Of a DNA stretch of 64,000 nt, positions 1 to 64,000 are shown in pieces. Position numbers and translations under genes: made by a program. Under the pieces are notes generated by a model that was given only the letters and a program-made list of their open reading frames with translations, was not told the DNA's origin and ran no database searches. Numbering within the stretch: the stretch's first letter is position 1; every line of letters begins with the position of its first letter. This DNA is from Deltaproteobacteria bacterium (GTDB lineage Bacteria > Desulfobacterota > Desulfobaccia > Desulfobaccales > 0-14-0-80-60-11), in the NCBI GenBank assembly GCA_026388765.1, contig JAPLJC010000033.1, positions 2,408-66,407 on the forward strand, given 5' to 3'.

Positions 1-201
1 CATTTTACCGGAGCGTTCGGCGGGCACCGACTCGAGGGAGCCGGCGGTCTCTTTGGCCGGGTTGCGCTCCTCGTGTTTCTGGTCAGGTTCGAAGCTCGCG
101 TCATAGGCCAGATAACCTTCGGCGGCCGTCAGGGTTTCTTTGACGCCCTCCACGGCTTCGATTTTGCCGGCCATCTGGCCGCGTACTTTGGTGGTGGGCA
201 T
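1..201 (-). CDS. Phage structural-region protein, N-terminal 67 codons only; the gene runs off the window.
   Basis: The ATG at 201 sits 2 nt after the stop of the upstream gene (204-206). The frame stays open to position 1 and reads MPTTKVRGQMAGKIEAVEGVKETL... Confidence 0.4.
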   Translation of the reverse strand, partial: MPTTKVRGQMAGKIEAVEGVKETLTAAEGYLAYDASFEPDQKHEERNPAKETAGSLESVPAERSGKM

Positions 202-203
202 GA

Positions 204-611
204 TCAGGACTCCTTCTCAGTGGCAACGGCCTCGGGCCCGTGGTCTGGCTGGGACGCCTCAGGGGCCGGTGCAGGCTCGCCCTCGGCCTCGCCGGGGTGG
301 CCAGGGGGTTCAGGTTGGGACTCACTGGGGCCGTCTAATGGCCCCTGAGTCTCGATTACAGCCGGGGCCGCGGGTTCGGCTGGAACTTCCGGCAGCTTCT
401 GCCAATGCGGCGGCTGCAAGGTCACGGTTTCGGCAGCCCGGGCCTGAAAGGTTTGCCCGGCCCCTGACGGAACCTGCCGCCCCCGGCCCGATTTTACCGT
501 CTCGGCGGCCTGGGCCTCGAACGACATAATTTCCGGGCCCAGCCGTTCCACCTCGGACTCCGGGATTAGTTGACCGTCCCGCGTGGTCTCGCCGGTGCCT
601 AGGGCGCTCAC
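204..611 (-). CDS. Hypothetical phage protein, Pro/Glu/Ala-rich
   Basis: ORF track entry. It overlaps the upstream gene by 4 nt and is part of the late operon. Confidence 0.5.
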   Translation of the reverse strand: MSALGTGETTRDGQLIPESEVERLGPEIMSFEAQAAETVKSGRGRQVPSGAGQTFQARAAETVTLQPPHWQKLPEVPAEPAAPAVIETQGPLDGPSESQPEPPGHPGEAEGEPAPAPEASQPDHGPEAVATEKES

Positions 612-1108
612 GCCGAGGTCCCCACGATCCAGATGAGGTAATCGCAGGGATCACCCGCATTATTGGCGACCTTGAGCTTGTCGCCGGTGCCCGGGGTCAC
701 AGGCCAGCCGGTGACCGGGTTATCCATCGCCAGTTTGGCCGTGGGCGCCAGTACCGCGGTGTTGGCCCCGGCCCCCAGGAAGACCAGGGGGTTGGCGTCG
801 TTGCCGACGGTCAGGATCTTAGCGCCGCTCAGGTTCTGGATGACGATGGCCCGCACCTTGGCGAAGTTGAGGGCGTTGCCGAAGGCGTCCACCAGGCCGC
901 CGCCGGCCAGGTCCAGGCTCTCGGAGGCGCCCCCGGCCAGGGTGCGCTTGACCGGCCCGTAGACCAGGTCCGCCTGGGCGCTGCCGGTGCCGGCGGCGAA
1001 CTGCTGGCTCAGCGACTGGTTGACCTCATCGATAAGGGCGCGATAATCCAGGCTGTTGCTGTTCTTGTGCTGCAAAATGATGCTCAGTTGCGCGCTGTTC
1101 AGTCCCAT
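608..1108 (-). CDS. Hypothetical phage structural protein (neck/tail region)
   Basis: 166-aa ORF in the late operon. The start is preceded by a GGAGA-type SD. No recognisable motif. Confidence 0.6.
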   Translation of the reverse strand: MGLNSAQLSIILQHKNSNSLDYRALIDEVNQSLSQQFAAGTGSAQADLVYGPVKRTLAGGASESLDLAGGGLVDAFGNALNFAKVRAIVIQNLSGAKILTVGNDANPLVFLGAGANTAVLAPTAKLAMDNPVTGWPVTPGTGDKLKVANNAGDPCDYLIWIVGTSA

Positions 1109-1123
1109 CAGGGTCTCCTTTTT

Positions 1124-1558
1124 CTACGGCGCCATCTCCCGTTCTTGGGCCGGCAATTCCAGGACCGCCACGTGGCAGAGCACCGACCCGAACATGCGGG
1201 GTTCCAGGGTCCTAAGTTTCAGCGGCCCGGCCAACTGGCAATGGCCGCCCAAATCAAAGTCAAAGCGCAAGAGCGCCATGACCTGTTCCACCAGTTCCTG
1301 AAAGGCCTTCTCGCTGGCCGCGGCGTCGTTCAGGGCGTAGATGCCGACGATCTCATAGGTGTGGTCGCGGTCCACCACCGGCTCGGCCGCCCGGTCCTCC
1401 TGGGTAGCCTTGCGGGTGATGTGCCAGCCGTTGAATTTGTCATTGGCCACGTAAAGTTTGACCAGGGCGGCCCAGCGGTCGTAGGTGTGGACCACGCCGA
1501 GGCCGGGGAGGGTCAGCAGGCGGTCCTTGAGATAATCCCGGATAGTGGCGTAACTCAT
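1124..1558 (-). CDS. Hypothetical phage neck/tail-completion protein
   Basis: 144-aa ORF whose start overlaps the upstream stop (ATGA). The call is based on position downstream of the head-tail joining genes. Confidence 0.55.
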   Translation of the reverse strand: MSYATIRDYLKDRLLTLPGLGVVHTYDRWAALVKLYVANDKFNGWHITRKATQEDRAAEPVVDRDHTYEIVGIYALNDAAASEKAFQELVEQVMALLRFDFDLGGHCQLAGPLKLRTLEPRMFGSVLCHVAVLELPAQEREMAP

Positions 1559-2070
1559 GAGAGGCGCTCCACGATGCGGTCTGCCACCTTATCCCAGAGG
1601 ATGGTCCAGGGGCCGGCCTCGAGCGCGGCCAGGGTCTTCTCCACGAAGTGCGTCCCTTTGGTGCCCGGATGATGGACCGCTTTGACCACCACCTCGGTCC
1701 CCTGGCCGCCGGCCTCCGCCAGGTTGAAGTTGGCGAAGGGCATGAAGGCCAGGGCCTTTTTGTTCCGGGGCAGGATGAGGTGAGGCTTGCTGCCCTTCTC
1801 CACGGTTTCGCCGTAGGGCACCGGGTTGAAGACCCTCGACTCGAAGGGCAGGTCCATTGCCAGATATTCCCGCTGCCAGCCCTTGGCCAAAGAGCCGCCG
1901 GGGCGGCCCTGCCAGGACTGGCCCACCGGCGTGGCCTGGACGATGCGGGTCAGCACCAGTTCGGTGGCCTCCACCCCGCCCTTGATCACCTCCTGGCGGA
2001 AGATCGCCGCCGCCCCCGGATCGGTGAGCAGCACCCCTTTCTCTTCTAAGGCCATCTGGATATTGACCAT
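1555..2070 (-). CDS. Head-tail joining protein, HK97 gp10-like (tentative)
   Basis: 171-aa ORF. Its size, position and general sequence character resemble gp10-type head-tail proteins. This was judged by eye only. Confidence 0.5.
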   Translation of the reverse strand: MVNIQMALEEKGVLLTDPGAAAIFRQEVIKGGVEATELVLTRIVQATPVGQSWQGRPGGSLAKGWQREYLAMDLPFESRVFNPVPYGETVEKGSKPHLILPRNKKALAFMPFANFNLAEAGGQGTEVVVKAVHHPGTKGTHFVEKTLAALEAGPWTILWDKVADRIVERLS

Positions 2071-2759
2071 TATCTCAGTCTCCGGGGGTGGGTGATCCGG
2101 TCCGTGCCCCAGCCGGCGTTCATATCCCAGTCGGCGGTGACCGAGGCGCCGGGGAGGCCGCCTTCGGCGGCGGCCGGGGCGATGTGGGTTTTATACAGGC
2201 CTTCCAGTTCCTTGCCCCGCTTGGCGTAATCACCGGATTTGCTGCCGTAATTCACCGCGTCGGCCTGGATGCTGGGCTCGCTCGTCTGGGCGTATTTCCG
2301 GGACAGGGCGTAGCAGCACAGGGCCCCGGCCAGGTTGACCACCGCGTCCTGGTCCGCCGCCGGGACGGTGGTGCCGTCGCCGCTCGCCTGGTGCCGCACC
2401 GTGTAGGTCAGGAGAATGGTCTCGGTGGCCGAAGGCGAAAAGGCCAGGAAGCGCAGCACCTTGCCGTCCTTGGTCTGATAGAGCAGCCAGTCGTTGTCGT
2501 CCGGGATCTCGGGCTGCTGCTGGCCGGCCGGGTATTCCACCTGGCGGACGTCCGAGAAGCCCTCCTCCCAATCGTCCGGCAGGTCGTAATCGAAACCGCC
2601 GTCGCCGGCGATCTGGGCGGCCGCCACCAAAGGGCGGTCCTGGGAATAGCGGCTCACCGCCTCCAGCAGGAAGGCCTGGCGCTCGGGCGCCGACAGCATG
2701 GCCGCCTTGTCCTGGATGACGATGACCAGTTTGGCGTCGAAATCGCTCAGTGCCGACAT
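2070..2759 (-). CDS. Hypothetical phage head-tail connector region protein
   Basis: 229-aa ORF in the late operon, tightly packed with its neighbours. Confidence 0.55.
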   Translation of the reverse strand: MSALSDFDAKLVIVIQDKAAMLSAPERQAFLLEAVSRYSQDRPLVAAAQIAGDGGFDYDLPDDWEEGFSDVRQVEYPAGQQQPEIPDDNDWLLYQTKDGKVLRFLAFSPSATETILLTYTVRHQASGDGTTVPAADQDAVVNLAGALCCYALSRKYAQTSEPSIQADAVNYGSKSGDYAKRGKELEGLYKTHIAPAAAEGGLPGASVTADWDMNAGWGTDRITHPRRLR

Positions 2760-2768
2760 GCTCGGCCC

Positions 2769-3326
2769 CTAAAAATAGAGGGTGTAACTGATCTTGGCCA
2801 GGGCCAGGATCTGGCCCGGGTCGGTTTCCGGGGCATAAACCTCGGCAAATTCGCTGGTATCCACCGCAATAGAGAAGGTGTCGGCGCCCAGCCGGGTGAT
2901 GACGTGCGTTCCGTTGAGCGCCGCCCAGTCCGCCTGGGTGATGCCGCGCAGGGAGACCTGGTCGCCGTCGTGCAGGCCGTGGCCGATCCAGGTGACCACG
3001 CAGGCAGCGGCCTGGCTCAGACCCGCCAGGGCTGCCGCGGCCGCGGCGCGGATGGCCCGGAACTGGTTCAGGGCTTGTTGGCCGCAGATCCACATCTCAT
3101 CGGTGATCGCCCGGGGAATGCCGCTGGCCGCGGTGGGAGCGCCGCCATCCTCCCGGTAACGCACATCTGCGGTCTCCAGGTTGCAGCGCGCCGCCTTGGC
3201 ATTGACACCGAGGTGGCTCAACTTGGCCGCCTCGAAGCCCACGCCGCCGGCGGCGTCGCCCACCAGCAGCTCGCCGAACTCCTGGGGCGCATATTTTAAG
3301 GGGGCCAGAAAGATATTGAAGCCCAT
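2769..3326 (-). CDS. Hypothetical phage head protein
   Basis: 185-aa ORF. An SD (GAGGAG) lies upstream of the ATG at 3326. Confidence 0.55.
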   Translation of the reverse strand: MGFNIFLAPLKYAPQEFGELLVGDAAGGVGFEAAKLSHLGVNAKAARCNLETADVRYREDGGAPTAASGIPRAITDEMWICGQQALNQFRAIRAAAAAALAGLSQAAACVVTWIGHGLHDGDQVSLRGITQADWAALNGTHVITRLGADTFSIAVDTSEFAEVYAPETDPGQILALAKISYTLYF

Positions 3327-3397
3327 AAATAGCTCCTCGTGGCGCAGGCGTCCCGCCTGCGAACCGCTTAAGGCGGGCGAGACGCCCGCCCTACGGG

Positions 3398-3823
3398 TTA
3401 TTGCAGTTCGTACTCCACTTCGCCGTGCATGGCGGCGATGTTCATGCCATTGCCCACCTTCACCTGGCGGAAGGTCAGGACGTCGCCGGCGGTCACCAGC
3501 AAATCGGCCGCGGTAGCGGAGAGCGGGATTACCTTGGGAGTGTCGGCGCCCAGATTGACCCCCGAAGTCAGGGCCAGAGTGGCGATATCCACCGTGCCGG
3601 AGCCGTCCGCCCCGAGGTTGCGCAGGGCCAGGGTGACGGAGTTGGTGTTGGCCCCGATGACCGCGGCCTCGGCCGTGGCCTTGACCCCCTTGATCCTGAG
3701 GTCCTTATGGGCCACAAAGCGGCCGTTATTGACCGTGGCCCCCAGCGGCGCCGCCACCGCCCCGGAGCCCGCCAGGCGGGTATAGGTCATGCCGGGAATG
3801 CAAGAAGCAGGATGTCTGCCCAT
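3398..3823 (-). CDS. Small head-associated protein, paralogue 1 (possible decoration/cement protein)
   Basis: 141 aa. Clearly paralogous to 3905-4342: both share the N-terminus MGRHPASC, an internal ...NNGRFVAHKDLR... stretch and the C-terminus ...GADTPKVIPLSATAADLLV.AGDVLTFRQVKVG...EYELQ. It lies directly downstream of the capsid gene. Confidence 0.7.
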   Translation of the reverse strand: MGRHPASCIPGMTYTRLAGSGAVAAPLGATVNNGRFVAHKDLRIKGVKATAEAAVIGANTNSVTLALRNLGADGSGTVDIATLALTSGVNLGADTPKVIPLSATAADLLVTAGDVLTFRQVKVGNGMNIAAMHGEVEYELQ

Positions 3824-3840
3824 CGTTGTTCTCCTTTTTT

Positions 3841-3903
3841 GACGGAGGACCGAAGACGGAAGACGGGAGAAATTGCCCCGTCCCCGGTCTCCGGTCTCCG
3901 GTC
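3841..3903 (-). repeat. Intercistronic inverted repeat built from heptamers: (GACSGRR)x4, 7-nt loop, (YCCSGTC)x4
   Basis: Read directly from the sequence. The arms are 3841-3868 and 3876-3903. Some non-complementary positions become G:U wobbles only in the minus-sense RNA; a few true mismatches remain. The element sits between the stop at 3905 and the SD/ATG at 3823. Confidence 0.75.
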
Positions 3904-3904
3904 C

Positions 3905-4342
3905 TTATTGCAGTTCGTATTCCACTTGCCCGTGCATGGCGGGGATGGCCTGGCCGTCACCCACCTTCACCTGGCGGAAGGTCAGGACATCTCCCGCGGC
4001 CACCAGCAGATCCGCCGCGGTGGCGGAAAGCGGGATCACCTTGGGGGTGTCAGCTCCCATATTGACGGCGCTGACCAGGGCCAGGCTGGCGATATCCACC
4101 GTGCCGGCGCCGGCCGCCCCCAGATTGCGCAGGGCCAGGGAGACCGTGTCGGTGTCGGCCCCGGTGACCGCGTCCAACGCCGTGACCTTGAAGCTTTTCA
4201 CCCTCAAGTCCTTATGGGCCACAAAGCGGCCGTTGTTAATGGTCGCCAGGGTGCCCTCCAAACCCACAGTAGCGGCGGGACCGATGCCCACCAGGCGGGT
4301 GAAGGTCTCGCCGGGGGTGCAAGATGCAGGATGTCTGCCCAT
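3905..4342 (-). CDS. Small head-associated protein, paralogue 2
   Basis: 145 aa, a tandem paralogue of 3398-3823. Confidence 0.7.
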   Translation of the reverse strand: MGRHPASCTPGETFTRLVGIGPAATVGLEGTLATINNGRFVAHKDLRVKSFKVTALDAVTGADTDTVSLALRNLGAAGAGTVDIASLALVSAVNMGADTPKVIPLSATAADLLVAAGDVLTFRQVKVGDGQAIPAMHGQVEYELQ

Positions 4343-4358
4343 CTTTTTCTCCTAAAAT

Positions 4359-4422
4359 GACGGGGGGCCGGAGACCGGAGACGAAGGCACCTGCCCCGGT
4401 CCCCGGTCTCCTGTCGCGGGTC
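4359..4422 (-). repeat. Second copy of the heptamer-built inverted repeat
   Basis: Arms at 4359-4386 (GACGGGG GGCCGGA GACCGGA GACGAAG) and 4395-4422 (CCCGGTC CCCGGTC TCCTGTC GCGGGTC). It lies between the capsid stop (4427) and the SD/ATG at 4342. Confidence 0.75.
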
Positions 4423-4426
4423 TTTT

Positions 4427-6787
4427 TTAGTTGCTCACCACGTGCTTGAAAAAGCCCCGGTGCTCCAGCGGCAGAATGCCGTATTCGAACCGGAGCTTGT
4501 AGGCCAGTTTGTCCGAACTGAACATGTAGCCCTGCTGGGGCTGATCCTGGATGAAGATTTCCGGCTCTTCCCGGCCCTGCAGGAAACCGACCTCGATGGT
4601 GGGGATATCCTTGGGGTCGGCCACGGCCACCCAGTCGGTGGCGTCGTTCCAGAAGTCCAGCACCAGGTAGTCCAACCCGGTGTGCAGGGTGGGCAGGTCG
4701 GTGAGTTCGCCGCTGGCCGGCACCTTCAAGCCGGACTTGGTGAGCTCGAACATCATCTCTTCCAGCTCGTTCGGCCCCAGCAGATAACGGGGCACCAGGC
4801 CCAGGACGTCGTTGCCGTCGAAAGAGGTCTGGGAGCGCATGGCCACCCGGGTGGCGGTCAGGCCCGCGGCACTCATGGCGGTTGACCCCAGGTTGCCGTG
4901 GGCGTTATCGAACAGGGGCTTGTTGCCGCCCGCTTCTGCCGGTGTATAACCCATCACCGGGTTGGCCACGAAGATGCCGAAGAAATCCTTAAACAGGGTG
5001 CGGGCCGCGGCCCGGGCCAGGTTGATGGGGATGCGACGGATGGCCCCGACCTGATCATCGATGATCATGCGCCGGGAGAGGAACTCCAATCCGCCCAGGG
5101 TGTCCACTGCATACCCGATTTCCTGATCATTGGGGCTGGCGAGTTCCAGGTAATTGTCGTGTTGCCCCACATGCGGCAGGTCGCCGTAGCCGCCCACCCG
5201 CATGCGATAGTTCTGTCGGAAATCCTGCACCGGCACGATGTCGCTGGCGATCAGCCGCCAGGACTGGTACTGCGGCAGGTTGTATTCCGCCAGCAGCCGC
5301 CGGTACATCGAATCCCCGAAGATCTGCGCCCAGGAATCCGTCCCCAGGGCCTCTTTGAACCGGGTCAGCCCTTTGGCGTCTCCCAGGCGCCCGGTGACCA
5401 GGCGGTCGCCGGTGATCATCACGTAGGCTTCCCGGAAACTCTTAAACCGGGGCACCTTCAGGTCCTTGAGCTTCTGGTCGGTCTGGAAAAAGAAGCCGTC
5501 CAGACCGGCAATCACCTTGTCCTGCTCGGCGGCGCCGGCCGCGGCCGGGGCAAAACCCTTCAATCCCGCGGCCTCATGAAAACTGGCCAGATATTCGCGC
5601 TCATCCTTGATGCCCTGGTCCAGTTTGGCCTCGGTGAAGATCTTCCGGGCGGTGAAGTCCTTGCGCAGCTTCGTCTGGGTGATCTCCGGCAGGCCGCAGG
5701 CCACCAGCTTGGTGGAGAGCAGGTTGCGGCACTCGGCCTCCTGGAAGCGGGCCTCGGATTGCTCGATCCGCTCCAGCAGATCTTTCTGCTCCTTGGCCTT
5801 GGCCCGGTCCGCCTCCGGCACTTTGGTTTTCATGGCCTCCCGGAAGAGGGTCATAACCTCTTCCTCTTTGAGGTTCGCCTGGTCCTTGCCCTGGAGCAGC
5901 TCCGGCCGCTCCGCCTCGATCATTTTGATCATGCGTTCGATAAATTCCATCTCGTCCTTTCCTCCCGTTCCGGCGCCGTCCGCCTGGATCATTCTGATGA
6001 TCTGCCCCCCGGCCGAAGCATTCAGCACCGGGTCCACCGCGTCCACCTTGGTAATGGCCTCGGCGTAACGCACCATGCGGCCGTCCTGCCGCCGCAAACT
6101 GGCCCGGCCGTCGGCCACGATGGAAAACCCCAACAAGTCGGTCTTGCCCTGATTCCAGGCCTGCCGCATCTTGACGGCGAGCCAGGGGGCGTCCCCAGCC
6201 ACGTGAAAATGACTCACCAGGCGACCACCATCAGCCTCCTGAAATTGCACCTGGTCATGCCAGCCGACGATATTTTCGACCGAGGCGCCCTTTTCCTTCA
6301 GGTGATCGTCGTCCGAGCGCTTAAAGGCCCGGACCCCCTCGAACAGGGGCGCCGCCTCCCGGAGGACTTCCGGCGGATAGAAGGTGCCGCTCTTGGCCAG
6401 GCCCGCCGAAATCAGCGATACCAGCCACTCGTAGCCCTGATCATCCCCCGCGTCGATCATCCGGCCCGGCAGGAGCACAGGCTTGCCAGCCTGTGCCCCT
6501 TCCGCCTCTCTTAATTGCGCCGGCATCTCGGCCGTCTTCCCCATTTTCTGATAAGCGGCCCGCAACTTGGCCTTGACCCCGGCCAGCGCCGCCGCCGGCA
6601 GGTCCACTTTCTGCCCGCGGAAGCCGCCCTCGGATAAGGCCGCGGCCGCGTCCGCCAGGTGCGTCTCATCCGGCGAGCCGTCGGCCTGGAGATAAAGCAG
6701 CTTCCAGGACTCCGGGTCCTGCGGGTCGCCCACAAAAGCGAAACACTTGGCCGGTAGTTCCTGGTCGCCTACTTTTTTGGTCTTCAT
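4427..6787 (-). CDS. Prohead protease / scaffold / major capsid protein fusion (786 aa)
   Basis: The N-terminal third has the layout of a prohead serine protease (...RSDDDHLKEKG...GWHD...LLGFSIVADG...). The middle is a charged coiled-coil (EMEFIERMIKMIEAERPELL...KEQKDLLERIEQSEARFQEAE). The C-terminal ~350 aa look like an HK97-type capsid protein. Confidence 0.7.
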   Translation of the reverse strand: MKTKKVGDQELPAKCFAFVGDPQDPESWKLLYLQADGSPDETHLADAAAALSEGGFRGQKVDLPAAALAGVKAKLRAAYQKMGKTAEMPAQLREAEGAQAGKPVLLPGRMIDAGDDQGYEWLVSLISAGLAKSGTFYPPEVLREAAPLFEGVRAFKRSDDDHLKEKGASVENIVGWHDQVQFQEADGGRLVSHFHVAGDAPWLAVKMRQAWNQGKTDLLGFSIVADGRASLRRQDGRMVRYAEAITKVDAVDPVLNASAGGQIIRMIQADGAGTGGKDEMEFIERMIKMIEAERPELLQGKDQANLKEEEVMTLFREAMKTKVPEADRAKAKEQKDLLERIEQSEARFQEAECRNLLSTKLVACGLPEITQTKLRKDFTARKIFTEAKLDQGIKDEREYLASFHEAAGLKGFAPAAAGAAEQDKVIAGLDGFFFQTDQKLKDLKVPRFKSFREAYVMITGDRLVTGRLGDAKGLTRFKEALGTDSWAQIFGDSMYRRLLAEYNLPQYQSWRLIASDIVPVQDFRQNYRMRVGGYGDLPHVGQHDNYLELASPNDQEIGYAVDTLGGLEFLSRRMIIDDQVGAIRRIPINLARAAARTLFKDFFGIFVANPVMGYTPAEAGGNKPLFDNAHGNLGSTAMSAAGLTATRVAMRSQTSFDGNDVLGLVPRYLLGPNELEEMMFELTKSGLKVPASGELTDLPTLHTGLDYLVLDFWNDATDWVAVADPKDIPTIEVGFLQGREEPEIFIQDQPQQGYMFSSDKLAYKLRFEYGILPLEHRGFFKHVVSN

Positions 6788-6848
6788 GCAACCTCCTTCA
6801 GGCCGCTAATTGGAATTCGCCCCAACTGGGGCGCCAGGCCACCAGGCG

Positions 6849-7598
6849 TCAGTGGCAGTTAATGGTCTCCCCCGGATCGCCGTCCGGGTCCTGGGGATAC
6901 ATCAGAGGGCCGCCGGAAAAGTCGAAAGGCTGGTCCATTTCCCGGGTCTCCCCGTTCATGGCCACGTGCTCCGGCCGGGAAGTCTTGCCGCCGCCGGGGT
7001 GCAGCCACATCTTGAGCAGCTCCGGCACCACCTCCTGGGCCTGCTTCAGCCCCAGGTAATTGGCTATTGAAAAATTGCGGCCCACCTCGGTGGTGACAAT
7101 GGCCGCGGCCCGGGCCTCAGCCGCCCGGCCGCCGCCCAGCAGGTCCCGGACGAACTGCATGGCCTGGGCCGGGGTCTCGGCCCCGGTAGTGGCCAGCAGC
7201 ACTTCCCGTTTCAGGGCCTGGCGCAGATCGTCCGACAGGTCGGTGATAAGGTGTAGGCCGTTATCGGCGTAGGCTTCGAAGCCCTGCCGCCAGATCCCGG
7301 CCCAACTGATGCCGCTGTCGAAGGCTCCGGGCAGGCTCAGACCCAACTCGAAGGCCGTCTTTTGCCAGCCCTGCAACTCGCCCCAGTAACGGTCCCGAAA
7401 ATCCTTGGTGGCCTTTTCAATGCCGGTGAGCAGTTGCCCGGCCCGGTGGCTCGCCCAGTCGCTGCGGGAAAATTCCCGCTCCACGTAGTCCCGCAAATCG
7501 GCCAACAGTTTCAGGGCCGCAGCCGCCCCGGAATGGTCCAGGTGGTCCACCTGGGCCAGGGTGTTTTTATAGAGTTTGCGGGCCTCGGCTGCGGTCAT
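6849..7598 (-). CDS. Head morphogenesis protein, Mu gpF / SPP1 gp7 family
   Basis: ...AAAIVTTEVGRNFSIANYLG... and the C-terminal ...EHVAMNGETREMDQPF... are typical of MuF-like minor head proteins. The gene lies next to the portal. Confidence 0.8.
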   Translation of the reverse strand: MTAAEARKLYKNTLAQVDHLDHSGAAAALKLLADLRDYVEREFSRSDWASHRAGQLLTGIEKATKDFRDRYWGELQGWQKTAFELGLSLPGAFDSGISWAGIWRQGFEAYADNGLHLITDLSDDLRQALKREVLLATTGAETPAQAMQFVRDLLGGGRAAEARAAAIVTTEVGRNFSIANYLGLKQAQEVVPELLKMWLHPGGGKTSRPEHVAMNGETREMDQPFDFSGGPLMYPQDPDGDPGETINCH

Positions 7599-7602
7599 AA
7601 AC

Positions 7603-7830
7603 TTAATGTCTCGGGCTCAAATCCATTACGGGCACCCAATACTCCTGATTATTCTTCAAGTAGATTCCTTCCATTAGGAAACTAACCCCTCTACGATAGT
7701 ATCGTTTCCATTGTCTATTATTAAAATTTCTTGCTGCTTCACAAAAACTACAATTATGCCTAAAACACGGACGTGGACCAATGGATAGATGATAAATAGT
7801 GTCAGGGTCTACATCGTTTATATCGACCAT
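7603..7830 (-). CDS. AT-rich moron ORF (75 aa, Cys/His-containing), unknown function
   Basis: A visibly AT-rich island in a GC-rich operon. An SD (AAAGGGGAA) precedes the ATG at 7830, and the stop is 4 nt before the MuF-like start. Contains CFRHNCSFC. Confidence 0.5.
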   Translation of the reverse strand: MVDINDVDPDTIYHLSIGPRPCFRHNCSFCEAARNFNNRQWKRYYRRGVSFLMEGIYLKNNQEYWVPVMDLSPRH

Positions 7831-7853
7831 TTAATTCCCCTTTATTCTGCCTT

Positions 7854-7888
7854 TACTGACCACTGACCACTGGCTACTGACTACTGTC
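7854..7888 (-). repeat. Tandem heptamer array, 5 x YACTGRC (minus sense GYCAGTR), copy A
   Basis: TACTGAC CACTGAC CACTGGC TACTGAC TACTGTC. It starts 1 nt from the portal stop (7890-7892) and is followed on the minus strand by AAGGC..SD..ATG (7830). Confidence 0.85.
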
Positions 7889-7889
7889 T

Positions 7890-9332
7890 CTACTTCACCG
7901 CCTTCAAGGCCCGGCGCTGGGCCGGCAGATTGTTGGTGGGGTGGGCGTCCCCGGCCGCCGCCGCAGTTTTGTCTGCGGGCAGCGCATCTTCCAGCTGATC
8001 CACCGGCTCTACTTCCGCCCCCAGCAGCGAGGCTATCTCGCAGAAGCCCCGGGCGGCCGTGTCGGCGGTCACCCAACCCTGAGTCTCGGCGATCATCAGG
8101 GCCTGGGCCGCCTGGAGCATCACCTGGCCCACCGTGGTCAGGTCCTTGGAGGAGAGCTCCGGGAAGAAGAGGTCGTATTCCCGGTTGATCCCCGCGGGCA
8201 GCACCCGCCGCATCTGCGCCTGGTCCAGGAAAAACTCGAACTGCGCCTGGAGCATGGCCTTGACCTGGCCCTGGCGGCTGCTGAGGTGCTTGATCACCGG
8301 CTCGCTCATTTCCGCCGCGGTGGAGCGGGTGGCGCCGCCGCCCTCGGCGAAGAAATGTTCGGGGAAACCCGCCCCGCCCAGAACGTAATTCTTGATCATG
8401 CGGGCGTCGTATTGGGCGTCGTGGGCCTTCAGGTCCGGGGCCACGCAGGTCCACTCGACATTTTCATTGTGGGCCCGGATACTGCCCGGCTTGGGCGCCG
8501 GGTTCTTGGCCAGAAAGTCGTCGAGTCTCTTGGGGTCGGCTCCCTTGACCAGCACGTCCCAGATCCAGGCATTGCCGAAGGCGGCCCGCTCCCCCCGGTT
8601 GAAGAGGAACTGGTTATAGAGGTCCAGGTAGTCGGCCAGGGCCACCAGGTCGCTGCGGCCCCGGGAGGCCGTGGTGACGTTGTTCACCCGGAAATAGAAG
8701 CTCTCGCCGGTGTTGAAGCCGTAGGTCTGCCCGAAGGCGTTGAGGTCCGGCGAAACCACGGTCAGGGAGCGGTTCACCGCGGTCTGGCTGATGGGCATAT
8801 CATACATCTGCCCCGCCACCTCGCCCAGTCCGTAGACCTCGATGCCGCGCACCACCCGGGCGTTATCCGGGTCCAGGTGCACCGCGGCGATGCGAGCCGG
8901 GTCGAGATAGCCCTTGCGCACAAAGCCGTCGACGGGGTTGACGTAGACCGGGTAGCACTGCTCGCCCCAGAGGCCGAATTCCAGGACCTCCTGGGGGAAG
9001 TAGAGCTCGAAGTTGTTGATCGGGTCCTTCCAGTGCCGATCCAACACGGCCTGCACCCGGTCATCCTTGGCCTCGTATTTGACCCCTTCGGCCACCACGT
9101 AATCCCGGGTCATCTGAATGATGCGCCGGGCCAGGGGGTCGGTCTCGTAGAGGTAATAGACCACCCGCAGCAGCCGGTCCTGGGCGAAGGGCAGTAGATC
9201 CCGCTGCAGGTTGCCCGACAGCCGCCGCCAGCCCTCATCGTCCGGACTACCCCCGGCCTCGCTGGGATACCAGACGGCTTCCCGGAAGGCGGTGGCGGCG
9301 GCTTTGAAGCGTTGTTTGAGTTGCAGGGCCAT
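7890..9332 (-). CDS. Portal protein
   Basis: A ~480-aa ORF between the terminase and the MuF-like gene, with portal-like sequence character. The track ORF starts at 9374. I prefer the ATG at 9332 because the hairpins at 9347-9401 would otherwise be coding. Confidence 0.8.
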   Translation of the reverse strand: MALQLKQRFKAAATAFREAVWYPSEAGGSPDDEGWRRLSGNLQRDLLPFAQDRLLRVVYYLYETDPLARRIIQMTRDYVVAEGVKYEAKDDRVQAVLDRHWKDPINNFELYFPQEVLEFGLWGEQCYPVYVNPVDGFVRKGYLDPARIAAVHLDPDNARVVRGIEVYGLGEVAGQMYDMPISQTAVNRSLTVVSPDLNAFGQTYGFNTGESFYFRVNNVTTASRGRSDLVALADYLDLYNQFLFNRGERAAFGNAWIWDVLVKGADPKRLDDFLAKNPAPKPGSIRAHNENVEWTCVAPDLKAHDAQYDARMIKNYVLGGAGFPEHFFAEGGGATRSTAAEMSEPVIKHLSSRQGQVKAMLQAQFEFFLDQAQMRRVLPAGINREYDLFFPELSSKDLTTVGQVMLQAAQALMIAETQGWVTADTAARGFCEIASLLGAEVEPVDQLEDALPADKTAAAAGDAHPTNNLPAQRRALKAVK

Positions 9333-9397
9333 ATCAACCTTTAGTGGCACAGGCTTCCGGCCTGTGATCCTCATGGTCGGCGGGCGGGACGCCCGCC

Positions 9398-9679
9398 CTA
9401 CACTTCCGTCTCTTCAGCCGTCACCGGCTCGAACCTGGTCCGAAATTCCTCATCGTCATAAAGAAAGCGGTCTTCAACCCCGAGATCTGATCCCAGGATT
9501 TCCCAAAGGCCCGAAGAAGATTGCACCGCCTCGATGATCTCCGGCCGGCGCCGGAACTTCCGGCCGCTCCAGGACGGTTTAGGCCCGGCGACCTTTTCGG
9601 GAGGATCGGGCCAGGGAGCCGGCCGTTCCATCTTGGCCATTTTGGGCCTTTCCACGCCTGGAGTTTTCTGCTTAGCCAT
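9398..9679 (-). CDS. Small hypothetical phage protein (93 aa)
   Basis: ATG at 9679 with a GAGGGAAG SD. The track's GTG start at 9703 would lie inside the heptamer array. Confidence 0.5.
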   Translation of the reverse strand: MAKQKTPGVERPKMAKMERPAPWPDPPEKVAGPKPSWSGRKFRRRPEIIEAVQSSSGLWEILGSDLGVEDRFLYDDEEFRTRFEPVTAEETEV

Positions 9680-9700
9680 GCTTCCCTCGCTTTGGCCTTT

Positions 9701-9735
9701 CACTGGCTACTGGCTACTGATTACTGGCTACTGCC
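9701..9735 (-). repeat. Tandem heptamer array, copy B
   Basis: CACTGGC TACTGGC TACTGAT TACTGGC TACTGCC. It starts 2 nt from the TerL stop (9738-9740) and is followed on the minus strand by AAAGGCC..SD..ATG (9679). Confidence 0.85.
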
Positions 9736-9737
9736 CT

Positions 9738-11300
9738 CTAATGCAGCCTCCCAAAACTCTGCCGAAAGCCGTCCGGCCGGCCGCTGCGGTAGGTGCCAAA
9801 ATCCGGGTCGGCGCCAACACTGACAGGCACAAAACAATATTTTTGCAGCAGGCTCACTGCACCCTCCAGGGCATCAGGACCATCGTCATGAACGGTTTTA
9901 TTGAGGATGTAGACCAACTGCTCCCGGAGGCGGTCCTGGTCGCTGTGGCCGCGCTCAAAGGTGATTTTGCCGTGCTCCACCAGGTAGGCCAGGGTGTTGA
10001 TGATCCGGGCCTCTTTATTGGTGCGATGATCTACCGGCACCCAACTGATATAGCGCCCCACCTTCAGAGCGTAATTGTCGATGGCCTCTTTCAAAAAATC
10101 CTTGAGCATGTTTTCTTCGATGCCCATCGGACCGCCGTAATCATCACTAATCCGATAACAGGCATCGAGCATGCCCCCGGGCGAGGCATGGCGAATATAG
10201 GCATGCAGGCAGCGGTACATCCCCGCCTTGGGGTCCCAACCCACCGCCGCGATGGCCTTGAAATCGCTGGCCTCCGCCTGAGTGGCACTGGGATCGCAGA
10301 AGGACGCCACCATCAGGTCCTTCATGACAATTTCGGCGGCGGTATGAAATTTGAACCAAGTTTCGGGGAAAGGGCTGTCTTCGGCGACGCAGAGATTGCG
10401 CATCTCCCGGTTGAAATTAACCGTGGTCATCAACTTGCGCTTGGCCCGGAGACGCTCCAGGGGCCAGTGCGCCGGCCACAGGGCCCGCTCGTCCGGGGTG
10501 CCTTCATCCAGCCAGGAGTCATAAACCCGCGAGATATACAGCGGCGCGCCGTCCTCCTCGTCCTTCATGGCGATGAGCTGCGACAAGACGCTCTTGGGGT
10601 GGAAGAGGTTGCCCACCATAATAAAGGTGTAGTCTTCCCCCATCGAGCCCATAACCGAGCCTTGCAAGAAATCTATGGCCGCCTTAATCAACCTGGGGTT
10701 AAGGACATTCTAGTCATTTTCAAAGTCATCCACATCCACTTCATCGGGCCGGTATTGCCGGTTGCGCAGCCCCCGGATTTTATCCTTGTGGCCCCGGGCC
10801 AGGACCCAGATGCCGGTGTTGGTGATGAAGCTGCCCTTACCCCAGGCCGGCCCCAGCAATTTCCCGAAGTCGTGCTTCAGCCTCGGGTTGTCCTCCAGCT
10901 CCATGCCGATGGCCAGGGTAAAGGTGGTGGCCTGCTCATTGGTGTCGCTCAGGATGATAATGAAATGCTTCAAGGCGAAACAAATCTTAAAGAGCTTGTC
11001 CCCCAGGGTGAAGAAGGTGGATTTGCCGAATTCCCGGGGCACCGCCATCAACAGGACGGCATTTTGCAGATCTGCCAGGTCAGCCCATTCCTGATGGAAT
11101 TCTCCAAACGGTTTGGTGAAATAATGCGGCAGGTAGGTGCGCATGAAGTACAACTTGTCGTGCCGGGCCCGCTCGATCCGGGCCTGTTGTTTCTCCGGCG
11201 TGTCGTTTTCGAAGGGCGAGACTGAATCCTGAATCCAGCCCCGGAGCTCGGCGGCGAACTGGTCGAAGTGGTATTCGCTGATTTTAGGCCGCTTGCGCAT
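9738..11300 (-). pseudogene. terL: Terminase large subunit interrupted by a single in-frame TAG at 10710-10712
   Basis: The N-terminal ORF 10710-11300 has Walker A (PREFGKST) and Walker B (IIILSD). The C-terminal ORF 9738-10691 is the nuclease half. Both are in the same frame, and the reverse complement of 10681-10712 reads TAG AAT GTC CTT AAC CCC AGG TTG ATT AAG. Confidence 0.85.
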
Positions 11301-11811
11301 GGTCTCTCTTGAAGCGCTCCACGATCAGATCAAAACTCCGGGCGAAAACCTTGAGGCCCTCGGGGTCCTTCTCCCGCAAAACCTTGGCGATGAACTGCAT
11401 GTCCTCTAAAAACAGGGCCGGTCGGTCGATTTCCGGGGCCGGGGTTTCCTCCGGACGCCGGGCGCCGGCCGCCGACTTCTTATCCAGCCGGACAAAGGCA
11501 TAAACCTTTTGAGGATCTAGCGTGCTCCGGGCCACGTCGAGCAGCTCCCGCATCAACAGAAGTTTGTCGCGCTCGATCTGCTTGAGAGTCCCCTGCCGTT
11601 CGTCCCGCTTCTCCGGCCAACTCTGGCCTTCGTTTTTCTTATCCTCCTCCGACCAACGCTTCAGTTGGCTGACGGAGACCCCTTTGTCTTCGCCGCACAC
11701 CTCTTTGACGATGGCCCGGGAGGCCTTGGCCACCTCCTCGAAATTCAGGCCGCCCTCAACGTAGAGTTCTTCGGCCCGGAACCTGACGGAGAGGGGATAT
11801 TCCTGCGGCAT
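11284..11811 (-). CDS. Putative terminase small subunit
   Basis: 175-aa ORF immediately upstream of TerL, overlapping it by 17 nt. It has an N-terminal HTH-like segment. The call rests on position. Confidence 0.5.
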   Translation of the reverse strand: MPQEYPLSVRFRAEELYVEGGLNFEEVAKASRAIVKEVCGEDKGVSVSQLKRWSEEDKKNEGQSWPEKRDERQGTLKQIERDKLLLMRELLDVARSTLDPQKVYAFVRLDKKSAAGARRPEETPAPEIDRPALFLEDMQFIAKVLREKDPEGLKVFARSFDLIVERFKRDHAQAA

Positions 11812-11813
11812 AA

Positions 11814-12083
11814 TTATCTTCCCAGAAATTCTTTGAGTTTGCCGATATCGGCCAGTTTCGCCTTCAGGTCGATCTGCTTGGCGGCCAGTTTGATCCCCAG
11901 GTCGACGATCACCTTGGCCTGGAGTTGGTTCGTCGGCAGTAGGGGGTCCAACAGATCCCGCAGCGAGTCCCGGTAGCCGGCAATGGCCAGGTCAATCGGG
12001 ACCACCTCGGTCTCCAGGACGATCAACTGACGTTCACTTTTTTGGCGCTCAAAGCTCATACTCCCTCCACTTTTTGCCGGCAC
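11814..12083 (-). CDS. Hypothetical phage protein
   Basis: 89-aa ORF in the operon. Confidence 0.45.
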   Translation of the reverse strand: MPAKSGGSMSFERQKSERQLIVLETEVVPIDLAIAGYRDSLRDLLDPLLPTNQLQAKVIVDLGIKLAAKQIDLKAKLADIGKLKEFLGR

Positions 12084-12466
12084 TTATTCACGGCGTCGCT
12101 GGCCTCTTGCATGGACTGGATATTGACCTGGATAATCCTCTCCAGGGATTCGGCGCGTCGGGCATAACGCTCCGTCAAGCGTCCGTAGTTCTCCACCAGG
12201 CGGGCATTATCGTCATATTTAGCGCTCATCTCCCGGAGGATTTGCGACATTTGCCCATTCATGCCGGCCAAATCGGCCTTGTACATCGCCAGGACGTTCT
12301 GATATTGCTCCAAGATTTTACCGTTGGCCCGGTCCTGAGTTAGCAGACTCTGAGTATGGCCCGCGGCCTGGATGCGGATGATGAAGAAAAACAGCAGGGC
12401 CATGATGGCCGGCACCCCGTAGGGGGCAATCTTATCCAGGGCACTGAGAAAGGCCGCGGTCTCCAT
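12056..12466 (-). CDS. Membrane-anchored coiled-coil protein (lysis-associated?)
   Basis: N-terminal hydrophobic helix (VPAIMALLFFFIIRI) followed by a coiled-coil. It is adjacent to the holin-like gene. Confidence 0.5.
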   Translation of the reverse strand: METAAFLSALDKIAPYGVPAIMALLFFFIIRIQAAGHTQSLLTQDRANGKILEQYQNVLAMYKADLAGMNGQMSQILREMSAKYDDNARLVENYGRLTERYARRAESLERIIQVNIQSMQEASDAVNKCRQKVEGV

Positions 12467-12694
12467 CTATTGCCCCGCGCCCGGGCCGGCGTCGATGCCG
12501 GGAAATTCTTCGGGAGGGGCCGGCGTGCCATCCTTGTTGAGCTTTAGCGTCCTCTGGATGATCTGCGCGACAGCGGTGATGACCAGCAACAGCGCCCCGG
12601 CCGCATCCACCTGGCCGGAAAGGTATGCCGTGGTCGCCGCCAGGACTGACAGCAGGCCCACTCGCACCGTGTTGGATTGCAGGTATTTATTCAT
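12467..12694 (-). CDS. Holin-like small membrane protein (75 aa)
   Basis: The ATG at 12694 gives MNKYLQSNTVRVGLLSVLAATTAYL...AGALLLVITAVAQII, with two hydrophobic helices. It lies in the lysis cassette. Confidence 0.5.
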   Translation of the reverse strand: MNKYLQSNTVRVGLLSVLAATTAYLSGQVDAAGALLLVITAVAQIIQRTLKLNKDGTPAPPEEFPGIDAGPGAGQ

Positions 12695-13016
12695 CAATCC
12701 CCCCCCCCACGTCGTAATCAGTTCCCTTCCCCGGAGGCACCCAAAGCCCCTGTTCTTTGATATTGGCCCGCACCTTCCGGAGCAATTTGATCTCCAGGTA
12801 GGCGTCCTCATCATTGATGTAATAGCGGTCGGGCCCGTCGCCGCCTTTGGTGCTTTCGCAAAAGGAATTGGTGTTGTAGTAGCCGCCCGTATGGGGATGC
12901 AGAATCTTCTGCGGCAACTGCCCGACGCACATCACCCCGTCGCCGTCGCTGTCGATGCAGAGGCAGTCCGGATCAGGACACCAGGGCGGCCGCATTAATT
13001 CGTTGGCTATCATCAT
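12687..13016 (-). CDS. Cys-rich hypothetical protein (109 aa)
   Basis: The start overlaps the endolysin stop (ATGATGA). It contains a G10 run (12699-12708) near its 3' end. Confidence 0.45.
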   Translation of the reverse strand: MMIANELMRPPWCPDPDCLCIDSDGDGVMCVGQLPQKILHPHTGGYYNTNSFCESTKGGDGPDRYYINDEDAYLEIKLLRKVRANIKEQGLWVPPGKGTDYDVGGGIDE

Positions 13017-13714
13017 AGCTTCACCCCCAGGGCCGCCAGGGTCAGGGGCCCGGTCTCGCCGTCGGCCACCAGGCCCTGGGCTTTTTGAAAGGCCTTGACC
13101 GCGGCGGCGGTCTCGGGGCCATAAACCCAATCGGTCCGGCCTTCTTCCAGGTAGCCCAGGTGATTCAAGGCGCACTGGATTTTAAAGACGACCTCGCCCC
13201 ACATCAGGGGGCTGGCCAGGTAATAAATGGTGGCCGCGGGCGTCCTCACGGGCAGGAGTGGCACCGGCTGGTACTCGATGCCCGGCACCAGAATTCCCAG
13301 GCTCCAGCGCCGGCCGTGGAGAGTGCTGGCGATCACGCCGTCGGCGTGCGAATGGGCCTCCACCGTGCCGCCTTTGCCATCCGACATGACGATATGGCCA
13401 TACTGGCCGTCCGCCGCCAGGCGCAGCACCGCGGCCCCGGGGATGGCCGCAGCCTGGTCCACCGAGATGATGCGGCCCTTGGTGCGGGCGTCCCGGGCCC
13501 AGTAGATCGTGCCGGCGTCGGCCTTGGCCGGGTCGGTGACGTCGCTATTGCAGCCGTAGAGGATTTGGGCGACTTGATAAACCGTCCAACTCAGGCCCTC
13601 GGCGCAATCCCAGGGACCGTGCCAGTTCCGGTCATTCTTGGGCACCACCACGAATTCATAGGCTTCGCCGATGCGGGTCCGCCACAGGGCCAACAGATCT
13701 TGTCCGGTTTTCAT
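13013..13714 (-). CDS. Endolysin: Cys/His hydrolase-like N-domain plus C-terminal peptidoglycan-binding domain
   Basis: The C-terminus VVFKIQCALNHLGYL...DWVYGPETAAAVKAFQKAQGLVADGETGPLT matches the PG_binding_1 pattern. The gene is flanked by spanin and holin candidates. Confidence 0.8.
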   Translation of the reverse strand: MKTGQDLLALWRTRIGEAYEFVVVPKNDRNWHGPWDCAEGLSWTVYQVAQILYGCNSDVTDPAKADAGTIYWARDARTKGRIISVDQAAAIPGAAVLRLAADGQYGHIVMSDGKGGTVEAHSHADGVIASTLHGRRWSLGILVPGIEYQPVPLLPVRTPAATIYYLASPLMWGEVVFKIQCALNHLGYLEEGRTDWVYGPETAAAVKAFQKAQGLVADGETGPLTLAALGVKL

Positions 13715-13796
13715 GATCTACCTCAAGGCGCCCCCGGGCGGCCCTGGCGGCCGTCTACTCCCCAGCAGATAGGCCCACCGCCCGGGTTTGCAGTCA

Positions 13797-14036
13797 TCAT
13801 CTCGTCAAATAATCGTCGTAAACCGCGTCCGACGCGTCTTGCAGGTCCCGGATGGCCTCTTTCAGGGCCACCGGGTTGTTCAAGTCCTGCGCCTTGATCT
13901 TGGCCCGGGGCCGGGGCAGGTGGGTTTTAGCCACGATCTCCGGGGTCGCCGGCTTAATCGTCGGTAACGAGGCCGCGGTCCCGCAACTGCTGATTAACGG
14001 CAGCATCAGGATCAGTAGCATTGACCACTTGCGCAT
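13797..14036 (-). CDS. o-spanin (Rz1-like lipoprotein), overlapped with the i-spanin gene
   Basis: MRKWSMLLILMLPLISSCG is a lipobox-type signal, and the mature part is Pro-rich. The gene starts inside 13954-14220 in another frame and extends past its stop. Confidence 0.6.
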   Translation of the reverse strand: MRKWSMLLILMLPLISSCGTAASLPTIKPATPEIVAKTHLPRPRAKIKAQDLNNPVALKEAIRDLQDASDAVYDDYLTR

Positions 14037-14220
14037 GGGCCTGTTCCTTCTTGGCTTCCACCTTGGCATGGATCTGCTGCATCTCGGCGGCCTTGACTTC
14101 CACGGCCGCGGCTTGCTCTTTCTGGTCCTCGGCCTCATAAGTGGCCGCGGCCGCCTGTCCGGCCGCAACCACTTTGGGGCCAAAAATCTTGGCTAAGAGC
14201 CAGAGGAAAAAAGCTTTCAT
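13954..14220 (-). CDS. i-spanin (Rz-like): N-terminal TM plus coiled-coil
   Basis: MKAFFLWLLAKIFGPKVVAAG, then an Ala/Glu/Lys/Gln-rich helix. It lies upstream of the endolysin. Confidence 0.6.
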   Translation of the reverse strand: MKAFFLWLLAKIFGPKVVAAGQAAAATYEAEDQKEQAAAVEVKAAEMQQIHAKVEAKKEQAHAQVVNATDPDAAVNQQLRDRGLVTDD

Positions 14221-14369
14221 TCGCCGTCATCCGTTTCCAACTGCTTAAAATTTTGCCAAATCAGCCCGACCGGAATCTCCAAAAACCAATCGAATCTCAT
14301 CTGCTCCGCCCGGTTCCAGTCGGCATAGGCCCCGCGGTTGGGAGGCGAGTAGAACTGGCCCACCTCCAT
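14217..14369 (-). CDS. Small hypothetical protein (50 aa)
   Basis: Translated by hand as MEVGQFYSPPNRGAYADWNRAEQMRFDWFLEIPVGLIWQNFKQLETDDGE. Its stop overlaps the next ATG (ATGA). It is below the track size cutoff. Confidence 0.35.
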   Translation of the reverse strand: MEVGQFYSPPNRGAYADWNRAEQMRFDWFLEIPVGLIWQNFKQLETDDGE

Positions 14370-14389
14370 CCGCAGCGCCCCGGCCTGGC

Positions 14390-14788
14390 TTATTGAGCTG
14401 CAGCCGGAGCGTTCGGTATAGGGTTTGCCGTCGGTATCGGAATGCCGGCGGCCTTGGCGTCCACCTGGACCTGCTGGGCCTGGAGTTTCAGTTGGTCAGC
14501 CACCCCCTTTTTGACGCAATATTGATCGCGCAGGCCGCCGCCCAGGGCCAGGGCGGTATCCGTGGCCACCACCGTGCTTTTCACCCGTTCATCCTGGGAT
14601 CCCGGCATGACTTCCTTGCCGGCGATGGCCGTGGCCGAGGCCACCACGGCGGGATAGAGGATTTCCAGGGTGGACATGGCCGCCTGCACCTGTTTCATGG
14701 CGTCGGGGTTCTCGCAGCAGCCGCCCAGCGCCAGCGCCAGGAGCACCAGCAGGATAACCGACCACAAATTCAGTGACTTTTTCATCAT
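14390..14788 (-). CDS. Phage-encoded lipoprotein (132 aa)
   Basis: MMKKSLNLWSVILLVLLALALGGC is a lipobox. A strong SD (GGGAGAAAG) precedes the ATG at 14788. Confidence 0.65.
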   Translation of the reverse strand: MMKKSLNLWSVILLVLLALALGGCCENPDAMKQVQAAMSTLEILYPAVVASATAIAGKEVMPGSQDERVKSTVVATDTALALGGGLRDQYCVKKGVADQLKLQAQQVQVDAKAAGIPIPTANPIPNAPAAAQ

Positions 14789-14925
14789 CTTTCTCCCGTG
14801 CAGAATGCCGTTTAAATTTTCCTTGAATCCATGCTTCCCATTTAAGCAAAAAATCAAGGCTTTGTGGGGGTTGAGTTCGCTTAAACTGACCGGGAGTTCG
14901 CTTAGATTTCAGCGCCGCCAAAAAA

Positions 14926-15105
14926 TCAGGGGACATCTTTTTTTTTAAAGGCCTCCACCGCCTCCCGGAAGACCCGGGTTTGGCGCTGGCCCGGATTTTC
15001 CGCCGTTAAGTCGCCCCGCTGGATTAACTTTTCTATCCAGCGCCGGCTAAACCCCAATTCCCGGGCCGCCACGTTCACCGGCATCGTGTCCCGCTTGCTC
15101 TCCAT
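14926..15105 (-). CDS. Small HTH DNA-binding protein (excisionase/AlpA-like)
   Basis: MESKRDTMPVNVAARELGFSRRWIEKLIQRGDL is HTH-like. The ATG at 15105 has a GGAG SD, whereas the track start at 15207 is a TTG. Confidence 0.6.
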   Translation of the reverse strand: MESKRDTMPVNVAARELGFSRRWIEKLIQRGDLTAENPGQRQTRVFREAVEAFKKKDVP

Positions 15106-15260
15106 CACCAACTCCAATCGAACCAGAGAACCGGCCAGACGCGGGTGTAATATTGCCGGTCTGAAAAAGCGCGGCCCACAGCGAGGACATAGTCCTGCAT
15201 TTTCCAAATCCCCAGGTTCGATGCCCTGATCTGACTGATAATCCAGATGTAATGGGTCAT
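15105..15260 (-). CDS. Trp-rich small ORF (51 aa), speculative
   Basis: Hand translation gives MTHYIWIISQIRASNLGIWKMQDYVLAVGRAFSDRQYYTRVWPVLWFDWSW. Its stop overlaps the next ATG (TGATG). Confidence 0.25.
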   Translation of the reverse strand: MTHYIWIISQIRASNLGIWKMQDYVLAVGRAFSDRQYYTRVWPVLWFDWSW

Positions 15261-15267
15261 AGGTCCC

Positions 15268-15659
15268 TCAAAAATAGCCCAGGTCCTCAGCCACTTTCCG
15301 GGTCATGGTCTTTCTGTCCCAAGGCCGTTTTTTCGGCTTTTTTAGGGCCGGCATTCCACTTTGCGGATCCTCGGAGGCCTCCCCCTGGGGGAGATCTCGC
15401 GTCGGCCGTCCCACTTCGCCCCGATCCGGCCCGGCGGGAACCGCCGCCATTGGACGGTCAGGCGCCCCCCCCCCCCCGCACTTTTCGACTCGAAGACCTC
15501 GCAAAGGCGGCTGAGGCCATCCAGCCACTTGCCCTGCACCTCCGGGGACCAGGCCGGGTCGAAGATGGGAAACTTGGCCAGCAATTGGTTGCGCCAGTCG
15601 TTGCCGCCTGGCGGCGGGGCCTTGACCGCTGCCTGATGGATGGCAATATTATTGGCCAC
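15268..15659 (-). pseudogene. Hypothetical phage gene split across two frames at a 13-nt homopolymer (C13 on plus, G13 on the coding strand)
   Basis: The N-terminal part is in the frame of ORF 15342-15659 (MANNIAIHQAAVK...FESKSAGGGG). The plausible C-terminus is in the frame of ORF 15268-15528 (...GGGGAPDRP...KKPKKRPWDRKTMTRKVAEDLGYF). The run lies at 15465-15477. Confidence 0.5.
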
Positions 15660-15695
15660 TCGTTTGGCACCCGAGGCCTTAGCTGATTCTTGAAG

Positions 15696-15727
15696 GCAAA
15701 TTTTGGGAATTATATACTTAACTCCCT
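15696..15727. repeat. Left arm of the ~32-bp inverted repeat flanking the AT-rich cassette
   Basis: GCAAATTTTGGGAATTATATACTTAACTCCCT compared with the reverse complement of 15994-16026, GCAAAATTTGGGGAATTATATACTTAACTCCCT: one mismatch and one indel. Confidence 0.85.
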
Positions 15728-15982
15728 TTTTAAAAATTCATCGAGACTGTTATATCCATCTTTCCATTCAACCGCTGAAAACCATTGGAATCCTCCCCTA
15801 TACATCCCTTGGCTTTCTGCCGTCATAAAAGAGCGCAGTTTATGGCGTATATTGGGGAAATTATGTTTTGTAAGTGCCATTTTACCTTTAGGAGTATTAA
15901 ATATTTCCTTTAGGGTCAAAGATGGTATATAACCGCGCCTCTTAATGTGTTTCAAAATCTCAACTTCATTATCTGTCAGCAT
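15710..15982 (-). CDS. AT-rich ORF (90 aa) inside the inverted-repeat cassette, unknown function
   Basis: ORF track entry. It is visibly AT-rich compared with its flanks. The N-terminus MLTDNEVEILKHIKRRG is vaguely HTH-like. Confidence 0.5.
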   Translation of the reverse strand: MLTDNEVEILKHIKRRGYIPSLTLKEIFNTPKGKMALTKHNFPNIRHKLRSFMTAESQGMYRGGFQWFSAVEWKDGYNSLDEFLKRELSI

Positions 15983-15991
15983 TTTTTGCCT

Positions 15992-16828
15992 TTAGGGAGT
16001 TAAGTATATAATTCCCCAAATTTTGCACCGGCCCAGATAATGCCTGACATTCCTGCCTCCCGGCTTGGATTGCACCTGCGGCTCTTCCGGATGGCGCGGG
16101 CACCGGGGCGCTTCCCGACTCAAATTTTCCGCCACACCTTCACCCTCCTCGGAGGCCGGGCCCGGCGCCGCCATGATCTCCTTGAGCCTTTCGGGCCTCA
16201 GGATTTTCCCGGCCTCTTTTTCCGATACTTGCACGGTCGACATGTCCTTTTTCTCCGCCGGTGCGGCCGGGACCGCAGGAATATTTTCAGGAATATTTTG
16301 AGCCCTTTTTGGTAAATCCGGCCCCACTTCGGCCTCATTTTTTTGGGGCGTGTTAATTTTTGCCACCTCATTTGTGGTCGCAAAAATTAACCCGGCCGCA
16401 CTTTCACCCCCTCCCCCTTGAGGGGGGAGGGCTGGGGTGGGGGTGGCGGCCGCTTTAGGCTTGACCATCGCGGCCCGGCGCTCGGCCTGCTCCCTGGCCA
16501 TCTCCAGCGGCCGATTGACGGCGCCGGCCAGGTTCAGGGGCCGGATCTTGACCTCAACGCCCTCCGGATGCCGCGCCTTGATCTCCCGGCCCTCCGGGCA
16601 GTCCCGGCAAAAGCTCGGGAAGCCGCCGGCCGCGGCCCGCTCCTGGTTGACCAGGCATTGGCGCTCGGAGATCCGGGTGGCCCCGGGGAACCGCGTGCAG
16701 TCGAACATCTGTGGCGCGGCCAGGGCCGCCACCAGCGCGGCCAGATCGACGCCGGGGTCAACCCTCGGCCCTTGATCCATCGCCGCCGCATAATGCGACC
16801 GCGGGCCCATGTCCCGCGCCTCAGTCAT
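15992..16828 (-). CDS. Hypothetical phage protein (278 aa), Cys-containing N-domain and low-complexity centre
   Basis: ORF track entry, part of the operon. Confidence 0.55.
   Translation of the reverse strand: MTEARDMGPRSHYAAAMDQGPRVDPGVDLAALVAALAAPQMFDCTRFPGATRISERQCLVNQERAAAGGFPSFCRDCPEGREIKARHPEGVEVKIRPLNLAGAVNRPLEMAREQAERRAAMVKPKAAATPTPALPPQGGGGESAAGLIFATTNEVAKINTPQKNEAEVGPDLPKRAQNIPENIPAVPAAPAEKKDMSTVQVSEKEAGKILRPERLKEIMAAPGPASEEGEGVAENLSREAPRCPRHPEEPQVQSKPGGRNVRHYLGRCKIWGIIYLTP
15994..16026. repeat. Right arm of the inverted repeat
   Basis: See the left arm. This arm also encodes the last residues and stop of ORF 15992-16828. Confidence 0.85.
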
Positions 16829-16849
16829 GGCAGTTCCGGGTACTCAGTC

Positions 16850-16987
16850 TCACGACTCCTCCCGCGGCCAACCCTCGTCACATTCGGGAGGTCTGGATCT
16901 TTTGGCCATCACCAGCAGGCAATAGATCACCAGCACGATGAAACCCAACACCGCCAGCGCCGCAATTTTGATGGCAAAAATAAACAT
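16850..16987 (-). CDS. Small membrane protein (45 aa), speculative
   Basis: Hand translation gives MFIFAIKIAALAVLGFIVLVIYCLLVMAKRSRPPECDEGWPREES. Confidence 0.3.
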   Translation of the reverse strand: MFIFAIKIAALAVLGFIVLVIYCLLVMAKRSRPPECDEGWPREES

Positions 16988-17032
16988 GGTTACCTACCTC
17001 CGTAGGGGCGACCTGTCGGGTCGCCCTGGCCG

Positions 17033-17182
17033 TTAGAGGAGCACCAGCACCACGCCCGCGGCGATGATCACCAGCACGGTGAGCGCCCCGTTGATCAGGG
17101 TCTCCCCCAACTGCCGCCGGTCCGCCGGGGTGCTCAAATATTCCCGGTTGAATTCCCGCAGATGTTCGGTGATATAGTCCAT
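17033..17182 (-). CDS. Small C-terminally anchored membrane protein (49 aa), speculative
   Basis: Hand translation gives MDYITEHLREFNREYLSTPADRRQLGETLINGALTVLVIIAAGVVLVLL. Confidence 0.35.
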   Translation of the reverse strand: MDYITEHLREFNREYLSTPADRRQLGETLINGALTVLVIIAAGVVLVLL

Positions 17183-17221
17183 CTCAGGCCTCCTGTGGAT
17201 GGCATAGGTTTCAAACCTGTG

Positions 17222-17716
17222 CTACTGTTCCTTGACCTCGTAGGCGTATGTCTCTTTCGTCTCGCGCCGGGTGCCGATGAGGGCCAGGGCCGCGTCGGGC
17301 CATTCGTTTTTGTCCTCCAGCACGTCCCAATCCACCGCGGCGGTGCGCCGGATGGCCTCCTCAAAGCCATATTTCATCAGGTTGGCCAGGACATCCACCT
17401 TGCGGGGTTTGACCACGTAGTCCTCTCGGGCGTAGAGCAGGGCGCCGTGCGGCAGGTCCAGGGAATAGGACTCCAGGATCACCTCTGGAAATAAGTCGGC
17501 CCGGTGCGCCTTCATGAAATCCTTCAATTCCTTATCGAGGTAAGCCACCCGGCGCTGTTGCCAGTCGATCTTGCCCTGGGAGGCCTGAAAGGCCCGCAGC
17601 TCTTCGGCCAACTTGGCCTGGAGGCGGTCCAACTCCACCTGCGCCTCCCGGATCGCCGCCAATTGCCGGTCCGCCTCGGCCTGGATCGGCGAGGCGAAGT
17701 ATTTTTTGGTGCTCAT
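17222..17716 (-). CDS. gam: Host-nuclease inhibitor Gam (Mu Gam family)
   Basis: 164 aa with an N-terminal coiled-coil (AEADRQLAAIREAQVELDRLQAKLAEEL). Size and architecture match Mu Gam, and it lies in the early region of a Mu-like phage. Confidence 0.7.
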   Translation of the reverse strand: MSTKKYFASPIQAEADRQLAAIREAQVELDRLQAKLAEELRAFQASQGKIDWQQRRVAYLDKELKDFMKAHRADLFPEVILESYSLDLPHGALLYAREDYVVKPRKVDVLANLMKYGFEEAIRRTAAVDWDVLEDKNEWPDAALALIGTRRETKETYAYEVKEQ

Positions 17717-18132
17717 GCCTCAGTCTCCTGCATCTCCAGGGCCAACTGACCGGCGTAGTCGGCGGCGTTCTTATTATTCAGCCGGCCCAGTCTGCCGATG
17801 GCCTTCTTCAACTGCCGCTCCTTGCGCGCCAAATATTCCCGGCGCTCGGAATCGGAGGAGGGCAGGTAGTAGCCCGGCCGGATGTTGCAGCAGGAGGCGG
17901 CGATGAACACTGCCTCGGGCCCATACTTGACCTCTTCGATCAGCTTCCGGAGTTCCCGGCAGCCGGTCATCTTGTTGCCTTCGTAGGGCCGCAGGAAGAC
18001 CTGCTCGAACAGCTCCCCGGCCCCGATGGCCCGGGCCTTGCCGATGTGCCGGGTCATCGCCAGGAGCAGCCGGCTCTTGGCCTGCTCCCAATCCAGTTCC
18101 TGTTCCATCTTTTTGAGCTTTCTTTCCGTCAT
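17713..18132 (-). CDS. Hypothetical early protein
   Basis: 139-aa ORF that overlaps gam by 4 nt. Confidence 0.55.
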   Translation of the reverse strand: MTERKLKKMEQELDWEQAKSRLLLAMTRHIGKARAIGAGELFEQVFLRPYEGNKMTGCRELRKLIEEVKYGPEAVFIAASCCNIRPGYYLPSSDSERREYLARKERQLKKAIGRLGRLNNKNAADYAGQLALEMQETEA

Positions 18133-18195
18133 GAAACCCTCCTTCGTGGCACAGGCTTCCAGCCCGTGGACCTCAACCTTCTCCAGCCTGTGCCC

Positions 18196-18366
18196 TTAAT
18201 AAAGCCCCTTCTTCTTCGCCAGCCATTCGGGCATAGTCACCATCACCGTGCCGTCGGCCTGATGCACCACGGCAATCTGGCTCCGGGGCAGATAGACCTT
18301 GAGCCCGGTGCAGCCGTCATCGAACAGCACGGCCACTCGGTCCCCGGCTCGACGATCCGCCCCCAC
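18196..18366 (-). CDS. Small hypothetical protein (56 aa from a GTG), possibly frameshifted
   Basis: The C-terminus ...AVLFDDGCTGLKVYLPRSQIAVVHQADGTVMVTMPEWLAKKKGLY looks genuine. The upstream ATG at 18386 is in a different frame, just before a G5 run. Confidence 0.3.
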   Translation of the reverse strand: MGADRRAGDRVAVLFDDGCTGLKVYLPRSQIAVVHQADGTVMVTMPEWLAKKKGLY

Positions 18367-18389
18367 AGTTCGACGTCTTCACTCATGGC

Positions 18390-18578
18390 CTACCCTACCT
18401 GTACCTTGGGTTTGATCGGCAGCGGGCGACCCAGCGGTCTTACTTCCCTGGGAGACCAGCGGTAATATGACCGGCCGCAACACGGGCAGACATAGACCTT
18501 CTGGTCCCGTTCCTTCGCCTCATCAACTCCCACCAGGACGCCACAGTCGCACTCAAATGACTTCTTGTCGGCCATCAT
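18390..18578 (-). CDS. Zinc-ribbon protein (62 aa)
   Basis: MMADKKSFECDCG...VCPCCGRSYY carries two Cys pairs. A strong SD (AAGGAGGG) is present, and the start overlaps the upstream stop. Confidence 0.55.
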   Translation of the reverse strand: MMADKKSFECDCGVLVGVDEAKERDQKVYVCPCCGRSYYRWSPREVRPLGRPLPIKPKVQVG

Positions 18579-18757
18579 CCCTCCTTCGGCTGGCTGGTCA
18601 GGTGCCAGCGCCCGCACCGCCAGCAGTGGTAGGCCCGCTCGGGCAGGTAATCCCGGCGGGAGTTCGCCGCGATCCGGGCGCAAGCCATCATGGCCCGGCG
18701 CTGGCTGCAAAACCCCACCTTGCCGGTGGCGCATTTACGGTTGCTGCGATTCGACAT
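18575..18757 (-). CDS. Small zinc-finger protein with a C-terminal CWRCGRWHLTS motif
   Basis: 60 aa. The motif ...RAYHCWRCGRWHLTSQ is common in small phage proteins. Confidence 0.6.
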   Translation of the reverse strand: MSNRSNRKCATGKVGFCSQRRAMMACARIAANSRRDYLPERAYHCWRCGRWHLTSQPKEG

Positions 18758-19282
18758 ACTCTTCTGCCTTGGTGGGGCGGCCGTCCCCGGTGGCGCAGGC
18801 GTCCCCGCCTGCGGACCTTTTAGCGGCCGAGACGGCCGCCCTACGCGCCCGCGTCTCCGGCCGGGTCTGCGGCGGGTCGCCGGCCTGCTTGCGCACCTCG
18901 TAAATCAAGGCGATCTGCACCCGGTGCAGCATCGCCGGCGAGAGCCAGCGCCAGACCACCCTATCCAGCTTTTCCAGCCCGAGCATCCGCCGGGCGATGG
19001 CCGCAGCGTAGGCCCAATCGGCTCCCAGCGCCGCCAGCAGTTTGCCGATGGCGGCCAGGTGGGCCTGCTTGAGCCGCTGGACCGCCCGGATCTGCGGCCC
19101 CTGTGAACCATTCTTGGGCCGGTAGACGAAACCGCAGGCCGCAAAATGTCCTTGCTACTGGCCACCCCGAAGCGCTCCTTCATCTCCGCCTTGGTGATGG
19201 CCACCCCCGCCTTTTGCAAGGTGGTGATGGCGGTGTGGAAGAGCCGCACCTGCTCCGGCTGGATGCGGAAGTGGGGTTTCAT
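18735..19282 (-). pseudogene. gemA: GemA / Mu gp16-like (DUF1018-type) gene with a frameshift near 19143-19146
   Basis: The N-terminal half is in the frame of ORF 18905-19294 (MKPHFRIQPEQVRLFHTAITTLQKAGV...FGVASSKDIL). The conserved C-terminal half (AACGFVYRPKNGSQGPQIRAVQRLKQAHLAAIGKLLAALGADWAYAAAIARRM...) is in another frame, with no start codon before residue M at 18986. Confidence 0.6.
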
Positions 19283-19410
19283 GGCGTTACCCATTTTTTG
19301 ATGATCTGCTTCATCTTTTTAAGGATGTGGAGTTCCCAGCCAATAAGGATGAGGACAACAAGGCAACCCATAGCGACGCCATAACTAATGATTTCGGTGA
19401 TGAGGGTCAT
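19279..19410 (-). CDS. Small membrane protein (43 aa), speculative
   Basis: Hand translation gives MTLITEIISYGVAMGCLVVLILIGWELHILKKMKQIIKKWVTP. It has ATGA overlaps at both ends and lies in a lower-GC patch. Confidence 0.35.
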   Translation of the reverse strand: MTLITEIISYGVAMGCLVVLILIGWELHILKKMKQIIKKWVTP

Positions 19411-19634
19411 GGCTTCCTTGATCTCTCATACTCATAGGCGCCCCTGCCAAACATGATCAGGGTGCCAAAAAGTTTTCGGGCCCTTTTGCATTCCGGGTGG
19501 TCACAAAATGAGCCGACGCACTCTTTGGCCACTCCGGCAAGGTTATCGGGCCCGAGAGGGCTTAGGGGCGGCGGCGGCCAGAGGTTAAAGTCCAACCCTG
19601 GCCTGAGCCTTTTGGGTTTCGGGTCGGGTTTCAT
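19407..19634 (-). CDS. Hypothetical protein
   Basis: 75-aa ORF with overlapping starts and stops. Confidence 0.45.
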   Translation of the reverse strand: MKPDPKPKRLRPGLDFNLWPPPPLSPLGPDNLAGVAKECVGSFCDHPECKRARKLFGTLIMFGRGAYEYERSRKP

Positions 19635-19831
19635 GGCCGGCAGACCGAAGACGGAGGACCGGAGACCGGGGCTTCCGCCTCCATGTCCTCGAAATACGGC
19701 TGAAAGACATCCTCGTCCAGCCGCAGCATCAGGCCGCCGCAGGCGGCGCAGATGGCCGTGTGGTCATCCAACCCGGCCACCCGCTGGTCCCGGCCGCCGC
19801 AATCCACGCACTGGTATTCGTAAGTCGGCAT
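19631..19831 (-). CDS. FmdB-family CxxC zinc-ribbon protein
   Basis: The N-terminus MPTYEYQCVDCG plus a second CAACG pair is the hallmark of the FmdB/Zn-ribbon regulatory family. Confidence 0.65.
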   Translation of the reverse strand: MPTYEYQCVDCGGRDQRVAGLDDHTAICAACGGLMLRLDEDVFQPYFEDMEAEAPVSGPPSSVCRP

Positions 19832-19879
19832 AAAACCTCCTGGGGTGAGGGGGCGGGCCGCCCGGCCCGCCCCGCCCGG

Positions 19880-20083
19880 TTAAGTGGCCGGGATCAGCCG
19901 GTTCAGAATCTTGGCCGCCTGCCTGATCTTCCGGACCACGTCCGCTAAAATCAGGGTCATGCCGAACAGGTCATTCTCCGAAAGCACCAGGTTGCCCTCC
20001 GTGGCCAGGAGGGTATTGGCCAATTCCAACTTGCAGGCCAGGTGCTCCAGGGCGTCCAGGGCGTCGGCCCGCGGGTATCTCAT
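19880..20083 (-). CDS. Hypothetical protein
   Basis: 67-aa ORF whose start overlaps the upstream stop. Confidence 0.45.
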   Translation of the reverse strand: MRYPRADALDALEHLACKLELANTLLATEGNLVLSENDLFGMTLILADVVRKIRQAAKILNRLIPAT

Positions 20084-20802
20084 GACTCGCCCGCCGCCGG
20101 GCCGGGCAGGGCTTCCTGCCTGACCCCGGCGCTGATCTGCGCCAATTCACGGGCGAATTCGTCCCGCACCAGCTTGCGCCGTTTGTTCTGGAGCACTTTG
20201 CCGAATTTGAATCCCAGGGATTCCAGGCGGCGTTGGATTTCCTGCGCCTTTTCCCTGGAGATTCCCAGGAGCAGGCCGGTTTCTTTGAAAGTCAGATACT
20301 GTCGCCGGTAAAACCTGACCCAGGCCAGGATGTCGTGGTCCAACTTGCCCGCCAGGATCTCCGTGGCCAGGCAGAAACCTTTGTGGACTCCCCGGGCTTC
20401 GGCTTCCTGGAGGCTGGCCTCCATCCTGGGCGCCGCCTGGCGCAACTTGTCTTGAAATTTCTCGACTTTCTCCGGCAGTTTCGCCAGCCATAGACGGAAG
20501 GTCTTTGACTTTTGGGTGCGGGCGAACATGGAGATCAGATTACAGCCGGTTCGGTCGAAGAGTCGGGTAATACCTACACCTTTTGATGTGCATAACCCCG
20601 TTTTGAGGGTCAAGCTATGCGGCTCTAATTCTTCCTTATTTCTCTGGAAGAAGGTGTTAACCGCCTTGGCCGGATTCGCCATACCGAGGCACAGGCCCAC
20701 GTCTTTGGAGGTCAAGTAGTCTTTACCCTCGATCACAAAAAGGCTGACCTGATTACTGTCGAACATCTCGGTTCTGGCCTGTAATTGCTCGTTATTACTC
20801 AT
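20080..20802 (-). CDS. Bro-N domain protein (antirepressor-like) with a C-terminal HTH
   Basis: The N-terminus ...VSLFVIEGKDYLTSKDVGLCLGMANPAKAVNTFFQRN... fits the Bro-N pattern. The C-terminus LTFKETGLLLGISREKAQEIQRRL is HTH-like. Confidence 0.65.
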   Translation of the reverse strand: MSNNEQLQARTEMFDSNQVSLFVIEGKDYLTSKDVGLCLGMANPAKAVNTFFQRNKEELEPHSLTLKTGLCTSKGVGITRLFDRTGCNLISMFARTQKSKTFRLWLAKLPEKVEKFQDKLRQAAPRMEASLQEAEARGVHKGFCLATEILAGKLDHDILAWVRFYRRQYLTFKETGLLLGISREKAQEIQRRLESLGFKFGKVLQNKRRKLVRDEFARELAQISAGVRQEALPGPAAGES

Positions 20803-20839
20803 GGTTTTGTTCTCCTTTGGATGTTTTTAGCTTGGGCAT

Positions 20840-20934
20840 AAAAAAAGCACGGCCCTGACGAGCGGTGCTAAGGGACACCCGAAGGAGAACCCTCCCGGAC
20901 CTTGCGGACACCGGGCCACTCGCCAGAGCCGTGC
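20840..20934 (-). terminator. Intrinsic terminator-like structure: a 16-bp basal helix enclosing a branched loop, followed by U7
   Basis: In minus sense, 5'-GCACGGCUCUGGCGAG (20934-20919) pairs with CUCGUCAGGGCCGUGC (20862-20847), using 2 G:U pairs, and is followed by UUUUUUU (20846-20840). In plus sense the same positions are A:C mismatches. Confidence 0.55.
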
Positions 20935-21021
20935 GCTCTGGTCCATGAAAAACAAAACCCCCTTTTGCGCCCAAGATTGGGTCGCAAGGCCGGGGCAGCC
21001 CCTTTGGGTGTTCTTAGCACC
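20840..21021 (-). ncRNA. Candidate structured leader/regulatory RNA between the remA-like gene and the Bro-N gene
   Basis: A long-range helix pairs 21021-21013 with 20872-20864 (9 bp) and 21011-21006 with 20880-20875 (6 bp). There are internal hairpins, including one with a GCAA tetraloop. The topology crosses the terminator helix, which suggests alternative folds. Confidence 0.3.
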
Positions 21022-21055
21022 TTCAGCATGCCCGGTTTGGGGGATATTTGTCAAG

Positions 21056-21346
21056 TTATTTCTCACTCCCGCCAGCCTCCGCCACCAGCCTCTCACGGAG
21101 CACCGTCGCCGCCAGGGCCGCCAGGATGACATGGTTGCTGTCGGTGATGATGACCGCCTTAGTGCGGCGCCCGGCGTTGGCGATCAAGAGGCGCCCGGAC
21201 GCAACCGCTTCGGCCCGCAGGCGCTTGGCCGGCGCCGTCTCGGGCGCCAAGATCGCCACCACCCGATTCCAGTTGAGAAAATTGCCGTAACCGATATGGA
21301 CCAGGGTGCCCCGGTTCTTGGCCCGCTGGCCGTGTTTAAAGTTCAT
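21056..21346 (-). CDS. remA: RemA / DUF370-family DNA-binding protein homologue
   Basis: LVHIGYGNFLNWNRVVAILAPETAPAKRLRAEAVASGRLLIANAGRRTKAVIITDSNHVILAALAATVLRERL aligns by eye along its whole length with B. subtilis RemA (INIGFGN...SPESAPIKR...GRRTRAV...DSDHVILSA). Confidence 0.85.
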   Translation of the reverse strand: MNFKHGQRAKNRGTLVHIGYGNFLNWNRVVAILAPETAPAKRLRAEAVASGRLLIANAGRRTKAVIITDSNHVILAALAATVLRERLVAEAGGSEK

Positions 21347-21780
21347 CGCCGACCCTCCTCATAACGCCTCCGCGCCTGGGCCACGGCCCGCAGCACTTCC
21401 CGCTCGTAAGCCCGGTTGCCGGTGCCGTTATAGGCCCGCACCGCCAGGCGCAGATCGCCCTGATACTTCTTGAGCAGTCGGGCCAGGACCCGGGCGCCGC
21501 CGTGGATGTTCTCCCGCGGGTTCCAGGGGTCCACCCCGAGGAACTTCGCCGTGTCCCGGTCCAACTGCATGAGGCCGATGCAGCGGCCCCGGCCGGAAGT
21601 GGCGGCGGGATCACCGCGGCTCTCGATGGCCAGCACGCCCCAAATGATGCAGGGATCGACTCCGGTCTCCCCGGCTGCCTGCAGGGTGTAGGCCCAATAT
21701 TCCAGCGGCAGGGCCAGGTTGCCGATCTGCGGCGCCGGCATCAGGGTCAAGGCCAGGAACATGGCGATGGCGGAGGTCAA
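21343..21780 (-). CDS. Lytic transglycosylase (SLT domain)
   Basis: LAIESRGDP (catalytic ES motif), ...GLMQL... and ...AYNGTGN. Confidence 0.85.
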   Translation of the reverse strand: MTSAIAMFLALTLMPAPQIGNLALPLEYWAYTLQAAGETGVDPCIIWGVLAIESRGDPAATSGRGRCIGLMQLDRDTAKFLGVDPWNPRENIHGGARVLARLLKKYQGDLRLAVRAYNGTGNRAYEREVLRAVAQARRRYEEGRR

Positions 21781-22109
21781 TTGAGCCCCGCCTTCGCCAC
21801 GCTCGGCCGGGGCGTGGCCGGGTCCAGGATCAGGGCGGCCATCACCCGGGCCGCCGTGGTGGTGTCCCGCTGAGGCTTATTCTTCCGCAGGCTTTCCACC
21901 TGGAACTCCAGTAGTTTGAACCGGAGCTGCTCGGGAGAGACCGCCGCCAGGGGATCGCCGAGGGCCCTGAGCAGTTCATGGGCCTCCCAAACCAGATCCA
22001 GCTCCCTCCGCCGCGCTTTCTCCCAGGACTTCCAGGCCTTAAAGGGCTCAATGAGGTCCTGTATTAACTCTTTGCCGATCTGCCAATATTTCTTGATTTT
22101 GGCGATCAT
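21777..22109 (-). CDS. Hypothetical early protein
   Basis: 110-aa ORF with 4-nt overlaps. Confidence 0.5.
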   Translation of the reverse strand: MIAKIKKYWQIGKELIQDLIEPFKAWKSWEKARRRELDLVWEAHELLRALGDPLAAVSPEQLRFKLLEFQVESLRKNKPQRDTTTAARVMAALILDPATPRPSVAKAGLN

Positions 22110-22357
22110 GGCTCGTTTCTCACCGAAAAGAGGAATTGGTTGTTTATCCAGGTCTTTTCCAGTTCTCCCGCCGCGGTCATGTCCTCCAAGGCGTGGTAAA
22201 TCAGACCGATGGCCCCGGGGCCGATAAAGTTCAGCTCCCGGCCGATCCGGGCCGCCGAGGCCATGAGCAGATCACCCACGGCCTGTTTGATCTGGTTGCG
22301 GGTCACTCCGGGCACCGGCATAGCCAGAGGCGGAGGAGGGGGTAGTTTTGCCATCAA
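22106..22357 (-). CDS. Hypothetical early protein
   Basis: 83-aa ORF with 4-nt overlaps. Confidence 0.5.
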   Translation of the reverse strand: MMAKLPPPPPLAMPVPGVTRNQIKQAVGDLLMASAARIGRELNFIGPGAIGLIYHALEDMTAAGELEKTWINNQFLFSVRNEP

Positions 22358-22587
22358 ATTATCTCCGCCGCCAACTTGTCGGCCCGGCGGGTGGGACAGC
22401 CGCGGCTGTGCCGGACCTGGCCGTCCTCGGTCTCGTTGGCCGCTTTAGCTCCCGGCGTGCCGCTGCAAAAGACGCAGTATTCGCCGCTGGTGTAATCCCC
22501 GCCCTCTTGAATCAGCCGATCCACCAGCCGCCGATAGCGCCGCAGCAGGGACCGCCGCCGGGACATTTCTGTGGGCTTGGCCATCAC
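22354..22587 (-). CDS. Hypothetical early protein (Cys pairs)
   Basis: 77-aa ORF containing CVFC...GC. Confidence 0.5.
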   Translation of the reverse strand: MMAKPTEMSRRRSLLRRYRRLVDRLIQEGGDYTSGEYCVFCSGTPGAKAANETEDGQVRHSRGCPTRRADKLAAEII

Positions 22588-22784
22588 TTCTCACCCAACT
22601 CGCTCACCGCGGCAACCGGAATAATCACCACCGGGGCTGGCAGGGCCGCCCGCTTATTGATGGCGCCGAAAAATTGCACGGTGTTGTCCACCCCGGACAA
22701 ATTACCGACCCGGCCCACCAGGATGAAGGTTTCCCCCTCAAATTCCGCTTCCCCGAGATCCGACAAGAGTTCTTCCACCTGCAT
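22584..22784 (-). CDS. Hypothetical early protein
   Basis: 66-aa ORF. An SD (AAGGAGGGG) precedes the ATG at 22784. Confidence 0.5.
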   Translation of the reverse strand: MQVEELLSDLGEAEFEGETFILVGRVGNLSGVDNTVQFFGAINKRAALPAPVVIIPVAAVSELGEK

Positions 22785-22802
22785 CGACCCCTCCTTTGCC
22801 TT

Positions 22803-22836
22803 TACTGACTACTGGCTACTGACTACTGGTACTGCC
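22803..22836 (-). repeat. Tandem heptamer array, copy C
   Basis: TACTGAC TACTGGC TACTGAC TACTGGT ACTGCC. It starts 1 nt from the stop at 22838-22840 and is followed on the minus strand by AAGGCAAAGGAGGGGTCGATG. Confidence 0.85.
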
Positions 22837-22837
22837 T

Positions 22838-23434
22838 TCATTCCTCCAGCCGGCTCACCGCCAGCCGCGCCTGGGCGATGGCCCGCAGGCTCTCGCCGTT
22901 TTTCCCCGGACACTCCTGGGCCACCCGGGCAAAGGCCCCGTCCAGCGAGGCCAGGGCTTCTTGCTGCCGCCGCCGGGCCCGCAGTTGCCGCAGGCGTTCG
23001 CCGTTGCTGTCCGCCGGCGGCTTCGGCCCGAGATCCTTGATCAGGCGATAGCGGCCCGGCTGGCCCTTTCCGGCCTCGTTCCGCACCAGACCCAGGCGCA
23101 GCATGGACTTGTACCAATCCCGGACCGTATGCGGGCTGGCCCCGGATTGCAGGCTCATCTCCTCCGCCGTCAGCACCAGGTGGATGCGCTGCAGATTCCA
23201 CATGATCTCCTTGAGCTCCGGCCGCTCCTCCCGCCCCAGCCGGCGCCAGCGCCCCGGCCCCAGGTGCTCCAGCTCGCCGTATTTGGCCAGGTCCTTGAGC
23301 GCCCCGCCGAGCCGGTTGCGGCGCTCGTCGGTGCACAATTCCAGGAGGTCGCCGGCCTGGCGGCTGGTGAAGGTCTGCCCCACCGGAAAGATGGCGATCA
23401 CCTGGCGCAACCGGTCGTTGAAGGAACCTTTCAT
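22838..23434 (-). CDS. Hypothetical early protein with winged-helix-like segments
   Basis: 198-aa ORF immediately downstream of the MuB-like gene. Confidence 0.55.
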   Translation of the reverse strand: MKGSFNDRLRQVIAIFPVGQTFTSRQAGDLLELCTDERRNRLGGALKDLAKYGELEHLGPGRWRRLGREERPELKEIMWNLQRIHLVLTAEEMSLQSGASPHTVRDWYKSMLRLGLVRNEAGKGQPGRYRLIKDLGPKPPADSNGERLRQLRARRRQQEALASLDGAFARVAQECPGKNGESLRAIAQARLAVSRLEE

Positions 23435-24225
23435 CTGCCGCCCGCCGGCTCCTCGTCCAGAATCAGCCGGGCCAGGTCCTCGGTGATCCGGCTGGTCTTT
23501 TTGGCATTGGCCAGGCTCACCAGTTTGACGGTGCGGTTGCGGATCATGCGCCAGTCGCCGCCATACGGGGCCTGGTTCAGGAGCAAGGCCGCGGCCGGCT
23601 CGATCTTGAGCTCAGCCGACTTCCAACCGTAATTCATGATGGCCTGGGCCTCCACCGCCTCGAACCGCACTCCGCCCAGACTCCGGGACCACAGCCGGGA
23701 GTTCGCCCGCATGACTTCATCCATCTTGAGTTCGCCGATGAGGATGAAGGCGGCGCCGGAGAGGTCGGCCAGGTCGCGCATCAGATCCAGGTGCTTAGGG
23801 ATGCGGTCGGCTTCATCAATGAAGACGACGCGCTGTTTGGCCGGCCGTTGCAGCAGATGTTCTATGGCCCAGTCGATGCAGCGGCTGCGGTTGCGCTGCG
23901 GGGTTTCCTGGCCCAATTCCCGGCAAAGCCGCATCAGGAAGGGCAAGGTGCTGTTCTTCCAGTCCTCCCGCACCCGGATATGCGGCAACCTATGGGCCGC
24001 GGCGTGGATGGCCGAGGTGTCGGTTTTGCCTTCGCCGGCCGGACCCCAAATATAGTCGAGACAACCCTTGCCCGCCATCTGGGCGATGGTCTCCATCCGG
24101 GCCAGGAACTCCTGCTCGTTGCGGGTCTCCACCCAGGCCGGGGCGAATTTTAGGCACTTCCAGGGCTCCGGGGCCTTGGCCTCGGGCCGGATCTGCGTCA
24201 CGGCGCTGCTTTTTTCTGTTGCCAT
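23431..24225 (-). CDS. MuB-like transposition ATPase (AAA+)
   Basis: Walker A (GPAGEGKT) and Walker B (VVFIDEAD). The gene lies directly downstream of the transposase. Confidence 0.8.
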   Translation of the reverse strand: MATEKSSAVTQIRPEAKAPEPWKCLKFAPAWVETRNEQEFLARMETIAQMAGKGCLDYIWGPAGEGKTDTSAIHAAAHRLPHIRVREDWKNSTLPFLMRLCRELGQETPQRNRSRCIDWAIEHLLQRPAKQRVVFIDEADRIPKHLDLMRDLADLSGAAFILIGELKMDEVMRANSRLWSRSLGGVRFEAVEAQAIMNYGWKSAELKIEPAAALLLNQAPYGGDWRMIRNRTVKLVSLANAKKTSRITEDLARLILDEEPAGGR

Positions 24226-24369
24226 TCAGACCTCCGTAAAGCCGTTACAAGTTTCCCCGGGCGCCATAGCCCTGTCGTAAAAAGGCGATTCATAGTTATT
24301 GCAAGTGCCAAACATTTCACACTCTTCTGCCTCTTGCCAATGCTCGCAGAATTCGCAGGTTTCCTTCAC
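24226..24369 (-). CDS. Small Cys-rich ORF (47 aa) between the transposase and the ATPase, speculative
   Basis: The GTG start overlaps the transposase stop (GTGA). It begins KETCEFCEHW...GTCNN...ETCNG and lies in a lower-GC patch. Confidence 0.3.
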   Translation of the reverse strand: MKETCEFCEHWQEAEECEMFGTCNNYESPFYDRAMAPGETCNGFTEV

Positions 24370-26708
24370 TCCCACACCTCCGTCGCCGCCTGCAGTTTCA
24401 CTGCCTCGAACCACGCCTCCAGGCGCCGGTAACTATCGCTCTTCTCGAACCAGTGCCTGGCCTGCCGCTGTTCCGGGTTGAGTTTGCCGCCCCGGGCCAG
24501 GGCCTTAATGATGGCCACGTATTCCTGCACCTCGGGCGACTCCTTCAAGTCCTCCAGGACCTGCTGCCGCTGCCGGGCGATGTTGGCCAGCTCCGCCGCT
24601 CCGTCCTCGATCTTCCGGTCCCGGGCCGCATCGGGCACCAGCCGCAGGGCGGCCCGGTCGTCATAGTCCTGAAGTTCCCGGTAAGCCCCGCCCTGGTAAT
24701 CCGCCGCCCCGAAACCGGCCACGGCCACCTTGGGCTTGGGCATAACCGCCAGTTGCCGGCCGTAATCCATCGGACCGCACAACCCCTCGGCCAGCTTGCG
24801 GTTGCCCTTGTGCGCCCGGACGATGCGCGCCTTGGCCTTGATATGCTCCTCCAGGTCCAGGCCGCCCCGCAGGCCGTTGTGCACCGTGCAGATGAAAGGC
24901 CCGGGCTGGCCGTTTTCCAGGCATTCCCAGATGGTGCCCCGGGTGACGTCGGCCAGCGACGGCTTGAAAATCACCCGCTTGCCCTGGAAATTCTGCACCC
25001 GCTCCATCCCCGCGGCGCTGTCCGCCATATAGGCGCCCAGCATCCCGCCCCAACTGAAGCCGGAGTTGTAGGTGCGCTCGAAGGCCGGCGCCATCAGGGT
25101 GTCCAGGTGCTCGGGGGAGGCGATGCGGGGCGCCCGCTTGGGCGAGTTGGCCTGGCGTTCCCACACCAGGCCGCTGCGGCCGAGCCGGCAGTCCTTGAAG
25201 CGGTGCGTCTCGGCCCGGTAGACCTTCTCCAGCCAGTCGGTGACCACCGCCTTCAATTCCGCCGCCGTGGCCCCGCAGGAGAGCTTCACCGGGTTCTTCT
25301 GGTGGTAAAAGACCTCCTGGAAGCGCTGAAATTCGTCGATGCGCTTGCGCTGCACCGGGTTGTGGCCCACGTACCAGGGCAGGGCCTCGAACAGCATCCG
25401 GGCCATCGAGCCGAAAAAGGTCTCGACGTGGGGTTTCTGCCAGGGGGCGTAGGCGTCGCAGTCCCGCTGGGCGATGCCCATCTGGGCGCAGGCCGTGCGG
25501 ATGTGCTGGCTCTTGAAGATCATGCCCCGGTCGCCGATGATCCACTCCGGTACACCCCAGGCCAGGAACCCCTGGCGAAACAACTTGGCCACCGTCAGTG
25601 AGGTGGCGTGCTTCTCCACTTCGATGATGGCGTCCCGGCTGAAGATGTCCACCGCCGCCAGGATCTCGTGGCGGCCGTCGGCCAGCATGACGTCGGCCGG
25701 GGTGGCGTCGATCTCCCAACGCTCGCCGAAATAGCCGGCCTGTTCGCCGGAGAGGCCGCCCTTGGGCTGAAATTGCGCCCGCCAGAACGACGGCAGGCAG
25801 ATGGCCGCCAGCTTCTCTTGTTCCTTATAGAGGAAGGACTCCAAAAACTTGGTGAAGTGGCCGTAGTGGGGGAGGTGCGTGTGCTGTGCGAACTCCGCCT
25901 TCAGCCGCCGGTAGATCAGGGCCTTGTTGCACTCCAGCCTGGTAGCACAGGCATCCCTGCCTGTGGAACTTTTAGGCCACAACTTCACCTGGCCCTTCCA
26001 GAACAGGGCGGTGATGTAGGCCTTCATGTCCGGGGTCATGGTCTGGACGCCCAGGCCCGGCTTCTGATAAGTCCCGTCCGCCTGGAGGCCGTAGCCCCGC
26101 CCCAGGGCGCACAGCCCCGGCGAGTTCTCCTGCTTCGCCGCCCACTTGTAGGACGTTTGCCAGGAGACCTTTTTAATATTCGCCAGGACCTCGGGGATCT
26201 CGTGGGGCTCGAACCCCAGGTCGGCTAATTCTTGATAAACCGCCGCGCTTGGCTCCGACCTTTGCTTTTTCCTGGCCCCTGACCACTGCCACCTTAGCAC
26301 CGCGTTCAGCCGGCCGTAAAATTCCTTCAAGGCCGCGGTCTTGCCTCCTGCCCGGCTCAGACAAAAATTCGCCCCTGCCCGCAACACCGCCGTCCGGGCC
26401 AGGGCTACCTTCATTTCCTTTGGCGTCAGCCTCATGATTTTGGGGGCCTCTTTGACCCGGGCCGCCATTGCCCCTTCCTGCACCATCTGCCAGCCCGTCG
26501 CCGTATCCCGGCGCACCTCCCAGGCCGTGATAGCCTGGCGCACATCCTCAGGCAGGGAGATATAGAGGTAGAGTTTCTTGATGCCGCCCCGGCCTCTACC
26601 CTTTTCGGTACGAAATAACCATTTTTCAGCAAAGGCCCGCACTTTCACCGCCTGGGGCGTTATTCCCATAGCCTCTGAAATCTCGGCCACTGTATAAAGT
26701 TCCTTCAT
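24366..26708 (-). CDS. MuA-like DDE transposase
   Basis: 780 aa with an N-terminal HTH (YTVAEISEAMGITPQAVKVR). The rve-type core shows WEIDATPADV (D), IIGDRGMIFKS (D) and QKPHVETFF (E). Confidence 0.9.
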   Translation of the reverse strand: MKELYTVAEISEAMGITPQAVKVRAFAEKWLFRTEKGRGRGGIKKLYLYISLPEDVRQAITAWEVRRDTATGWQMVQEGAMAARVKEAPKIMRLTPKEMKVALARTAVLRAGANFCLSRAGGKTAALKEFYGRLNAVLRWQWSGARKKQRSEPSAAVYQELADLGFEPHEIPEVLANIKKVSWQTSYKWAAKQENSPGLCALGRGYGLQADGTYQKPGLGVQTMTPDMKAYITALFWKGQVKLWPKSSTGRDACATRLECNKALIYRRLKAEFAQHTHLPHYGHFTKFLESFLYKEQEKLAAICLPSFWRAQFQPKGGLSGEQAGYFGERWEIDATPADVMLADGRHEILAAVDIFSRDAIIEVEKHATSLTVAKLFRQGFLAWGVPEWIIGDRGMIFKSQHIRTACAQMGIAQRDCDAYAPWQKPHVETFFGSMARMLFEALPWYVGHNPVQRKRIDEFQRFQEVFYHQKNPVKLSCGATAAELKAVVTDWLEKVYRAETHRFKDCRLGRSGLVWERQANSPKRAPRIASPEHLDTLMAPAFERTYNSGFSWGGMLGAYMADSAAGMERVQNFQGKRVIFKPSLADVTRGTIWECLENGQPGPFICTVHNGLRGGLDLEEHIKAKARIVRAHKGNRKLAEGLCGPMDYGRQLAVMPKPKVAVAGFGAADYQGGAYRELQDYDDRAALRLVPDAARDRKIEDGAAELANIARQRQQVLEDLKESPEVQEYVAIIKALARGGKLNPEQRQARHWFEKSDSYRRLEAWFEAVKLQAATEVWE

Positions 26709-27181
26709 TGGACCGGGTGCTCCTGGACCGGCCAGTCTTCTTCGGCCGCGCGAACCTCGACTTCCTCCACCGAGATATTCAGGGCTTCGGCGATTTCGGC
26801 CGCCGTATAGAACTCTTTCCGCTTAATCAGGATTCCCAACTCCTTGATTATGGGACACACCTCCATACTCTCGATGGCGGCCCATCTCAGCAGCACTATT
26901 TGCAGCCGGCGGGGAAACTCGCGCTCCCGCATGAAGGCTCTGATATTTTCCTTGTCCATTTCGCCGACGCAGTAGGCCTCCAAAATCAGACCGGTCTCTT
27001 CGTCCCCGCCCAAATACTCCAGCGCCTCCGAGAGGCCCACGTTGTCCTTAGTCCGGATGCGCAACAGCACCAGGGGACACCAGGATTCTTCCACGACTGC
27101 GGTGATCGCCTCGAATAAACTGGCCGGGTTCAGGTCCGCCCCTGCCAATCGGCTGCCGCCATCCTTTTCTGTTGTGGTCAC
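26705..27181 (-). CDS. Hypothetical early protein with a C-terminal HTH
   Basis: FYTAAEIAEALNISVEEVEVR. It overlaps the transposase start. Confidence 0.55.
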   Translation of the reverse strand: MTTTEKDGGSRLAGADLNPASLFEAITAVVEESWCPLVLLRIRTKDNVGLSEALEYLGGDEETGLILEAYCVGEMDKENIRAFMREREFPRRLQIVLLRWAAIESMEVCPIIKELGILIKRKEFYTAAEIAEALNISVEEVEVRAAEEDWPVQEHPVQ

Positions 27182-27184
27182 AAC

Positions 27185-27670
27185 TCACCCCTTCATCGAC
27201 CCATTGAAGAGTTGCAGCAGCTGCTCCCGCCGCCGCACCTCCCGTTGTTGTTCCTTGATATCCGCCTTCATTCGGTTGATCTCGCCCTTCAGGGCTTCCG
27301 GCCCGGCAAAGGCGAACAGGTCCCGCTTCCGGTTCAGTACCAGCAGCGCTCCATCGTCCGCCGTGGCCGCGTCGAAGGCCGGCAGATACTCCGCCGGCAC
27401 ATGCCGCTCCTTGGAGTCCGCCGTCCAACTGTCAATCATTTCTTTGGTGATTTGCGTGTTCAACAGGTGGGACATCTGGCCTGCCACTTCGTAGCGGGAC
27501 CGCGGGCATTTCTTCAAGGCCAGGTTCAGGGCCGCCTTCAAATCGGTGACACAAGCCATTGACCCAGCCCTGTCACCTTGCTCTGTTTGCGCCCGCTTCA
27601 ACTCGTCGAAGATCGAGAGTTGCCGGGGCGAGTCTATTCTTTTTGCCAATTTAGACATTGACACTTGCAA
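27185..27670 (-). CDS. Hypothetical early protein (coiled-coil C-terminus)
   Basis: 161-aa ORF, the second gene of the early operon. Confidence 0.55.
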   Translation of the reverse strand: MQVSMSKLAKRIDSPRQLSIFDELKRAQTEQGDRAGSMACVTDLKAALNLALKKCPRSRYEVAGQMSHLLNTQITKEMIDSWTADSKERHVPAEYLPAFDAATADDGALLVLNRKRDLFAFAGPEALKGEINRMKADIKEQQREVRRREQLLQLFNGSMKG

Positions 27671-27691
27671 CCCTATTGCATTACAAAGGGG

Positions 27692-27916
27692 TTAATGGGC
27701 GTTGGCCCGCCACCTCGGTTTCGGTTCGTATTCCGGGAAGACCTCCCGCAACTTCAAATCCAAGGTGTCGGCCAGGGCCGCCATGATCCTGAGGCTCACC
27801 AGCTTGCGGTGGGCCACCAGGTACACCGCATTGGCGGATACTCCGATCTTTTTGGCCACCGCCCGCATGGAGGTGCCCTTTTTAAGCAGTTCGATACGGA
27901 TTTCTAAGGCATTCAT
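27692..27916 (-). CDS. Ner/Cro-like HTH regulator, first gene of the early operon
   Basis: 74 aa. SMRAVAKKIGVSANAVYLV is HTH-like. It is divergent from the repressor across the operator region. Confidence 0.65.
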   Translation of the reverse strand: MNALEIRIELLKKGTSMRAVAKKIGVSANAVYLVAHRKLVSLRIMAALADTLDLKLREVFPEYEPKPRWRANAH

Positions 27917-28012
27917 GGGACCACCTCTTAATTATTTGACTGTTAAAACCATGTATAAATCAATAAATTGATTGTTGCAAGCAAAAAATTGCGTTATCCA
28001 TCAATTTTTTAA

Positions 28013-28121
28013 TTGCTAAGTCGTTTTTTTGCCTAAACCTTTATTAATAATTATATCACTTAGTTAAGGCACTTTTTTAGGTTGCTAAGTCATTTGCTAA
28101 GTCGAGCCTGCGACTTAGCAA
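28013..28121. promoter_or_regulatory. Operator array: TTGCTAAGTC x3 direct (28013-22, 28082-91, 28094-103) plus an inverted copy GACTTAGCAA (28112-21)
   Basis: Exact 10-mers read in the AT-rich divergent region. The last direct copy and the inverted copy form a palindrome with an 8-bp spacer. Confidence 0.6.
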
Positions 28122-28135
28122 CCAAAGTTGGCCCC

Positions 28136-28543
28136 ATGAACCTCCAGGAACGCCTAAAATTGGTCATGCAAGATTCCGGTTTGACAATTCCTGATTTCGC
28201 TAAAAAATTGAGTGTCGCAGGAAGTACTCTTGTCAACTACCGCGATGGCCGGACCTCTCCCACCTTTGATCTGCTCATGAAGATTTGTACGGAATTTTCG
28301 ATAAATCCTGACTGGTTATTGCTGGGCAAGGGAGGTATACACCCCGGCGAGGCCGATGAAGCCGGCCGGCTGGCCCATATCGACCTGGCAGTGCAGCTGG
28401 TGGAGGAGGCGGTTAACGAAACCGGGGTACAGATCACCCCGCTTCAGAAGATCGCCCTGGTGCAGCTCATCCGAGAGGAGCTAAAAACCCGCACCATCGA
28501 CATCCTCAAGGTTATAAAAGGTGGAGGGACTAAAGGTGGCTAA
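28136..28543 (+). CDS. Phage repressor (XRE-family HTH)
   Basis: MNLQERLKLVMQDSGLTIPDFAKKLSVAGSTLVNYRDGRTSP...DWLLLGKGG is typical of a phage c/CI-like N-domain. The ATG at 28136 is preferred because the track's TTG start at 28082 lies on the operators. Confidence 0.75.
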   Translation: MNLQERLKLVMQDSGLTIPDFAKKLSVAGSTLVNYRDGRTSPTFDLLMKICTEFSINPDWLLLGKGGIHPGEADEAGRLAHIDLAVQLVEEAVNETGVQITPLQKIALVQLIREELKTRTIDILKVIKGGGTKGG

Positions 28544-29213
28544 CGACGACCTAAAGGACAAAATCAAGAAGGGTTTGGAAGATTTAGAACGCTCTCGCAG
28601 TAATGTTGTGAAATTTCCACCCAAGACAGTCAGAAAGAACCGAAAGAAAAAGGAACCAACGATTTATCAATCTATTGAAGGCAATAACAACACGCAATTT
28701 GTCGGCAATCCTGTTTTTAGTATGCACCCCCCAAAGGTTACCGTTGCTCCGCCCCCGAATAGTATCGGTGCTGATCCCTTGCTTAAACAATCCATCATGG
28801 AACGATTTAATAAGTTGGGAGAATTATATAATAATCGCTTCCCTGGCAAGGGTTTTGCTATTTTGCATGGCAATTTTAAAAAAGATTTCGGGATAACAAA
28901 TCAAAACTATACCATTTATAATCAGTGGCCCCTCGGCATGGCTCCTTATGTCATTAATTATCTTGATGATCTGTATGTATATACTGTTTCTGGCAGATTT
29001 GCCCAGCGGATGATTAATAAGGATTACCTGCAAACCAAGAATTATTGTAAAAAGAGAGAAAAGGAGTTGACGAAAGAGTTAAATCTAAATATAAATGGTC
29101 CAGAGATGATCCAGTGGCTTTATCAGCGTTTTATGGTATCTTCCTATCAGCAGCTTGACCGACTTCAACATAATCTATTTGTTACATATTTGGAAGATAT
29201 GGTTCTCAAATGA
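28521..29213 (+). CDS. AT-rich accessory protein of unknown function (about 225-230 aa), translationally coupled to the repressor
   Basis: ORF track entry. The alternative GTG at 28536 overlaps the repressor stop (28541-28543). It is visibly AT-rich and I recognise no motif. Confidence 0.6.
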   Translation: MEGLKVANDDLKDKIKKGLEDLERSRSNVVKFPPKTVRKNRKKKEPTIYQSIEGNNNTQFVGNPVFSMHPPKVTVAPPPNSIGADPLLKQSIMERFNKLGELYNNRFPGKGFAILHGNFKKDFGITNQNYTIYNQWPLGMAPYVINYLDDLYVYTVSGRFAQRMINKDYLQTKNYCKKREKELTKELNLNINGPEMIQWLYQRFMVSSYQQLDRLQHNLFVTYLEDMVLK

Positions 29214-29270
29214 AGTAATACACAGATTGGCCTCCGGCCGACCTAATTCATAAACAGGAGGATTAATTAA

Positions 29271-29648
29271 ATGCTTATATCTCTTAGAAGGTTAGTTGTT
29301 TTGGCAATTGTGCTTTTATTTGCCTTGGTTGCCATTTCTCAAGCCGCCGAAACCTCCATGAAAGAGATGTACCTGATCGTAAGTAAGTACGCCAAAGCAG
29401 ACATTAATCGGGTTGAGTTCGAAAAGGCTATGGGAAATGCTGAAGCCGAATTTGATTTATTTAAAGATTCTAAGATTGCCAAGAAAAACCCTGAGTTCAC
29501 TGAGCACATAGCTAAGGCTATGGAGGCTATTAAGAGCGCTGGTTTTTTTACTTTTGTGGCCCCTTCTCCTAAAGGCAGTCAACAACGGGAAGCTGCCTGG
29601 AAAGCTACCAAAAGAGAGCTTGAGGCTGCCAAACAATACTTAAAATAG
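29271..29648 (+). CDS. AT-rich secreted/periplasmic helical protein (125 aa), unknown function
   Basis: The N-terminus MLISLRRLVVLAIVLLFALVAISQAAE looks like a signal peptide. An SD (AGGAGGA) lies upstream. Confidence 0.65.
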   Translation: MLISLRRLVVLAIVLLFALVAISQAAETSMKEMYLIVSKYAKADINRVEFEKAMGNAEAEFDLFKDSKIAKKNPEFTEHIAKAMEAIKSAGFFTFVAPSPKGSQQREAAWKATKRELEAAKQYLK

Positions 29649-29800
29649 ATGGAATAACTATTAATGGGGCGGCCTGCCTGGCCAGCTCGCCGCCGGCAAA
29701 TTCTCGTTGCCGCCGCTGGGACGTTGTTCCCTACGCCGTCCTCCCCGATGGTGGCCACGGCCCCTGGTGCCCCAATTGTAAGCTCCCGATCCAAAAATAA

Positions 29801-29818
29801 AGGCGGCCCCAGCCGCCT
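29801..29818 (+). terminator. Possible intrinsic terminator after the accessory module
   Basis: AGGCGG-ccccag-CCGCCT followed by AACCTTTTCTCATTTT. Confidence 0.35.
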
Positions 29819-29823
29819 AACCT

Positions 29824-29964
29824 TTTCTCATTTTGCATGCGCACCCAACTTTTTTTAACCCTTTTTCTCATTTCCCCATTTTTTTCTCCTCTCCCCTTAA
29901 CTCCCTAAAAGTCCCCCAAAAGTTCCCTTCTCGTCTCATCAACCCCGCGCCTTTCCTTTCTCAT
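29824..29964 (-). repeat. G-poor end region with TTTCTCAT motifs (29824-31, 29864-71, 29957-64; variant GTCTCAT near 29933): candidate transposase-binding sites
   Basis: The motifs were read directly. Measured from a putative CA terminus at 29969-29970, the spacing is about 7, 100 and 140 nt, which resembles the Mu L1/L2/L3 layout. Confidence 0.35.
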
Positions 29965-29969
29965 ATCCC

Positions 29970-30296
29970 ATGCTCCCCCCCACTCCCCCAGCAAAGCCCA
30001 CAATTCATCCTGGCTCACGGCGTTGTGACCCGGGCCATGACGTAGTGATGGTCGGCGCCGGTATCCTGGAGTTGGCCGGCGCCTATCATATCCTGCAGGC
30101 ACGCCGGGGCCTCGCTCCCCTGGCTGAGATCACGGTTGACCGGCGAGGTGAACAGGTCCCGGTAGGGCGCGGCGCTCCTGGCCGTGGTGCCCCGGCCTGC
30201 GGCGGCTTCAAGATGTTGGGGACCAACGCCGAGGCCGGCGGTCCCGATTGCCTGCGGCTGTTCCTGGAGATGAAGAGCGTGGCCGAGCATTGGTAA
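29970..30296 (+). pseudogene. Short FAD/NAD(P)-binding oxidoreductase-like remnant
   Basis: Contains the Rossmann fingerprint HDVVMVGAGILELAGAYHILQARRG, but the ORF stops after about 85 further codons and no credible start lies close upstream of the motif. Confidence 0.3.
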
Positions 30297-30371
30297 GGCG
30301 GCCGGGGGTGCGCTCTCTTAAAAAATGATATTATTAGCAGAAATCTTTTCCTGGCGAAGGCGACTACGGCA

Positions 30372-31127
30372 ATGGCTCAAGATAGACCGGTGTCTCTGTC
30401 TCAGCAGGAAGAAGCAGAAGGCTTATCCTTGCAGAGCAGGTTTAAGTTCCAGTGCCATGACGGACTGGCCTGCTTTAACCAGTGTTGCCAAGCCCCCACC
30501 ATCCTCTTGAGCCCTTATGACATCCTGCGTCTGAAACAATTTTTAGGGCTCACTTCCGGGGAATTCCTGCGGCGCTACACCCTGCAGGGAACCGAGGAGT
30601 TTTCGAATCTACCTTTGGTCTTCATCGATGCCTTCCGGTCCCCGGGAGGCGGTTGTCCATTCATCGGGGCCCGGGGTTGCACGGTTTATGCACAGCGGCC
30701 GGCGGCCTGCCGCCTCTTCCCTATCACCATGGGCAGCCGGCTAACAAAAGATGGCCTGGTGGACTATTATTTTTGCCGCAAGTTGGATTATTGCCGGGGA
30801 TTCGCCGGCGAAGTCGAATGGACGGTGGCGTCCTGGCAGGCCAACCAGGGGTTCGCCGAGTTTGACCAGGGGCGCCGGAAATGGCTGGAGATCCTGCTCC
30901 AGGCAGGACTTGAGGGGCCTATGGAAGCTCGGAGGCGAGACCTGGTCGCCACCGTGGCCTATGATCTGGACAAATTCCGCCAATCGCTCTTGGAGCCTGC
31001 CTTTCTGAAAAACAACGGTTTAGAAGACCAGGCTTTGGAAGAGCTCAGGAGGGACGATCTGGCCCTCCTCCAATTTAGCTACCACTATCTGCAAACCATC
31101 CTGTTTACGGATAAGAAGTTGATTTAA
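30372..31127 (+). CDS. YkgJ-family Cys-cluster (CxxCxxCC) protein
   Basis: FKFQCHDGLACFNQCCQ ... GGGCPFIGARGCTVYAQRPAACRLFP. Confidence 0.7.
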   Translation: MAQDRPVSLSQQEEAEGLSLQSRFKFQCHDGLACFNQCCQAPTILLSPYDILRLKQFLGLTSGEFLRRYTLQGTEEFSNLPLVFIDAFRSPGGGCPFIGARGCTVYAQRPAACRLFPITMGSRLTKDGLVDYYFCRKLDYCRGFAGEVEWTVASWQANQGFAEFDQGRRKWLEILLQAGLEGPMEARRRDLVATVAYDLDKFRQSLLEPAFLKNNGLEDQALEELRRDDLALLQFSYHYLQTILFTDKKLI

Positions 31128-31247
31128 TCTCAGTTCGCCAAAAACCACCAACTGCCTGCGAATCATAACCTTGCCAGACCTGCCCCAAGCAAAGAGGGCG
31201 GGCCCGGAGGCCCACCCTCTCAAACTGCTCAGGACTTATAGGCAATT

Positions 31248-33602
31248 TTAGTTGGCCAACGCCCTGCCCTTTAACCGGCTTTCGGCCATCACTACCTGGT
31301 CGCGGCCTGCCTCTTTGGCCTGATACAGCGCAGTATCCGCCGCCTGGATAACCTCCTTGCCAGAGGAACCGTGATCCGGAAAGACGGCCACCCCGGCGGA
31401 AATCGTGATGGCTTTTAGTGACGAACTCTGTAAATAGAGCCGCTTGACCCCCTCATTCAGCGCCTTGGCTCGGTCCAGGGCGACATCCATGGGAGCCCCG
31501 GGCATAATGAGCAGAAATTCCTCTCCCCCAAAGCGGCAGGCAATATCTTCCCGGCGAACCGTTTCCTGGATCATTTGGCTCAAGGCGCACAAGAGCTCAT
31601 CTCCCGCATTATGGCCATAGGTGTCGTTGTATTCCTTGAAATGGTCCAGGTCCAGCATGATTACCCCCAGGGGGCTCCCCGAGCGCTTGCCTCGGCTCAA
31701 TTCACGTTCCAGGGTCTCCTCCAGATAGCGGCGATTAAAGAGACCCGTGAGGCCATCCCGGATGGCCTGGTTGCGCAAAGTCTCACGGAGTTTCAGGTTG
31801 GCCAGGGCCATGGCCATCGCCTCAGCCACGGTGCCGGCAAACTGGCCGGTGGCTTTAATCTGATCCGCTGACTCCGGAGTGGCTCGGCGCAAATGAAAAA
31901 TACCCATAACCTCGCCCTGGGCCATCAAGGGTACACAGAGATAGCTGCCGGGGACATCGGCGCCGATATGACGGCAGTTCATGCTGGTGGCCGAATCATG
32001 AACCAGATACGCCCGGCTTCGCCTTAAGGACCAACACTCATCGTGGTCGAACACCATCTCCAGAGATGAGGTATCGCCCCAAATGGAGGTCATCTCGAAG
32101 AGATTCTTGGAGTTATTGAGGATATAGAGCGCCCCGCTATAGTCCGGGAAAAATTGGGGCACAAAGTTGGCGATGGCGCTATAGGTTTCTCCGGAGGATT
32201 GACAGGCCTGGAAGACATCGCTCATTTTCTGGAGCAGGGTCATTTGGCGGTTGCGCCGGTCTGATTCGCTCACCAGCATCTGGAGTTGTTCATTGGCCGC
32301 CTGCAATTTCTTCAGGTTTTCTTTTTGCTCAGTTAAATCTCTCGCGATCGTGACGCTACCCATATTTTTGTTGTTTTCGTCACGCAACACCTTAACGGAA
32401 AGACTGCATGGAAAAGTGCTGCCATTTTTCTTCTTCATTTCAATTTCGTAATGCTTTACACAACCATCCTGGCGCAATTGTATTAACATGTTAGCCAGTG
32501 CATCTTTATTCGCATAAAGGTCAAACGCGGGTTTCCCCTGCATCTCACCAAAACTATAGCCATAGATTTCTTCGCATGACTTGTTCCATCTGTTAACAAT
32601 TCCATGCCGGTCGACGATGCCGATAGCTTCGGTGGAGTTATCGAAGATGTTCTGCATATACTGGTTGGCCTGTTTGAGCTCCGCTTCCGCCTTCTTAAGC
32701 CAGGTGATGTCCCGGAAAGTGGCCACCACCCCAACTATCTGGCCATCTTCCTTGATCGGGCGAGTCAAATAGGCCACCGGCAGGGGATCACCCTTCTTGG
32801 TCCAGAAGACCTCGTCAATGATAAAACGTTCCTGGCCGTCTTTGAGGGTGGCTCGAAGAAGGCACTCATCTTGGGGATAAGGGGTGCCATCGGCCCTCTT
32901 GTGATGGATCAACTCATGTAAGTTTTGGCCCATAATATCCCGGGCCTGGTAGCCGAGCATTTTGAGGACGGCAGGATTGACGAAAACGACTTCGCCCGCC
33001 TGGTCCAGCTCCAACAAGCCCTCGCCCAAAGAGTTCAAGACCGTCTCGTGATGCTGCTGCATTTTCTTTATGGTTTCTTGAAATTCATGCGCCTCGGTAA
33101 TGTCGGAATAGATCCCGGTAACATATTCCACGGTGCCGTTAGCATCGCAGATTATCTGTCCTCTCTCCCGAATCCAAAGAAGCTCCCCTGATTTTATTTT
33201 TATACGATACTCCCGGACATAGGATTTATTGGTCTTTAAGGCCTGCCGGAATATCTCTTTGGCTTTTTCCAAATCCTCGGGCACAATAAGCTCGTTCCAT
33301 TTCATCCGCCGGGAGTTAAAATCCTCGATGGAATAACCGGTGGACTTCTCGAACTTCTCGTCAAATAAGTCGACACTCCAATCAGGGTAGCCCTTAAAGA
33401 CCACGGAGGGGATGGTTTTCACCAAGAGGCGGAAGTTATTCTCACTTTCCCGGAGGGACGCCACCGTTTTATTGAACCGCCGGGTAGTCCTTAGCAGGTA
33501 GAAGGATCCCAACAGGATGAAGGCGGATCCGAAAATGACGAAAATAAAATACATCTGTTGAATAAAGAGTATGCCCACCTGATTAAGGACTTTCATCGTC
33601 AT
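31248..33602 (-). CDS. Membrane-anchored PAS/PAC (x3)-GAF-GGDEF diguanylate cyclase
   Basis: N-terminal TM. Repeated PAS-like segments. The C-terminus reads GLTGLFNRRYL...DLDHFKEYNDTYGHNAGDELL...RFGGEEFLLIMPG. Confidence 0.9.
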   Translation of the reverse strand: MTMKVLNQVGILFIQQMYFIFVIFGSAFILLGSFYLLRTTRRFNKTVASLRESENNFRLLVKTIPSVVFKGYPDWSVDLFDEKFEKSTGYSIEDFNSRRMKWNELIVPEDLEKAKEIFRQALKTNKSYVREYRIKIKSGELLWIRERGQIICDANGTVEYVTGIYSDITEAHEFQETIKKMQQHHETVLNSLGEGLLELDQAGEVVFVNPAVLKMLGYQARDIMGQNLHELIHHKRADGTPYPQDECLLRATLKDGQERFIIDEVFWTKKGDPLPVAYLTRPIKEDGQIVGVVATFRDITWLKKAEAELKQANQYMQNIFDNSTEAIGIVDRHGIVNRWNKSCEEIYGYSFGEMQGKPAFDLYANKDALANMLIQLRQDGCVKHYEIEMKKKNGSTFPCSLSVKVLRDENNKNMGSVTIARDLTEQKENLKKLQAANEQLQMLVSESDRRNRQMTLLQKMSDVFQACQSSGETYSAIANFVPQFFPDYSGALYILNNSKNLFEMTSIWGDTSSLEMVFDHDECWSLRRSRAYLVHDSATSMNCRHIGADVPGSYLCVPLMAQGEVMGIFHLRRATPESADQIKATGQFAGTVAEAMAMALANLKLRETLRNQAIRDGLTGLFNRRYLEETLERELSRGKRSGSPLGVIMLDLDHFKEYNDTYGHNAGDELLCALSQMIQETVRREDIACRFGGEEFLLIMPGAPMDVALDRAKALNEGVKRLYLQSSSLKAITISAGVAVFPDHGSSGKEVIQAADTALYQAKEAGRDQVVMAESRLKGRALAN

Positions 33603-34130
33603 TTCTCCTACCGTTCTGACCTACGCCGGTGTTGTCGATAAGTGACTAGAAATCACCAAGCCATTTAGAGATCCGCTGATCATCGCCGGCTTATCCCCTC
33701 CCCCCAAAAAAAACCTAGAGCTCCGTTAATTAATCGGGCTCTAGGTAAAAACAGGTTTGCCATATTCAATTCGGCAATCCCGCTACCATAACCCGAAGGC
33801 TTTAGGCCGGAGACTTTGCGTCCTACCCTTTCGGGCAGTTTGCCTTTTCGATGATCTGGTTTGCATCTTTGCCTATTTAACTACCTCCGTAAATAGGGGA
33901 TTCCCTGATTCTGGTGGGGTAAATTCCCTAAAAATTAGATAAGTTCCAGCCAAAAGTTTGCTGACCACAGGAATAAAGGGGGAATAGTCGAGGCGAATTG
34001 CCGACGGCTGGCGTCGCAGCAATTCGCCCCGGCTTTCTCTTAAAGGTAAGGAAAAGGGAAGGGCAAAGGTTAAAACAAATCTAGATCTATCTCCTTATCC
34101 GGCTCCTTATCCGGGAAAAATTTTAAAGCA

Positions 34131-34934
34131 TTAGCGTTCGGCCCGCATCTTCTCTCCCCGGATGATGATGCCCGAGGGATCGATGTGTTCTCGGAGGAGG
34201 CGCAGCTCAGCATCCTCCGGAGGCTCGAGTTCCAGGAGTTTCTCCGCCATGAGGGGCGTGAAGCCCATGCCCTGGATGACCTCCTTCGGATCGAGGCCCT
34301 TGAGGACCCCGAGGAGCCTCATTTTTTTCGTCTTCTCATCGAAGCCGAAGAGCGCCTTGGAGGTCACCACCCGCCAGGGCCCGGTGTCTTTGGGTAGCCC
34401 GGCCCGCTCCCTGGCCCCCGGCCCATCGAGATAGCCGGGGGAGGTGAGAAAATCCACCTTCTCAACGAAGCGCCGGGCCTCGTGCTTCAGGACGACGATG
34501 GTCTTCCAGACAAAGGAGGCGGCTTCGTTGCCGCCGCCGCTGCCCGGGAAGCGCCGCCCCGGCTGCTCGTAGGTCCCGCCCAGGAAGGTGGAGTTGAGGT
34601 TGCCGTACTGGTCCACCTGGGCCGCCCCGAGCATACCGTAATCGATATAGCCGGTGGCCGCATAGGAGAAGGCCCAGTTCATATTGATCCACTGGAGAGA
34701 CCGGTAAATGTTGCTGGGACCGCCCATGGTGCCCCGGATGAAGGGGGTGAGGGACTGGGGCCCCACAGCCCCGAACTCGAAGAGCTGAACCAGGTGGGGG
34801 GTGTAAAGCCTCTCAGCCAGGATGGCCACCACCTGGGGCATGCCCCAGCCGACGAAGACGGTCTTCCGGTCCTCCAGGAGCCTCGCCGCCGAGCAGATCA
34901 TGAATTCCGTATCGGTAAATTCCACTACCGCCAT
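34131..34934 (-). CDS. CoA-transferase subunit B (glutaconate CoA-transferase GctB-like, family I)
   Basis: 267 aa, paired with the subunit A gene upstream. ...GAAQVDQYGNLNSTFLGG... is typical of beta subunits. Confidence 0.75.
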   Translation of the reverse strand: MAVVEFTDTEFMICSAARLLEDRKTVFVGWGMPQVVAILAERLYTPHLVQLFEFGAVGPQSLTPFIRGTMGGPSNIYRSLQWINMNWAFSYAATGYIDYGMLGAAQVDQYGNLNSTFLGGTYEQPGRRFPGSGGGNEAASFVWKTIVVLKHEARRFVEKVDFLTSPGYLDGPGARERAGLPKDTGPWRVVTSKALFGFDEKTKKMRLLGVLKGLDPKEVIQGMGFTPLMAEKLLELEPPEDAELRLLREHIDPSGIIIRGEKMRAER

Positions 34935-34956
34935 CTTCTTACCCCTTCCGTGGCTC

Positions 34957-35913
34957 TCATTGATAGCCTTCTTTAATGGAGGCCTTTTGCATCAATTCCT
35001 TGAGCTTCGGCCAGCCCACGTGTTTCTCCAGAAATTCCAGGTGATCCTTAACGCCGTAAATGTAGCGCTCCAGGTGGTCCTGCATCTGCGCCTCCGTCTG
35101 GATGGCGTTTAAGCGGTCCACATGTTCCAGATCTATTTCGTAGCGGCCCGGCATGGCGCCGGGGTAAGCCCCGAAGGGCAGGTGGACCACGGCATCCACC
35201 AGAAAGAAGGGGATCGTGGTCCGGCCCGGATCTTTGCGAAACTCCATGGGCTCAATGATCTCCTCAGCGGAAATGATCACCCGTTTCGAGGCCATGGCCG
35301 CCTCCAGGGCGAAGAGGTTCGTCCCGAAGATGCGGGCGTTGCCGTAGACGTCGGCCTGGTGCACATGAATCATGAAGACATCTGGGTTGAGCGCCGGGAC
35401 CAGACAGATTGGATCATTGGTGAAGGGGTCGTTGATCACCTTGGCCCCGGAGTGTGGCAAGCCGTCGGTCCCCAGGAAGTTGCGCACCGGGAGGAAGGGG
35501 ACGCCCCGGGCTCCGGCCAGAATCCTGCTGGCCAGCACCCCGTTGGTATTATCGAAGACCTGCACCTTGCCATCGCAGACGGCGCGGCCGATGTAGCTGC
35601 CGTAGCCCAGAAAACCCACATCGATGCGGGTGCAGCAGCCTCCTCCCACCAGCAGGGGAGAGTCGTGCAGCGTGAACTCGGCGCAGATCCAGAGGTTCCG
35701 TTTCCGCTGCCGGATGATCTCCCGAATCAGGGCCTGGGGGCCCCGGGTCAGGGATGAAAAATCGTAGGCGAGATAGGCCCCGTCCTGGACGAAGCGGGAG
35801 ACGGCCTCCTGCTCCGTCATGACTTTATCCACTGCGTCCCTGGATTTGTTCTCTTTTACCCAGCGGCGGAAATCGTCCGGATGGGTAAAGTGCACCTCCA
35901 CCTGTCCTTGCAA
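34957..35913 (-). CDS. CoA-transferase subunit A (GctA-like, family I)
   Basis: 318 aa with the layout of a family I alpha subunit. Adjacent to subunit B. Confidence 0.75.
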   Translation of the reverse strand: MQGQVEVHFTHPDDFRRWVKENKSRDAVDKVMTEQEAVSRFVQDGAYLAYDFSSLTRGPQALIREIIRQRKRNLWICAEFTLHDSPLLVGGGCCTRIDVGFLGYGSYIGRAVCDGKVQVFDNTNGVLASRILAGARGVPFLPVRNFLGTDGLPHSGAKVINDPFTNDPICLVPALNPDVFMIHVHQADVYGNARIFGTNLFALEAAMASKRVIISAEEIIEPMEFRKDPGRTTIPFFLVDAVVHLPFGAYPGAMPGRYEIDLEHVDRLNAIQTEAQMQDHLERYIYGVKDHLEFLEKHVGWPKLKELMQKASIKEGYQ

Positions 35914-36006
35914 ATTAGCCTCCTTTGAACTTGTTTAAACCACACTTTGCCGTGAAAATTCTTTGTAGGGGCGGCTCGCGAGCCGCCCCTACTGCCTCTC
36001 GTCTCC

Positions 36007-37431
36007 TTAAAAACCGCTGGGCGGCAGATAGGGCAGAGTCTTTGCCAAGAGCCAGCACAGGAACAGCACCACCGGGATGTGGAACAGCAGCTGGAGGATG
36101 GAGTAACCGGCCAGGTCCCGGGCCCGACAATTGAGGATGCCCATCAGGGGCAGCATCCAAAAAGGATTGACCAGATTCGGCAGGGCCTCGGCGGCGTTGT
36201 AAATCTGCACCACCCAACCCAGGTGGACGTGCAAAGTATTGGCCGCGGCCATGACGTAAGGGGCCTCCACCACCCACTTGCCGCCCCCGGAGGGAACAAA
36301 GAGGCCGAGAACGGCGGAATAGATGCCCACCAGGATGGGGTAGGTCCCGTGCGAGGTGAGCCGCACGAAGAGATCGGCCAGGAACGGGTTGATGGCAGTC
36401 TTGGCGATGAGGCCGAAGATACCGGCATAAAAGGGAAACTGGATGAGCACGCCGGCGGTGGCCGGCACGGATTTGCCCACGGCCTTCAGAAAGGCCCCGG
36501 GGCGCCAGTGCAGCAAGAGACCTGCGGTCAGAAAGATGAAATTAAAGGTGTTGAGGTCCGTAGCCGCCAGCGCCCCTTTCTGCACAAACAGGAAAATTAT
36601 GTAGGCAATCATCAGGATGGCGATAACCACCGAGAGCACCGGGCTCGATTCGAGCCGGTCGGCCGGGGTCTTGGGCGCCTCGGCGGTCACTTCCAACGGC
36701 TCGAAGGTGATCCCCATATCTTCGGCGGTTTTGGCCTTTTCGGGGCTGGGGCAGGAGAAATAGGCCACAGCCACTGAGACGCCAATGAGAATGGCGGCCA
36801 GCACCAGGCTCTGCCACAGGAAGATGGTTTGGGTCAGGGGGATGACCCCGGTGATGGGCAAGAGGGCCGGGGGAATGGAACCTTTGGTGTTCTGCAGTAA
36901 GGCGGCCGAGGACGACAACCCCAGGGCCCAGACGGCCCCCAGGCCAAGATAGGCGGCGGCGCCGATGGCCCGGTAGTCGATGCGCGGCACCCGCCGGACT
37001 ACTTCCCGGACCAGCAGGCCGGTGAAGATCAGGGATAGGCCCCAGGAAATCAGCGAGGTGAGCATGGCCAGGAGGGCGACGAAGGCCACGGCCCCCCGGG
37101 GCGTCTTGGGCACCCCGGCCAGCCAGGCGATCAGCCGGGCGATGGGAGGCGAGCTGGCCACCACGAAGCCGCCGATGATGATCAGGGCCATTTGCATGGT
37201 GAAGGGAATCAGGACCCAGAAACCCTCACCGAAGACCTGCACCAGCTTGAGGGGCTTTTCCCCCAGGGCCAGGCCACCGAGAAAGACGATAATGACCGCG
37301 CAGAGCGCAAACACGAAGGCGTCAGGAAAATACCGTTCGCAGAAATCAGCCAGGGCTTCGCCCACCCGGGCGAGGGGGGCGGACTCTTGTCCGGCTGGAC
37401 CTTGTTCTTTCACGTCAACTTCGACTCCCAT
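36007..37431 (-). CDS. atoE: Short-chain fatty acid transporter (AtoE family)
   Basis: 474-aa polytopic membrane protein. The N-terminus ...FCERYFPDAFVFALCAVIIVFLGG... is typical of the AtoE family. Confidence 0.75.
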   Translation of the reverse strand: MGVEVDVKEQGPAGQESAPLARVGEALADFCERYFPDAFVFALCAVIIVFLGGLALGEKPLKLVQVFGEGFWVLIPFTMQMALIIIGGFVVASSPPIARLIAWLAGVPKTPRGAVAFVALLAMLTSLISWGLSLIFTGLLVREVVRRVPRIDYRAIGAAAYLGLGAVWALGLSSSAALLQNTKGSIPPALLPITGVIPLTQTIFLWQSLVLAAILIGVSVAVAYFSCPSPEKAKTAEDMGITFEPLEVTAEAPKTPADRLESSPVLSVVIAILMIAYIIFLFVQKGALAATDLNTFNFIFLTAGLLLHWRPGAFLKAVGKSVPATAGVLIQFPFYAGIFGLIAKTAINPFLADLFVRLTSHGTYPILVGIYSAVLGLFVPSGGGKWVVEAPYVMAAANTLHVHLGWVVQIYNAAEALPNLVNPFWMLPLMGILNCRARDLAGYSILQLLFHIPVVLFLCWLLAKTLPYLPPSGF

Positions 37432-37570
37432 ACGCCACCTCCAAGGTTCCTTCTCGCAAAGAAGGTGTTTCGGTTAGAAGGTCGAAGCTCAGGGCAGGGC
37501 TGGTCTCAGAAGAAAACCAGGGGCCAGGCGCGAGCCAGGGGCTCCATCCTTGCCTGTCAATGCCATATAG

Positions 37571-37658
37571 GAAAAATAGGGACACTTCCTATTTTTCCTA
37601 GTTATTTCCCGTCATATTAAGGTTTTGCTTTGAAAAATAGGAAGTGTCCCTATTTTTC
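37571..37658. repeat. 88-bp element with 27-bp terminal inverted repeats (GAAAAATAGGGACACTTCCTATTTTTC ... GAAAAATAGGAAGTGTCCCTATTTTTC), copy 1
   Basis: Arms at 37571-37597 and 37632-37658. A second copy lies at 62001-62085 with a related spacer. Confidence 0.85.
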
Positions 37659-37661
37659 AGG

Positions 37662-39014
37662 TCAAATAACCCCGGCCTGCTTGAGCTCCTTTAACTTCCC
37701 GGGTCCCACGCCGAGATAACGGTGATAGATGAACTCGTTGTCCGCGCCGATGGGGCGGCAGACCCACTTGATCCGGCCGGGCGTCCGCGTCATGGCCTTG
37801 AAGGCGGAATTCTGGATCAGGAGGTCGCCGTAAGTCGGGTCGTTCCATTTGAGGAAGGTGCGCCGTTCCTGCCAGTGTTCCCTGGTCAGCACGTCCTTGG
37901 GACTTTCGAGCCGGCCCGACACCACCGTGCCCTTCTTGTCATCCCGTTTGCTGTACAGGTAGATCATGTCCTGGATTTCGTCGGCGGTGTAGTTCTCGGT
38001 GAATTTTTCAATTTGATGCTGAATCGTCGGCTGGTTCTTCGGGGTGAGGCGCTCCTTCATGGTGGGGAACTGCTCCCGCAGATCAGGCCGGTTGATGATT
38101 TCGCACAGGGCCGTCCAGTTGGGGTCGGTGAAACCGGAAATGAAGGTGTAGCCGTCCTTGCACTTGACGTAGGTGTACGGGAAGACGGCGTAGTCATAAT
38201 TGCCGGCCCGGGGCATGGTTTCCCCGGACATATGGAAATATTGCAGGCTGTAATTGGCGATGGACAGCAAGCCTTCCGGTGGGGCGCAGTCGATAAACTG
38301 CCCCTTACCGGTCTTCTTCTTATGGAAGGCGGCCATCAAAATGCCCAGGGCCGCCCAGGAGCCGCCAGCATACCAGCCCATCCAGTTGCCGTGCTTCATG
38401 GGCCGCTTGTAGGTCTGGTCAATTTCCGGGTCCAGGTCCGGCTCGCCGGTGATGGACATGATGACCCCCCGGGCCTGATCGACGATGTCATAATCCGGCT
38501 GGTTGGCATGCTTCTCGGCGTCCACGCCGTAGTGGCCGTAGCTGCTGATGCCGCAGTAGATCAGGCCGGGGTTGGCCTCGCTCAGTTGCCGGTAGCCGAG
38601 GCCCAGGCCGTCCAGGTAACCCGGCTTGAAGGTCTCGATGACCACCGCGGCCTTGCCGGCCAATCGGGCAAACATCTTCTGGCCCTCTTCCTTGGTCAGG
38701 TCCAGGGTGACGTGGAACTTATTCCTGGCCTCAACGATGTAGGCCAGGCCGGAATCCCCGATCATCATGCCGTAAGGCGACATCTTCCGGGCCGTGTCGC
38801 CTCCGGGGGGTTCGATGCGGATCACCTCGGCGCCCATTTCCGCCAGGATCGAAGAGGTCACGAGTCCGGCAAAGTTGCCATAACTGGCATCGATCACCAC
38901 CAGGTCATCCAGAGCTTCCGGCTTTTTGTAGGCATCCGGGGGATAGGTCTCCCTATAGGCCCACCTGGCAAATTCCTGGTTGATCGCCATACCGACAATT
39001 TTTTTGTCATCCAT
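37662..39014 (-). CDS. Family III CoA-transferase (CaiB/BaiF family), paralogue 1
   Basis: 450 aa. [36 protein letters not shown] is the family III N-terminal pattern. Confidence 0.8.
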
Positions 39015-39050
39015 GCTGTTTCCTCCCAGAAAGTTTACGGAAGCCTAAGG

Positions 39051-40379
39051 TTACGGCAACTTTATGCCACTTTTGCCATCCCAGTCCGGCGGCGCATTTT
39101 GCGAGGGGACGGCTGGATTCGCGCCAAAGATGACCTTCTCGAATTCCAGCCGCTTGATTTCCTCCAGGGGCAGGCCGAGGATCTTTTGGAAGACGTAGCG
39201 GTTATCGAAGCCCACCGGGCGGCTGCTCCATTTCACCTTGCTGGGGGTTTCGCTCATTCTCGGCGGATAACATTCCTGCCGCATCTTGCCATAAAGATGG
39301 TCGTCGTACTCTTGGATGGCGCCTCTTTGCAGGAAGTTCGGGTCGTTGTAAGCATCCTTGGCGTTCAGCACCCGGGAGGCGGCGAAGCCGTATTTGTCGC
39401 CCTGCTCCACGACCTCGGCCACGCTTTTGGTCTTGGTCCACTTGGCCACGATGTCGAGCACGGGCTTCGCTTCTTTCAAGCGTGCGGTGGGATCGGCAAA
39501 CTTGTCATAGATCGCCATCTGGCCCATGGCGTCGCACAGCCCCTTGAACTCGGGCTTGCTGAAGGCCGCCAGGGCCACCCAGCCGTCCTTGCATTCGAAC
39601 AGGTCGGAGGGACAGATGGCCAGGTCCCGATTGCCGGAGCGCTTCCGGTCCTCGTTGGTCTTGTAAGTGTAAAGCCAAGTCCAGTCGAGCCAACGGATGA
39701 CGTTTTCCACCTGCATGTAGTCGATGAACTGGCCTTCTCCGGACCGCTCCCGGTAGTTCAGGGCCGCCATGATGGCCACCGAACAACTCAGCCCGGTGAT
39801 CCAGTCGGCGATCCAGACGCCGGATTTGATGGGTCCCCGGTCTTCGAAACCGGTGATGGGCGACAGGGCGCCCATGCTTTGGGCCACGGCGTCATAGGAA
39901 GTCCGGCCCGTCCAGGGCCCCCAGCTGCCATAGCCGGAAACGTGGAGTTGAATAATGCCAGGGTTGATTTGTTTTAGTTCTTTATAGCTCAGGCCCCACT
40001 CGGCCATGCGGCCGGGGGTGAGGTTGTCCGCCACCACGTCGGACTTTTTCACCAGTTCCTGAAAAAGTTCCTTGCCCTGGGGGTGGCCGAGGTGCATGCC
40101 GACCCAGTACTTGTTATGGTTTTCTATTTCCAGGCCGGGGGACATATTCTTCCAGAAGTAGGCATAAGGGGTCACGAAGCGCATCTGATCCCCTTTCTGC
40201 CCTTCGAACTTGATCACCTCGGCGCCGAATTCCCCCAGGTAATCGCAGGCCGCCGGCCCGAGCACAACGTAGCAGACCTCCAAGATCCGGACGCCTGCCA
40301 GCGGTTCGGGCTTGTCAAAAAGTTGGCCGATATCGAACTTGCTTTTCAAAAAATCCTGATATGCTTTGCCTTTGCTCAT
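39051..40379 (-). CDS. Family III CoA-transferase (CaiB/BaiF family), paralogue 2
   Basis: 442 aa. [35 protein letters not shown]. Confidence 0.8.
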
Positions 40380-40558
40380 CCCAGTAGCTCCTTGCCTAGC
40401 GGATTATTAGATGGTTATCTGGCCGCTGAATTCTGCCACTGCCTTAAAGAGCCAATTGCCTTGCCGGGTTTCCTCCTTTCGACTGGATTCGCTAAAAGAC
40501 CATCAATAAATCAAAACCTCCTTTGGCCCCGGGTGGGCCATGCTTGCTTTGGCCCGGG

Positions 40559-41578
40559 CTAACGACGCCCGGTCAGAGTCTTGGGGATTCTGCCGCTGTG
40601 GGCGCATTCCGACCGCAGCCGCCGGCCGACGATACGCTCCACCATGCGGCCGAGGGTGAGCACCTTATCCACCTCCACCCCGACGTCGATCCCCATTTCA
40701 TCCAGCATGACGACCAGGTCTTCGGTGGCGACCAAGCCGGTGATGCTCGGGTCCTGATAATAGTATTCGCCGGTGCCGGCTACGGGCACGCCGTCCACAA
40801 AGTTGGCCGGCTGGCCGCCGATGCCGCCCACGGTCGATTCGAAATGCGTGATCCCGGCATTCAAGGCCGCCAGGACATTGGCCAGCCCCCAGCCCCGGGT
40901 CACATGAAAATGGGCCAGGTGTTTCGTGGGGTCCGGAATGGCGTCGAGAATCATGGAGAAATATTCATAGACCTTATTGGGCGGCGCCGAACCATCGTGA
41001 TCGGCGTGTTCGATGTCGTCTGCCCCGATCTCCAGCCAGCGTTGGGTGAATTCCACCGCCTTGGTGAGCTCCGTGGGGCCCTCAAGGGGACAGCCCCAGA
41101 TGGTGCTGACCGTGCCGCAGACCTTCATGCCGGCCTCATGGGCCATCGGGATGTACTGCTCGCACATCTTCCAGTAGTCGGCCAGAGACAGGCCCGAATT
41201 GACCTTATGATGCGACTCGCTGGTGGACACCATAAAGAGGATGCGGTCGGGACCATGGCCCTCCCGGCGGGCCTGGATGGCCCGATCTACGGCCCGCTCC
41301 CGGATGGTGATGGCGGTGAGTTCCACGTCTTTCAAGAGGTGGCCCACCTTTTTGCTGCCCCGGAGCCGCTTCATCAACTCGTCGGCGTCCTTAAATTGCG
41401 GCATCCCCTTGGGGCTGCCGAAATTGGTGACTTCGATACGTTTAAAACCGGCCAGCACCAGTTGCTCCGCTACCCACAGCTTGGCATCGGTGGGGATAAG
41501 CTTCTCTTCGTGCTGAAAGCCGTCCCTTACGGTAATATCGCCCAGGACCACTTTTTTGGGGTATTTCATCAACGCCAT
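40559..41578 (-). CDS. HMG-CoA lyase-like (HMGL-like / DRE-TIM) enzyme
   Basis: VVLGDITVRDGFQHEEK at the N-terminus, HADHDG in the middle and HFHVTRGWGLANVLAAL later on. Confidence 0.6.
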   Translation of the reverse strand: MALMKYPKKVVLGDITVRDGFQHEEKLIPTDAKLWVAEQLVLAGFKRIEVTNFGSPKGMPQFKDADELMKRLRGSKKVGHLLKDVELTAITIRERAVDRAIQARREGHGPDRILFMVSTSESHHKVNSGLSLADYWKMCEQYIPMAHEAGMKVCGTVSTIWGCPLEGPTELTKAVEFTQRWLEIGADDIEHADHDGSAPPNKVYEYFSMILDAIPDPTKHLAHFHVTRGWGLANVLAALNAGITHFESTVGGIGGQPANFVDGVPVAGTGEYYYQDPSITGLVATEDLVVMLDEMGIDVGVEVDKVLTLGRMVERIVGRRLRSECAHSGRIPKTLTGRR

Positions 41579-41600
41579 AGTAAATCCTTATTTCCTTGTC

Positions 41601-41671
41601 TTTTGGTGGCACAGCCTTTCCAGGCTGTGCTGAAGAATCCCGCACAGGCTAGAAAGCCTGTGCCACCAAAA
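41601..41671. repeat. Composite REP-like palindrome built on GGCACAGSC/GSCTGTGCC
   Basis: TTTTGGTGGCACAGCCtttccAGGCTGTGC...GCACAGGCtagaaaGCCTGTGCCACCAAAA. Related hairpins lie at 9347-9365 and at 18148-18194, inside the prophage. Confidence 0.7.
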
Positions 41672-41672
41672 C

Positions 41673-43265
41673 TTAAAACCGCAGATTGCCAAAGGACGGC
41701 TCCCCGATGGGCCGCAGCAGACTCACTTCGACGGCCATCGCCAGCCAGTCGCGGATCTCCCAGAATTTTAACACCCGGTCGTTGAGGAGGCGGGCTCCGC
41801 AAAAGAAGGGGTGGGCCTCACCGTCATACTTGTCGATCATCTGCTGGCGAAAGGCCTGTTTCTCCTCCTCGCTCATGGGATTGCCGCGTTTGCGCTCCTC
41901 GATGGACATCAACACTTCCCCGGCGGAACGGCCGCTCATCACCGATGTGCGGGCCCGCATGGTGGAAAAGAGAAAATGGGGGCGATAGCCGCGGCCGCAC
42001 ATGCCGTAATTGGCGGCGCCGTTGTCGGGGCCGATCACCAACTGCAGGCGCGGCACCTGGGCGCAGGAAACCGCCCGCACCATATCCGCCCCGTACTTGC
42101 CGATGCCCATGTGCTCGGACTCCGAGCCCACCATGTAGCCCGGTGAGGCCTGGACAAAGAGCAGCGGGGTCTTGTCCTGGCAGCAGCGGAGGACCCATTC
42201 CGTGGCCTTTTGGGCCGCCTGGGCAAAGATGATGCCAATGCCGTTGGAGGCGATGACGCCCACCGGCAGGCCCTTGAGGCGGAGCTTGCCGGTGACGATG
42301 TTGTCTCCGAGTCCGGGGGCGTAAAACTTTTTGTATTCGGCAAACTGGCTATCATCGGCAATAGCCTCGAGGAAGGCCCGCACGTTGATGCCCTGATGCA
42401 CATTGGCCGGCAACCTTTCATAGATGGCCGTCACCGGCACCCGGGGCGGCACTTCCTCGTAGCGATGACTGTGCAGTTGTTGCGGCGGCTCCAGGGAGAG
42501 AATCTCGCGCACCCGCTCGATGGCCTCATCCTGGCTCTGGCAGAGATGGTCGGCGCCGCCGGAGAGTTGGGTATGAACCCTGGCCCCGCCTAAGGCTTCG
42601 GCGGAGATGATTTCTCCCGTGGCCGCTTTGACCAGGGGGGGCCCCCCCAGAAAGGAGTAGGACATCTTATCGATCATCACCGACTGGCAAGCCATGAAGA
42701 CGATGTAAGCGCCGCCGGCGGTGTTGCCGCCGGTGCTCATGGTGATCTGCTTCAAGCCCATGGCGCTCATGCGCGCCATGTTGTAGAACATGGAGCCGAA
42801 CTGCTGGTCGTCCGGAAAGACGTCGGCCTGCATGGGCAGATAAGCGCCCCCGGAATCGGCGATGTAGACGCAGTTTATCCCACAGCGTTCGGCCATCGCC
42901 TGGGCCCGCATGTGTTTCTTGAGGGTGATGGGGAAATAGGTGCCGGCCTTCACCCGGCTGTCATTGGCAAAGATCATGGTCCAGTTGCCGTGGATCTTGC
43001 CCAAGCCGGTCACCAGGCCGCCGCAAGGCACATCCATAACATCGGGATAATCCATGCCAAAGCCGGCGATGCGGCTGAATTCAAAGAATTCCGTGCCCGG
43101 ATCGGTGAGCTTGCCGATCAGGTCCCGGACCGACTGTTTACCTTGCTTGGCGAGGCGCTGGACCGCTTTCTCGCCCCCGGGCCAGATCGCCTGGTGGACG
43201 AGTTCATCCAGTTTCAGTTCTTCATTTTCCCAGTGGGTGCGGTTTTGCATCGCTAAATCTGACAT
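41673..43265 (-). CDS. Acyl-CoA carboxylase carboxyltransferase subunit (methylcrotonyl-/geranyl-CoA carboxylase beta-like)
   Basis: 530 aa with the two-domain carboxyltransferase layout: ...GGLVTGLGKIHG..., ...GGAYLPMQ..., ...GPDNGAANYGMCGRGY... Confidence 0.75.
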   Translation of the reverse strand: MSDLAMQNRTHWENEELKLDELVHQAIWPGGEKAVQRLAKQGKQSVRDLIGKLTDPGTEFFEFSRIAGFGMDYPDVMDVPCGGLVTGLGKIHGNWTMIFANDSRVKAGTYFPITLKKHMRAQAMAERCGINCVYIADSGGAYLPMQADVFPDDQQFGSMFYNMARMSAMGLKQITMSTGGNTAGGAYIVFMACQSVMIDKMSYSFLGGPPLVKAATGEIISAEALGGARVHTQLSGGADHLCQSQDEAIERVREILSLEPPQQLHSHRYEEVPPRVPVTAIYERLPANVHQGINVRAFLEAIADDSQFAEYKKFYAPGLGDNIVTGKLRLKGLPVGVIASNGIGIIFAQAAQKATEWVLRCCQDKTPLLFVQASPGYMVGSESEHMGIGKYGADMVRAVSCAQVPRLQLVIGPDNGAANYGMCGRGYRPHFLFSTMRARTSVMSGRSAGEVLMSIEERKRGNPMSEEEKQAFRQQMIDKYDGEAHPFFCGARLLNDRVLKFWEIRDWLAMAVEVSLLRPIGEPSFGNLRF

Positions 43266-43317
43266 TTTGCTCCCTTGGAATGTTCAGTTTCGTGTCAGGC
43301 GTGATGATTAAGGTCAC

Positions 43318-44103
43318 TTATTTCATAAATACCGGTCGGCGCTTGGCCACAAAGGCTTGCATTCCTTCCTGCCCATCGGCATGGGCTGCACAGGTGGCCA
43401 GGCCCCGGCGCTCCCGTTCCAAGTGCGCTTCAAAGGCGCTGTTAAAAGAGTCGGTGAGCAAACGTTTGGCCCAGCCGAAGGAGTTCAGCGAGATGCCGGC
43501 CAGTTCGTGAGCCATACTCATGGCCTCTTCCAGGACCAGGGCATCCGGGGCGATCCTGGTCGCCAGTCCCCATTCATAAGCCTGCGAGGCGGAGATGGGC
43601 CGGTCGAAGGCCACAATTTCCAAGGCCCGGGCCAGGCCGACCAGCCTGGGCAGGGTAAAGGAGCCGCCGCCGTCCAGGCTGAGGCCGGCCGAGGTGTAGG
43701 CTTGCTTGAGCATGGCGGATTCGCCCATGATCCGGAAATCGCAGGCCAGGGCCAACGAGAAGCCGCCGCCGGCGGCCACGCCGTTGATGGCGGCGATCAC
43801 CGGTTTGTCCATACGGCGAATCTCCAGGATAGCCAGGTGGAAATAGCCCGCCACTTCATGGAGGGTCCGGGCCGGTCCCTGGGGCGAGGCCAGGAAGTAT
43901 TTCAGGTCGCCGCCGGCGCAGAAAGCCCTGCCACCCGCGCCGGAGATGACCAGGCCTCGCACCTCCGGATCGGCGGCCAAAGTGATAAGCTGCGTGGCCA
44001 AGCCCTCGACCAGGTCCCGGTCGATGGCATTAAAGGCAGGCGGCCGGTTCAGGACGACACAGGCTATTTCAGCATCTCGGGTAATCTTGACGGATTCAGT
44101 CAT
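43318..44103 (-). CDS. Enoyl-CoA hydratase/isomerase family protein
   Basis: The ATG at 44103 is preferred because it does not overlap the upstream gene. ...FCAGGDLK... and AAINGVAAGGGFSLALACD. Confidence 0.85.
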   Translation of the reverse strand: MTESVKITRDAEIACVVLNRPPAFNAIDRDLVEGLATQLITLAADPEVRGLVISGAGGRAFCAGGDLKYFLASPQGPARTLHEVAGYFHLAILEIRRMDKPVIAAINGVAAGGGFSLALACDFRIMGESAMLKQAYTSAGLSLDGGGSFTLPRLVGLARALEIVAFDRPISASQAYEWGLATRIAPDALVLEEAMSMAHELAGISLNSFGWAKRLLTDSFNSAFEAHLERERRGLATCAAHADGQEGMQAFVAKRRPVFMK

Positions 44104-44113
44104 ACTAAAGCCC

Positions 44114-44887
44114 TTATTTCTTCGCAAAAAACCCGGCCAGGCGCTCTTGGGTTTCCTTAAAATCGCCGGGGCTGGAATAGCCGTTAATGGTTTCCAGGCG
44201 CAAGGCGTCATCCAGGGGCCGGCCGAGAATATCGAAGATGGTTTCCTTGGCGGAGCGGATGGCTGGCTGGCTGTTTTTCAGGATCATGCGGGCGTACTCT
44301 GCCGCCGTCGTGAGGAGGTCATCATGGGGCACTACCTGGTTCACCAGGCCCAGACGGAAAGCTTCGGCAGCGTACACCTCCCGGCCGGTGAGGGTGAGGT
44401 CCAGCGCCGTGGCCATCCCGGCAATGGCCAGCAGGCGGACAAGTCCCCCATCGCCCTGATGCAGGCCGAACCGCACTTCGAAGACGCCGAATTTGGCCTT
44501 TTCCGAGGCAATGCGGATATCGCAGGCCAGGGCCAGTTCAAAACCGCCGCCAATGGCGGGCCCATTGACCGCGGCAATGATGGGCTTGGTAATGCGGTGC
44601 TGCCCCCGGGTGATGCCGCCGCCGATGCCCGTGGCGACATTCTTACGGAGGTCCAGCATATTGGCATGTTCCCATTTGGGGATAAAGGTCTTCAAGTCGG
44701 CGCCGGCGCAGAAGCTTTTTCCCGCCCCCGTCAAGATGGCGACATCGACGGCATCGTCCCGGTTAAAATCGCTCCAGACCTCCCAGAGTTCGCCGTTAAG
44801 CTCATCGTCCAGGGAATTGAGGGCGTCAGGACGATGAAGAGTGACGAAGGCTATCCGGTCTCTTTTCTCGTAAACCACCTTATCCAT
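44114..44887 (-). CDS. Enoyl-CoA hydratase/isomerase family protein
   Basis: SFCAGADLK and AAVNGPAIGGGFELALACD. Confidence 0.85.
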   Translation of the reverse strand: MDKVVYEKRDRIAFVTLHRPDALNSLDDELNGELWEVWSDFNRDDAVDVAILTGAGKSFCAGADLKTFIPKWEHANMLDLRKNVATGIGGGITRGQHRITKPIIAAVNGPAIGGGFELALACDIRIASEKAKFGVFEVRFGLHQGDGGLVRLLAIAGMATALDLTLTGREVYAAEAFRLGLVNQVVPHDDLLTTAAEYARMILKNSQPAIRSAKETIFDILGRPLDDALRLETINGYSSPGDFKETQERLAGFFAKK

Positions 44888-44922
44888 GCACGTCCTCGTC
44901 CGTGGGGGATTAAGTCAGTCTC

Positions 44923-45705
44923 TCACTTACCCTTATAGACCGGCTTCCTCTTTTCACCAAACGCCGCCAGACCTTCCAGCCGGTCTGCCGATGGGATGGT
45001 CACCCAGTAGGCGTTGGATTCAATGGCCAGGCCGGTATGCAGATCGGCCTCCAGCCCATAATTGATGGCGTATTTGGCCTGCTGAATGGCGATGGGGCCG
45101 GCTTCGCAGATCATGGCTGCCATGGCCCGGCACTCCGCCAGCAGCGATTCCGGCGGACAGACTTGATTCACCAGCCCGATCTGCAAGGCTTCCTGGGCGT
45201 CCACCCGGCGGCCGGTAAAGATGAGTTCCTTGGCCTTGCCGCGGCCGATCAGGCGAGGTAGACGCTGGGTGCCGCCGGCGCCGGGGATGATGGCCAGCCG
45301 GGTTTCAGTCAGGCCCAGGCTGGCGGTGGCCGAGGCCAGGCGGATATCGCAGGCCAGGGCCAGCTCGGTGCCGCCCCCCAGGGCAATGCCATTGACCGCG
45401 GCGATCACGGGTTTGTTCAGGTATTCGATGAAGGTAAAGAGATTGCGAATCGTAAAAATGAACTCCCGCACCTGCATCTCGCTCATGGAGGCGCGTTCTT
45501 TCAGATCAGCGCCGGCGCAAAAGGCCTTTGGTCCCGCCCCCACGATGATCACCACCCGCACGTCCGGATCAAAGTGCAAGGCCTCCACTCGTTCCTTCAG
45601 AGCTCGAAGCATCGGGAAATTGAAAGAGTTCATGACTTCGGGCCGGTTCAGGGTGAGCACAGCCACCCGGTCTTGCCTTTCCTCGAGAATTAACGGTTCA
45701 GTCAT
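44923..45705 (-). CDS. Enoyl-CoA hydratase, methylglutaconyl-CoA hydratase-like
   Basis: AFCAGADLKERASM...AAVNGIALGGGTELALACDIRLA...GLTETRLAIIPGAGGTQRLPRLIG closely follows the AUH/LiuC pattern. Confidence 0.8.
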   Translation of the reverse strand: MTEPLILEERQDRVAVLTLNRPEVMNSFNFPMLRALKERVEALHFDPDVRVVIIVGAGPKAFCAGADLKERASMSEMQVREFIFTIRNLFTFIEYLNKPVIAAVNGIALGGGTELALACDIRLASATASLGLTETRLAIIPGAGGTQRLPRLIGRGKAKELIFTGRRVDAQEALQIGLVNQVCPPESLLAECRAMAAMICEAGPIAIQQAKYAINYGLEADLHTGLAIESNAYWVTIPSADRLEGLAAFGEKRKPVYKGK

Positions 45706-45734
45706 AAGTTCTCCATGGCCAACGTGGAACCCAG

Positions 45735-46193
45735 CTAGCCAATCAGACCTTCCTGGTTTGGGAGGGCCATCATAGTCGCCAGCATGGTGGCGACCGTTTT
45801 GCCCTTGCCCTGCTGGTGGGCGATGACCTCACCCGTACAGACGCTGAGCGTCTTCCCCGGCCTGATCACCCGTCCTCGAGCGAGAAAATGTTCACCAACG
45901 GCTGGGGACAGCAGGTTTATCTTGTACTCGACCGTCAAAACCGCCATATCGGCGGGCATGAGGCTAAAGGCGGCATAACCGCAGGCGGTATCCAGAATGG
46001 TGGCGATAATCCCGGCATGGACAAAGCCATGTTGCTGGGTCAGGTCATCCCGGTATGGCAGGCTGATTTCCGCTTCTCCGGGCAGGAGCCGGGTCAGTTC
46101 GGCGCCGATGGCGCTCATCAGCTTCTGCTTGTCGAAGCTGCCGCGGACTCGCTCTTCGAAGTCAGGGTCCTGGATCTTGAAGCGCATGGCCAA
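45735..46193 (-). CDS. PaaI-type hotdog-fold thioesterase
   Basis: 152 aa. ...QQHGFVHAGIIATILDTACGYAA... Confidence 0.7.
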   Translation of the reverse strand: MAMRFKIQDPDFEERVRGSFDKQKLMSAIGAELTRLLPGEAEISLPYRDDLTQQHGFVHAGIIATILDTACGYAAFSLMPADMAVLTVEYKINLLSPAVGEHFLARGRVIRPGKTLSVCTGEVIAHQQGKGKTVATMLATMMALPNQEGLIG

Positions 46194-46222
46194 GCCCTCT
46201 GGTGCTGTTAGCGACGGGACTA

Positions 46223-47407
46223 CTAGCGCTGCGCCTTCCTGGCAAAGGCTTCCCGGGTGAGTTCCCGGGCAATGATCATGCGCCGGATCTCGCTGGTGCC
46301 CGCCCCGATTTCATAGAGTTTGGCGTCGCGCCACAGCTTTTGCACCGGAAACTCCAGGCAGTAACCGTACCCCCCGTGAATCTGGATGGCCTGGTCGCAC
46401 ACCCAGGTGGCGGTTTCCGCCGCCAGGAGGATGGCCGCGGCGGCCAACCGGTTCAGTTCGGTGCCTTTGCCCCCCCGGGGTGATCTCTGGGCCAGATCGG
46501 CAGCGCGGTAAACCAACAGCCGGGCGGCCTCGGTGCGGGTGTACATGTCGGCCAGCTTCTGCTGGATCATCTGAAAATTGGCGATGGGCTGGCCGAACTG
46601 CTCCCGCTCTACCGAGTAGCGGATGGAATAATCGAGGGCCTGCGCCGCCATGCCGATGGAGCCGCCGGCCAGCACAATCCGCTCCGAGTCCAGGCCGCTG
46701 GTCATGACATGGACCCCCATATTTTCCTGCCCGACCAGGTTTTCCGCCGGTACTTCGCAGTCCTCGAAAATCAGCTCCGCGGTGGGCGAGCCGCGCATGC
46801 CGCATTTTTTTAGCTTGCGGGACACGGCAAAACCGGGAAAGTCCTTTTCCACGATGAAGGCGCTGATCCCTTTGGCGCCTTGCTCCGGCGCGGTTTTGGC
46901 ATAGACCAGCAGGGTGTCGGCCACCGGCCCGTTGGTGATGAAGATCTTGGTGCCCTTCAACAGGTATTTGTCGCCCTGGCGAACGGCCCGGGTGCGGATA
47001 CTCATGGCATCGGAACCCGCATTGGGTTCGGTGAGGGCCATGGCGCCGATCTTTTCGCCTCTGACCAGGGGCGGCAAATACTTCTCTTTGAGCGCCTCGC
47101 TGGCGTTTTTGTGGATATTATGGGCACAGAGGTTGGAGTGCGCCCCGTAGGTCATGCCCAGCGCCGGGCAGATGCGGCTCATCTCTTCGATGGCCAGGGT
47201 CTGCATCAGGACATCGCCGCCCAGGCCCCCGTATTTTTCATCGATGGTGATGCCGAGGATGCCGATCTCGGCGCATTTTTTAAAAAAATCGGGGGGAAAC
47301 CAATCTTCCTCATCGATCTTTTCCTGCAGCGGTCCCAGTTCATTAACCGACCATTTGTAAACGGTTTCCTTGATCATGCGCTGTTCATCGGTGAGTTGGA
47401 AATCCAT
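46223..47407 (-). CDS. Acyl-CoA dehydrogenase (isovaleryl-CoA dehydrogenase-like)
   Basis: 394 aa. ...GAMALTEPNAGSDA..., ...IFITNG... and the C-terminal ...YEIGAGTSEIRR... Confidence 0.9.
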   Translation of the reverse strand: MDFQLTDEQRMIKETVYKWSVNELGPLQEKIDEEDWFPPDFFKKCAEIGILGITIDEKYGGLGGDVLMQTLAIEEMSRICPALGMTYGAHSNLCAHNIHKNASEALKEKYLPPLVRGEKIGAMALTEPNAGSDAMSIRTRAVRQGDKYLLKGTKIFITNGPVADTLLVYAKTAPEQGAKGISAFIVEKDFPGFAVSRKLKKCGMRGSPTAELIFEDCEVPAENLVGQENMGVHVMTSGLDSERIVLAGGSIGMAAQALDYSIRYSVEREQFGQPIANFQMIQQKLADMYTRTEAARLLVYRAADLAQRSPRGGKGTELNRLAAAAILLAAETATWVCDQAIQIHGGYGYCLEFPVQKLWRDAKLYEIGAGTSEIRRMIIARELTREAFARKAQR

Positions 47408-47473
47408 GCAATCCTCCTGAAAAGAAAGCTGCTGCTAACTTGTTACCTGTCAAAGGCGCAAACTCGCTCCTGA

Positions 47474-48043
47474 TTAAAACCCCAGCCAGCGCACTTCCCG
47501 GGGTTTACGGGGGACAACCGGGGGATCTTTGGCGGAGTAGCCGATGGGGGTGATGGCCAGCAATTGCTGATCGGTTTTCCCCAGGAATTCCAGAACCTCC
47601 TTCTCCACCAGGCTGCCCGCGGTCATCCAGCAGCTGCCCAGGCCCTCGGCTTGGGCCGCCAGGAGCATATTCTGCATCAAGGCGGAGCCGCTTTGAATAT
47701 TGGCGGCGCCGGTGGCGTCGCCCCACTGCCACACGGTCACGGCGATGACCACCGGGGCGCCCCCCAGGTCTTTGAAGAAGGCCACCACCCGCTGTTGACT
47801 CTTTTCCGGCACGCCGGTTTGCTGCATGATGGGGACTATTTTGGCGATAGACAGGTTGATCAGGTTGACCAGATCATCCCGGGCCTTGCCGGCCAACACC
47901 GCGATGTCCCAACATTGGGTGTTCATGCCGGACGGGGCCCAGAGGCCGGCGTCGACCACCCTTTCCAGGGCTTCCCGGGGCGGCATTTCCGGCCGGTAAA
48001 GGCGATGGCTGCGGCGCTTATGAATGGCTTCGTAAAGATCCAT
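47474..48043 (-). CDS. Nitroreductase-family protein
   Basis: MDLYEAIHKRRSHRLYRPE...APSGMNTQCW. Confidence 0.75.
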   Translation of the reverse strand: MDLYEAIHKRRSHRLYRPEMPPREALERVVDAGLWAPSGMNTQCWDIAVLAGKARDDLVNLINLSIAKIVPIMQQTGVPEKSQQRVVAFFKDLGGAPVVIAVTVWQWGDATGAANIQSGSALMQNMLLAAQAEGLGSCWMTAGSLVEKEVLEFLGKTDQQLLAITPIGYSAKDPPVVPRKPREVRWLGF

Positions 48044-48058
48044 ATTGCTCCTTTCTCG

Positions 48059-48070
48059 AGCTGATCAGCT
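48059..48070. promoter_or_regulatory. Perfect 12-bp palindrome AGCTGATCAGCT just upstream of the nitroreductase SD (possible operator)
   Basis: Read directly. The function is speculative. Confidence 0.2.
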
Positions 48071-48677
48071 GCAAAATTTTTTCAACCGCCTCCTTTAAAA
48101 GCCGGCGGGTGGCAGGGGGATAGCGTTTTGGATAACAGCCCAAACAGGGAAAGCGACACTTTTGGCTAGACCTCAACTAGTTCTGCAAGGGCTGTACCAG
48201 CAGGATTTCTCGAGCTAAGAGGCTGAAATTAAATCACAAAATCTGTAAAAAAAATAGTCGGGCCAAAAACAGGGTCTAGCAAATGCTGCACTTTTTTCCC
48301 AGGGGTCCGACCAGCCATAAAAGTTAGTGATTAAAGTAAATATTACGGCAAGTTAGGCAAGTCAGAGGATTAGCTTCACCTCTGTAGCATTTCAGACAGT
48401 GCATATTGCAATTGCAGAGCAAGGTACTTCTTCAGAGAAAAGTTCCCCGCCCATAACAACCTTGTCGTGGGGAACAAAATGTACATTAGCACAAAATTGT
48501 CGGCAAAATCAAAATTTTTCCAAGGACGATCAGAACCACGGCAAATGAGGTCAAAGGCGCTTTGGCGGACCATCCTGATAAAACAGAAAATTAATGGGTT
48601 AGGCGGCCAACTTGATTTACCAAATCTTCGCCATTATATTGGTAGCTAGCCTGCTAATAAAGCGATTGGGAGATAGT

Positions 48678-49172
48678 ATGGACGGAAAATTCCCGCGAGG
48701 TGCGGTGGTTTGGCAGTTGCTGGCCAGTGTAATGTTCCTGTTGGCGCTAACGTCCAGCGGCCGGGCCCAGAGCGCCCCGGATTTTGCCTTAAAGGACGTG
48801 CTCCGTGGGCAGGAATACACCCTGAGCCAGTTTAAAGGGAAGGTGGTCTTGCTCAATTTCTTCACTTTTCTGTGTAAGCCTTGTAAAGAAGAAATGCCGT
48901 TTCTCAACCAGATCGACCAGGAGCTCAAGAGTCAGGGCTTTCAGACCATAGGGATTGGTCTGGCTTCCACCCCGGCGGAATTGCGTTCTTTAGCGCAGCA
49001 ATTGGGGCTGAATTATCCGGTGTTGGTCGGGACCGACGAAGTGAGCAAAGCCTGGAAGGTGGAGTTCGTGCCCGCCACCTTCATCATTGACCGGCAGGGT
49101 AATATTGTCCATAAAATCTTTGATTTGCGGTCGAAGGAGGATTTCGTAAAATTGATTAAGCCGCTTCTTTAA
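48678..49172 (+). CDS. TlpA/ResA-like thiol:disulfide oxidoreductase (redoxin)
   Basis: A signal-like N-terminus and a thioredoxin-fold CKPC active site (FFTFLCKPCKEEMP). The ATG at 48678 has a GGGAG SD; the track start is 48612. Confidence 0.75.
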   Translation: MDGKFPRGAVVWQLLASVMFLLALTSSGRAQSAPDFALKDVLRGQEYTLSQFKGKVVLLNFFTFLCKPCKEEMPFLNQIDQELKSQGFQTIGIGLASTPAELRSLAQQLGLNYPVLVGTDEVSKAWKVEFVPATFIIDRQGNIVHKIFDLRSKEDFVKLIKPLL

Positions 49173-49206
49173 TACCCCTGCCCGGGTAGGCCCCTGAGCC
49201 GGGGTG

Positions 49207-50124
49207 CTACCCGTCCCGGGTGATCGCCTCGATTAATTCCCGGCGCACCTGCTCCGCCCGGTCGTTATCCACCTGGCAGGTCCCCACCGTCCGGTGACCA
49301 CCACCGCCATATTGGAGCATCAGGCGGCCCACGTCGGTTTGGCTGCTGCGATTGATGATGCTGTGCCCGACGGTAAAGACGGTGTTCTGGTTCTGCTTGC
49401 CCATGATGATTTGCAGGCTGATATTGCCTTGCATGAACATGGTATAGATGACGAAGCGATTGCCGGTATAAATCTCCTGCTGTTGGCGCAAATCCAGGAC
49501 TATCAGGTTGCCGTGCACGGTGGCGTTCTTTCTAATCATCTCCCGGAAAATTTCGTCCTGTTCAAAATACCGCTCAACCCTTTCCTCGACATCCGGCATT
49601 TCCAGAATTGCCTCCACCGGTTTGGTCCGGCACCACTCCACCAGTTCCATCATCAGCTGATAATTGCTGATCCGGTAATCCCGATAGCGGCCCAGGCCGG
49701 TGCGCGGGTCCATAATGAAGCTCATCAGCACCCAGCCTTTGGGGTTTTCGATATCCTCCACTGTTAAGCGGCCGCTGTCACATTTATCGACGTTGGCCAT
49801 CATTGCGTCGAATTTTTTGGGAAACCTGTCATGCCCGCCATAATATTCCCAGATGATCCGGGCACAACTGGGGGCCATTTTGGCCAGGCCTTTGAAGGTG
49901 AAATTGAAATGGTGCCGATCCTCCTCGCTGGCATGGTGATCGAACCAGAGGCCGACCCCCGGGGCATAGGGGACGTTGGCCAGAATGTCATTTTCGGTGA
50001 CCTCGATTAAGCCTTCCTGGACGTCCTTGGGATGGACAAAGGTCCAACTGTCCAGGAGGCCGATCTCTTTAAGCAGCACCGCACAGATGAGACCGTCAAA
50101 GTCTGATCTGGTGAGAAGTCTCAT
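49207..50124 (-). CDS. DHH-superfamily phosphoesterase-like protein
   Basis: The N-terminal DFDG and FDHHASE motifs resemble DHH motifs I and III. The assignment is tentative. Confidence 0.45.
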   Translation of the reverse strand: MRLLTRSDFDGLICAVLLKEIGLLDSWTFVHPKDVQEGLIEVTENDILANVPYAPGVGLWFDHHASEEDRHHFNFTFKGLAKMAPSCARIIWEYYGGHDRFPKKFDAMMANVDKCDSGRLTVEDIENPKGWVLMSFIMDPRTGLGRYRDYRISNYQLMMELVEWCRTKPVEAILEMPDVEERVERYFEQDEIFREMIRKNATVHGNLIVLDLRQQQEIYTGNRFVIYTMFMQGNISLQIIMGKQNQNTVFTVGHSIINRSSQTDVGRLMLQYGGGGHRTVGTCQVDNDRAEQVRRELIEAITRDG

Positions 50125-50412
50125 AATGTCATCCTCCAGAGGCGATTTATAGCTACCAACTATTTAAAGGAGATTTTGGCGTTTGCCAAGGCAGCCGCCA
50201 GTGGTTGGGTCATCTTAGACCAAAAGTCTGTCCAGCACACGGTAATAATTAAAGCGCCTACCAGAGGAGCTATAACCCCATCGAGCCTTGAACCAGCTCT
50301 TCAATGAGGCTTAGTACGCCTGGGGACTGGGGAAAATTACTTTTTTCAGTTAAACTTGTGCTATCATGTCCTCGGCGTGGGGTTAAGGCTGCCTCCTAAG
50401 TGGGAAGATCAG

Positions 50413-51651
50413 ATGCCGCCCTTCAGAAAATACACTATCCAGGAATCGGGAGCCTTTGTCGAGACCGTGGCCTACCCGCCCACGGCTTCGGGGCCTTTGG
50501 ACGGATTGCGCTTTGCCGTCAAGGATATTATCGACCTGGCCGGCCACCGCACCTCTTGCGGCTCGCCCGACTGGGGCCGGACCCATCCTCCGGCGGCGGC
50601 CAACGCCCTCTGCGTGGACCAACTGTTGGGGGCGGGGGCCCGGTGCGTCGGCAAGGCCATTTGCGATGAGCTGGCCTTCAGCCTGGACGGGGAAAATTAT
50701 TTCTATGGGGCGCCGTTGAATCCCAGGGCCCCGGACCACGTGACGGGGGGCTCGTCCAGCGGTTCGGCCTCGGCCGTAGCCTGTGGCCTGGCCGATTTCG
50801 CCCTGGGGACCGACACCGGTGGCTCGCTCCGGGTGCCGGCCGCCAACTGCGGCATTTTCGGTTGGCGCCCCTCCCACGGATTCATTTCCACGGCCGGCGT
50901 CACTCCTTTTGCCCCCGGCTTTGATACCGTGGGCCTCCTGGCGGAGTCAGCCGATCTTCTGAGCCGGGCCGGCTCGGTGCTGCTGGCTGCCTCAGTGCCG
51001 GGCGACGTGGAAGTAGGGGCCCTCCACCTGATCAGCGAGGCCTGGGCCAATGCCGACCAAGAAATCAGGGCGGCCCTGAGCCGCACCGTTAAGTTATTGC
51101 AAGGCCTTTTCGGTGACAAGGTCCACGAGACTTCCCTGCGGGAAATCGATGGCGGCGGCGCGGGCTTGGGGTTGGCCAGCTGGTATGAAACGAGTTCAAT
51201 CCTGCAGTGGTGCGAGATGTGGAGCTGCTTAGGGTCCTGGGTGGAGAGCGTCAAACCGGCGCTCAGCCCCAAGGCTGCGAAGTTTTTTGAGCTCATCAAA
51301 AATACCGATCGTCGCAGGCTGGGGGACGCCGTCCGCACCCGGGAGCGTTATTGCCGCCGCCTGAAAAACTTCCTGGGGCCCCGGGACCTCCTTTGCTTCC
51401 CCACCGTGCCGGCCCCGGCCCGGTTTAAAGGCGGCGTAAAAGTCGACCGGCCGGATCAGCCCAAAACCAACTACTACCCGCGCACTCTGTCACTGACGGC
51501 CATTGCCGGCATCGGCCGCCTGCCTGAGGTTTCTTTGCCGCTGGCCGAGGTGGGCGGCGTCCCCGTCGGTCTCTCTTTGTTGGCCGCGCCCGGCCAGGAC
51601 GCTTACCTGCTCGGGGTGGTGCAGCTGGTGGCCAGCCGGTCCGGCCTCTGA
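50413..51651 (+). CDS. Amidase (amidase-signature family)
   Basis: GGSSSGSASAVA...GTDTGGSLRVPA signature. The ATG at 50413 is preferred over the track start at 50356. Confidence 0.85.
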   Translation: MPPFRKYTIQESGAFVETVAYPPTASGPLDGLRFAVKDIIDLAGHRTSCGSPDWGRTHPPAAANALCVDQLLGAGARCVGKAICDELAFSLDGENYFYGAPLNPRAPDHVTGGSSSGSASAVACGLADFALGTDTGGSLRVPAANCGIFGWRPSHGFISTAGVTPFAPGFDTVGLLAESADLLSRAGSVLLAASVPGDVEVGALHLISEAWANADQEIRAALSRTVKLLQGLFGDKVHETSLREIDGGGAGLGLASWYETSSILQWCEMWSCLGSWVESVKPALSPKAAKFFELIKNTDRRRLGDAVRTRERYCRRLKNFLGPRDLLCFPTVPAPARFKGGVKVDRPDQPKTNYYPRTLSLTAIAGIGRLPEVSLPLAEVGGVPVGLSLLAAPGQDAYLLGVVQLVASRSGL

Positions 51652-51906
51652 GCGTAAGCTCCGCCTGGATCCACCCAAATTTAGGCAGGGGAAAAAATAA
51701 CGGCAGAAGCTGCCTGGGGCACATCCTGCGGAACAATCCCCACGGTTTCAAGGCCGCACCAAGTCCCAACCACCTTCCCGGCATCAGGTTTGAAATTTTT
51801 TTACCCCTCACCCATCCTTGCAATGCCAGGGAAAAATGCTAACTATGAAATCAGCAGGATAAATCCCGTGGCGCTGAGGTCGGACTGCGGACAGAGAGGA
51901 GAGACG

Positions 51907-52647
51907 ATGATACGAAAATGGCAAGGGCTGGCGGTCTTGGGGGTGGTGTTGTTGGCGGCGCAATGCGCCCAGGAACCCACAGACCTCAAGACTGAGAAGG
52001 ACAAAGTGAGCTACGGTATCGGGGTCAGCGTGGCCAAAAACTTCAAGCAGCAGGGAGTTGAGGTCGACATGAACATGATGATTAAAGGCATGAAGGACGA
52101 ACTCTCGGGCAAAAAGCTCCTCATGTCCGAAGATGAACTCCGGAAAACCATGACCGCGTATCAGCAAGAGCTGCGAGGCAAGCAGATGGAGCAAAGAAAG
52201 GTGGCGGCCCTGGATAAAAAGAAAGAGGGGGACGCTTTCCTGGCGGAGAACAAGAAGAAGGAAGGCGTGGTGACCACGCCCAGCGGGCTACAATACAAAA
52301 TCCTCAAGGCGGGGGAGGGCAAAAAACCGACGGCGGACGACGAGGTGGAGGTCAACTACCGGGGCACCTTCATCGATGGGAAGGAATTCGACAGCTCCGG
52401 CGGGCAACCCAAGACCTTCAAGCTCACCGGTATCATCCCCGGTTGGCGGGAGGCTTTGCAGCTTATGCCGGTGGGCTCTAAGTATCAGCTCGTCGTCCCT
52501 CCGGGGCTGGCTTACGGAGAGCAGGGCATGGGCCAGGTCATCATGCCCAATACGGTGCTCATCTTTGAGGTGGAGCTGGTTGGCATCAAATCATCCGAGA
52601 CTGAGGCCCCCAAAACCGAGGCCCCAAAAGAAGCCCCAAAAAAATAA
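51907..52647 (+). CDS. fkpA: FKBP-type peptidyl-prolyl isomerase with an N-terminal FkpA-type domain
   Basis: Signal-like N-terminus, ...KVSYGIGVSVAKNF..., and a C-terminal FKBP core (YRGTFIDGKEFDSS...GWREALQLMPVGSKYQLVVPPGLAYGEQG). An SD (GGAGAG) precedes the ATG at 51907. Confidence 0.85.
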   Translation: MIRKWQGLAVLGVVLLAAQCAQEPTDLKTEKDKVSYGIGVSVAKNFKQQGVEVDMNMMIKGMKDELSGKKLLMSEDELRKTMTAYQQELRGKQMEQRKVAALDKKKEGDAFLAENKKKEGVVTTPSGLQYKILKAGEGKKPTADDEVEVNYRGTFIDGKEFDSSGGQPKTFKLTGIIPGWREALQLMPVGSKYQLVVPPGLAYGEQGMGQVIMPNTVLIFEVELVGIKSSETEAPKTEAPKEAPKK

Positions 52648-52837
52648 GGGTTGGCCAGGGGGGGCCGCCGGCCGGTCCTCCCGTCTGCCCCGCCCTCCCC
52701 CGAAGCCCCAGGGCTGGCAAATCCCCCAGCCCAGACTGAATCCCCTTCTTCCCCCAAATCTCCTTGAGCAGAGGTGGCGTAGGTCTGATTTTATCAAGGC
52801 TGGAACTGCCAGGGTTTCGCCGGTGCAATCCCCTTAT

Positions 52838-52865
52838 TAAAATTGTTGCAACTAAGTTGATTTTG
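52838..52865. promoter_or_regulatory. Candidate Zur/Fur-type operator upstream of zur
   Basis: AT-rich AAAATTGTTGCAACTAAGTTGATTTT contains the palindromic core GTTGCAAC. It is not compared with a validated consensus. Confidence 0.25.
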
Positions 52866-52874
52866 GAGTATTTT

Positions 52875-53312
52875 ATGGATATGAGTGACCGTTGCGATTT
52901 TCGCCAGTGGTTGGCCAGCCAGGGTTTGAAGCTCACTGCGGTGCGCCTGGCGGTATTGGAGATTCTCGGGGCCGCTTCCTGCGCCCTGCGGGCTAAGGAG
53001 ATCCTGGAGGTCATCCGCAGCCGTCGCCGGGTCAACAAGGTGACGGTCTACCGCATCCTGGAGGATTTTTGCAACCGGGGCATGGTGCGCCGCCTCTCTC
53101 TGGAAGGCCGGGTGAGTCACTATGAACTGGCCTGTGAGCACCGCCCGCCCCACCCCCATTTTCAATGCCATACCTGTCGGGAGGTCCAATGCCTGGAGCC
53201 GGTGCCCCTGACCCGCGTATGGACCGAACTTCAGGGGCCGGTGGGGAACCGGGCTGACCACATCGACATTCGGGTGGAAGGCCTCTGCCACAAGTGCCGG
53301 GAGGAGGCCTGA
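52875..53312 (+). CDS. zur: Fur-family regulator, probably Zur
   Basis: LTAVRLAVLEIL...VTVYRILEDF...HFQCHTCREVQC...CHKC. It lies directly upstream of znuCBA-like genes. Confidence 0.7.
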   Translation: MDMSDRCDFRQWLASQGLKLTAVRLAVLEILGAASCALRAKEILEVIRSRRRVNKVTVYRILEDFCNRGMVRRLSLEGRVSHYELACEHRPPHPHFQCHTCREVQCLEPVPLTRVWTELQGPVGNRADHIDIRVEGLCHKCREEA

Positions 53313-53395
53313 AATGCAGGCAACTCGGTTGCACTTGGCTGTGGCTGGCCACCCCCTGGAAGTACAGGGGTTGCTTCTTGCCGGAGACCAGACCG

Positions 53396-53581
53396 ATGAC
53401 TGATGACCATGGACACCTTGCTAAGCCCGATCATTTGCAGGCGGCCCTGCCGGAATGCCTCAAGCCCGGGAAAATCAGGTTATCTCCACTCGGCTGGAGC
53501 ATCAAGGGCCGTCTCATCTGTGTTGCCGCGGCCGCAGTCCTTCTCTGGCTGTCGGTGGCCTGGGCCATCGGCTGGCTCTAG
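53396..53581 (+). CDS. Small membrane protein (61 aa) with a His-rich N-terminus
   Basis: MTDDHGHLAKPDH... and a C-terminal hydrophobic helix. It lies between zur and znuC. Confidence 0.4.
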   Translation: MTDDHGHLAKPDHLQAALPECLKPGKIRLSPLGWSIKGRLICVAAAAVLLWLSVAWAIGWL

Positions 53582-53587
53582 AACCGT

Positions 53588-54331
53588 ATGATGGAATCAA
53601 TTACTCTGGACGATCTCACTCTGGGCTATTACGGGCACCCCGCGGTCCATCATCTTTCGGGGGTCTTCGAGGCTGGATCGATGACCGCGGTAGTGGGGCC
53701 GAACGGCTCGGGGAAGAGCACCCTGTTGAAGGGAATTACGGGGATCCTGCGTCCCCTTGGCGGCCACATCGAACGGGGCAGCCTGAGGATATCTCAGATC
53801 GCCTACCTGCCGCAGCAGGCTGAGATCGACCGAAGCTTCCCGATAACAGTTCTGGATCTCGTCGCCCTCGGACTCTGGCATCGCCTCGGCATGTTCGGCG
53901 GCATGAAGAAGGAGTTGTGGGAGCAAGCCGGGCAGGCTCTGGCCTCGGTGGGCCTGGAAGGGTTCGAGCAGCGAGCCATCGGCGAATTATCGGCGGGACA
54001 GTTCCAGCGGGTGCTGTTCGCCCGCCTGCTGCTGCAGGACTGTCCCCTCATTCTGCTCGATGAGCCCTTCACCGCCATCGATACGCGCACCACAGCCGAT
54101 CTCCTCGACGTGGTCCAGCGCTGGCACGCCGAAAACCGGACGATCATCGCGGTGCTGCACAACTTCGATCAGGTGCGGTCTTACTTCCCCAAGACCCTGA
54201 TGATCGCGCGCGAGCCCATTGGCTGGGGTAATACAACGGATATCCTGACTCCCGAGAATTTGCAACTCGCCCGCCAAATGTCCGAGGCTTGGGACGAGTC
54301 GGCGGCGGCTTGCCGCAGGAGCCAGGGATGA
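53588..54331 (+). CDS. znuC: Metal (zinc) ABC transporter ATP-binding protein
   Basis: Walker A (GPNGSGKST), signature (LSAGQFQRV) and Walker B (LILLDEP). Confidence 0.8.
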   Translation: MMESITLDDLTLGYYGHPAVHHLSGVFEAGSMTAVVGPNGSGKSTLLKGITGILRPLGGHIERGSLRISQIAYLPQQAEIDRSFPITVLDLVALGLWHRLGMFGGMKKELWEQAGQALASVGLEGFEQRAIGELSAGQFQRVLFARLLLQDCPLILLDEPFTAIDTRTTADLLDVVQRWHAENRTIIAVLHNFDQVRSYFPKTLMIAREPIGWGNTTDILTPENLQLARQMSEAWDESAAACRRSQG

Positions 54332-55203
54332 ACCAGCTCTACGACCTCTTTCTGTCTCCCTTCCAGGACTTCCTGTTCATGCGCCACGCCCTGGTCGCCT
54401 GTCTGGCCCTGGCCCTGGGCTGCGGACCCGTCGGCGTGCTGCTGGTCCTCCGGCGCATGAGCCTGGTGGGCGACGCCCTGTCGCATGCGGTGCTTCCCGG
54501 GGCGGCCCTGGGTTTCCTGATTGCCGGCTTATCGCTCTACGCCATGACCCTGGGAGGGATCGCGGTGGGTCTCGCCGTAGCCCTGCTGGCCGGGGCGGTC
54601 ACGCGGCTCACGGTGTTACGGGAGGATGCCAGCTTCGCGGCCTTATACCTGATTTCCCTGGCCTCAGGCGTTCTCCTCATCTCCCTGCGCGGCAGTAACA
54701 TCGATCTCATCCACGTGCTTTTCGGCACCATTCTGGCGGTGGATGATGCAGCCTTGATCCTGGTCGCCGCCATCACTACCGCCACTCTCCTGATCCTGGC
54801 GCTGATCTATCGGCCTCTCATCGTTGAATGCTTCGATCCCGGCTTCCTGAGGTCCGTGGGGGGGCGGGGTGCGGCGATGCATTCCATCTTCCTGGTTCTG
54901 GTGGTCCTCAACCTGGTGGCCGGCTTCCGGGCCTTGGGAACCTTGATGGCCGTGGGCATGATGATGGTCCCGGCAGTTTCCGCTCGCTTCTGGGCCAGAC
55001 AGGTCTGGTCCACCGCCCTGGTAGCCGTGGTCATCGCCATGCTGTCCGGCTATACCGGCCTGTTGCTTTCCTTCCACGCCAACCTCCCGTCTGGGCCTGC
55101 CATCATTCTTACCGCAGGTCTGTGCTACGTTTTTTCCGTGGTCTTTGGAATGCACGGCAGCATCTATGGTCGCCACCGCAAAGGCGAGCATCTTGCGGGC
55201 TAA
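54328..55203 (+). CDS. znuB: Metal (zinc) ABC transporter permease (ABC-3 family)
   Basis: Polytopic membrane protein. The ATG at 54328 overlaps the znuC stop (ATGA). Confidence 0.8.
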   Translation: MNQLYDLFLSPFQDFLFMRHALVACLALALGCGPVGVLLVLRRMSLVGDALSHAVLPGAALGFLIAGLSLYAMTLGGIAVGLAVALLAGAVTRLTVLREDASFAALYLISLASGVLLISLRGSNIDLIHVLFGTILAVDDAALILVAAITTATLLILALIYRPLIVECFDPGFLRSVGGRGAAMHSIFLVLVVLNLVAGFRALGTLMAVGMMMVPAVSARFWARQVWSTALVAVVIAMLSGYTGLLLSFHANLPSGPAIILTAGLCYVFSVVFGMHGSIYGRHRKGEHLAG

Positions 55204-55326
55204 AACCAAGGTTGTTCACTTAAGGGCCGACGAGATTTTTGTCATAGGGGCGGGGTTCCCTTGCCCAATCATTCTCCTCTTGAGCCAAGGGCGGGGAGAC
55301 CCCGCCCTTACAGGGATGTGTAGATA

Positions 55327-56259
55327 ATGGCAGTCATCACCAGGATTCTCTTGCTCTTTCTGGTTCTTTGCCTGGCTGGAAGCGCCATTGAGGCCAGGGC
55401 TGAGAAAAAGGTTAAGGTAATCGCCAGCTTCAGCATACTCGGGGATATGGTAGGAAATGTCGGCGGCGATCGGGTCGAGGTTACCACCCTGGTTGGTCCC
55501 AACGGCGATGCCCATGTCTACCAGCCGACGCCGGCGGCTGCCAAGGCCGTAGGGGGCGCCAACCTGGTCGTGGTCAATGGCCTCGGTTTTGAGGGCTGGA
55601 TGGACCGCCTGATCCAGACCTCCGGTTATAAGGGGCCGATCGTGGTGGCCAGCCGGGGGATTAAGCCTCGGGAAATGACCACCGAGGAAGCAGAAGAACA
55701 CGAGCAGGGCGCCAAGCACGAGCATAAGATCGATCCGCACGCCTGGCAGAATTTGAGCAACGGCCTGATCTATGTGGAGAACATTGCCAAGGGGCTCAGC
55801 TCGGCGGACCCCGACGGGGCCGCCATTTATAAGGCCAATACCGACGCCTATGAGGCCAAGCTCGCCGACCTGGACCGGTGGGTGAAGGCGGAGTTCGCCG
55901 GCATACCCAAACCGAAACGCCGCATGATCACCTCCCATGATGCCCTGGGTTATTTCGGCGCGGCCTATGGCATTACCATTCTCTCTTCCATGGGCGTAAG
56001 CACTGAGAGCGAACCATCCGCCGGCGGTATCGCCAGGCTCATCAAACAGATTCGTCAGGAAAAAATCACCGCGGTCTTCATCGAGAACGTCACTGATCCA
56101 CGCCTGATGGAGCAAGTTGCCAAGGAGAGCGGAGTTAAATTAGGAGGAGAGCTTTATTCGGACGCCTTGTCGAAGCAGGATGAGTCAGCACCGACCTATA
56201 TCAAGATGTTTGAGAATAATGCCACCAAGATCATAGCAGCCATGCGGCAAGGGCCTTAG
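55327..56259 (+). CDS. znuA: Metal (zinc) ABC transporter substrate-binding protein (TroA/ZnuA-like)
   Basis: Signal peptide, ...DAHVYQPTP... and an acidic/His-rich loop (EEAEEHEQGAKHEHKIDPHAW) typical of ZnuA. Confidence 0.8.
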   Translation: MAVITRILLLFLVLCLAGSAIEARAEKKVKVIASFSILGDMVGNVGGDRVEVTTLVGPNGDAHVYQPTPAAAKAVGGANLVVVNGLGFEGWMDRLIQTSGYKGPIVVASRGIKPREMTTEEAEEHEQGAKHEHKIDPHAWQNLSNGLIYVENIAKGLSSADPDGAAIYKANTDAYEAKLADLDRWVKAEFAGIPKPKRRMITSHDALGYFGAAYGITILSSMGVSTESEPSAGGIARLIKQIRQEKITAVFIENVTDPRLMEQVAKESGVKLGGELYSDALSKQDESAPTYIKMFENNATKIIAAMRQGP

Positions 56260-56355
56260 CGGGAGCGCCAGTCAGGCCCACATCTGACGGGCGGGAATCT
56301 ATTAGTTGGTTCAAACCCCGCTGCGGCTCAGGTGGAGCTCTTATTTACCCCAGTA

Positions 56356-57567
56356 TTACTGATACTGGATATAAATCGGCTTCGGGTTCAGCTTCAACAG
56401 ATCCTGCGGCGTCATCAGCGGATCGCCCTTCTTGGTGTCATTGTGGTAGAAGAGCTTGAAGCCGGTATACTCCACCGGCTCTTTGACGATGTAATCCTTG
56501 TAGGAATCCCGCTTCAGCCAGGGGGCCCCCCAGCCGTCCATGTTCATGACGATCTGCACCTCGGGAAAGGGCTTGATCTGCCTGGCATTGGTGATCATGT
56601 TGCGGGTAAAGCGGTGCACGATGAACACCTTCGGCGGCAGATTGTACTTTTTCACCAGTTCCTGCAGGTAGCCGGCGGCATAGTTGATGTCCGCGGCGTC
56701 ATAGGTGCCGATCTTGGTGCACGGTATTTTGCCGCTCTTGATCAAGTTGAATTCCGCGTCAATCCCCAGGTGCACGTCCGGATTCTTCAGGATCCATTCA
56801 AAGCGCGGCAGAATGGTGCGGATGTCGGAATGGCCGGTCTGAATGTCGACGAAAAGGATGCCGTTTACCTCCTTGGCCCAGCCGTACACCTCGTTGACCA
56901 AGGCGTCCGGATGGATCATCCGGTACTTGCCGCTCTTACCCGGCTCCCCTTGGGCCACCACCGCCACCAGGTGCAGGGCGGGCTGTACCGGCATCGACGG
57001 GTCCGCCTTCTCCCATTTGGCCACCTCCTCTTTCAGGCGCCGCAGCATCTCGTCCTTGGGGTACTCGCCCAGAGCTCCCATCTTTTTGGAGCGTGGGTTG
57101 CCGTAATAGGCCACGATCCGCTTCCCCGGCAGGATCGAACCCGGTAGCGTCGGTGGGGTTTCCACCGGCCAACCGCACTTTTTGGCATACTCGGGGTCCT
57201 CGCCGGCATTGTATTTGCCCGGGGGGGCGATTTTTCCGGGAGGGGCGGCCTGTTGCCATTTGGGCGTCTTGCCACCCTTCTTACCCTTAGCCGCTTTCTT
57301 GCCTTTGGCCGGCGGCGCCGCGGGCGCAGCGGCCTTCTCGGTTACCGCGGGCTCGGTTGCCGCCGGAGGCGGCGCCGGGCTAGCCTCGGGCGCAGGGGCC
57401 GGGCTGACCGCGGGTGCAGGGGCGGCGGCTTCGGGCGGCGCGGCTGGGGCCGCCTCCACGTCGCTGCGGTCAATCATAAAGCCTGCCAGGACAAGCGCCA
57501 CCGCCAGGGCGGCCGGCAGCAAGCAGGCAATTTTCCGGTTGAACCATGAAAAACGAGGATGCGTCAC
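56356..57567 (-). CDS. Membrane-anchored/secreted protein of unknown function with an Ala/Pro-rich linker
   Basis: 403 aa. An N-terminal TM, then a low-complexity stretch (AAPAAPPEAAAPAPAVSPAPAPEASPAPPPAA...), then a globular C-domain. Confidence 0.7.
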   Translation of the reverse strand: MTHPRFSWFNRKIACLLPAALAVALVLAGFMIDRSDVEAAPAAPPEAAAPAPAVSPAPAPEASPAPPPAATEPAVTEKAAAPAAPPAKGKKAAKGKKGGKTPKWQQAAPPGKIAPPGKYNAGEDPEYAKKCGWPVETPPTLPGSILPGKRIVAYYGNPRSKKMGALGEYPKDEMLRRLKEEVAKWEKADPSMPVQPALHLVAVVAQGEPGKSGKYRMIHPDALVNEVYGWAKEVNGILFVDIQTGHSDIRTILPRFEWILKNPDVHLGIDAEFNLIKSGKIPCTKIGTYDAADINYAAGYLQELVKKYNLPPKVFIVHRFTRNMITNARQIKPFPEVQIVMNMDGWGAPWLKRDSYKDYIVKEPVEYTGFKLFYHNDTKKGDPLMTPQDLLKLNPKPIYIQYQ

Positions 57568-57715
57568 GAAGCACTCCTTGAATAAAATTGCGTGCTGCCG
57601 GGAGCTCGCTGGGCGGCAAAGGCAGTCAAAGCTTTTACATAATACCAGTTAATCGAAAATATCGGTATGAGTTTAATTAGAAAATCACTCCGGAAAGATA
57701 ACGGCAGCCCGATTT

Positions 57716-59176
57716 TCAGGCGTTGACATCCTGCCACCGCCTGGCCAAGCGGATGAAGACATACATGGCCACGGCGGCTAAAATGCCGGCGACGGCAAAA
57801 GGCGTCCAGACCTGGCTGGGATCATACTTATCCCACAAAAGCTGCGTCACCTGGGCCGGAGTCTGCCCCAACATCTCCGTTAACCTGGCGAAGGCCAGGG
57901 AGCGGTCCGGAAGTTCCTGGACCTTGAGCACTTCGGACATATAGCGCAGGGCCAAACCGGCCTTTTCGCCGTAGTGTTCATAGAGCTGTCCGGCCAGAAA
58001 AGAGCCGTAGCCCCAGCCGAAGGCATAGGGGATACTGGCGTAGCCCAGGTACTGCGCCTTCTTGTCCGGCGGGGCAATCACCGCCAGGTATTCTCTCATT
58101 TTAGGCGAACAGAGCATCTCCCCGGCCGTAAAGCAGACGATGCCCCCCAGGCAGGTGAAAATGGACATGCTGGAACCGACCACATAAACGCCGAGAGTCA
58201 CCAGGATAAAGCCGAAAAAGATGGAGGTGAGCCGGCGCATCACCCGGTTGGCATACCAGGAGAGTGGGGCGACGACCAGAATGATCAAGAGAGGATTGAG
58301 ATTAATCACCCACTCCTGGGCGAGCTGGGGGCCTCGGGAGAGATTCCGGGAGAGCATGAACTCCGGCAGGTGCCGGGCCAGAGGGTAACTGTCCACCCAG
58401 TCCACGATAAAATTGGGCAGCGTATCCCAGAGCTGTTCGAGCACCGCCCAGAATACCGAAATAATGAGAATAAAGGCGAGCAGCCGGGGGTTGCAGATTC
58501 CCCTGGCCGTGTCGACCACCACCTGCCAGACCCCGGTAGCGCTAGCGGATCCGGGATTAACTTCCCGGTAAGTGAGCAACCACAGCAGGTTCAGATTGAC
58601 CAGCAGGGCGCAGCCGTAGAAGACCGTGGGCCAGGAGTAACCGTAGAGAAAATGAGCCAGCGGTGGACCCAGAAAGGCGCCGATGTTGATAATCATATAG
58701 AAAAAACCCCAGCCCACCCCGGAGGTCTTGTCCGTCAGAGTCTTGGCAAAGGTACCCCAAACGGGCGGCTTGAAGACCGCGGTGCCTGCGGCCAGCAGCA
58801 GGCAGCCGGCGAGGAACGGCCAAAAAGCACGCTGGCTGGCCATCAGGAGATAGCCCAGACTTTTTATGATGATGGCCACCGTGATTTGCCGCTTGTAGCC
58901 ATAGCGGTCGGCGAAGCCGCCCGTGAGCACCGGCAGGATAGACTGCACCATGGCCCACCACAGGAAGATTAACCCCTTGTCGCTCTGGCTGAAGTGGAGC
59001 CCGCCGATCTCGTCGGCCTGGGCGATATAGATGGGGATGACCACACGCACGCCATAATAAGCGAGGCGCTCTATGGTCTCCATGATGTTGGCCACCCAGA
59101 AAGGCCAGGTCAGGCCTCTGGTCTGCCCGTAGAATGACGCATTGTCTGGTTCACCCATGGGGGTCCTTGCGGCCAC
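57716..59176 (-). CDS. POT/PTR2-family (MFS) peptide transporter
   Basis: METIERLAYYGVR (an ExxERFxYYG-like motif) and LTGGFADRYGYKR. Confidence 0.8.
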   Translation of the reverse strand: MAARTPMGEPDNASFYGQTRGLTWPFWVANIMETIERLAYYGVRVVIPIYIAQADEIGGLHFSQSDKGLIFLWWAMVQSILPVLTGGFADRYGYKRQITVAIIIKSLGYLLMASQRAFWPFLAGCLLLAAGTAVFKPPVWGTFAKTLTDKTSGVGWGFFYMIINIGAFLGPPLAHFLYGYSWPTVFYGCALLVNLNLLWLLTYREVNPGSASATGVWQVVVDTARGICNPRLLAFILIISVFWAVLEQLWDTLPNFIVDWVDSYPLARHLPEFMLSRNLSRGPQLAQEWVINLNPLLIILVVAPLSWYANRVMRRLTSIFFGFILVTLGVYVVGSSMSIFTCLGGIVCFTAGEMLCSPKMREYLAVIAPPDKKAQYLGYASIPYAFGWGYGSFLAGQLYEHYGEKAGLALRYMSEVLKVQELPDRSLAFARLTEMLGQTPAQVTQLLWDKYDPSQVWTPFAVAGILAAVAMYVFIRLARRWQDVNA

Positions 59177-59462
59177 GGGAAATTCCTCAGGCCTGTTGGG
59201 TGAGTATAATGGCCCCTGTCAAAAAATTCAAACTCCTCATCAAAGACAAAGCTGTCAGGGCCGGCCAAGTCCCGCCGCGGGCAATTCCTTCCAGGTCTAA
59301 TATCGGGATAATTTCTTCAGGGGGCGAACCTGGGGTTCGCCCACCAATTTTAGACGAAGACGAGATTTGCCCCTACCAAAAAAAAGACGTTTGCTGGCGA
59401 ATCGGCATCAAAGGCTTGGGGTAATAATTTTGGAGAAGTTAGTCGAGGTCTCAACTTGGTCT

Positions 59463-60101
59463 TTAGAGCTCCACGAGGCGGTTCTGGATGGCGAAGAGAG
59501 AGATTTCGGCGTTGTTCCGCAGGTTGAGTTTCTTGAGCAGTCGCAGACGGTAGGTATGCACCGTATTGGTGCTGAGGTGGTAGGCCTCGGCGATCTCCCG
59601 GACCGTATGGCCCAGAGCCAGGTGCCGGAGCACCTGAATCTCCCGGTTGGATAAAGAGTCCAGGGGGGTGCGACTGCGCGTCCCGGTGGCCAGATGCTGC
59701 GCCAGAGACTCGGCGGCGCTGTCGCTGAGGTAGCGCCCGCCGGCATGGACCTTGCGGATGGCCTTTACCAACTGCTCCGGAGCGGAGCGTTTGGTGAGGT
59801 AGCCATTGGCCCCGGCGGCGATGGCCCGCACCACGTACTGCTCCTCTTCGTGCATGGTGAGGATGAGGATGGGCAATTTGGGATAGTCATGCCGAAGCCG
59901 GCTGATGACTTCCAGACCGTCCAGTCCGGGCATGGAAATATCCACGACCGCCACATCCGGGTGGGTCCGGTGGACCTGTTGAATGGCCTCCCGGCCATCG
60001 GCAGCTTCGGCCACCACCTCAATGTCCCCGGATTCTTCGACAATGCGGGACAATCCGCCCCTGACGATGCGGTGGTCGTCAGCCAACAGAACCCTGATCA
60101 T
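59463..60101 (-). CDS. Response regulator, NarL/FixJ family (REC plus LuxR-type HTH)
   Basis: MIRVLLADDH...DVAVVDISMPGLDG... and the C-terminal LSNREIQVLRHLALGHTVREIAEAYHLSTNTVHTYR. Confidence 0.9.
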   Translation of the reverse strand: MIRVLLADDHRIVRGGLSRIVEESGDIEVVAEAADGREAIQQVHRTHPDVAVVDISMPGLDGLEVISRLRHDYPKLPILILTMHEEEQYVVRAIAAGANGYLTKRSAPEQLVKAIRKVHAGGRYLSDSAAESLAQHLATGTRSRTPLDSLSNREIQVLRHLALGHTVREIAEAYHLSTNTVHTYRLRLLKKLNLRNNAEISLFAIQNRLVEL

Positions 60102-61789
60102 GGTAAGGCACCTCGCCGCTCATCCAGCGGCAGGCGGAAATAGACCCGCGTACCCTTCCCGGGTTGAGACTGCAGTTCCAGGCTGCCACCCAAGAGACTG
60201 GCGCGCTCGCGCATCCCCGCCAATCCGAGGCAATCAGACTCCGACAATTTCTGAGGATTGAAGCCGCGGCCATTGTCTGCCACAGATAGCGTCAACACCC
60301 CCCTCTTTACCTGAAGGTCAATCTTGACCTTGGTGGCAAAGGCATGACGGGCCACATTAGTCAGGGCTTCCTGGGTAATCCGGTAAGCGGCGGTGGCCAC
60401 GAGATCGTCCACCTGGGGCATATTTAGATGCTTAAAAATACAAGTAATACCGGTACGTTGGCCAAAATATTTCGTATAATAATCCAGGGCGTCAATGAGC
60501 CCGAAATCATCCAGCAGCCCGGGGCGCAGCCGGGTGGCCAGGGCTCTCACTTCGTCGATGGTCGTATCGATCAGGTCACACATGGCCAGGGACCTGGCCG
60601 CAGCCTGGGTATCCTTGGCTTTCAGCCGTTCGCCCAGCCACACCGCGTCCATGCGCAAGGCGGTGAGCACCTGCCCCAGTTCATCATGCAGTTCCCGGGC
60701 GATGGCCGCCCGTTCTTTTTCCTGCCGGTCCATGATGCTGCCGGAAAGCAGCCGCAGTTGCTCCTGGGCCTTCTTCAGTTCGGTGATGTCCGTGGAGATC
60801 ATCCCGCACAAACCATCGGCATTGCCGCACTCGTCATAGAGGGGAAATTTAACCGACAGGTAGATATGGCTCCCATCCTTCAGCGGGATCCGTTCTTCCA
60901 CCTGAAGCGAGCGTTTTTCCTGGAGCACCTTTAGATCGGTGGCCCGAAAACGATCGGCCAATTCCAGAGGGAAGATATCGTGGTCGGTTTTCCCTTGAAT
61001 ATCTTCGTTTCTGAGCCCCAACAACTTTTCGTAGCGGGGGTTGACCAGCTTGTAATGGCCGCTTCTATCTTTAATACATACCACCGCTGGGGTATAGCGG
61101 AGAATGCTGGTGATGTCCCTGGTTCTTTCCCGGATCTGACGCTCCAGGTCCCGGGAATAGCGGCTCAGTTCATCCCGGGCCCGCTTGAGCTCCAGTTCGT
61201 TCTTCTTTCGGTCCGAGAGGTCCCGGGCCACACAGACGCTGCCGATGGTGGCCCCCTGCTCATCCTTGAGGAGACTGATGGAGATATCCATGGGCACAAT
61301 GCTGCCGTCTCTTTTCTTCATGGCGATCTCATATTCCCTTACCACCCCCTCATGACGCAGCTTGATCAGCATGCGCTCCAGGTCGGCGGGGTTGGCATAG
61401 AGATCGAAGGCCGTTTTACCGGCCAATTCATGGAAATGATAGCCATAGATTTCCGCGGCCCGGCGATTCCACAGGATGAAACGGGCGTGCTGGTCGACAA
61501 TGCCGATGGCGTCCACGGAGTTGTCTATGACATTTTCCAGATATTCCTTGATTCTTTGGAGCTCGTTTTCAGTCCGCTGGCGCTCTTCGATCTCTTGCAC
61601 CAGGTGGGCATTGGCCTTCATCAGCTCGGCAGTGCGTTCCTCGATGCGCTGTTCCAGGTCGTCATAGGCCTTTTGCAAGGCTTCCCAGGCGTGCTCCCAC
61701 TGGGCCTTCAAATCTTCCATGCCCGCGGTTTGCGGGGGGAGTATGGTCAATTTCTTTTTCAGATTGTCTCTTTTATGCACCGAACCCAT
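60098..61789 (-). CDS. PAS-domain sensor histidine kinase (HisKA_3 / HATPase_c)
   Basis: Multiple PAS segments. The H-box is ERAAIARELHDELGQVL, and the C-terminus has DNGRGF...GLAGMRERA. Confidence 0.9.
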   Translation of the reverse strand: MGSVHKRDNLKKKLTILPPQTAGMEDLKAQWEHAWEALQKAYDDLEQRIEERTAELMKANAHLVQEIEERQRTENELQRIKEYLENVIDNSVDAIGIVDQHARFILWNRRAAEIYGYHFHELAGKTAFDLYANPADLERMLIKLRHEGVVREYEIAMKKRDGSIVPMDISISLLKDEQGATIGSVCVARDLSDRKKNELELKRARDELSRYSRDLERQIRERTRDITSILRYTPAVVCIKDRSGHYKLVNPRYEKLLGLRNEDIQGKTDHDIFPLELADRFRATDLKVLQEKRSLQVEERIPLKDGSHIYLSVKFPLYDECGNADGLCGMISTDITELKKAQEQLRLLSGSIMDRQEKERAAIARELHDELGQVLTALRMDAVWLGERLKAKDTQAAARSLAMCDLIDTTIDEVRALATRLRPGLLDDFGLIDALDYYTKYFGQRTGITCIFKHLNMPQVDDLVATAAYRITQEALTNVARHAFATKVKIDLQVKRGVLTLSVADNGRGFNPQKLSESDCLGLAGMRERASLLGGSLELQSQPGKGTRVYFRLPLDERRGALP

Positions 61790-61967
61790 CTCTATTTCGC
61801 AGCGTCCTGCGTTTCTAGTAAAGTCAGCCGAACCATATCTGGTAAGGTTAATTTACCAGCACCACTATTACTGGGGTATAATTGTTATCATAATCCCACT
61901 AAGACGCAAGCTTGTCAGCAGCTATAAGCATTTAGGGGATATTTCTAAACTCTGTAGTCTTAAAATT

Positions 61968-61989
61968 CCCTTCCCTTGAAAGGGAAGGG
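61968..61989 (-). terminator. Possible intrinsic terminator downstream of sdhB/frdB
   Basis: CCCTTCCCT-tgaa-AGGGAAGGG is a 9-bp stem. The minus-sense RNA continues AAUUUUAAG. Confidence 0.45.
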
Positions 61990-62000
61990 TCAGGGTGTGG

Positions 62001-62085
62001 GAAAAATAGGGACACTTCCTATTTTTATTTTTATACCCGCCTTATGAGGTCTTACTTGGAAAAATAGGAAGTGTCCCTATTTTTC
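62001..62085. repeat. 88-bp-type element with 26-27-bp terminal inverted repeats, copy 2
   Basis: Arms at 62001-62026 and 62059-62085. The right arm contains the stop codon of ORF 62077-62844. Confidence 0.85.
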
Positions 62086-62844
62086 CTGGGAGACCAGGGC
62101 GGCCTTAATAAATTCCCGGTTGAGGCGGGCGATGTTGCTGATGGAGATGCCCTTGGGACACTCCATCTCGCATTCCTTATGATTGGTGCAGTTGCCGAAC
62201 CCCAGCCCATCCATGCAAGCCACCATGGCCAGGGCCCGTTTGGCGGCTTCCGGACGGCCCTGGGGCAACAGGGCAAATTGGGAGATCTTGGCGCTGGTAA
62301 AGAGCATGGCCGAGGCGTTGGGACAGGCGGCGATGCAGGCGCCGCAGCCGATGCAGGCGGCGGCATCCATGGCCAGGTCGGCTTTATCCTTGGGCACAGG
62401 CAGCGAGTTGGCCTCCGCCGCCTGGCCGGTATTCACCGAAATGAAGCCGCCGGCCATGATGATCTGATCCAGGGCGCTGCGGTCCATCACCAGGTCTTTG
62501 ATCACCGGGAAGGCCCGGGCCCGGTAGGGTTCAATGACCACGGTGTCGCCGTCTTTAAAATGACGCATGTGCAACTGGCACAGGGTCGTTTCCCGCTCCG
62601 GCCCGTGGGGGCGGCCGTTGACCACGGTGCCGCACATGCCGCAGATGCCTTCCCGGCAGTCGTGATCAAAAGCGATGGGCTCTTTGCCTGCCAGGGTGAG
62701 GCGCTGGTTGACAATGTCCAGCATCTCCAAGAAGGAGGCGTCCGTGGGAATATTATCAGCCTGATAGGTTTCCAGGCGGCCCGCAGCCTTCGACCCCGGC
62801 TGCCGCCAGACCTTCAGGGTGAGATTGATCGACTTGCTGCTCAC
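62077..62844 (-). CDS. sdhB: Succinate dehydrogenase / fumarate reductase iron-sulfur subunit
   Basis: [10 protein letters not shown] (2Fe-2S), [12 protein letters not shown] (4Fe-4S) and C..H.EC...CP (3Fe-4S region). Confidence 0.85.
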
Positions 62845-64000
62845 TTGTAACTCCTCGTGGCTAATTTAACGAATTCATAGACCAGCGGTTCCTTATTGAA
62901 GATGGGCTCCTTATCTTCGCCGGCATATTCCCAGACGGCCACGTGACTCATGTTGACATCATCCCGCAGGGCCTCGTGATCCGCGGTCTGGAAGGCCTCA
63001 TTAAAATGGCAGCCGCAGGATTCCCGGCGGGCCAGGGCGTCCAGGAGCAGGATGTCGGCGAATTCTAAGAAATCAGCCACCCGGCCGGCGTTTTCCAGGC
63101 TCTGGTTGAGATCGGCACGGGAACCAGGCACCGTGACATTCTCCCAGAATTCCGCCTTGACGTCGGCGACGAGCTTCCGGGCCTTGGTCAGGCGCTCGTC
63201 GGTCCGGCCCATACCGCAGTACTCCCACATGATATTGCCCAGGTCTCGATGGAAATCCTGCACCGTGCGCTTGCCCTTGATGCTGAGCAACCGCTTGACC
63301 TTGGCGACCACTTCGGCTACGGACTCCTTGAAAGCCGGGTGGCGGTCAGTCACCTCGGCGAACCTGCTTCCGGCCAGATAGCCATTGATGGTGTTGGGGA
63401 TGACGAAGTAGCCATCGGCCAGGCCCTGCATCAGGGCGCTGGCCCCCAGGCGGTTGGCGCCATGGTCCGAGAAGTTGGCCTCCCCCAGGACGAACAGGCC
63501 GGGGATGGTGCTCATCAGGTTGTAATCCACCCACAGCCCGCCCATGGCATAGTGCGAGGCCGGATAGATCATCATGGGCGTTTTATAAGGGTTCTCGGCC
63601 ACGATCTTTTCATACATCTGGAAGAGGTTGCCATACCTGGCGGCGATCTCCGGCTGGCCCAGGCGTTGAATGGCCTCGGCGAAATCTAAGTAGACCGCCC
63701 GCCCGGTGGGGCCGACGCCCTTGCCTTCGTCGCACATGCGCTTGGCAGCCCGGGAGGAGATATCCCGGGGAGCCAGGTTTCCGAAGCTGGGGTAGATACG
63801 CTCCAGATAATAATCACGTTCGTCTTCGGGGATCTCTTCCGGACGCCGGGTGTCGCCTGTCTGCTTGGGCACCCAGACCCGGCCGTCATTGCGCAGGCTC
63901 TCGCTCATCAGGGTCAGCTTGGACTGGTAGTCGCCGTGCACCGGGATGCAGGTGGGATGGATCTGGGTGAAGCAAGGATTGGCAAACCCGGCGCCCTTCT
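62841..64000 (-). CDS. sdhA: Succinate dehydrogenase / fumarate reductase flavoprotein subunit, C-terminal part; the gene continues beyond the window end
   Basis: ...[11 protein letters not shown]... and ...[20 protein letters not shown]... are typical of the flavoprotein subunit. The reading frame is open to position 64000. Confidence 0.85.

Follow-up and report, generated by a model that had tools for sequence, protein, structure and literature searches.

What kind of RNA is encoded between the RemA-like and the Bro-N gene of this Mu-like phage, and which gene does it serve? The window analysed here is the whole 64,000-nt stretch, from a deltaproteobacterial MAG. When it is re-read from the minus strand, the gap between the two genes runs from the RemA-like ORF stop at 21056 to the ATG of the Bro-N ORF at 20802, which agrees with the 253 bp given in the preliminary description of this DNA. 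A 226-nt stretch of the gap folds at -101.8 kcal/mol (z = -3.43), and none of 200 shuffles folded equally well. The core covariance model scores 98.6 bits on the minus strand vs 25.3 bits on the plus strand, so the choice of the minus-sense RNA made in the earlier description was right; all features discussed below lie on this strand. ARAGORN found neither tRNA nor tmRNA in the gap, and small ORFs (53-101 aa) were rejected as coding because homologues differ by indels whose lengths are not divisible by three. We propose, with a probability of about 80%, that this structured RNA serves a Mu-like prophage as an antisense immunity module of the c4 type. The proposal offers a concrete function for an unannotated structured RNA, namely the antisense control of an anti-repressor and hence of the lysogeny-to-lysis decision.

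The central part of the RNA is an 88-nt c4-like core (20934-20847), recognized by a sub-threshold match to the c4-2 model and by compensatory pairs. It forms a three-way junction made up of the closing stem P1, hairpin P2 with a GCAA loop (20915-20894) and hairpin P3 (20893-20871). The 16-bp helix described previously (20934-20919 with 20862-20847, including two G:U pairs) was found again and extends to 19 bp (20934-20916 with 20865-20847), and the U7 tract reported behind it is indeed present at 20846-20840. The four smaller hairpins listed at that time all exist as well, of which GCGACCCAA/UUGGGCGC pairs only with one bulged A. Comparison between loci, which had been suggested as a check, speaks for the fold. 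Our homologue set comprises 19 distinct loci from phage and metagenome contigs, seven of which constitute a subset of close homologues. In the 19-sequence alignment, paired cells amount to 96.9% and compensatory changes are seen at 17 of the 31 pairs; these statistics were matched by none of 500 shuffles, and slid controls reached at most 51% paired. The 7-sequence MAFFT alignment gives 97.2% paired cells and five compensatory pairs. One alignment (A4) was fitted to the model, which counts as a reservation about the c4-type reading. All seven close homologues have a GNRA loop on P2, which agrees with what has been reported for the P2 loops of c4 (PMC2864571 supplement).

Behind P1, 18 of the 19 loci have at least five consecutive U; in the remaining one the U-rich tract is interrupted. 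The U7 tract, located directly after P1, is thus a candidate intrinsic terminator (T2), at which transcription would end and the 3' end of the sRNA would be set. Since a stem followed by U7 at the end of an operon segment is also what an ordinary intrinsic terminator looks like, one could argue that it merely closes the upstream operon and that the rest is chance structure in GC-rich DNA. This reading is hardly credible: the whole cassette of ~250 nt is conserved ahead of homologous and non-homologous genes whatever lies upstream, where the gene varies from locus to locus, and both the compensatory changes and the three-site co-variation described below contradict it. The notion of a discrete, highly structured minus-strand RNA ending in a stem and a U-tract is therefore borne out by the comparative data.

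Relatives of the module were searched for by several routes. Blastn of the gap against phage GenBank records gave no match, and no relatives were recovered from IMG/VR with the Bro and RemA proteins as anchors. The strict core pattern GGCGAGTGGCCCG..CCGGGAGG had no matches in IMG/VR and was real in only 3 of 13 metagenome matches, while all nine of its matches in genome_contigs were chance hits in GC-rich coding DNA. For the pattern CCGGGAGG..CCTTNGCACC, 22 matches were found in IMG/VR, none of them confirmed by covariance models.

The cassette appears to possess its own promoter. The hexamer TTGACA noticed earlier, its -35 element, is present, with its position shifted by 2 nt (21054-21049 instead of 21052-21047); it is invariant in all seven close homologues, where it is preceded by an A-rich stretch, and almost all of the more distant viral loci have it too. 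At a distance of 18 bp it is followed by a -10-like hexamer, CATGCT (21030-21025), which a simple consensus scan does not call. The 18-bp spacing and a CAnnnT hexamer (e.g., CATCCT, CACAAT, CAAAAT) recur in 7/7 close homologues. A consensus promoter and terminator scan called none of the module's elements; our promoter and terminator assignments are based on conservation only. Transcription would start near 21022. The element had also been placed at an early/middle operon boundary, for which we found no evidence; the genome position of the cassette varies between phages.

The most variable parts of the RNA are its unpaired loop and junction, and these vary together with sites outside the core. 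The P3 loop carries the segment b' (UUCUCCUUCGGGUGU, 20889-20875), and the junction between P3 and the 3' strand of P1 carries a' (CUUAGCACC, 20872-20864). Upstream of the core, a' finds a 9-bp perfect complement in a1 (GGUGCUAAG, 21021-21013), and duplex prediction pairs b' with b1 (ACACCC-A-AAGGGG, 21011-20999) over 6+6 bp, the GGGUGU of b' being complementary to b1. Downstream, a2 (GCUAA, 20831-20827) is a 5-nt complement of a', and GUUCUCCUU within b' is a 9-nt perfect complement of b2 (AAGGAGAAC, 20817-20809), which covers the Shine-Dalgarno sequence and ends 6 nt before the ATG. This distance to the start codon is 6-10 nt in the seven close loci, and b2 overlaps the Shine-Dalgarno sequence in most of the 19. 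An additional copy of GGTGCTAAG within a transposase ORF (26301-26293) was dismissed as chance, being one extra match vs 0.34 expected.

Each locus matches its own sites. Among the seven close loci, b':b2 matches span 7-9 nt for cognate vs ~5 nt for non-cognate pairs; the best partners of the b'a' segment are its own leader (7/7 rows) and its own trailer (7/7 rows), and the true leader and trailer assignments are each the single best of 5040 permutations. Elsewhere a2 changes along with a' and a1, reading GCAAA in L010, UACCAA in L055 and GUCUA in L054. For the 19 loci, none of 100,000 random re-pairings matched the cognate complementarity sum of a'/a1, a'/a2, b'/b1 or b'/b2, and b'a' pairs best with its own a1b1 leader in 19/19 rows. 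The a1:a' helix became convincing only with this wider family; in the 7-sequence alignment it was not significant on its own, as it showed a single compensatory pair and was equalled by 142 of 500 shuffles. In the 64-kb window, both strands considered and the RNA's trivial pairing with the (+) strand of its own locus set aside, the leader is the best partner of b'a' (-41.2 kcal/mol; mean -18.1, sd 4.8). The trailer duplex reaches -28.1 kcal/mol, by energy only ~2 sd better than the genomic background, and it is thus the co-variation that speaks for the a2b2 pairing. Variable single-stranded segments that co-vary with two flanking sites, one of them placed over a Shine-Dalgarno sequence, are the signature of a P1 c4-type antisense RNA. 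Such naturally diverse recognition boxes, each matching its own targets, represent a ready set of orthogonal RNA-target pairs. They also lend themselves to clean studies of heteroimmunity and of the competition between terminator and antiterminator.

The Rfam scan recommended earlier points in the same direction, as its only resemblance is to c4-2 (RF02944), at 24.9 bits and E = 0.0076 in the window and at 36.8, 33.4, 31.3 and 31.0 bits in homologues, all below the gathering score of 41, which is reached by 0 of 13 related loci. The c4-2 family, grouped together with P1 C4 in clan CL00128, was described as 'likely a distant homolog' of c4 (Weinberg et al., 2017; PMC5737381). Its alignment with our RNA is full-length, with the same P1/P2 (GNRA)/P3 topology and a U-rich 3' end, although the P1 stem is longer here and lacks the internal loop of c4-2. 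A riboswitch for a metabolite, or a processive antitermination RNA of the put type, as suggested in the preliminary description, would likewise be highly structured, with a three-way junction and a terminator behind it. We consider this highly improbable, because no riboswitch family matched the gap even at E = 10 (a c-di-GMP-I riboswitch at another place in the window is found easily), conservation is lowest at the unpaired positions, which co-vary with the external sites, and put RNAs need no complementarity to a Shine-Dalgarno sequence.

The family is most probably a subfamily of the known c4-type kind that lies outside Rfam's models. The C4 model itself (RF01695) has no match in the window at E up to 10, while P1 scores 68.8 bits. 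The reciprocal models of the new family (R1 and R2) find the right place and strand of P1 c4 at 8.4 and 7.5 bits, with E = 0.28-0.46; this is short of significance and thus does not demonstrate homology to the classical c4. To specialists such an element will be familiar, and the surprise moderate. Still, at least 19 distinct members in phage contigs fall below every Rfam threshold, and annotation pipelines therefore miss them.

Three features expected of a c4-type RNA are found together here: a three-way junction with covariation, a'/b' segments complementary to a2/b2, and an upstream target copy a1/b1. The likeness to the immI loci of P1 and P7 includes their layout. The P1 record reads promoter, a1, b1, c4, a2, b2 and icd over about 240 nt, and our cassette keeps this order from promoter to gene, with a structured leader and a terminator-like hairpin, over about 240-250 nt. 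As in P1 c4, a stable tetraloop closes P2, the last hairpin carries b' in its loop, and a' (CUGUCAA in P1) occupies the junction after it; b2 sits at the ribosome-binding site, the control of an anti-repressor is the presumed end point, and recognition sequences diverge between relatives yet stay complementary to their own targets, as they do between P1 and P7. There are also differences. The sites a1 and b1 occupy the extreme 5' end and precede both leader hairpins here, whereas P1 has them in and after the second hairpin. Correspondingly, the c4-a1b1 model (RF03163), defined by a two-hairpin motif that encloses a1 and stands immediately 5' of b1, has no match in the window. The closing stem of 19 bp is directly followed by U7, so termination, and not processing, probably makes the 3' end; a CCA-like tail is absent. 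In the P1 system, RNase P frees the mature RNA from its precursor, and this RNA represses translation in trans, with Rho-dependent polarity. No icd-like leader ORF is found, and the regulator gene itself is the presumed target; it encodes a Bro-N protein, whereas P1 Ant has a KilAC domain, and in contrast to P1 the phage is Mu-like and resides in a deltaproteobacterial MAG. The module would thus extend RNA immunity of the P1 c4, P4 CI and IsrK type to Mu-like prophages of a deltaproteobacterial lineage.

The downstream gene (20802-20080) encodes an anti-repressor-like protein with Bro-N (Pfam, E = 4.9e-5) and HTH domains, which matches 'anti-repressor Ant' families of PHROGs at E = 2e-11 and is unrelated to P1 Ant; its anti-repressor function is predicted from annotation. 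All homologues carry the same upstream RNA cassette. Elsewhere, the cassette precedes different single regulator genes at different genome positions, and across loci these are anti-repressor-type regulators (Bro-N, Rha, ORF6N, T5orf172); in some distant loci the gene is no recognisable anti-repressor (DUF6551 or unknown). It is thus the adjacent anti-repressor-like gene that the RNA seems to serve, and we found no evidence that it controls entry into the Bro/GemA/Gam block, as had been proposed.

The long-range helix described as crossing the closing stem is also real. It consists of GGUGCUAAG (21021-21013) with CUUAGCACC (20872-20864) and of ACACCC (21011-21006) with GGGUGU (20880-20875), and is therefore the pairing of a1b1 with b'a'. 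Together with an additional hairpin, CCAGAGC-GCACG-GCUCUGG (20941-20923), which ties up the closing/terminator stem's 5' strand and which we call anti-P1, it makes up an alternative fold B whose energy nearly equals that of the terminator fold. Constrained folds place the two conformations of the window RNA at exactly the same energy, -89.7 kcal/mol, and 0-16 kcal/mol apart in the seven homologues (~10 or less in 6/7), in keeping with the earlier view that the two helices are alternatives. The anti-P1 hairpin is found in 18/19 loci, with differing sequences and compensatory changes. Since MAFFT mis-registers this hairpin, column-based counting was dropped in favour of per-sequence folding and permutation: cognate spacer:strand pairing averages 13.1 vs 9.5 kcal/mol, a value that none of 100,000 random pairings reached.

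With all sites on one potential transcript, two folds nearly equal in energy and a conserved anti-terminator hairpin, the leader could in principle act purely in cis, the alternative pairings a1b1, b'a' and a2b2 setting read-through and Shine-Dalgarno exposure in response to temperature, a protein, ribosome or RNA polymerase speed, or a ligand, with no RNA acting in trans. A possible cis-regulatory use of c4 beside terminators was raised by Weinberg et al. (PMC2864571 supplement). We regard such a switch as quite unlikely, however, as a terminator within the core separates it from a2b2, which implies a discrete sRNA; moreover, hypervariable recognition segments in an otherwise conserved RNA indicate antisense specificity of the kind behind P1/P7 heteroimmunity and not a ligand pocket, and the sole database resemblance is to the trans-acting c4 RNAs.

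Two near-equal conformers are also known for IsrK of Gifsy-1, where structures of ~180 nt at -85.7 and -84.2 kcal/mol were reported together with terminator read-through (PMC4825925). The IsrK conformers differ in the exposure of a ribosome-binding site. As at the Salmonella Gifsy-1 IsrK/STnc1160 locus, our leader RNA would end at a terminator, which in IsrK is partly read through; further points of likeness are the complementary sequences that the short RNA and a downstream processed RNA share in that locus, and its output, the anti-repressor AnrP. The isrK model has no match in the window, and the effect differs: short IsrK leader RNA was demonstrated to activate translation via an upstream ORF (PMC4825925), while antisense repression is predicted here.

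Returning to the c4-type reading, we take P1 c4, P4 CI and IsrK as the analogues from which to infer where the transcripts end, that the RNA acts in trans and represses translation, and in which direction the switch works. The TTGACA-N18-CATGCT promoter would start an RNA near 21022 whose first 20 nt hold a1 and b1 as decoy sites. Behind them would follow a leader with two hairpins and a G5/U-rich element, the putative first terminator T1, and then the 88-nt core, whose 19-bp closing stem and U7 would form T2 and set the 3' end. The released core would display b' in the P3 loop and a' in the junction 3' of P3. In trans, these segments may bind the a2 and b2 sites of read-through transcripts that extend into the next gene; with b2 covering the Shine-Dalgarno sequence, the ribosome would be excluded, the Bro-N protein would not be made and the prophage would stay repressed. 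In cis, b'a' would pair even more strongly with a1b1, giving fold B with the hairpin that locks the 5' strand of the terminator stem, so that T2 could not form and the Shine-Dalgarno sequence would stay free. Binding of free c4-like RNA to nascent a1b1 would, in turn, push the transcript into the terminator fold.

The leader also holds the putative terminator T1. Its first hairpin, GGGG-CUG-CCCC (21002-20992), overlaps b1 with its 5' strand and is nearly invariant in all loci, so it offers no covariation to test. The CCCC at 20995-20992 can alternatively serve as the 5' strand of T1, whose GGGGG and U-rich tract lie at 20962-20948; RNAalifold pairs this CCCC:GGGG in 7/7 sequences, and no locus lacks the U-rich tail. 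Transcription may terminate here. A terminator-like hairpin stands at the equivalent place in P1, where the isrK model matches weakly, reaching 35 bits over the a1b1-plus-terminator stretch.

In the immunity system of satellite phage P4, which comprises seqA, CI and seqC, CI works by terminating transcription, and its release depends on processing by RNase P/PNPase. This mechanism and its kinship to IsrK have been described (PMC4825925). Judged by the descriptions of P4, our module resembles it in that the sRNA originates from the leader of its own target operon and has complementary sites on both sides, and in the involvement of terminators. The sRNA may act mainly by provoking premature termination at T1/T2 through the upstream and downstream sites, the counterparts of seqA and seqC, with a translation block being secondary or absent. 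Two terminator-like elements flank the sites, occupancy of b1 would free CCCC for the GGGGG before the U-tract, a1b1 pairing is far stronger than a2b2 (-36.6 vs -23.7 kcal/mol on average), and an anti-P1 hairpin exists. Yet pure termination would not need b2 at its place so close to the start codon and, in most loci, on the Shine-Dalgarno sequence, the latter being a difference from P4 CI, and the invariant T1 stem is without covariation support. We see a mainly P4-like mode of action as possible, if rather unlikely; it is compatible with the c4-type explanation.

As a tentative and rather doubtful extension of the c4-type reading, the cassette may work as a self-reinforcing, RNA-only bistable switch. 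When free c4-like RNA is absent, nascent a1b1 would capture b'a' in cis and the anti-P1 hairpin would persist; T2 would fail, and anti-repressor mRNA would be made with its Shine-Dalgarno sequence free. When c4-like RNA is present, a1b1 would be occupied, and either CCCC would complete T1 or the core would be forced into the T2 fold; every aborted transcript would give another c4-like RNA, which amounts to positive feedback. Short transcripts stopping at T1 might serve as IsrK-like decoys that titrate c4-like RNA at induction. If true, such a switch would merge the mechanisms of P1 (translation), P4 (termination) and IsrK (leader sRNA) in one cassette, and a portable one, preceding many kinds of anti-repressor genes.

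The second leader hairpin (20985-20967) is variable, its stem sequence differing between loci with the pairing kept. The AAUC-type loop of this hairpin recalls AAAUC, the loop sequence of the first P1 c4-a1b1 hairpin.

The gap on the minus strand between the stop codon of the RemA-like ORF (21056; PF04025, E = 7.6e-24) and the Bro-N ATG (20802) spans 253 bp, and the RNA structures attributed to it in the preliminary description were all recovered from the minus-strand sequence. The 16-bp helix with two G:U pairs (20934-20919 with 20862-20847) extends to 19 bp and is directly followed by U7 (20846-20840); the 9+6-bp long-range helix (21021-21006 with 20880-20864) and the four small hairpins are present as well. 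The impression of a highly structured region was borne out by folding, in which it beats all 200 dinucleotide shuffles (z = -3.43), and that of a minus-sense RNA by the core covariance model, which favors this strand by 73 bits. Just 3' of U7 (20833-20839, minus strand), an AUGCCC/AUGGCCC-like sequence is able to base-pair with the closing stem's 3' strand (AGGGCCGU), as it is at equivalent positions in four homologous loci (L001, L002, L004, and L010); this pairing puts the U-tract in a loop and is part of an alternative fold in several loci.

We found four database relatives of the Bro-N protein (37-70% identity), all of whose contigs possess a 255-290 bp gap before the gene that is alignable with that of the window, while the upstream genes differ. 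The DNA pattern of the core detected three more metagenome loci, the remaining matches being due to chance, and the leader pattern (GCCCCGGCC..AAAGGGGGTT) matched 17 IMG/VR contigs. In 15 of these, a core was found just downstream of the leader with R1, one of our covariance models, whose E-values are rough owing to a shortened calibration. Three of them are close relatives; the other twelve have diverged further, their cores measuring 72-83 nt and their closing stem being shorter. All sequences other than phage P1 are metagenome-derived. In one IMG/VR contig (L056), a weak c4-like match (23-28 bits) is followed at a distance of ~400 nt by a tRNA gene (7632-7705, minus strand), which may mark a prophage end or attachment region.

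Compensatory changes support the core helices in both the 7- and the 19-sequence alignments. In an unbiased MAFFT alignment of seven cores, stems P1 (19 bp; 20934-20916 with 20865-20847), P2 (GNRA-capped), and P3 have 97.2% of cells paired, with 5 compensatory pairs, against at most 52% when the partners were slid by 1-3 columns; RNAalifold independently recovers the same structure. The alignment of 19 distinct sequences, which is fitted to the model, has 96.9% of cells paired and compensatory changes in 17 of 31 pairs, and none of 500 shuffles reaches any of five measures. The P2 loop is GCAA, GCGA, or GUGA across seven close homologues, in agreement with the stable tetraloops reported to be preferred in c4 RNAs (PMC2864571 supplement). 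The stem of the putative first terminator and the GGGG/CCCC hairpin are invariant and thus receive no covariation support.

The decisive feature is a complementarity between three sites, co-varying between loci. In the P3 loop, the recognition segment b' includes GUUCUCCUU, which is perfectly complementary to the trailer site b2 (AAGGAGAAC; 20817-20809, minus strand); b2 is the Shine-Dalgarno region and stops 6 nt short of the Bro ATG. Right at the element's 5' end, ACACCC is complementary to the 3' part of the P3 loop (GGGUGU) and GGUGCUAAG to the junction after P3 (CUUAGCACC), i.e., leader sites b1 and a1 match b' and a', respectively; GCUAA recurs at 20831-20827. From locus to locus, changes in the loop and junction are accompanied by changes in the flanking sites, as in the b boxes CUUGGUGG/CCACCAAG, UCCUUACGG/CCGUAAGGA, and CUCCUACAG/CUGUAGGAG, and in a boxes including UAGGAA, UGAGUA, UAGACA, UGACUA, UGGAUA, and UGUACA, each with matching a1 and a2. 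When b'a' segments of seven loci were paired with all leaders, the own leader was best in 7/7 rows and 7/7 columns (-36.6 vs. -24.6 kcal/mol); for trailers, the own one was best in 7/7 rows (-23.7 vs. -16.7 kcal/mol), and for both the true assignment outranks every other one among the 5040 permutations. Across 19 loci, a'/a1, a'/a2, b'/b1, and b'/b2 were tested separately, and in each case 0 of 100,000 random re-pairings reached the observed complementarity. No stretch on either strand of the 64-kb window is a better b'a' partner than the leader, setting aside the trivial pairing of b'a' with its own opposite strand. A third a1 box complementary to a' (GGTGCTAAG, 10 nt including the next G) occurs inside the transposase ORF (26293-26301, minus strand). 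As the only such match beyond the element, where 0.34 are expected, it is probably due to chance, though it could be an extra target.

The TTGACA hexamer was confirmed, but at 21054-21049, two bases from the position proposed earlier (21052-21047). Together with an 18-bp spacer and a CAnnnT hexamer it is kept in 7/7 close loci, preceded by an A-rich stretch, which would place the transcript start near 21022, immediately before a1. After stem P1, a U-run of at least 5 is found in 18 of 19 loci and an interrupted U-rich tract in one. The putative transcript ends correspond to these promoter and U-tract positions; a consensus scanner run over the element called neither promoter nor terminators.

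The 9+6-bp helix proved to be the a1b1:b'a' pairing. Folded without constraints, the full transcripts of the seven loci adopt the c4 fold in three cases and the a1b1:b'a' fold in the other four; enforcing one or the other gives energies 0-16 kcal/mol apart (no more than about 10 in 6/7 loci), and identical ones (-89.7) for the window RNA ending at U7. The a1b1:b'a' fold contains the CCAGAGC/GCUCUGG hairpin, in which the 5' strand of the closing/terminator stem is tied up. Its equivalent is present in 18/19 loci with varied sequences (GGAUC/GGUCC, CGGAC/GUCCG, CCAGGAC/GUCCUGG, and others), and none of 100,000 random assignments was as good as the cognate pairing. The near-equal energies and the conserved anti-terminator hairpin support a genuine terminator/antiterminator competition, as previously suggested; its driver appears to be pairing between RNAs rather than a ligand. 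We infer the direction in which the proposed switch would act.

As for the class of this RNA, an Rfam scan at gathering thresholds returned no match in the gap. The only match in the whole window is a c-di-GMP-I riboswitch aptamer (RF01051; 33770-33854, minus strand; 82.6 bits, E = 9.5e-15), located upstream of a 784-aa ORF (33602-31248, minus strand) and outside the Mu-like early region. At permissive settings, the gap gave one meaningful match: 20930-20849 (minus strand) aligns full-length to c4-2 (RF02944), which shares a clan with the P1/P7 c4 antisense RNA, at 24.9 bits (E = 0.0076; gathering score 41 bits). None of the homologous IMG/VR loci reaches any gathering score, their best resemblance being again to c4-2 (~31 bits). 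By Rfam criteria the window RNA does not belong to C4, c4-2, or c4-a1b1, and models built from its family do not recover phage P1 c4. In functional anatomy it shows the features of a c4-type system that can be tested by computation, with a putative anti-repressor gene as the regulated output. We therefore file it as a putative c4-type subfamily, currently under database thresholds. What would set it apart is that the decoy sites stand at the outermost 5' end, that the closing stem also serves as an intrinsic terminator, that an anti-terminator hairpin is conserved, and that the regulator gene is controlled directly, with no icd-like ORF.

The annotated phage P1 record has the order promoter P1c4, a1, b1, c4 (77 nt), a2, b2, and icd start within ~240 nt. 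Reading the P1 sequence against the Rfam alignment puts its b' (UCACUAAC) in the last hairpin's loop and its a' (CUGUCAA) in the junction after it, the same structural positions as in the window RNA. Between b1 and c4, phage P1 possesses a terminator-like hairpin whose window counterpart is the invariant AAAGGGGG plus U-rich block, closed by RNAalifold with CCCC at 20995-20992. The isrK model weakly matches a1b1 and this hairpin (NC_005856, 48230-48311; 35.1 bits, below the gathering score of 50), a link between P1 immI, Gifsy-1 IsrK, and the window leader. The c4 RNA has been described as blocking the ribosome-binding site via a2/b2, with a1/b1 as possible competitors (PMC2864571 supplement); the related IsrK locus combines a read-through terminator with two nearly isoenergetic ~180-nt conformers, and the P4 CI RNA terminates transcription via flanking seqA and seqC sites (PMC4825925).

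The window protein carries a Bro-N domain and an HTH, matches PHROGs "anti-repressor Ant" families (2e-11), and is unrelated to phage P1 Ant (KilAC domain). A Bro-N/anti-repressor-like gene also follows the cassette in L016, a locus detected from the DNA pattern alone, and across the wider family genes for Bro-N, Rha, ORF6N, and T5orf172 proteins stand downstream of it. Three of the diverged viral loci (L054, L057, and L067) have a DUF6551-like or unknown protein there (331-387 aa, only a weak match to the ParB-like DUF6551) in place of an anti-repressor-type one, so that the cassette may regulate other gene classes too. The prophage, on a contig from a deltaproteobacterial MAG, is Mu-like (rve transposase, AAA+ MuB-like protein, and Gam). 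In every close homologue, a 65-70-aa ORF without match in Pfam and PHROGs searches overlaps the Bro/anti-repressor stop codon in apparent translational coupling (window 19880-20083, minus strand; L001 1293-1505; L002 5741-5953; L003 5659-5862; L004 5714-5911). RemA-like proteins are known biofilm/matrix regulators in Firmicutes; their genes (PF04025), for which a PHROGs search gave no match, recur in early regions of these Mu-like phages (window 21056-21346, minus strand; L002 2992-3252; L003 686-934).

Follow-up and report, generated by a model that had tools for sequence, protein, structure and literature searches.

What does a RemA protein do in a transposable phage? The RemA family is a widespread housekeeping gene family. 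Few regulators of bacteria are believed to function as RemA does, by winding DNA round a protein ring, and to our knowledge it has been studied only in Bacillus. The locus analysed here lies within a 64,000-nucleotide stretch of DNA from a member of the Deltaproteobacteria (hereafter, the window), in which a RemA-like gene is found inside a Mu-like prophage. The initial annotation of the window had proposed that this gene takes the place of mor, the middle-operon activator gene of phage Mu, and that its product acts as the transcriptional switch of the phage or manipulates the RemA-controlled genes of the host. The questions that arise are whether the gene is a genuine RemA, whether its location is shared by other phages, whether its position corresponds to that of mor and which role is the most plausible for its product.

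The RemA-like gene and its prophage setting

Profile analysis of the product (Table 1) gave a match to the Pfam RemA-like family PF04025 with an E value of 7.6e-24 and a score of 84.1 bits against a cutoff of 26, the domain spanning residues 15-87 and profile positions 1-73 of 73. The protein also passes the cutoff of the NCBIfam equivalog PRK04323 (92.9 bits, cutoff 87) and stays below that of NF046064, the equivalog for the Bacillus RemA that regulates matrix and biofilm formation (81.5 bits, cutoff 140). When phmmer was run against the sequences of the PDB, the sole match was Geobacillus RemA (7BM2, E 5e-17), which aligns without gaps over residues 15-90. An AF2 model of the monomer, of moderate confidence (pLDDT 68), was used solely to confirm that RemA chains are the only match in the PDB (probability 1.0, E 1e-5), with TM scores of 0.37-0.47 to 7BM2. 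Judged by its sequence, the window ORF is a member of the RemA/DUF370 family and the assignment is secure.

The residues on which RemA function depends are known from the Geobacillus protein (GtRemA). The substitutions R50A and R51A cause the loss of DNA binding, promoter activation and biofilm formation, and R18 touches D59 of the neighbouring subunit and sets or stabilises the octameric state (Hoffmann et al., 2021; PMC8481266). In the 7BM2 alignment, residues R28, R60, R61, K63 and D69 of the window protein correspond to GtRemA R18, R50, R51, R53 and D59. The R50/R51 pair is therefore kept, R53 is replaced by lysine and both R18 and D59 are present; the protein retains the DNA-binding patch (R60, R61 and K63) and the pair predicted to form the contact between subunits (R28 and D69). 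Not all phage copies do so: that of the phage locus L216 has lost the canonical residues at the R18, R51 and D59 positions, which are E, P and K, and the cluster representative P0002 carries H at the R50 position.

Compared with RemA (YlzA) of B. subtilis and G. thermodenitrificans (7BM2, 7BME and 7P1W), the window protein is alike in the full-profile domain and in the gapless alignment, at ~45-50% identity. It differs in its score under the NF046064 cutoff, in being encoded in a phage early operon instead of the yicC-remA-gmk-rpoZ cluster and in bearing a basic N-terminal extension of 13-14 amino acids (residues 1-14, MNFKHGQRAKNRG) that was not found in housekeeping RemA. An exhaustive HMMER search for the family in 1.84 billion cluster representatives yielded 1098 clusters when the E-value limit was set at 1e-3; of the 150 top-scoring representatives in this set of 1098, only P0002, P0010, P0011 and P0053 have the N-terminal MNFK(H/D)G extension of the window protein. 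A search of IMG/VR with a degenerate MNFKHG N-terminus pattern gave 19 matches, none of which encodes RemA.

Positions 1 to ~28500 of the window constitute a Mu-like transposable prophage that is read on the minus strand. The MuA- and MuB-like genes (23431..26708) come first in the minus-strand series of genes to which remA belongs, with several small genes after MuB, and the structural part of the prophage includes lysis genes, a terminase, a portal, a Mu-F-like gene and a head protease-capsid fusion. The ATG of remA overlaps the TGA stop codon of the SLT gene (ATGA), an arrangement that indicates translational coupling; a GGAGG Shine-Dalgarno motif is located at 21354-21358, 7 nt upstream of the remA start, and a consensus promoter scan of 19700-21500 called no promoter. 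These three observations together place remA in the early polycistron. The gene is present in one copy only in the window, and no PADLOC model matched remA (E ≤ 0.01) or seven other prophage genes. The window copy of the prophage may be defective, given an in-frame TAG in TerL where relatives carry Gln and the frameshift in GemA, and errors in the MAG consensus are possible too.

Table 1. Features of the prophage around remA, listed in the direction of transcription (window coordinates)
Feature	Position	Strand	Remarks
Divergent repressor and Ner-like pair, flanking AT-rich control region	~27930-28060		
MuA-like DDE (rve) transposase	24366-26708	-	phrog_310 6e-52
MuB-like ATPase	23431-24225	-	phrog_296 1e-22; AAA_22 1e-11
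SLT lytic transglycosylase, upstream neighbour of remA	21343..21780	-	PF01464 E 1.6e-15
remA-like gene	21056..21346	-	96 aa, ATG start
TTGACA, -35-like hexamer	21049..21054	-	2 nt past the remA stop
T1, terminator-like	20948..21043	-	branched hairpin closed by CCCCC/GGGGG, then UUUUGUUUUU; -39 kcal/mol
T2, terminator-like	20840..20934	-	long G+C-rich hairpin, then U7; -57 kcal/mol
Bro-N anti-repressor-like gene	20080-20802	-	phrog_5060 2e-11; Pfam Bro-N sub-threshold (24.3 bits, cutoff 25.6)
67-aa gene	19880-20083	-	follows Bro-N
Zn-ribbon (FmdB-type) gene	19631..19831	-	66 aa; PF09723 E 1.5e-8
GemA-like gene, frameshifted	18573..19294	-	tblastn with L001 GemA: two different frames
Small Cys-rich protein gene	18390-18734		slot directly after GemA; homologues in L001 and L098
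Mu Gam-like gene	17222..17716	-	phrog_491 E 2.6e-14; 3.3 kb downstream of remA
HTH_17 DNA-binding protein gene	14926..15207	-	PF12728 E 2.3e-6; head of lysis/late region

The chromosomal relatives of the protein are found in a very different location. Scans of genome and metagenome contigs with a motif common to housekeeping RemA returned more than 587 and more than 563 matches, respectively, and all of the best 80 in each set adjoin yicC and/or gmk. The taxa of the best matches are Desulfobacterota, Nitrospirota, Thermodesulfobacteriota, Atribacterota and Clostridia. The nearest non-phage relatives among the best matches, at 43-59% identity to the window RemA, are housekeeping proteins of the PRK04323 type from Desulfobacterota, Nitrospirota and Thermodesulfobacteriota. 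The window gene has neither neighbour: instead of the yicC-remA-gmk(-rpoZ) context, it is flanked by the SLT gene on one side and by a Bro-N cassette on the other. To this extent the initial annotation was accurate. The homology to RemA that it had seen over the whole length of the protein extends along the full PF04025 profile, the usual place of the gene as a neighbour of gmk agrees with the yicC and/or gmk surroundings of 160 of 160 sampled best chromosomal loci, and its description of a Mu-like prophage with remA right after an SLT gene, away from the usual site, agrees with the rve, MuB-like and Gam-like genes and the PF01464 neighbour.

Distribution of RemA among phages

A survey for RemA in phage genomes showed that the gene recurs in divergent Mu-like phages. 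Including the window, 12 distinct phage remA loci were found, which form at least four sequence groups by distance (loci are designated here by L numbers). The closest relative of the window, L001, is a JGI metagenome contig with a RemA that is 78% identical and a gene order that is alike. Comparison of these two sequences gave a dN/dS of 0.45 for remA, and the values of MuA, Gam and SLT were 0.39, 0.40 and 0.31, respectively, indicating that remA is under purifying selection with a ratio akin to those of bona fide phage genes. Other Mu-like loci (L004, L005, L006, L098, L105 and L216) carry remA together with homologues of MuB, Gam, GemA or terminase, and the L013-16 group is represented by 17 contigs from several samples. 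The exact window RemA protein is encoded on 14 contigs from several sequencing runs. Five of the loci (L003-L007) came from a motif scan of IMG/VR with alignment, a single-protein scan of the same resource having given none; L216 came from a scan for the leader described below, and L001, L013-16 and L017 came from protein look-ups. When Mu-like viral contigs were instead picked by their MuB similarity, 2 of 28 contained remA (L098 and L105).

RemA is also present in phages that are not Mu-like. In L003 and L007, remA is directly upstream of a rusA resolvase gene. The other genes of L003 include SbcC-like, DUF5131 and portal-MuF genes, with the terminase large-subunit gene following remA at a distance of ~2.4 kb, and those of L007 include SNF2-methylase and DnaB_2 genes; a Pfam scan of the rusA-terminase interval of both loci detected no known late activator. 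The RemAs of L003 and L007 cluster with Firmicutes host RemAs, from which it follows that RemA has been captured from hosts at least twice independently.

No homologue of yicC or gmk is present in any phage remA locus. Searches of phage collections underline the scarcity of the gene, as the window RemA has no family in PHROGs v4 (E ≤ 0.01), and in 50,697 deposited phage records, tblastn detected eight matches, no genuine phage among them. These eight gut contigs, labelled ‘UNVERIFIED Bacteriophage sp.’, were rejected as phage examples: they carry yicC-remA-gmk and are therefore misfiled bacterial DNA. In the literature searched, no description of a phage-encoded RemA was found, which is not proof of absence. 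Phage-borne RemA is thus rare but recurrent.

Position of remA and the leader element downstream

The Mu genome reads gam ... gemA, mor; behind mor come Pm and a terminator, and C and lys succeed these in turn. The initial annotation had considered remA to be the last gene of the early operon, in the position of mor, with a terminator region behind it that separates the early genes from the next block. Comparison with the relatives led to a different picture. Downstream of remA are the GemA-like (18573-19294) and Gam-like (17222-17716) genes, whose Mu counterparts belong to the early class, and remA can therefore not be called the last gene of the early operon. In L001, the string of genes reads rve, AAA_22, SLT, RemA, Zn_ribbon_8, GemA, HTH_38, a sigma-70-like gene and Gam, and remA overlaps the Zn-ribbon gene with no spacer or terminator between them. 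Relative to L001, blastn identified an insertion of 1.27 kb in the window (19831-21097, minus strand) that contains the 3′ tail of remA (its last codons), the structured leader, the Bro-N gene and the 67-aa gene. The adjacency of remA and the terminators in the window is due to the insertion of this Bro-N cassette; the supposed boundary between blocks has no counterpart in L001, and homologues of early genes are located beyond it.

The place of remA also varies among the Mu-like relatives. It directly follows SLT in the window and L001, is separated by just 4 nt from the end of MuB and runs into the gene behind it (a different Zn-ribbon) in L013-16, and comes after Gam in L006, L098 and L216. 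GemA is a steadier companion: in L001, L004, L005, L006 and L105 remA is at most 1 kb upstream of GemA, and the same applies to the window once the cassette is discounted. The slot after GemA, which in Mu belongs to Mor, encodes a small protein rich in Cys in three of the loci (window, L001 and L098). Because the place of remA varies, GemA and Gam are downstream and the slot holds a Cys-rich protein, the argument from the Mor slot fails as a conserved feature, and remA is not the positional equivalent of mor. What survives of the Mor-like arrangement is confined to the window, where no further ORF intervenes between remA and a promoter-like motif with two terminators, much as Pm and a terminator come after mor in Mu; in the relatives this is not conserved. 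Mor and C (PF08765), which activate middle and late transcription in Mu, and the window RemA, as predicted, are all small DNA-binding proteins, and their genes belong to the early part of transposable phage genomes. They have no sequence or fold relationship, however, and the window RemA lacks the C-terminal HTH; furthermore, mor adjoins gemA on its downstream side, whereas the window remA does not.

The absence of a recognisable Mor/C-like gene, also pointed out in the initial annotation, was upheld by the searches. A Pfam scan covering 27 ORFs of the prophage gave no match to PF08765, and when Mu Mor and Mu C were compared by phmmer with every ORF of the window and of the loci, the best E values were 0.06-0.7, none significant; Mu Ner likewise had no significant match among these ORFs. 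Nor did the window yield any other recognised late activator. Judging from their sequences, other candidate late regulators are the HTH_17 gene, with homologues at the matching position in L098, L013 and L216, and the sigma-70-like gene of L001, which is missing from the window.

In the window, remA is indeed followed by a structured terminator region, as the initial annotation had stated. The 253-nt spacer between remA and Bro-N (20803-21055) has an RNA minimum free energy of -109.8 kcal/mol (z = -4.08), and 0 of 200 shuffled sequences were as stable; it includes two hairpins with U-runs behind them. The TTGACA hexamer after the remA stop is conserved, as L005, L013, L216, L231 and L105 all have it in their copies of the element; 18 nt past it, the other copies have CACAAT or CAAAAT and the window has a weaker CATGCT. 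The first terminator-like structure, T1, is kept across five phages with a compensatory change of an AU to a GC pair (columns 95:115), and T2 is also kept with compensatory pairs (for example, CG to UA at columns 160:229). The ribosome-binding site of Bro-N is ~25 nt downstream of T2.

This element of ~250 nt is found directly upstream of Bro-N in L005, L013-15, L216 and L231 at 72-75% nucleotide identity, and partial copies are present in L105 and L227. The Bro-N proteins beside the copies are only 32-41% identical. The leader, Bro-N and the 67-aa gene travel jointly in L005, L013, L216 and L231, and in L005, L013 and L231 the element and Bro-N head a co-oriented block that runs into terminase/packaging genes. 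Rfam gave no match in 13000-28500 at E ≤ 1, a 16-mer scan of IMG/VR for the leader produced 23 matches of which only five were real extended copies, and the rest of the window has no excess of the leader motif GGGCTGCCCC (13 matches versus 21 expected). All five assessable element-bearing phages have remA (window, L005, L013, L216 and L105), the element occurs in 0 of 26 Mu-like contigs without remA, and three loci with remA (L004, L006 and L098) have no detectable element. The association between remA and the leader is suggestive and is confounded by the relatedness of the phages.

A system that invites comparison is the lambda PR'-qut-tR' late leader (6S RNA), which is controlled by antitermination. 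Both consist of a promoter (promoter-like in the window), a short structured transcript and strong intrinsic terminators upstream of a block of genes, and by this analogy the leader after remA resembles antitermination-controlled leaders. The two differ in that there is no sequence similarity, no Rfam match and no Q-like protein identified in the phage studied here. The promoter-and-double-terminator leader is a regulatory element distinct from remA that had not been catalogued before, and it deserves to be studied in its own right.

Possible roles of the phage RemA

The best hypothesis for RemA is that it is a regulatory protein of the phage, and its most likely role, considering the residues that it retains, would be that of an early-expressed DNA-wrapping regulator. 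The probability that a lineage of Mu-like phages maintains a RemA/DUF370 gene in its early operon as an early DNA-wrapping architectural regulator can be put at roughly 0.55. According to this proposal, RemA would be made with the early lytic transcript and would be silent in the lysogen, RemA-like rings would assemble from the phage protein, and these rings may bind and wrap DNA, regulating transcription on phage DNA, host DNA or both. The single most likely use would be the control of middle or late transcription of the phage, which ranks first, followed by interference with a host regulon, a function as a cofactor of transposition or recombination and the condition of a mere passenger, in that order. 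A use in the control of transcription would fit the absence of Mor/C, the known activator role of RemA and the location of remA directly upstream of rusA in L003 and L007. A candidate target is the promoter-plus-double-terminator leader after remA. The RemA sites of B. subtilis are AT-rich, weakly conserved 7-mers with a 10-bp phasing. A scan of the window for AT-rich 7-mers phased in this way recovered general AT-rich islands (27930-28060, 15690-16030, 14780-14860 and 7650-7850) and no distinct sites, and is therefore not discriminating.

A more specific version of this idea is that the RemA ring is the developmental switch of Mu-like phages that lack Mor/C and acts on the TTGACA and double-terminator leader. 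The wrapping of promoter-proximal DNA might activate initiation, or read-through of the two terminators might be enabled, and the unit led by Bro-N, which runs into late genes in L005, L013 and L231, would be turned on as a result. In this detailed form the proposal is unlikely; if true, it would represent a new kind of temporal control in phages, in which a histone-like wrapper sets the timing, and the RemA family would gain a new biological role. A conceptual precedent for a phage architectural protein exists: TF1 of phage SPO1, an HU-family protein, is a phage-encoded architectural homologue. The likeness lies in the phage having its own diverged version of a host nucleoid or architectural protein for use in development. 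The two cases differ in the fold, which is that of HU in TF1 and a LytTR-related RemA ring here, and in that the window RemA is known from its sequence.

The phage RemA could act on the host instead, by mimicking the host RemA and rewiring the genes that it controls during infection. This could occur either through binding to the RemA sites of the host or through co-assembly with host subunits into mixed or poisoned rings, and the targets suggested are matrix, envelope, osmoprotection or whatever RemA controls in the host phylum. Such a hijack is a doubtful explanation with several points in its favour. The nearest non-phage relatives among the best matches are housekeeping RemAs from the broad group to which the host MAG belongs, the protein keeps its DNA-binding patch and, at the ring interface, R28 and D69, the grouping of the L003 and L007 copies with Firmicutes RemAs implies at least two captures from hosts, and remA is beside GemA in most Mu-like loci. 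In Mu, GemA reportedly modulates host gene expression and DNA topology. On the other hand, the window contains a single copy of remA, RemA targets have been reported from Bacillus only, an identity of ~50% is perhaps too low for co-assembly and the basic N-terminal extension suggests a specialised function over mimicry. Another way of using an architectural protein would be to wrap or bend the phage DNA for transpososome assembly, replicative transposition or recombination, roles that in Mu belong to the host proteins HU and IHF. This function is decidedly unlikely. It would fit the location of remA immediately after MuB in L013-16, the fact that all Mu-like loci place it among genes for transposition and DNA ends (MuA, MuB and Gam), and its adjacency to RusA in L003 and L007, at the end of the replication/recombination module. 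However, the presence of remA in only 2 of the 28 MuB-selected contigs means that RemA is not needed for transposition generally, the gene is also found in non-transposable phages and the RemA that has been characterised is a transcription activator.

Finally, remA might be a recently captured host gene without a role in the phage, possibly in a decaying prophage. The in-frame TAG of TerL and the frameshifted GemA of the window copy are compatible with this possibility, as is the overwhelmingly chromosomal character of the family (160 of 160 sampled best matches in the yicC-gmk context). Most of the evidence from the phage loci points in the opposite direction: the 12 distinct loci in at least four sequence groups, the dN/dS comparable to those of MuA and Gam, the translational coupling within the operon, the occurrence of the exact protein on 14 contigs from several sequencing runs and the lineage-specific N-terminal extension across several 50%-identity clusters. 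A passenger gene is accordingly the least probable of the explanations, and very improbable in itself.

The occurrence of RemA in phage early operons has wider implications: the protein family is a known one, and the biological setting is new for it. Phages have recruited the RemA wrapper in several divergent Mu-like lineages and, independently, in rusA-containing phages of the Firmicutes type. A small phage genome with few candidate targets offers a compact natural system for the action of RemA rings on DNA and transcription, and in the transposable phages that lack Mor/C, RemA becomes a candidate explanation for the timing of gene expression.

Conserved neighbours of the phage remA gene

The remA gene of the prophage and a non-coding element of about 250 nt co-occur (Table). 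In several Mu-like phages, this element lies upstream of Bro-N genes and its copies share 72-75% nucleotide identity, which exceeds the conservation of the adjacent protein (32-41% amino acid identity). A search of Rfam gave no match for the element. Possible roles for it are those of a small RNA or of a leader of the antitermination type.

A second neighbour was found in six Mu-like phage loci, where a protein of 195-233 aa whose N-terminal region carries the Zn-ribbon motif CPACG (MKLRCPACGAEI...) is encoded next to remA or at most about 0.7 kb away. The copy from locus L098 had no match in Pfam, and no homologue of the protein was noticed in the window.

Table. Coordinates of the features in the window and in the compared phage loci
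Feature	Locus	Position	Strand	Description
Non-coding element	window	20803-21058	-	TTGACA promoter-like motif, then two terminator hairpins
Element copy	L005	3870-4125
Element copy	L013	14590-14820
Element copy	L216	6606-6880	-
Element copy	L231	12797-13080	-
Element copy, partial	L105	10688-10804
CPACG protein	L005	114-701
CPACG protein	L017	1667-2368
CPACG protein	L098	11603-12262
CPACG protein	L216	7860-8474
CPACG protein	L105	6712-7353
CPACG protein	L006	8026-8613
In-frame TAG	window	10710-10712	-	within terminase large-subunit gene (TerL), 9738-11300
GemA-like gene	window	18573-19294	-	frameshifted relative to L001 GemA (intact, 174 aa)
Sigma-70-like protein	L001	9450-10016		188 aa; Sigma70_r2/r4; between GemA block and Gam
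AT-rich insert	window	15698-16023		326 bp; 30-nt inverted repeats at both ends, 97% complementary
ORF inside insert	window	15710-15982	-	90 aa
ORFs, possible cargo or island genes	window	28521-29213, 29271-29648, 29970-30296, 30372-31127	+

Apparently disrupted genes and inserted DNA in the prophage

The TerL gene is broken by an in-frame TAG into ORFs of 196 and 317 aa, at a position occupied by Gln (DDLENDQNV) in three homologues. The stop could reflect a CAG-to-TAG nonsense mutation, as in a defective prophage, or an assembly error; recoding of amber to Gln is less likely than either, and the other late genes of the prophage contain no in-frame stops. The GemA-like gene, two frames of which were matched by tblastn with GemA of the closest relative (L001), is a second sign that this prophage copy may be decaying or, alternatively, that the MAG consensus may contain errors.

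The 3′ end of a 278-aa gene is interrupted by the AT-rich insert, whose ORF has no match in Pfam. In this phage of 62% G+C, the insert resembles either a MITE-like insertion or a small mobile element. Just past the prophage repressor gene, the G+C content falls to 0.45-0.48 (28000-30000 and 32000-34000) compared with approximately 0.60-0.65 elsewhere, and the four ORFs listed in the Table may be phage-end cargo or belong to another island.

RemA and putative regulatory proteins beyond the window

Eight GenBank records from human faecal samples named 'UNVERIFIED Bacteriophage sp.' (MT835528, MT835556, MT835604, MT835883, MT836046, MT837031, MT838072 and MT838601; loci L009-L012 and L129-L132) show the match embedded in yicC-remA-gmk, a bacterial housekeeping block; these are probably contigs of bacterial origin that were filed as phage in error. 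The segment encoding the sigma-70-like protein of L001 is wholly missing from the window (counterpart site 18133-18192); this protein may serve L001 as a phage-encoded sigma factor for its late genes. Finally, the search of cluster representatives revealed chains with 3 or 7 tandem RemA-like domains (P0008, 261 aa, and P0009, 531 aa), which may amount to a whole ring or part of one, covalently linked as a 'single chain'.
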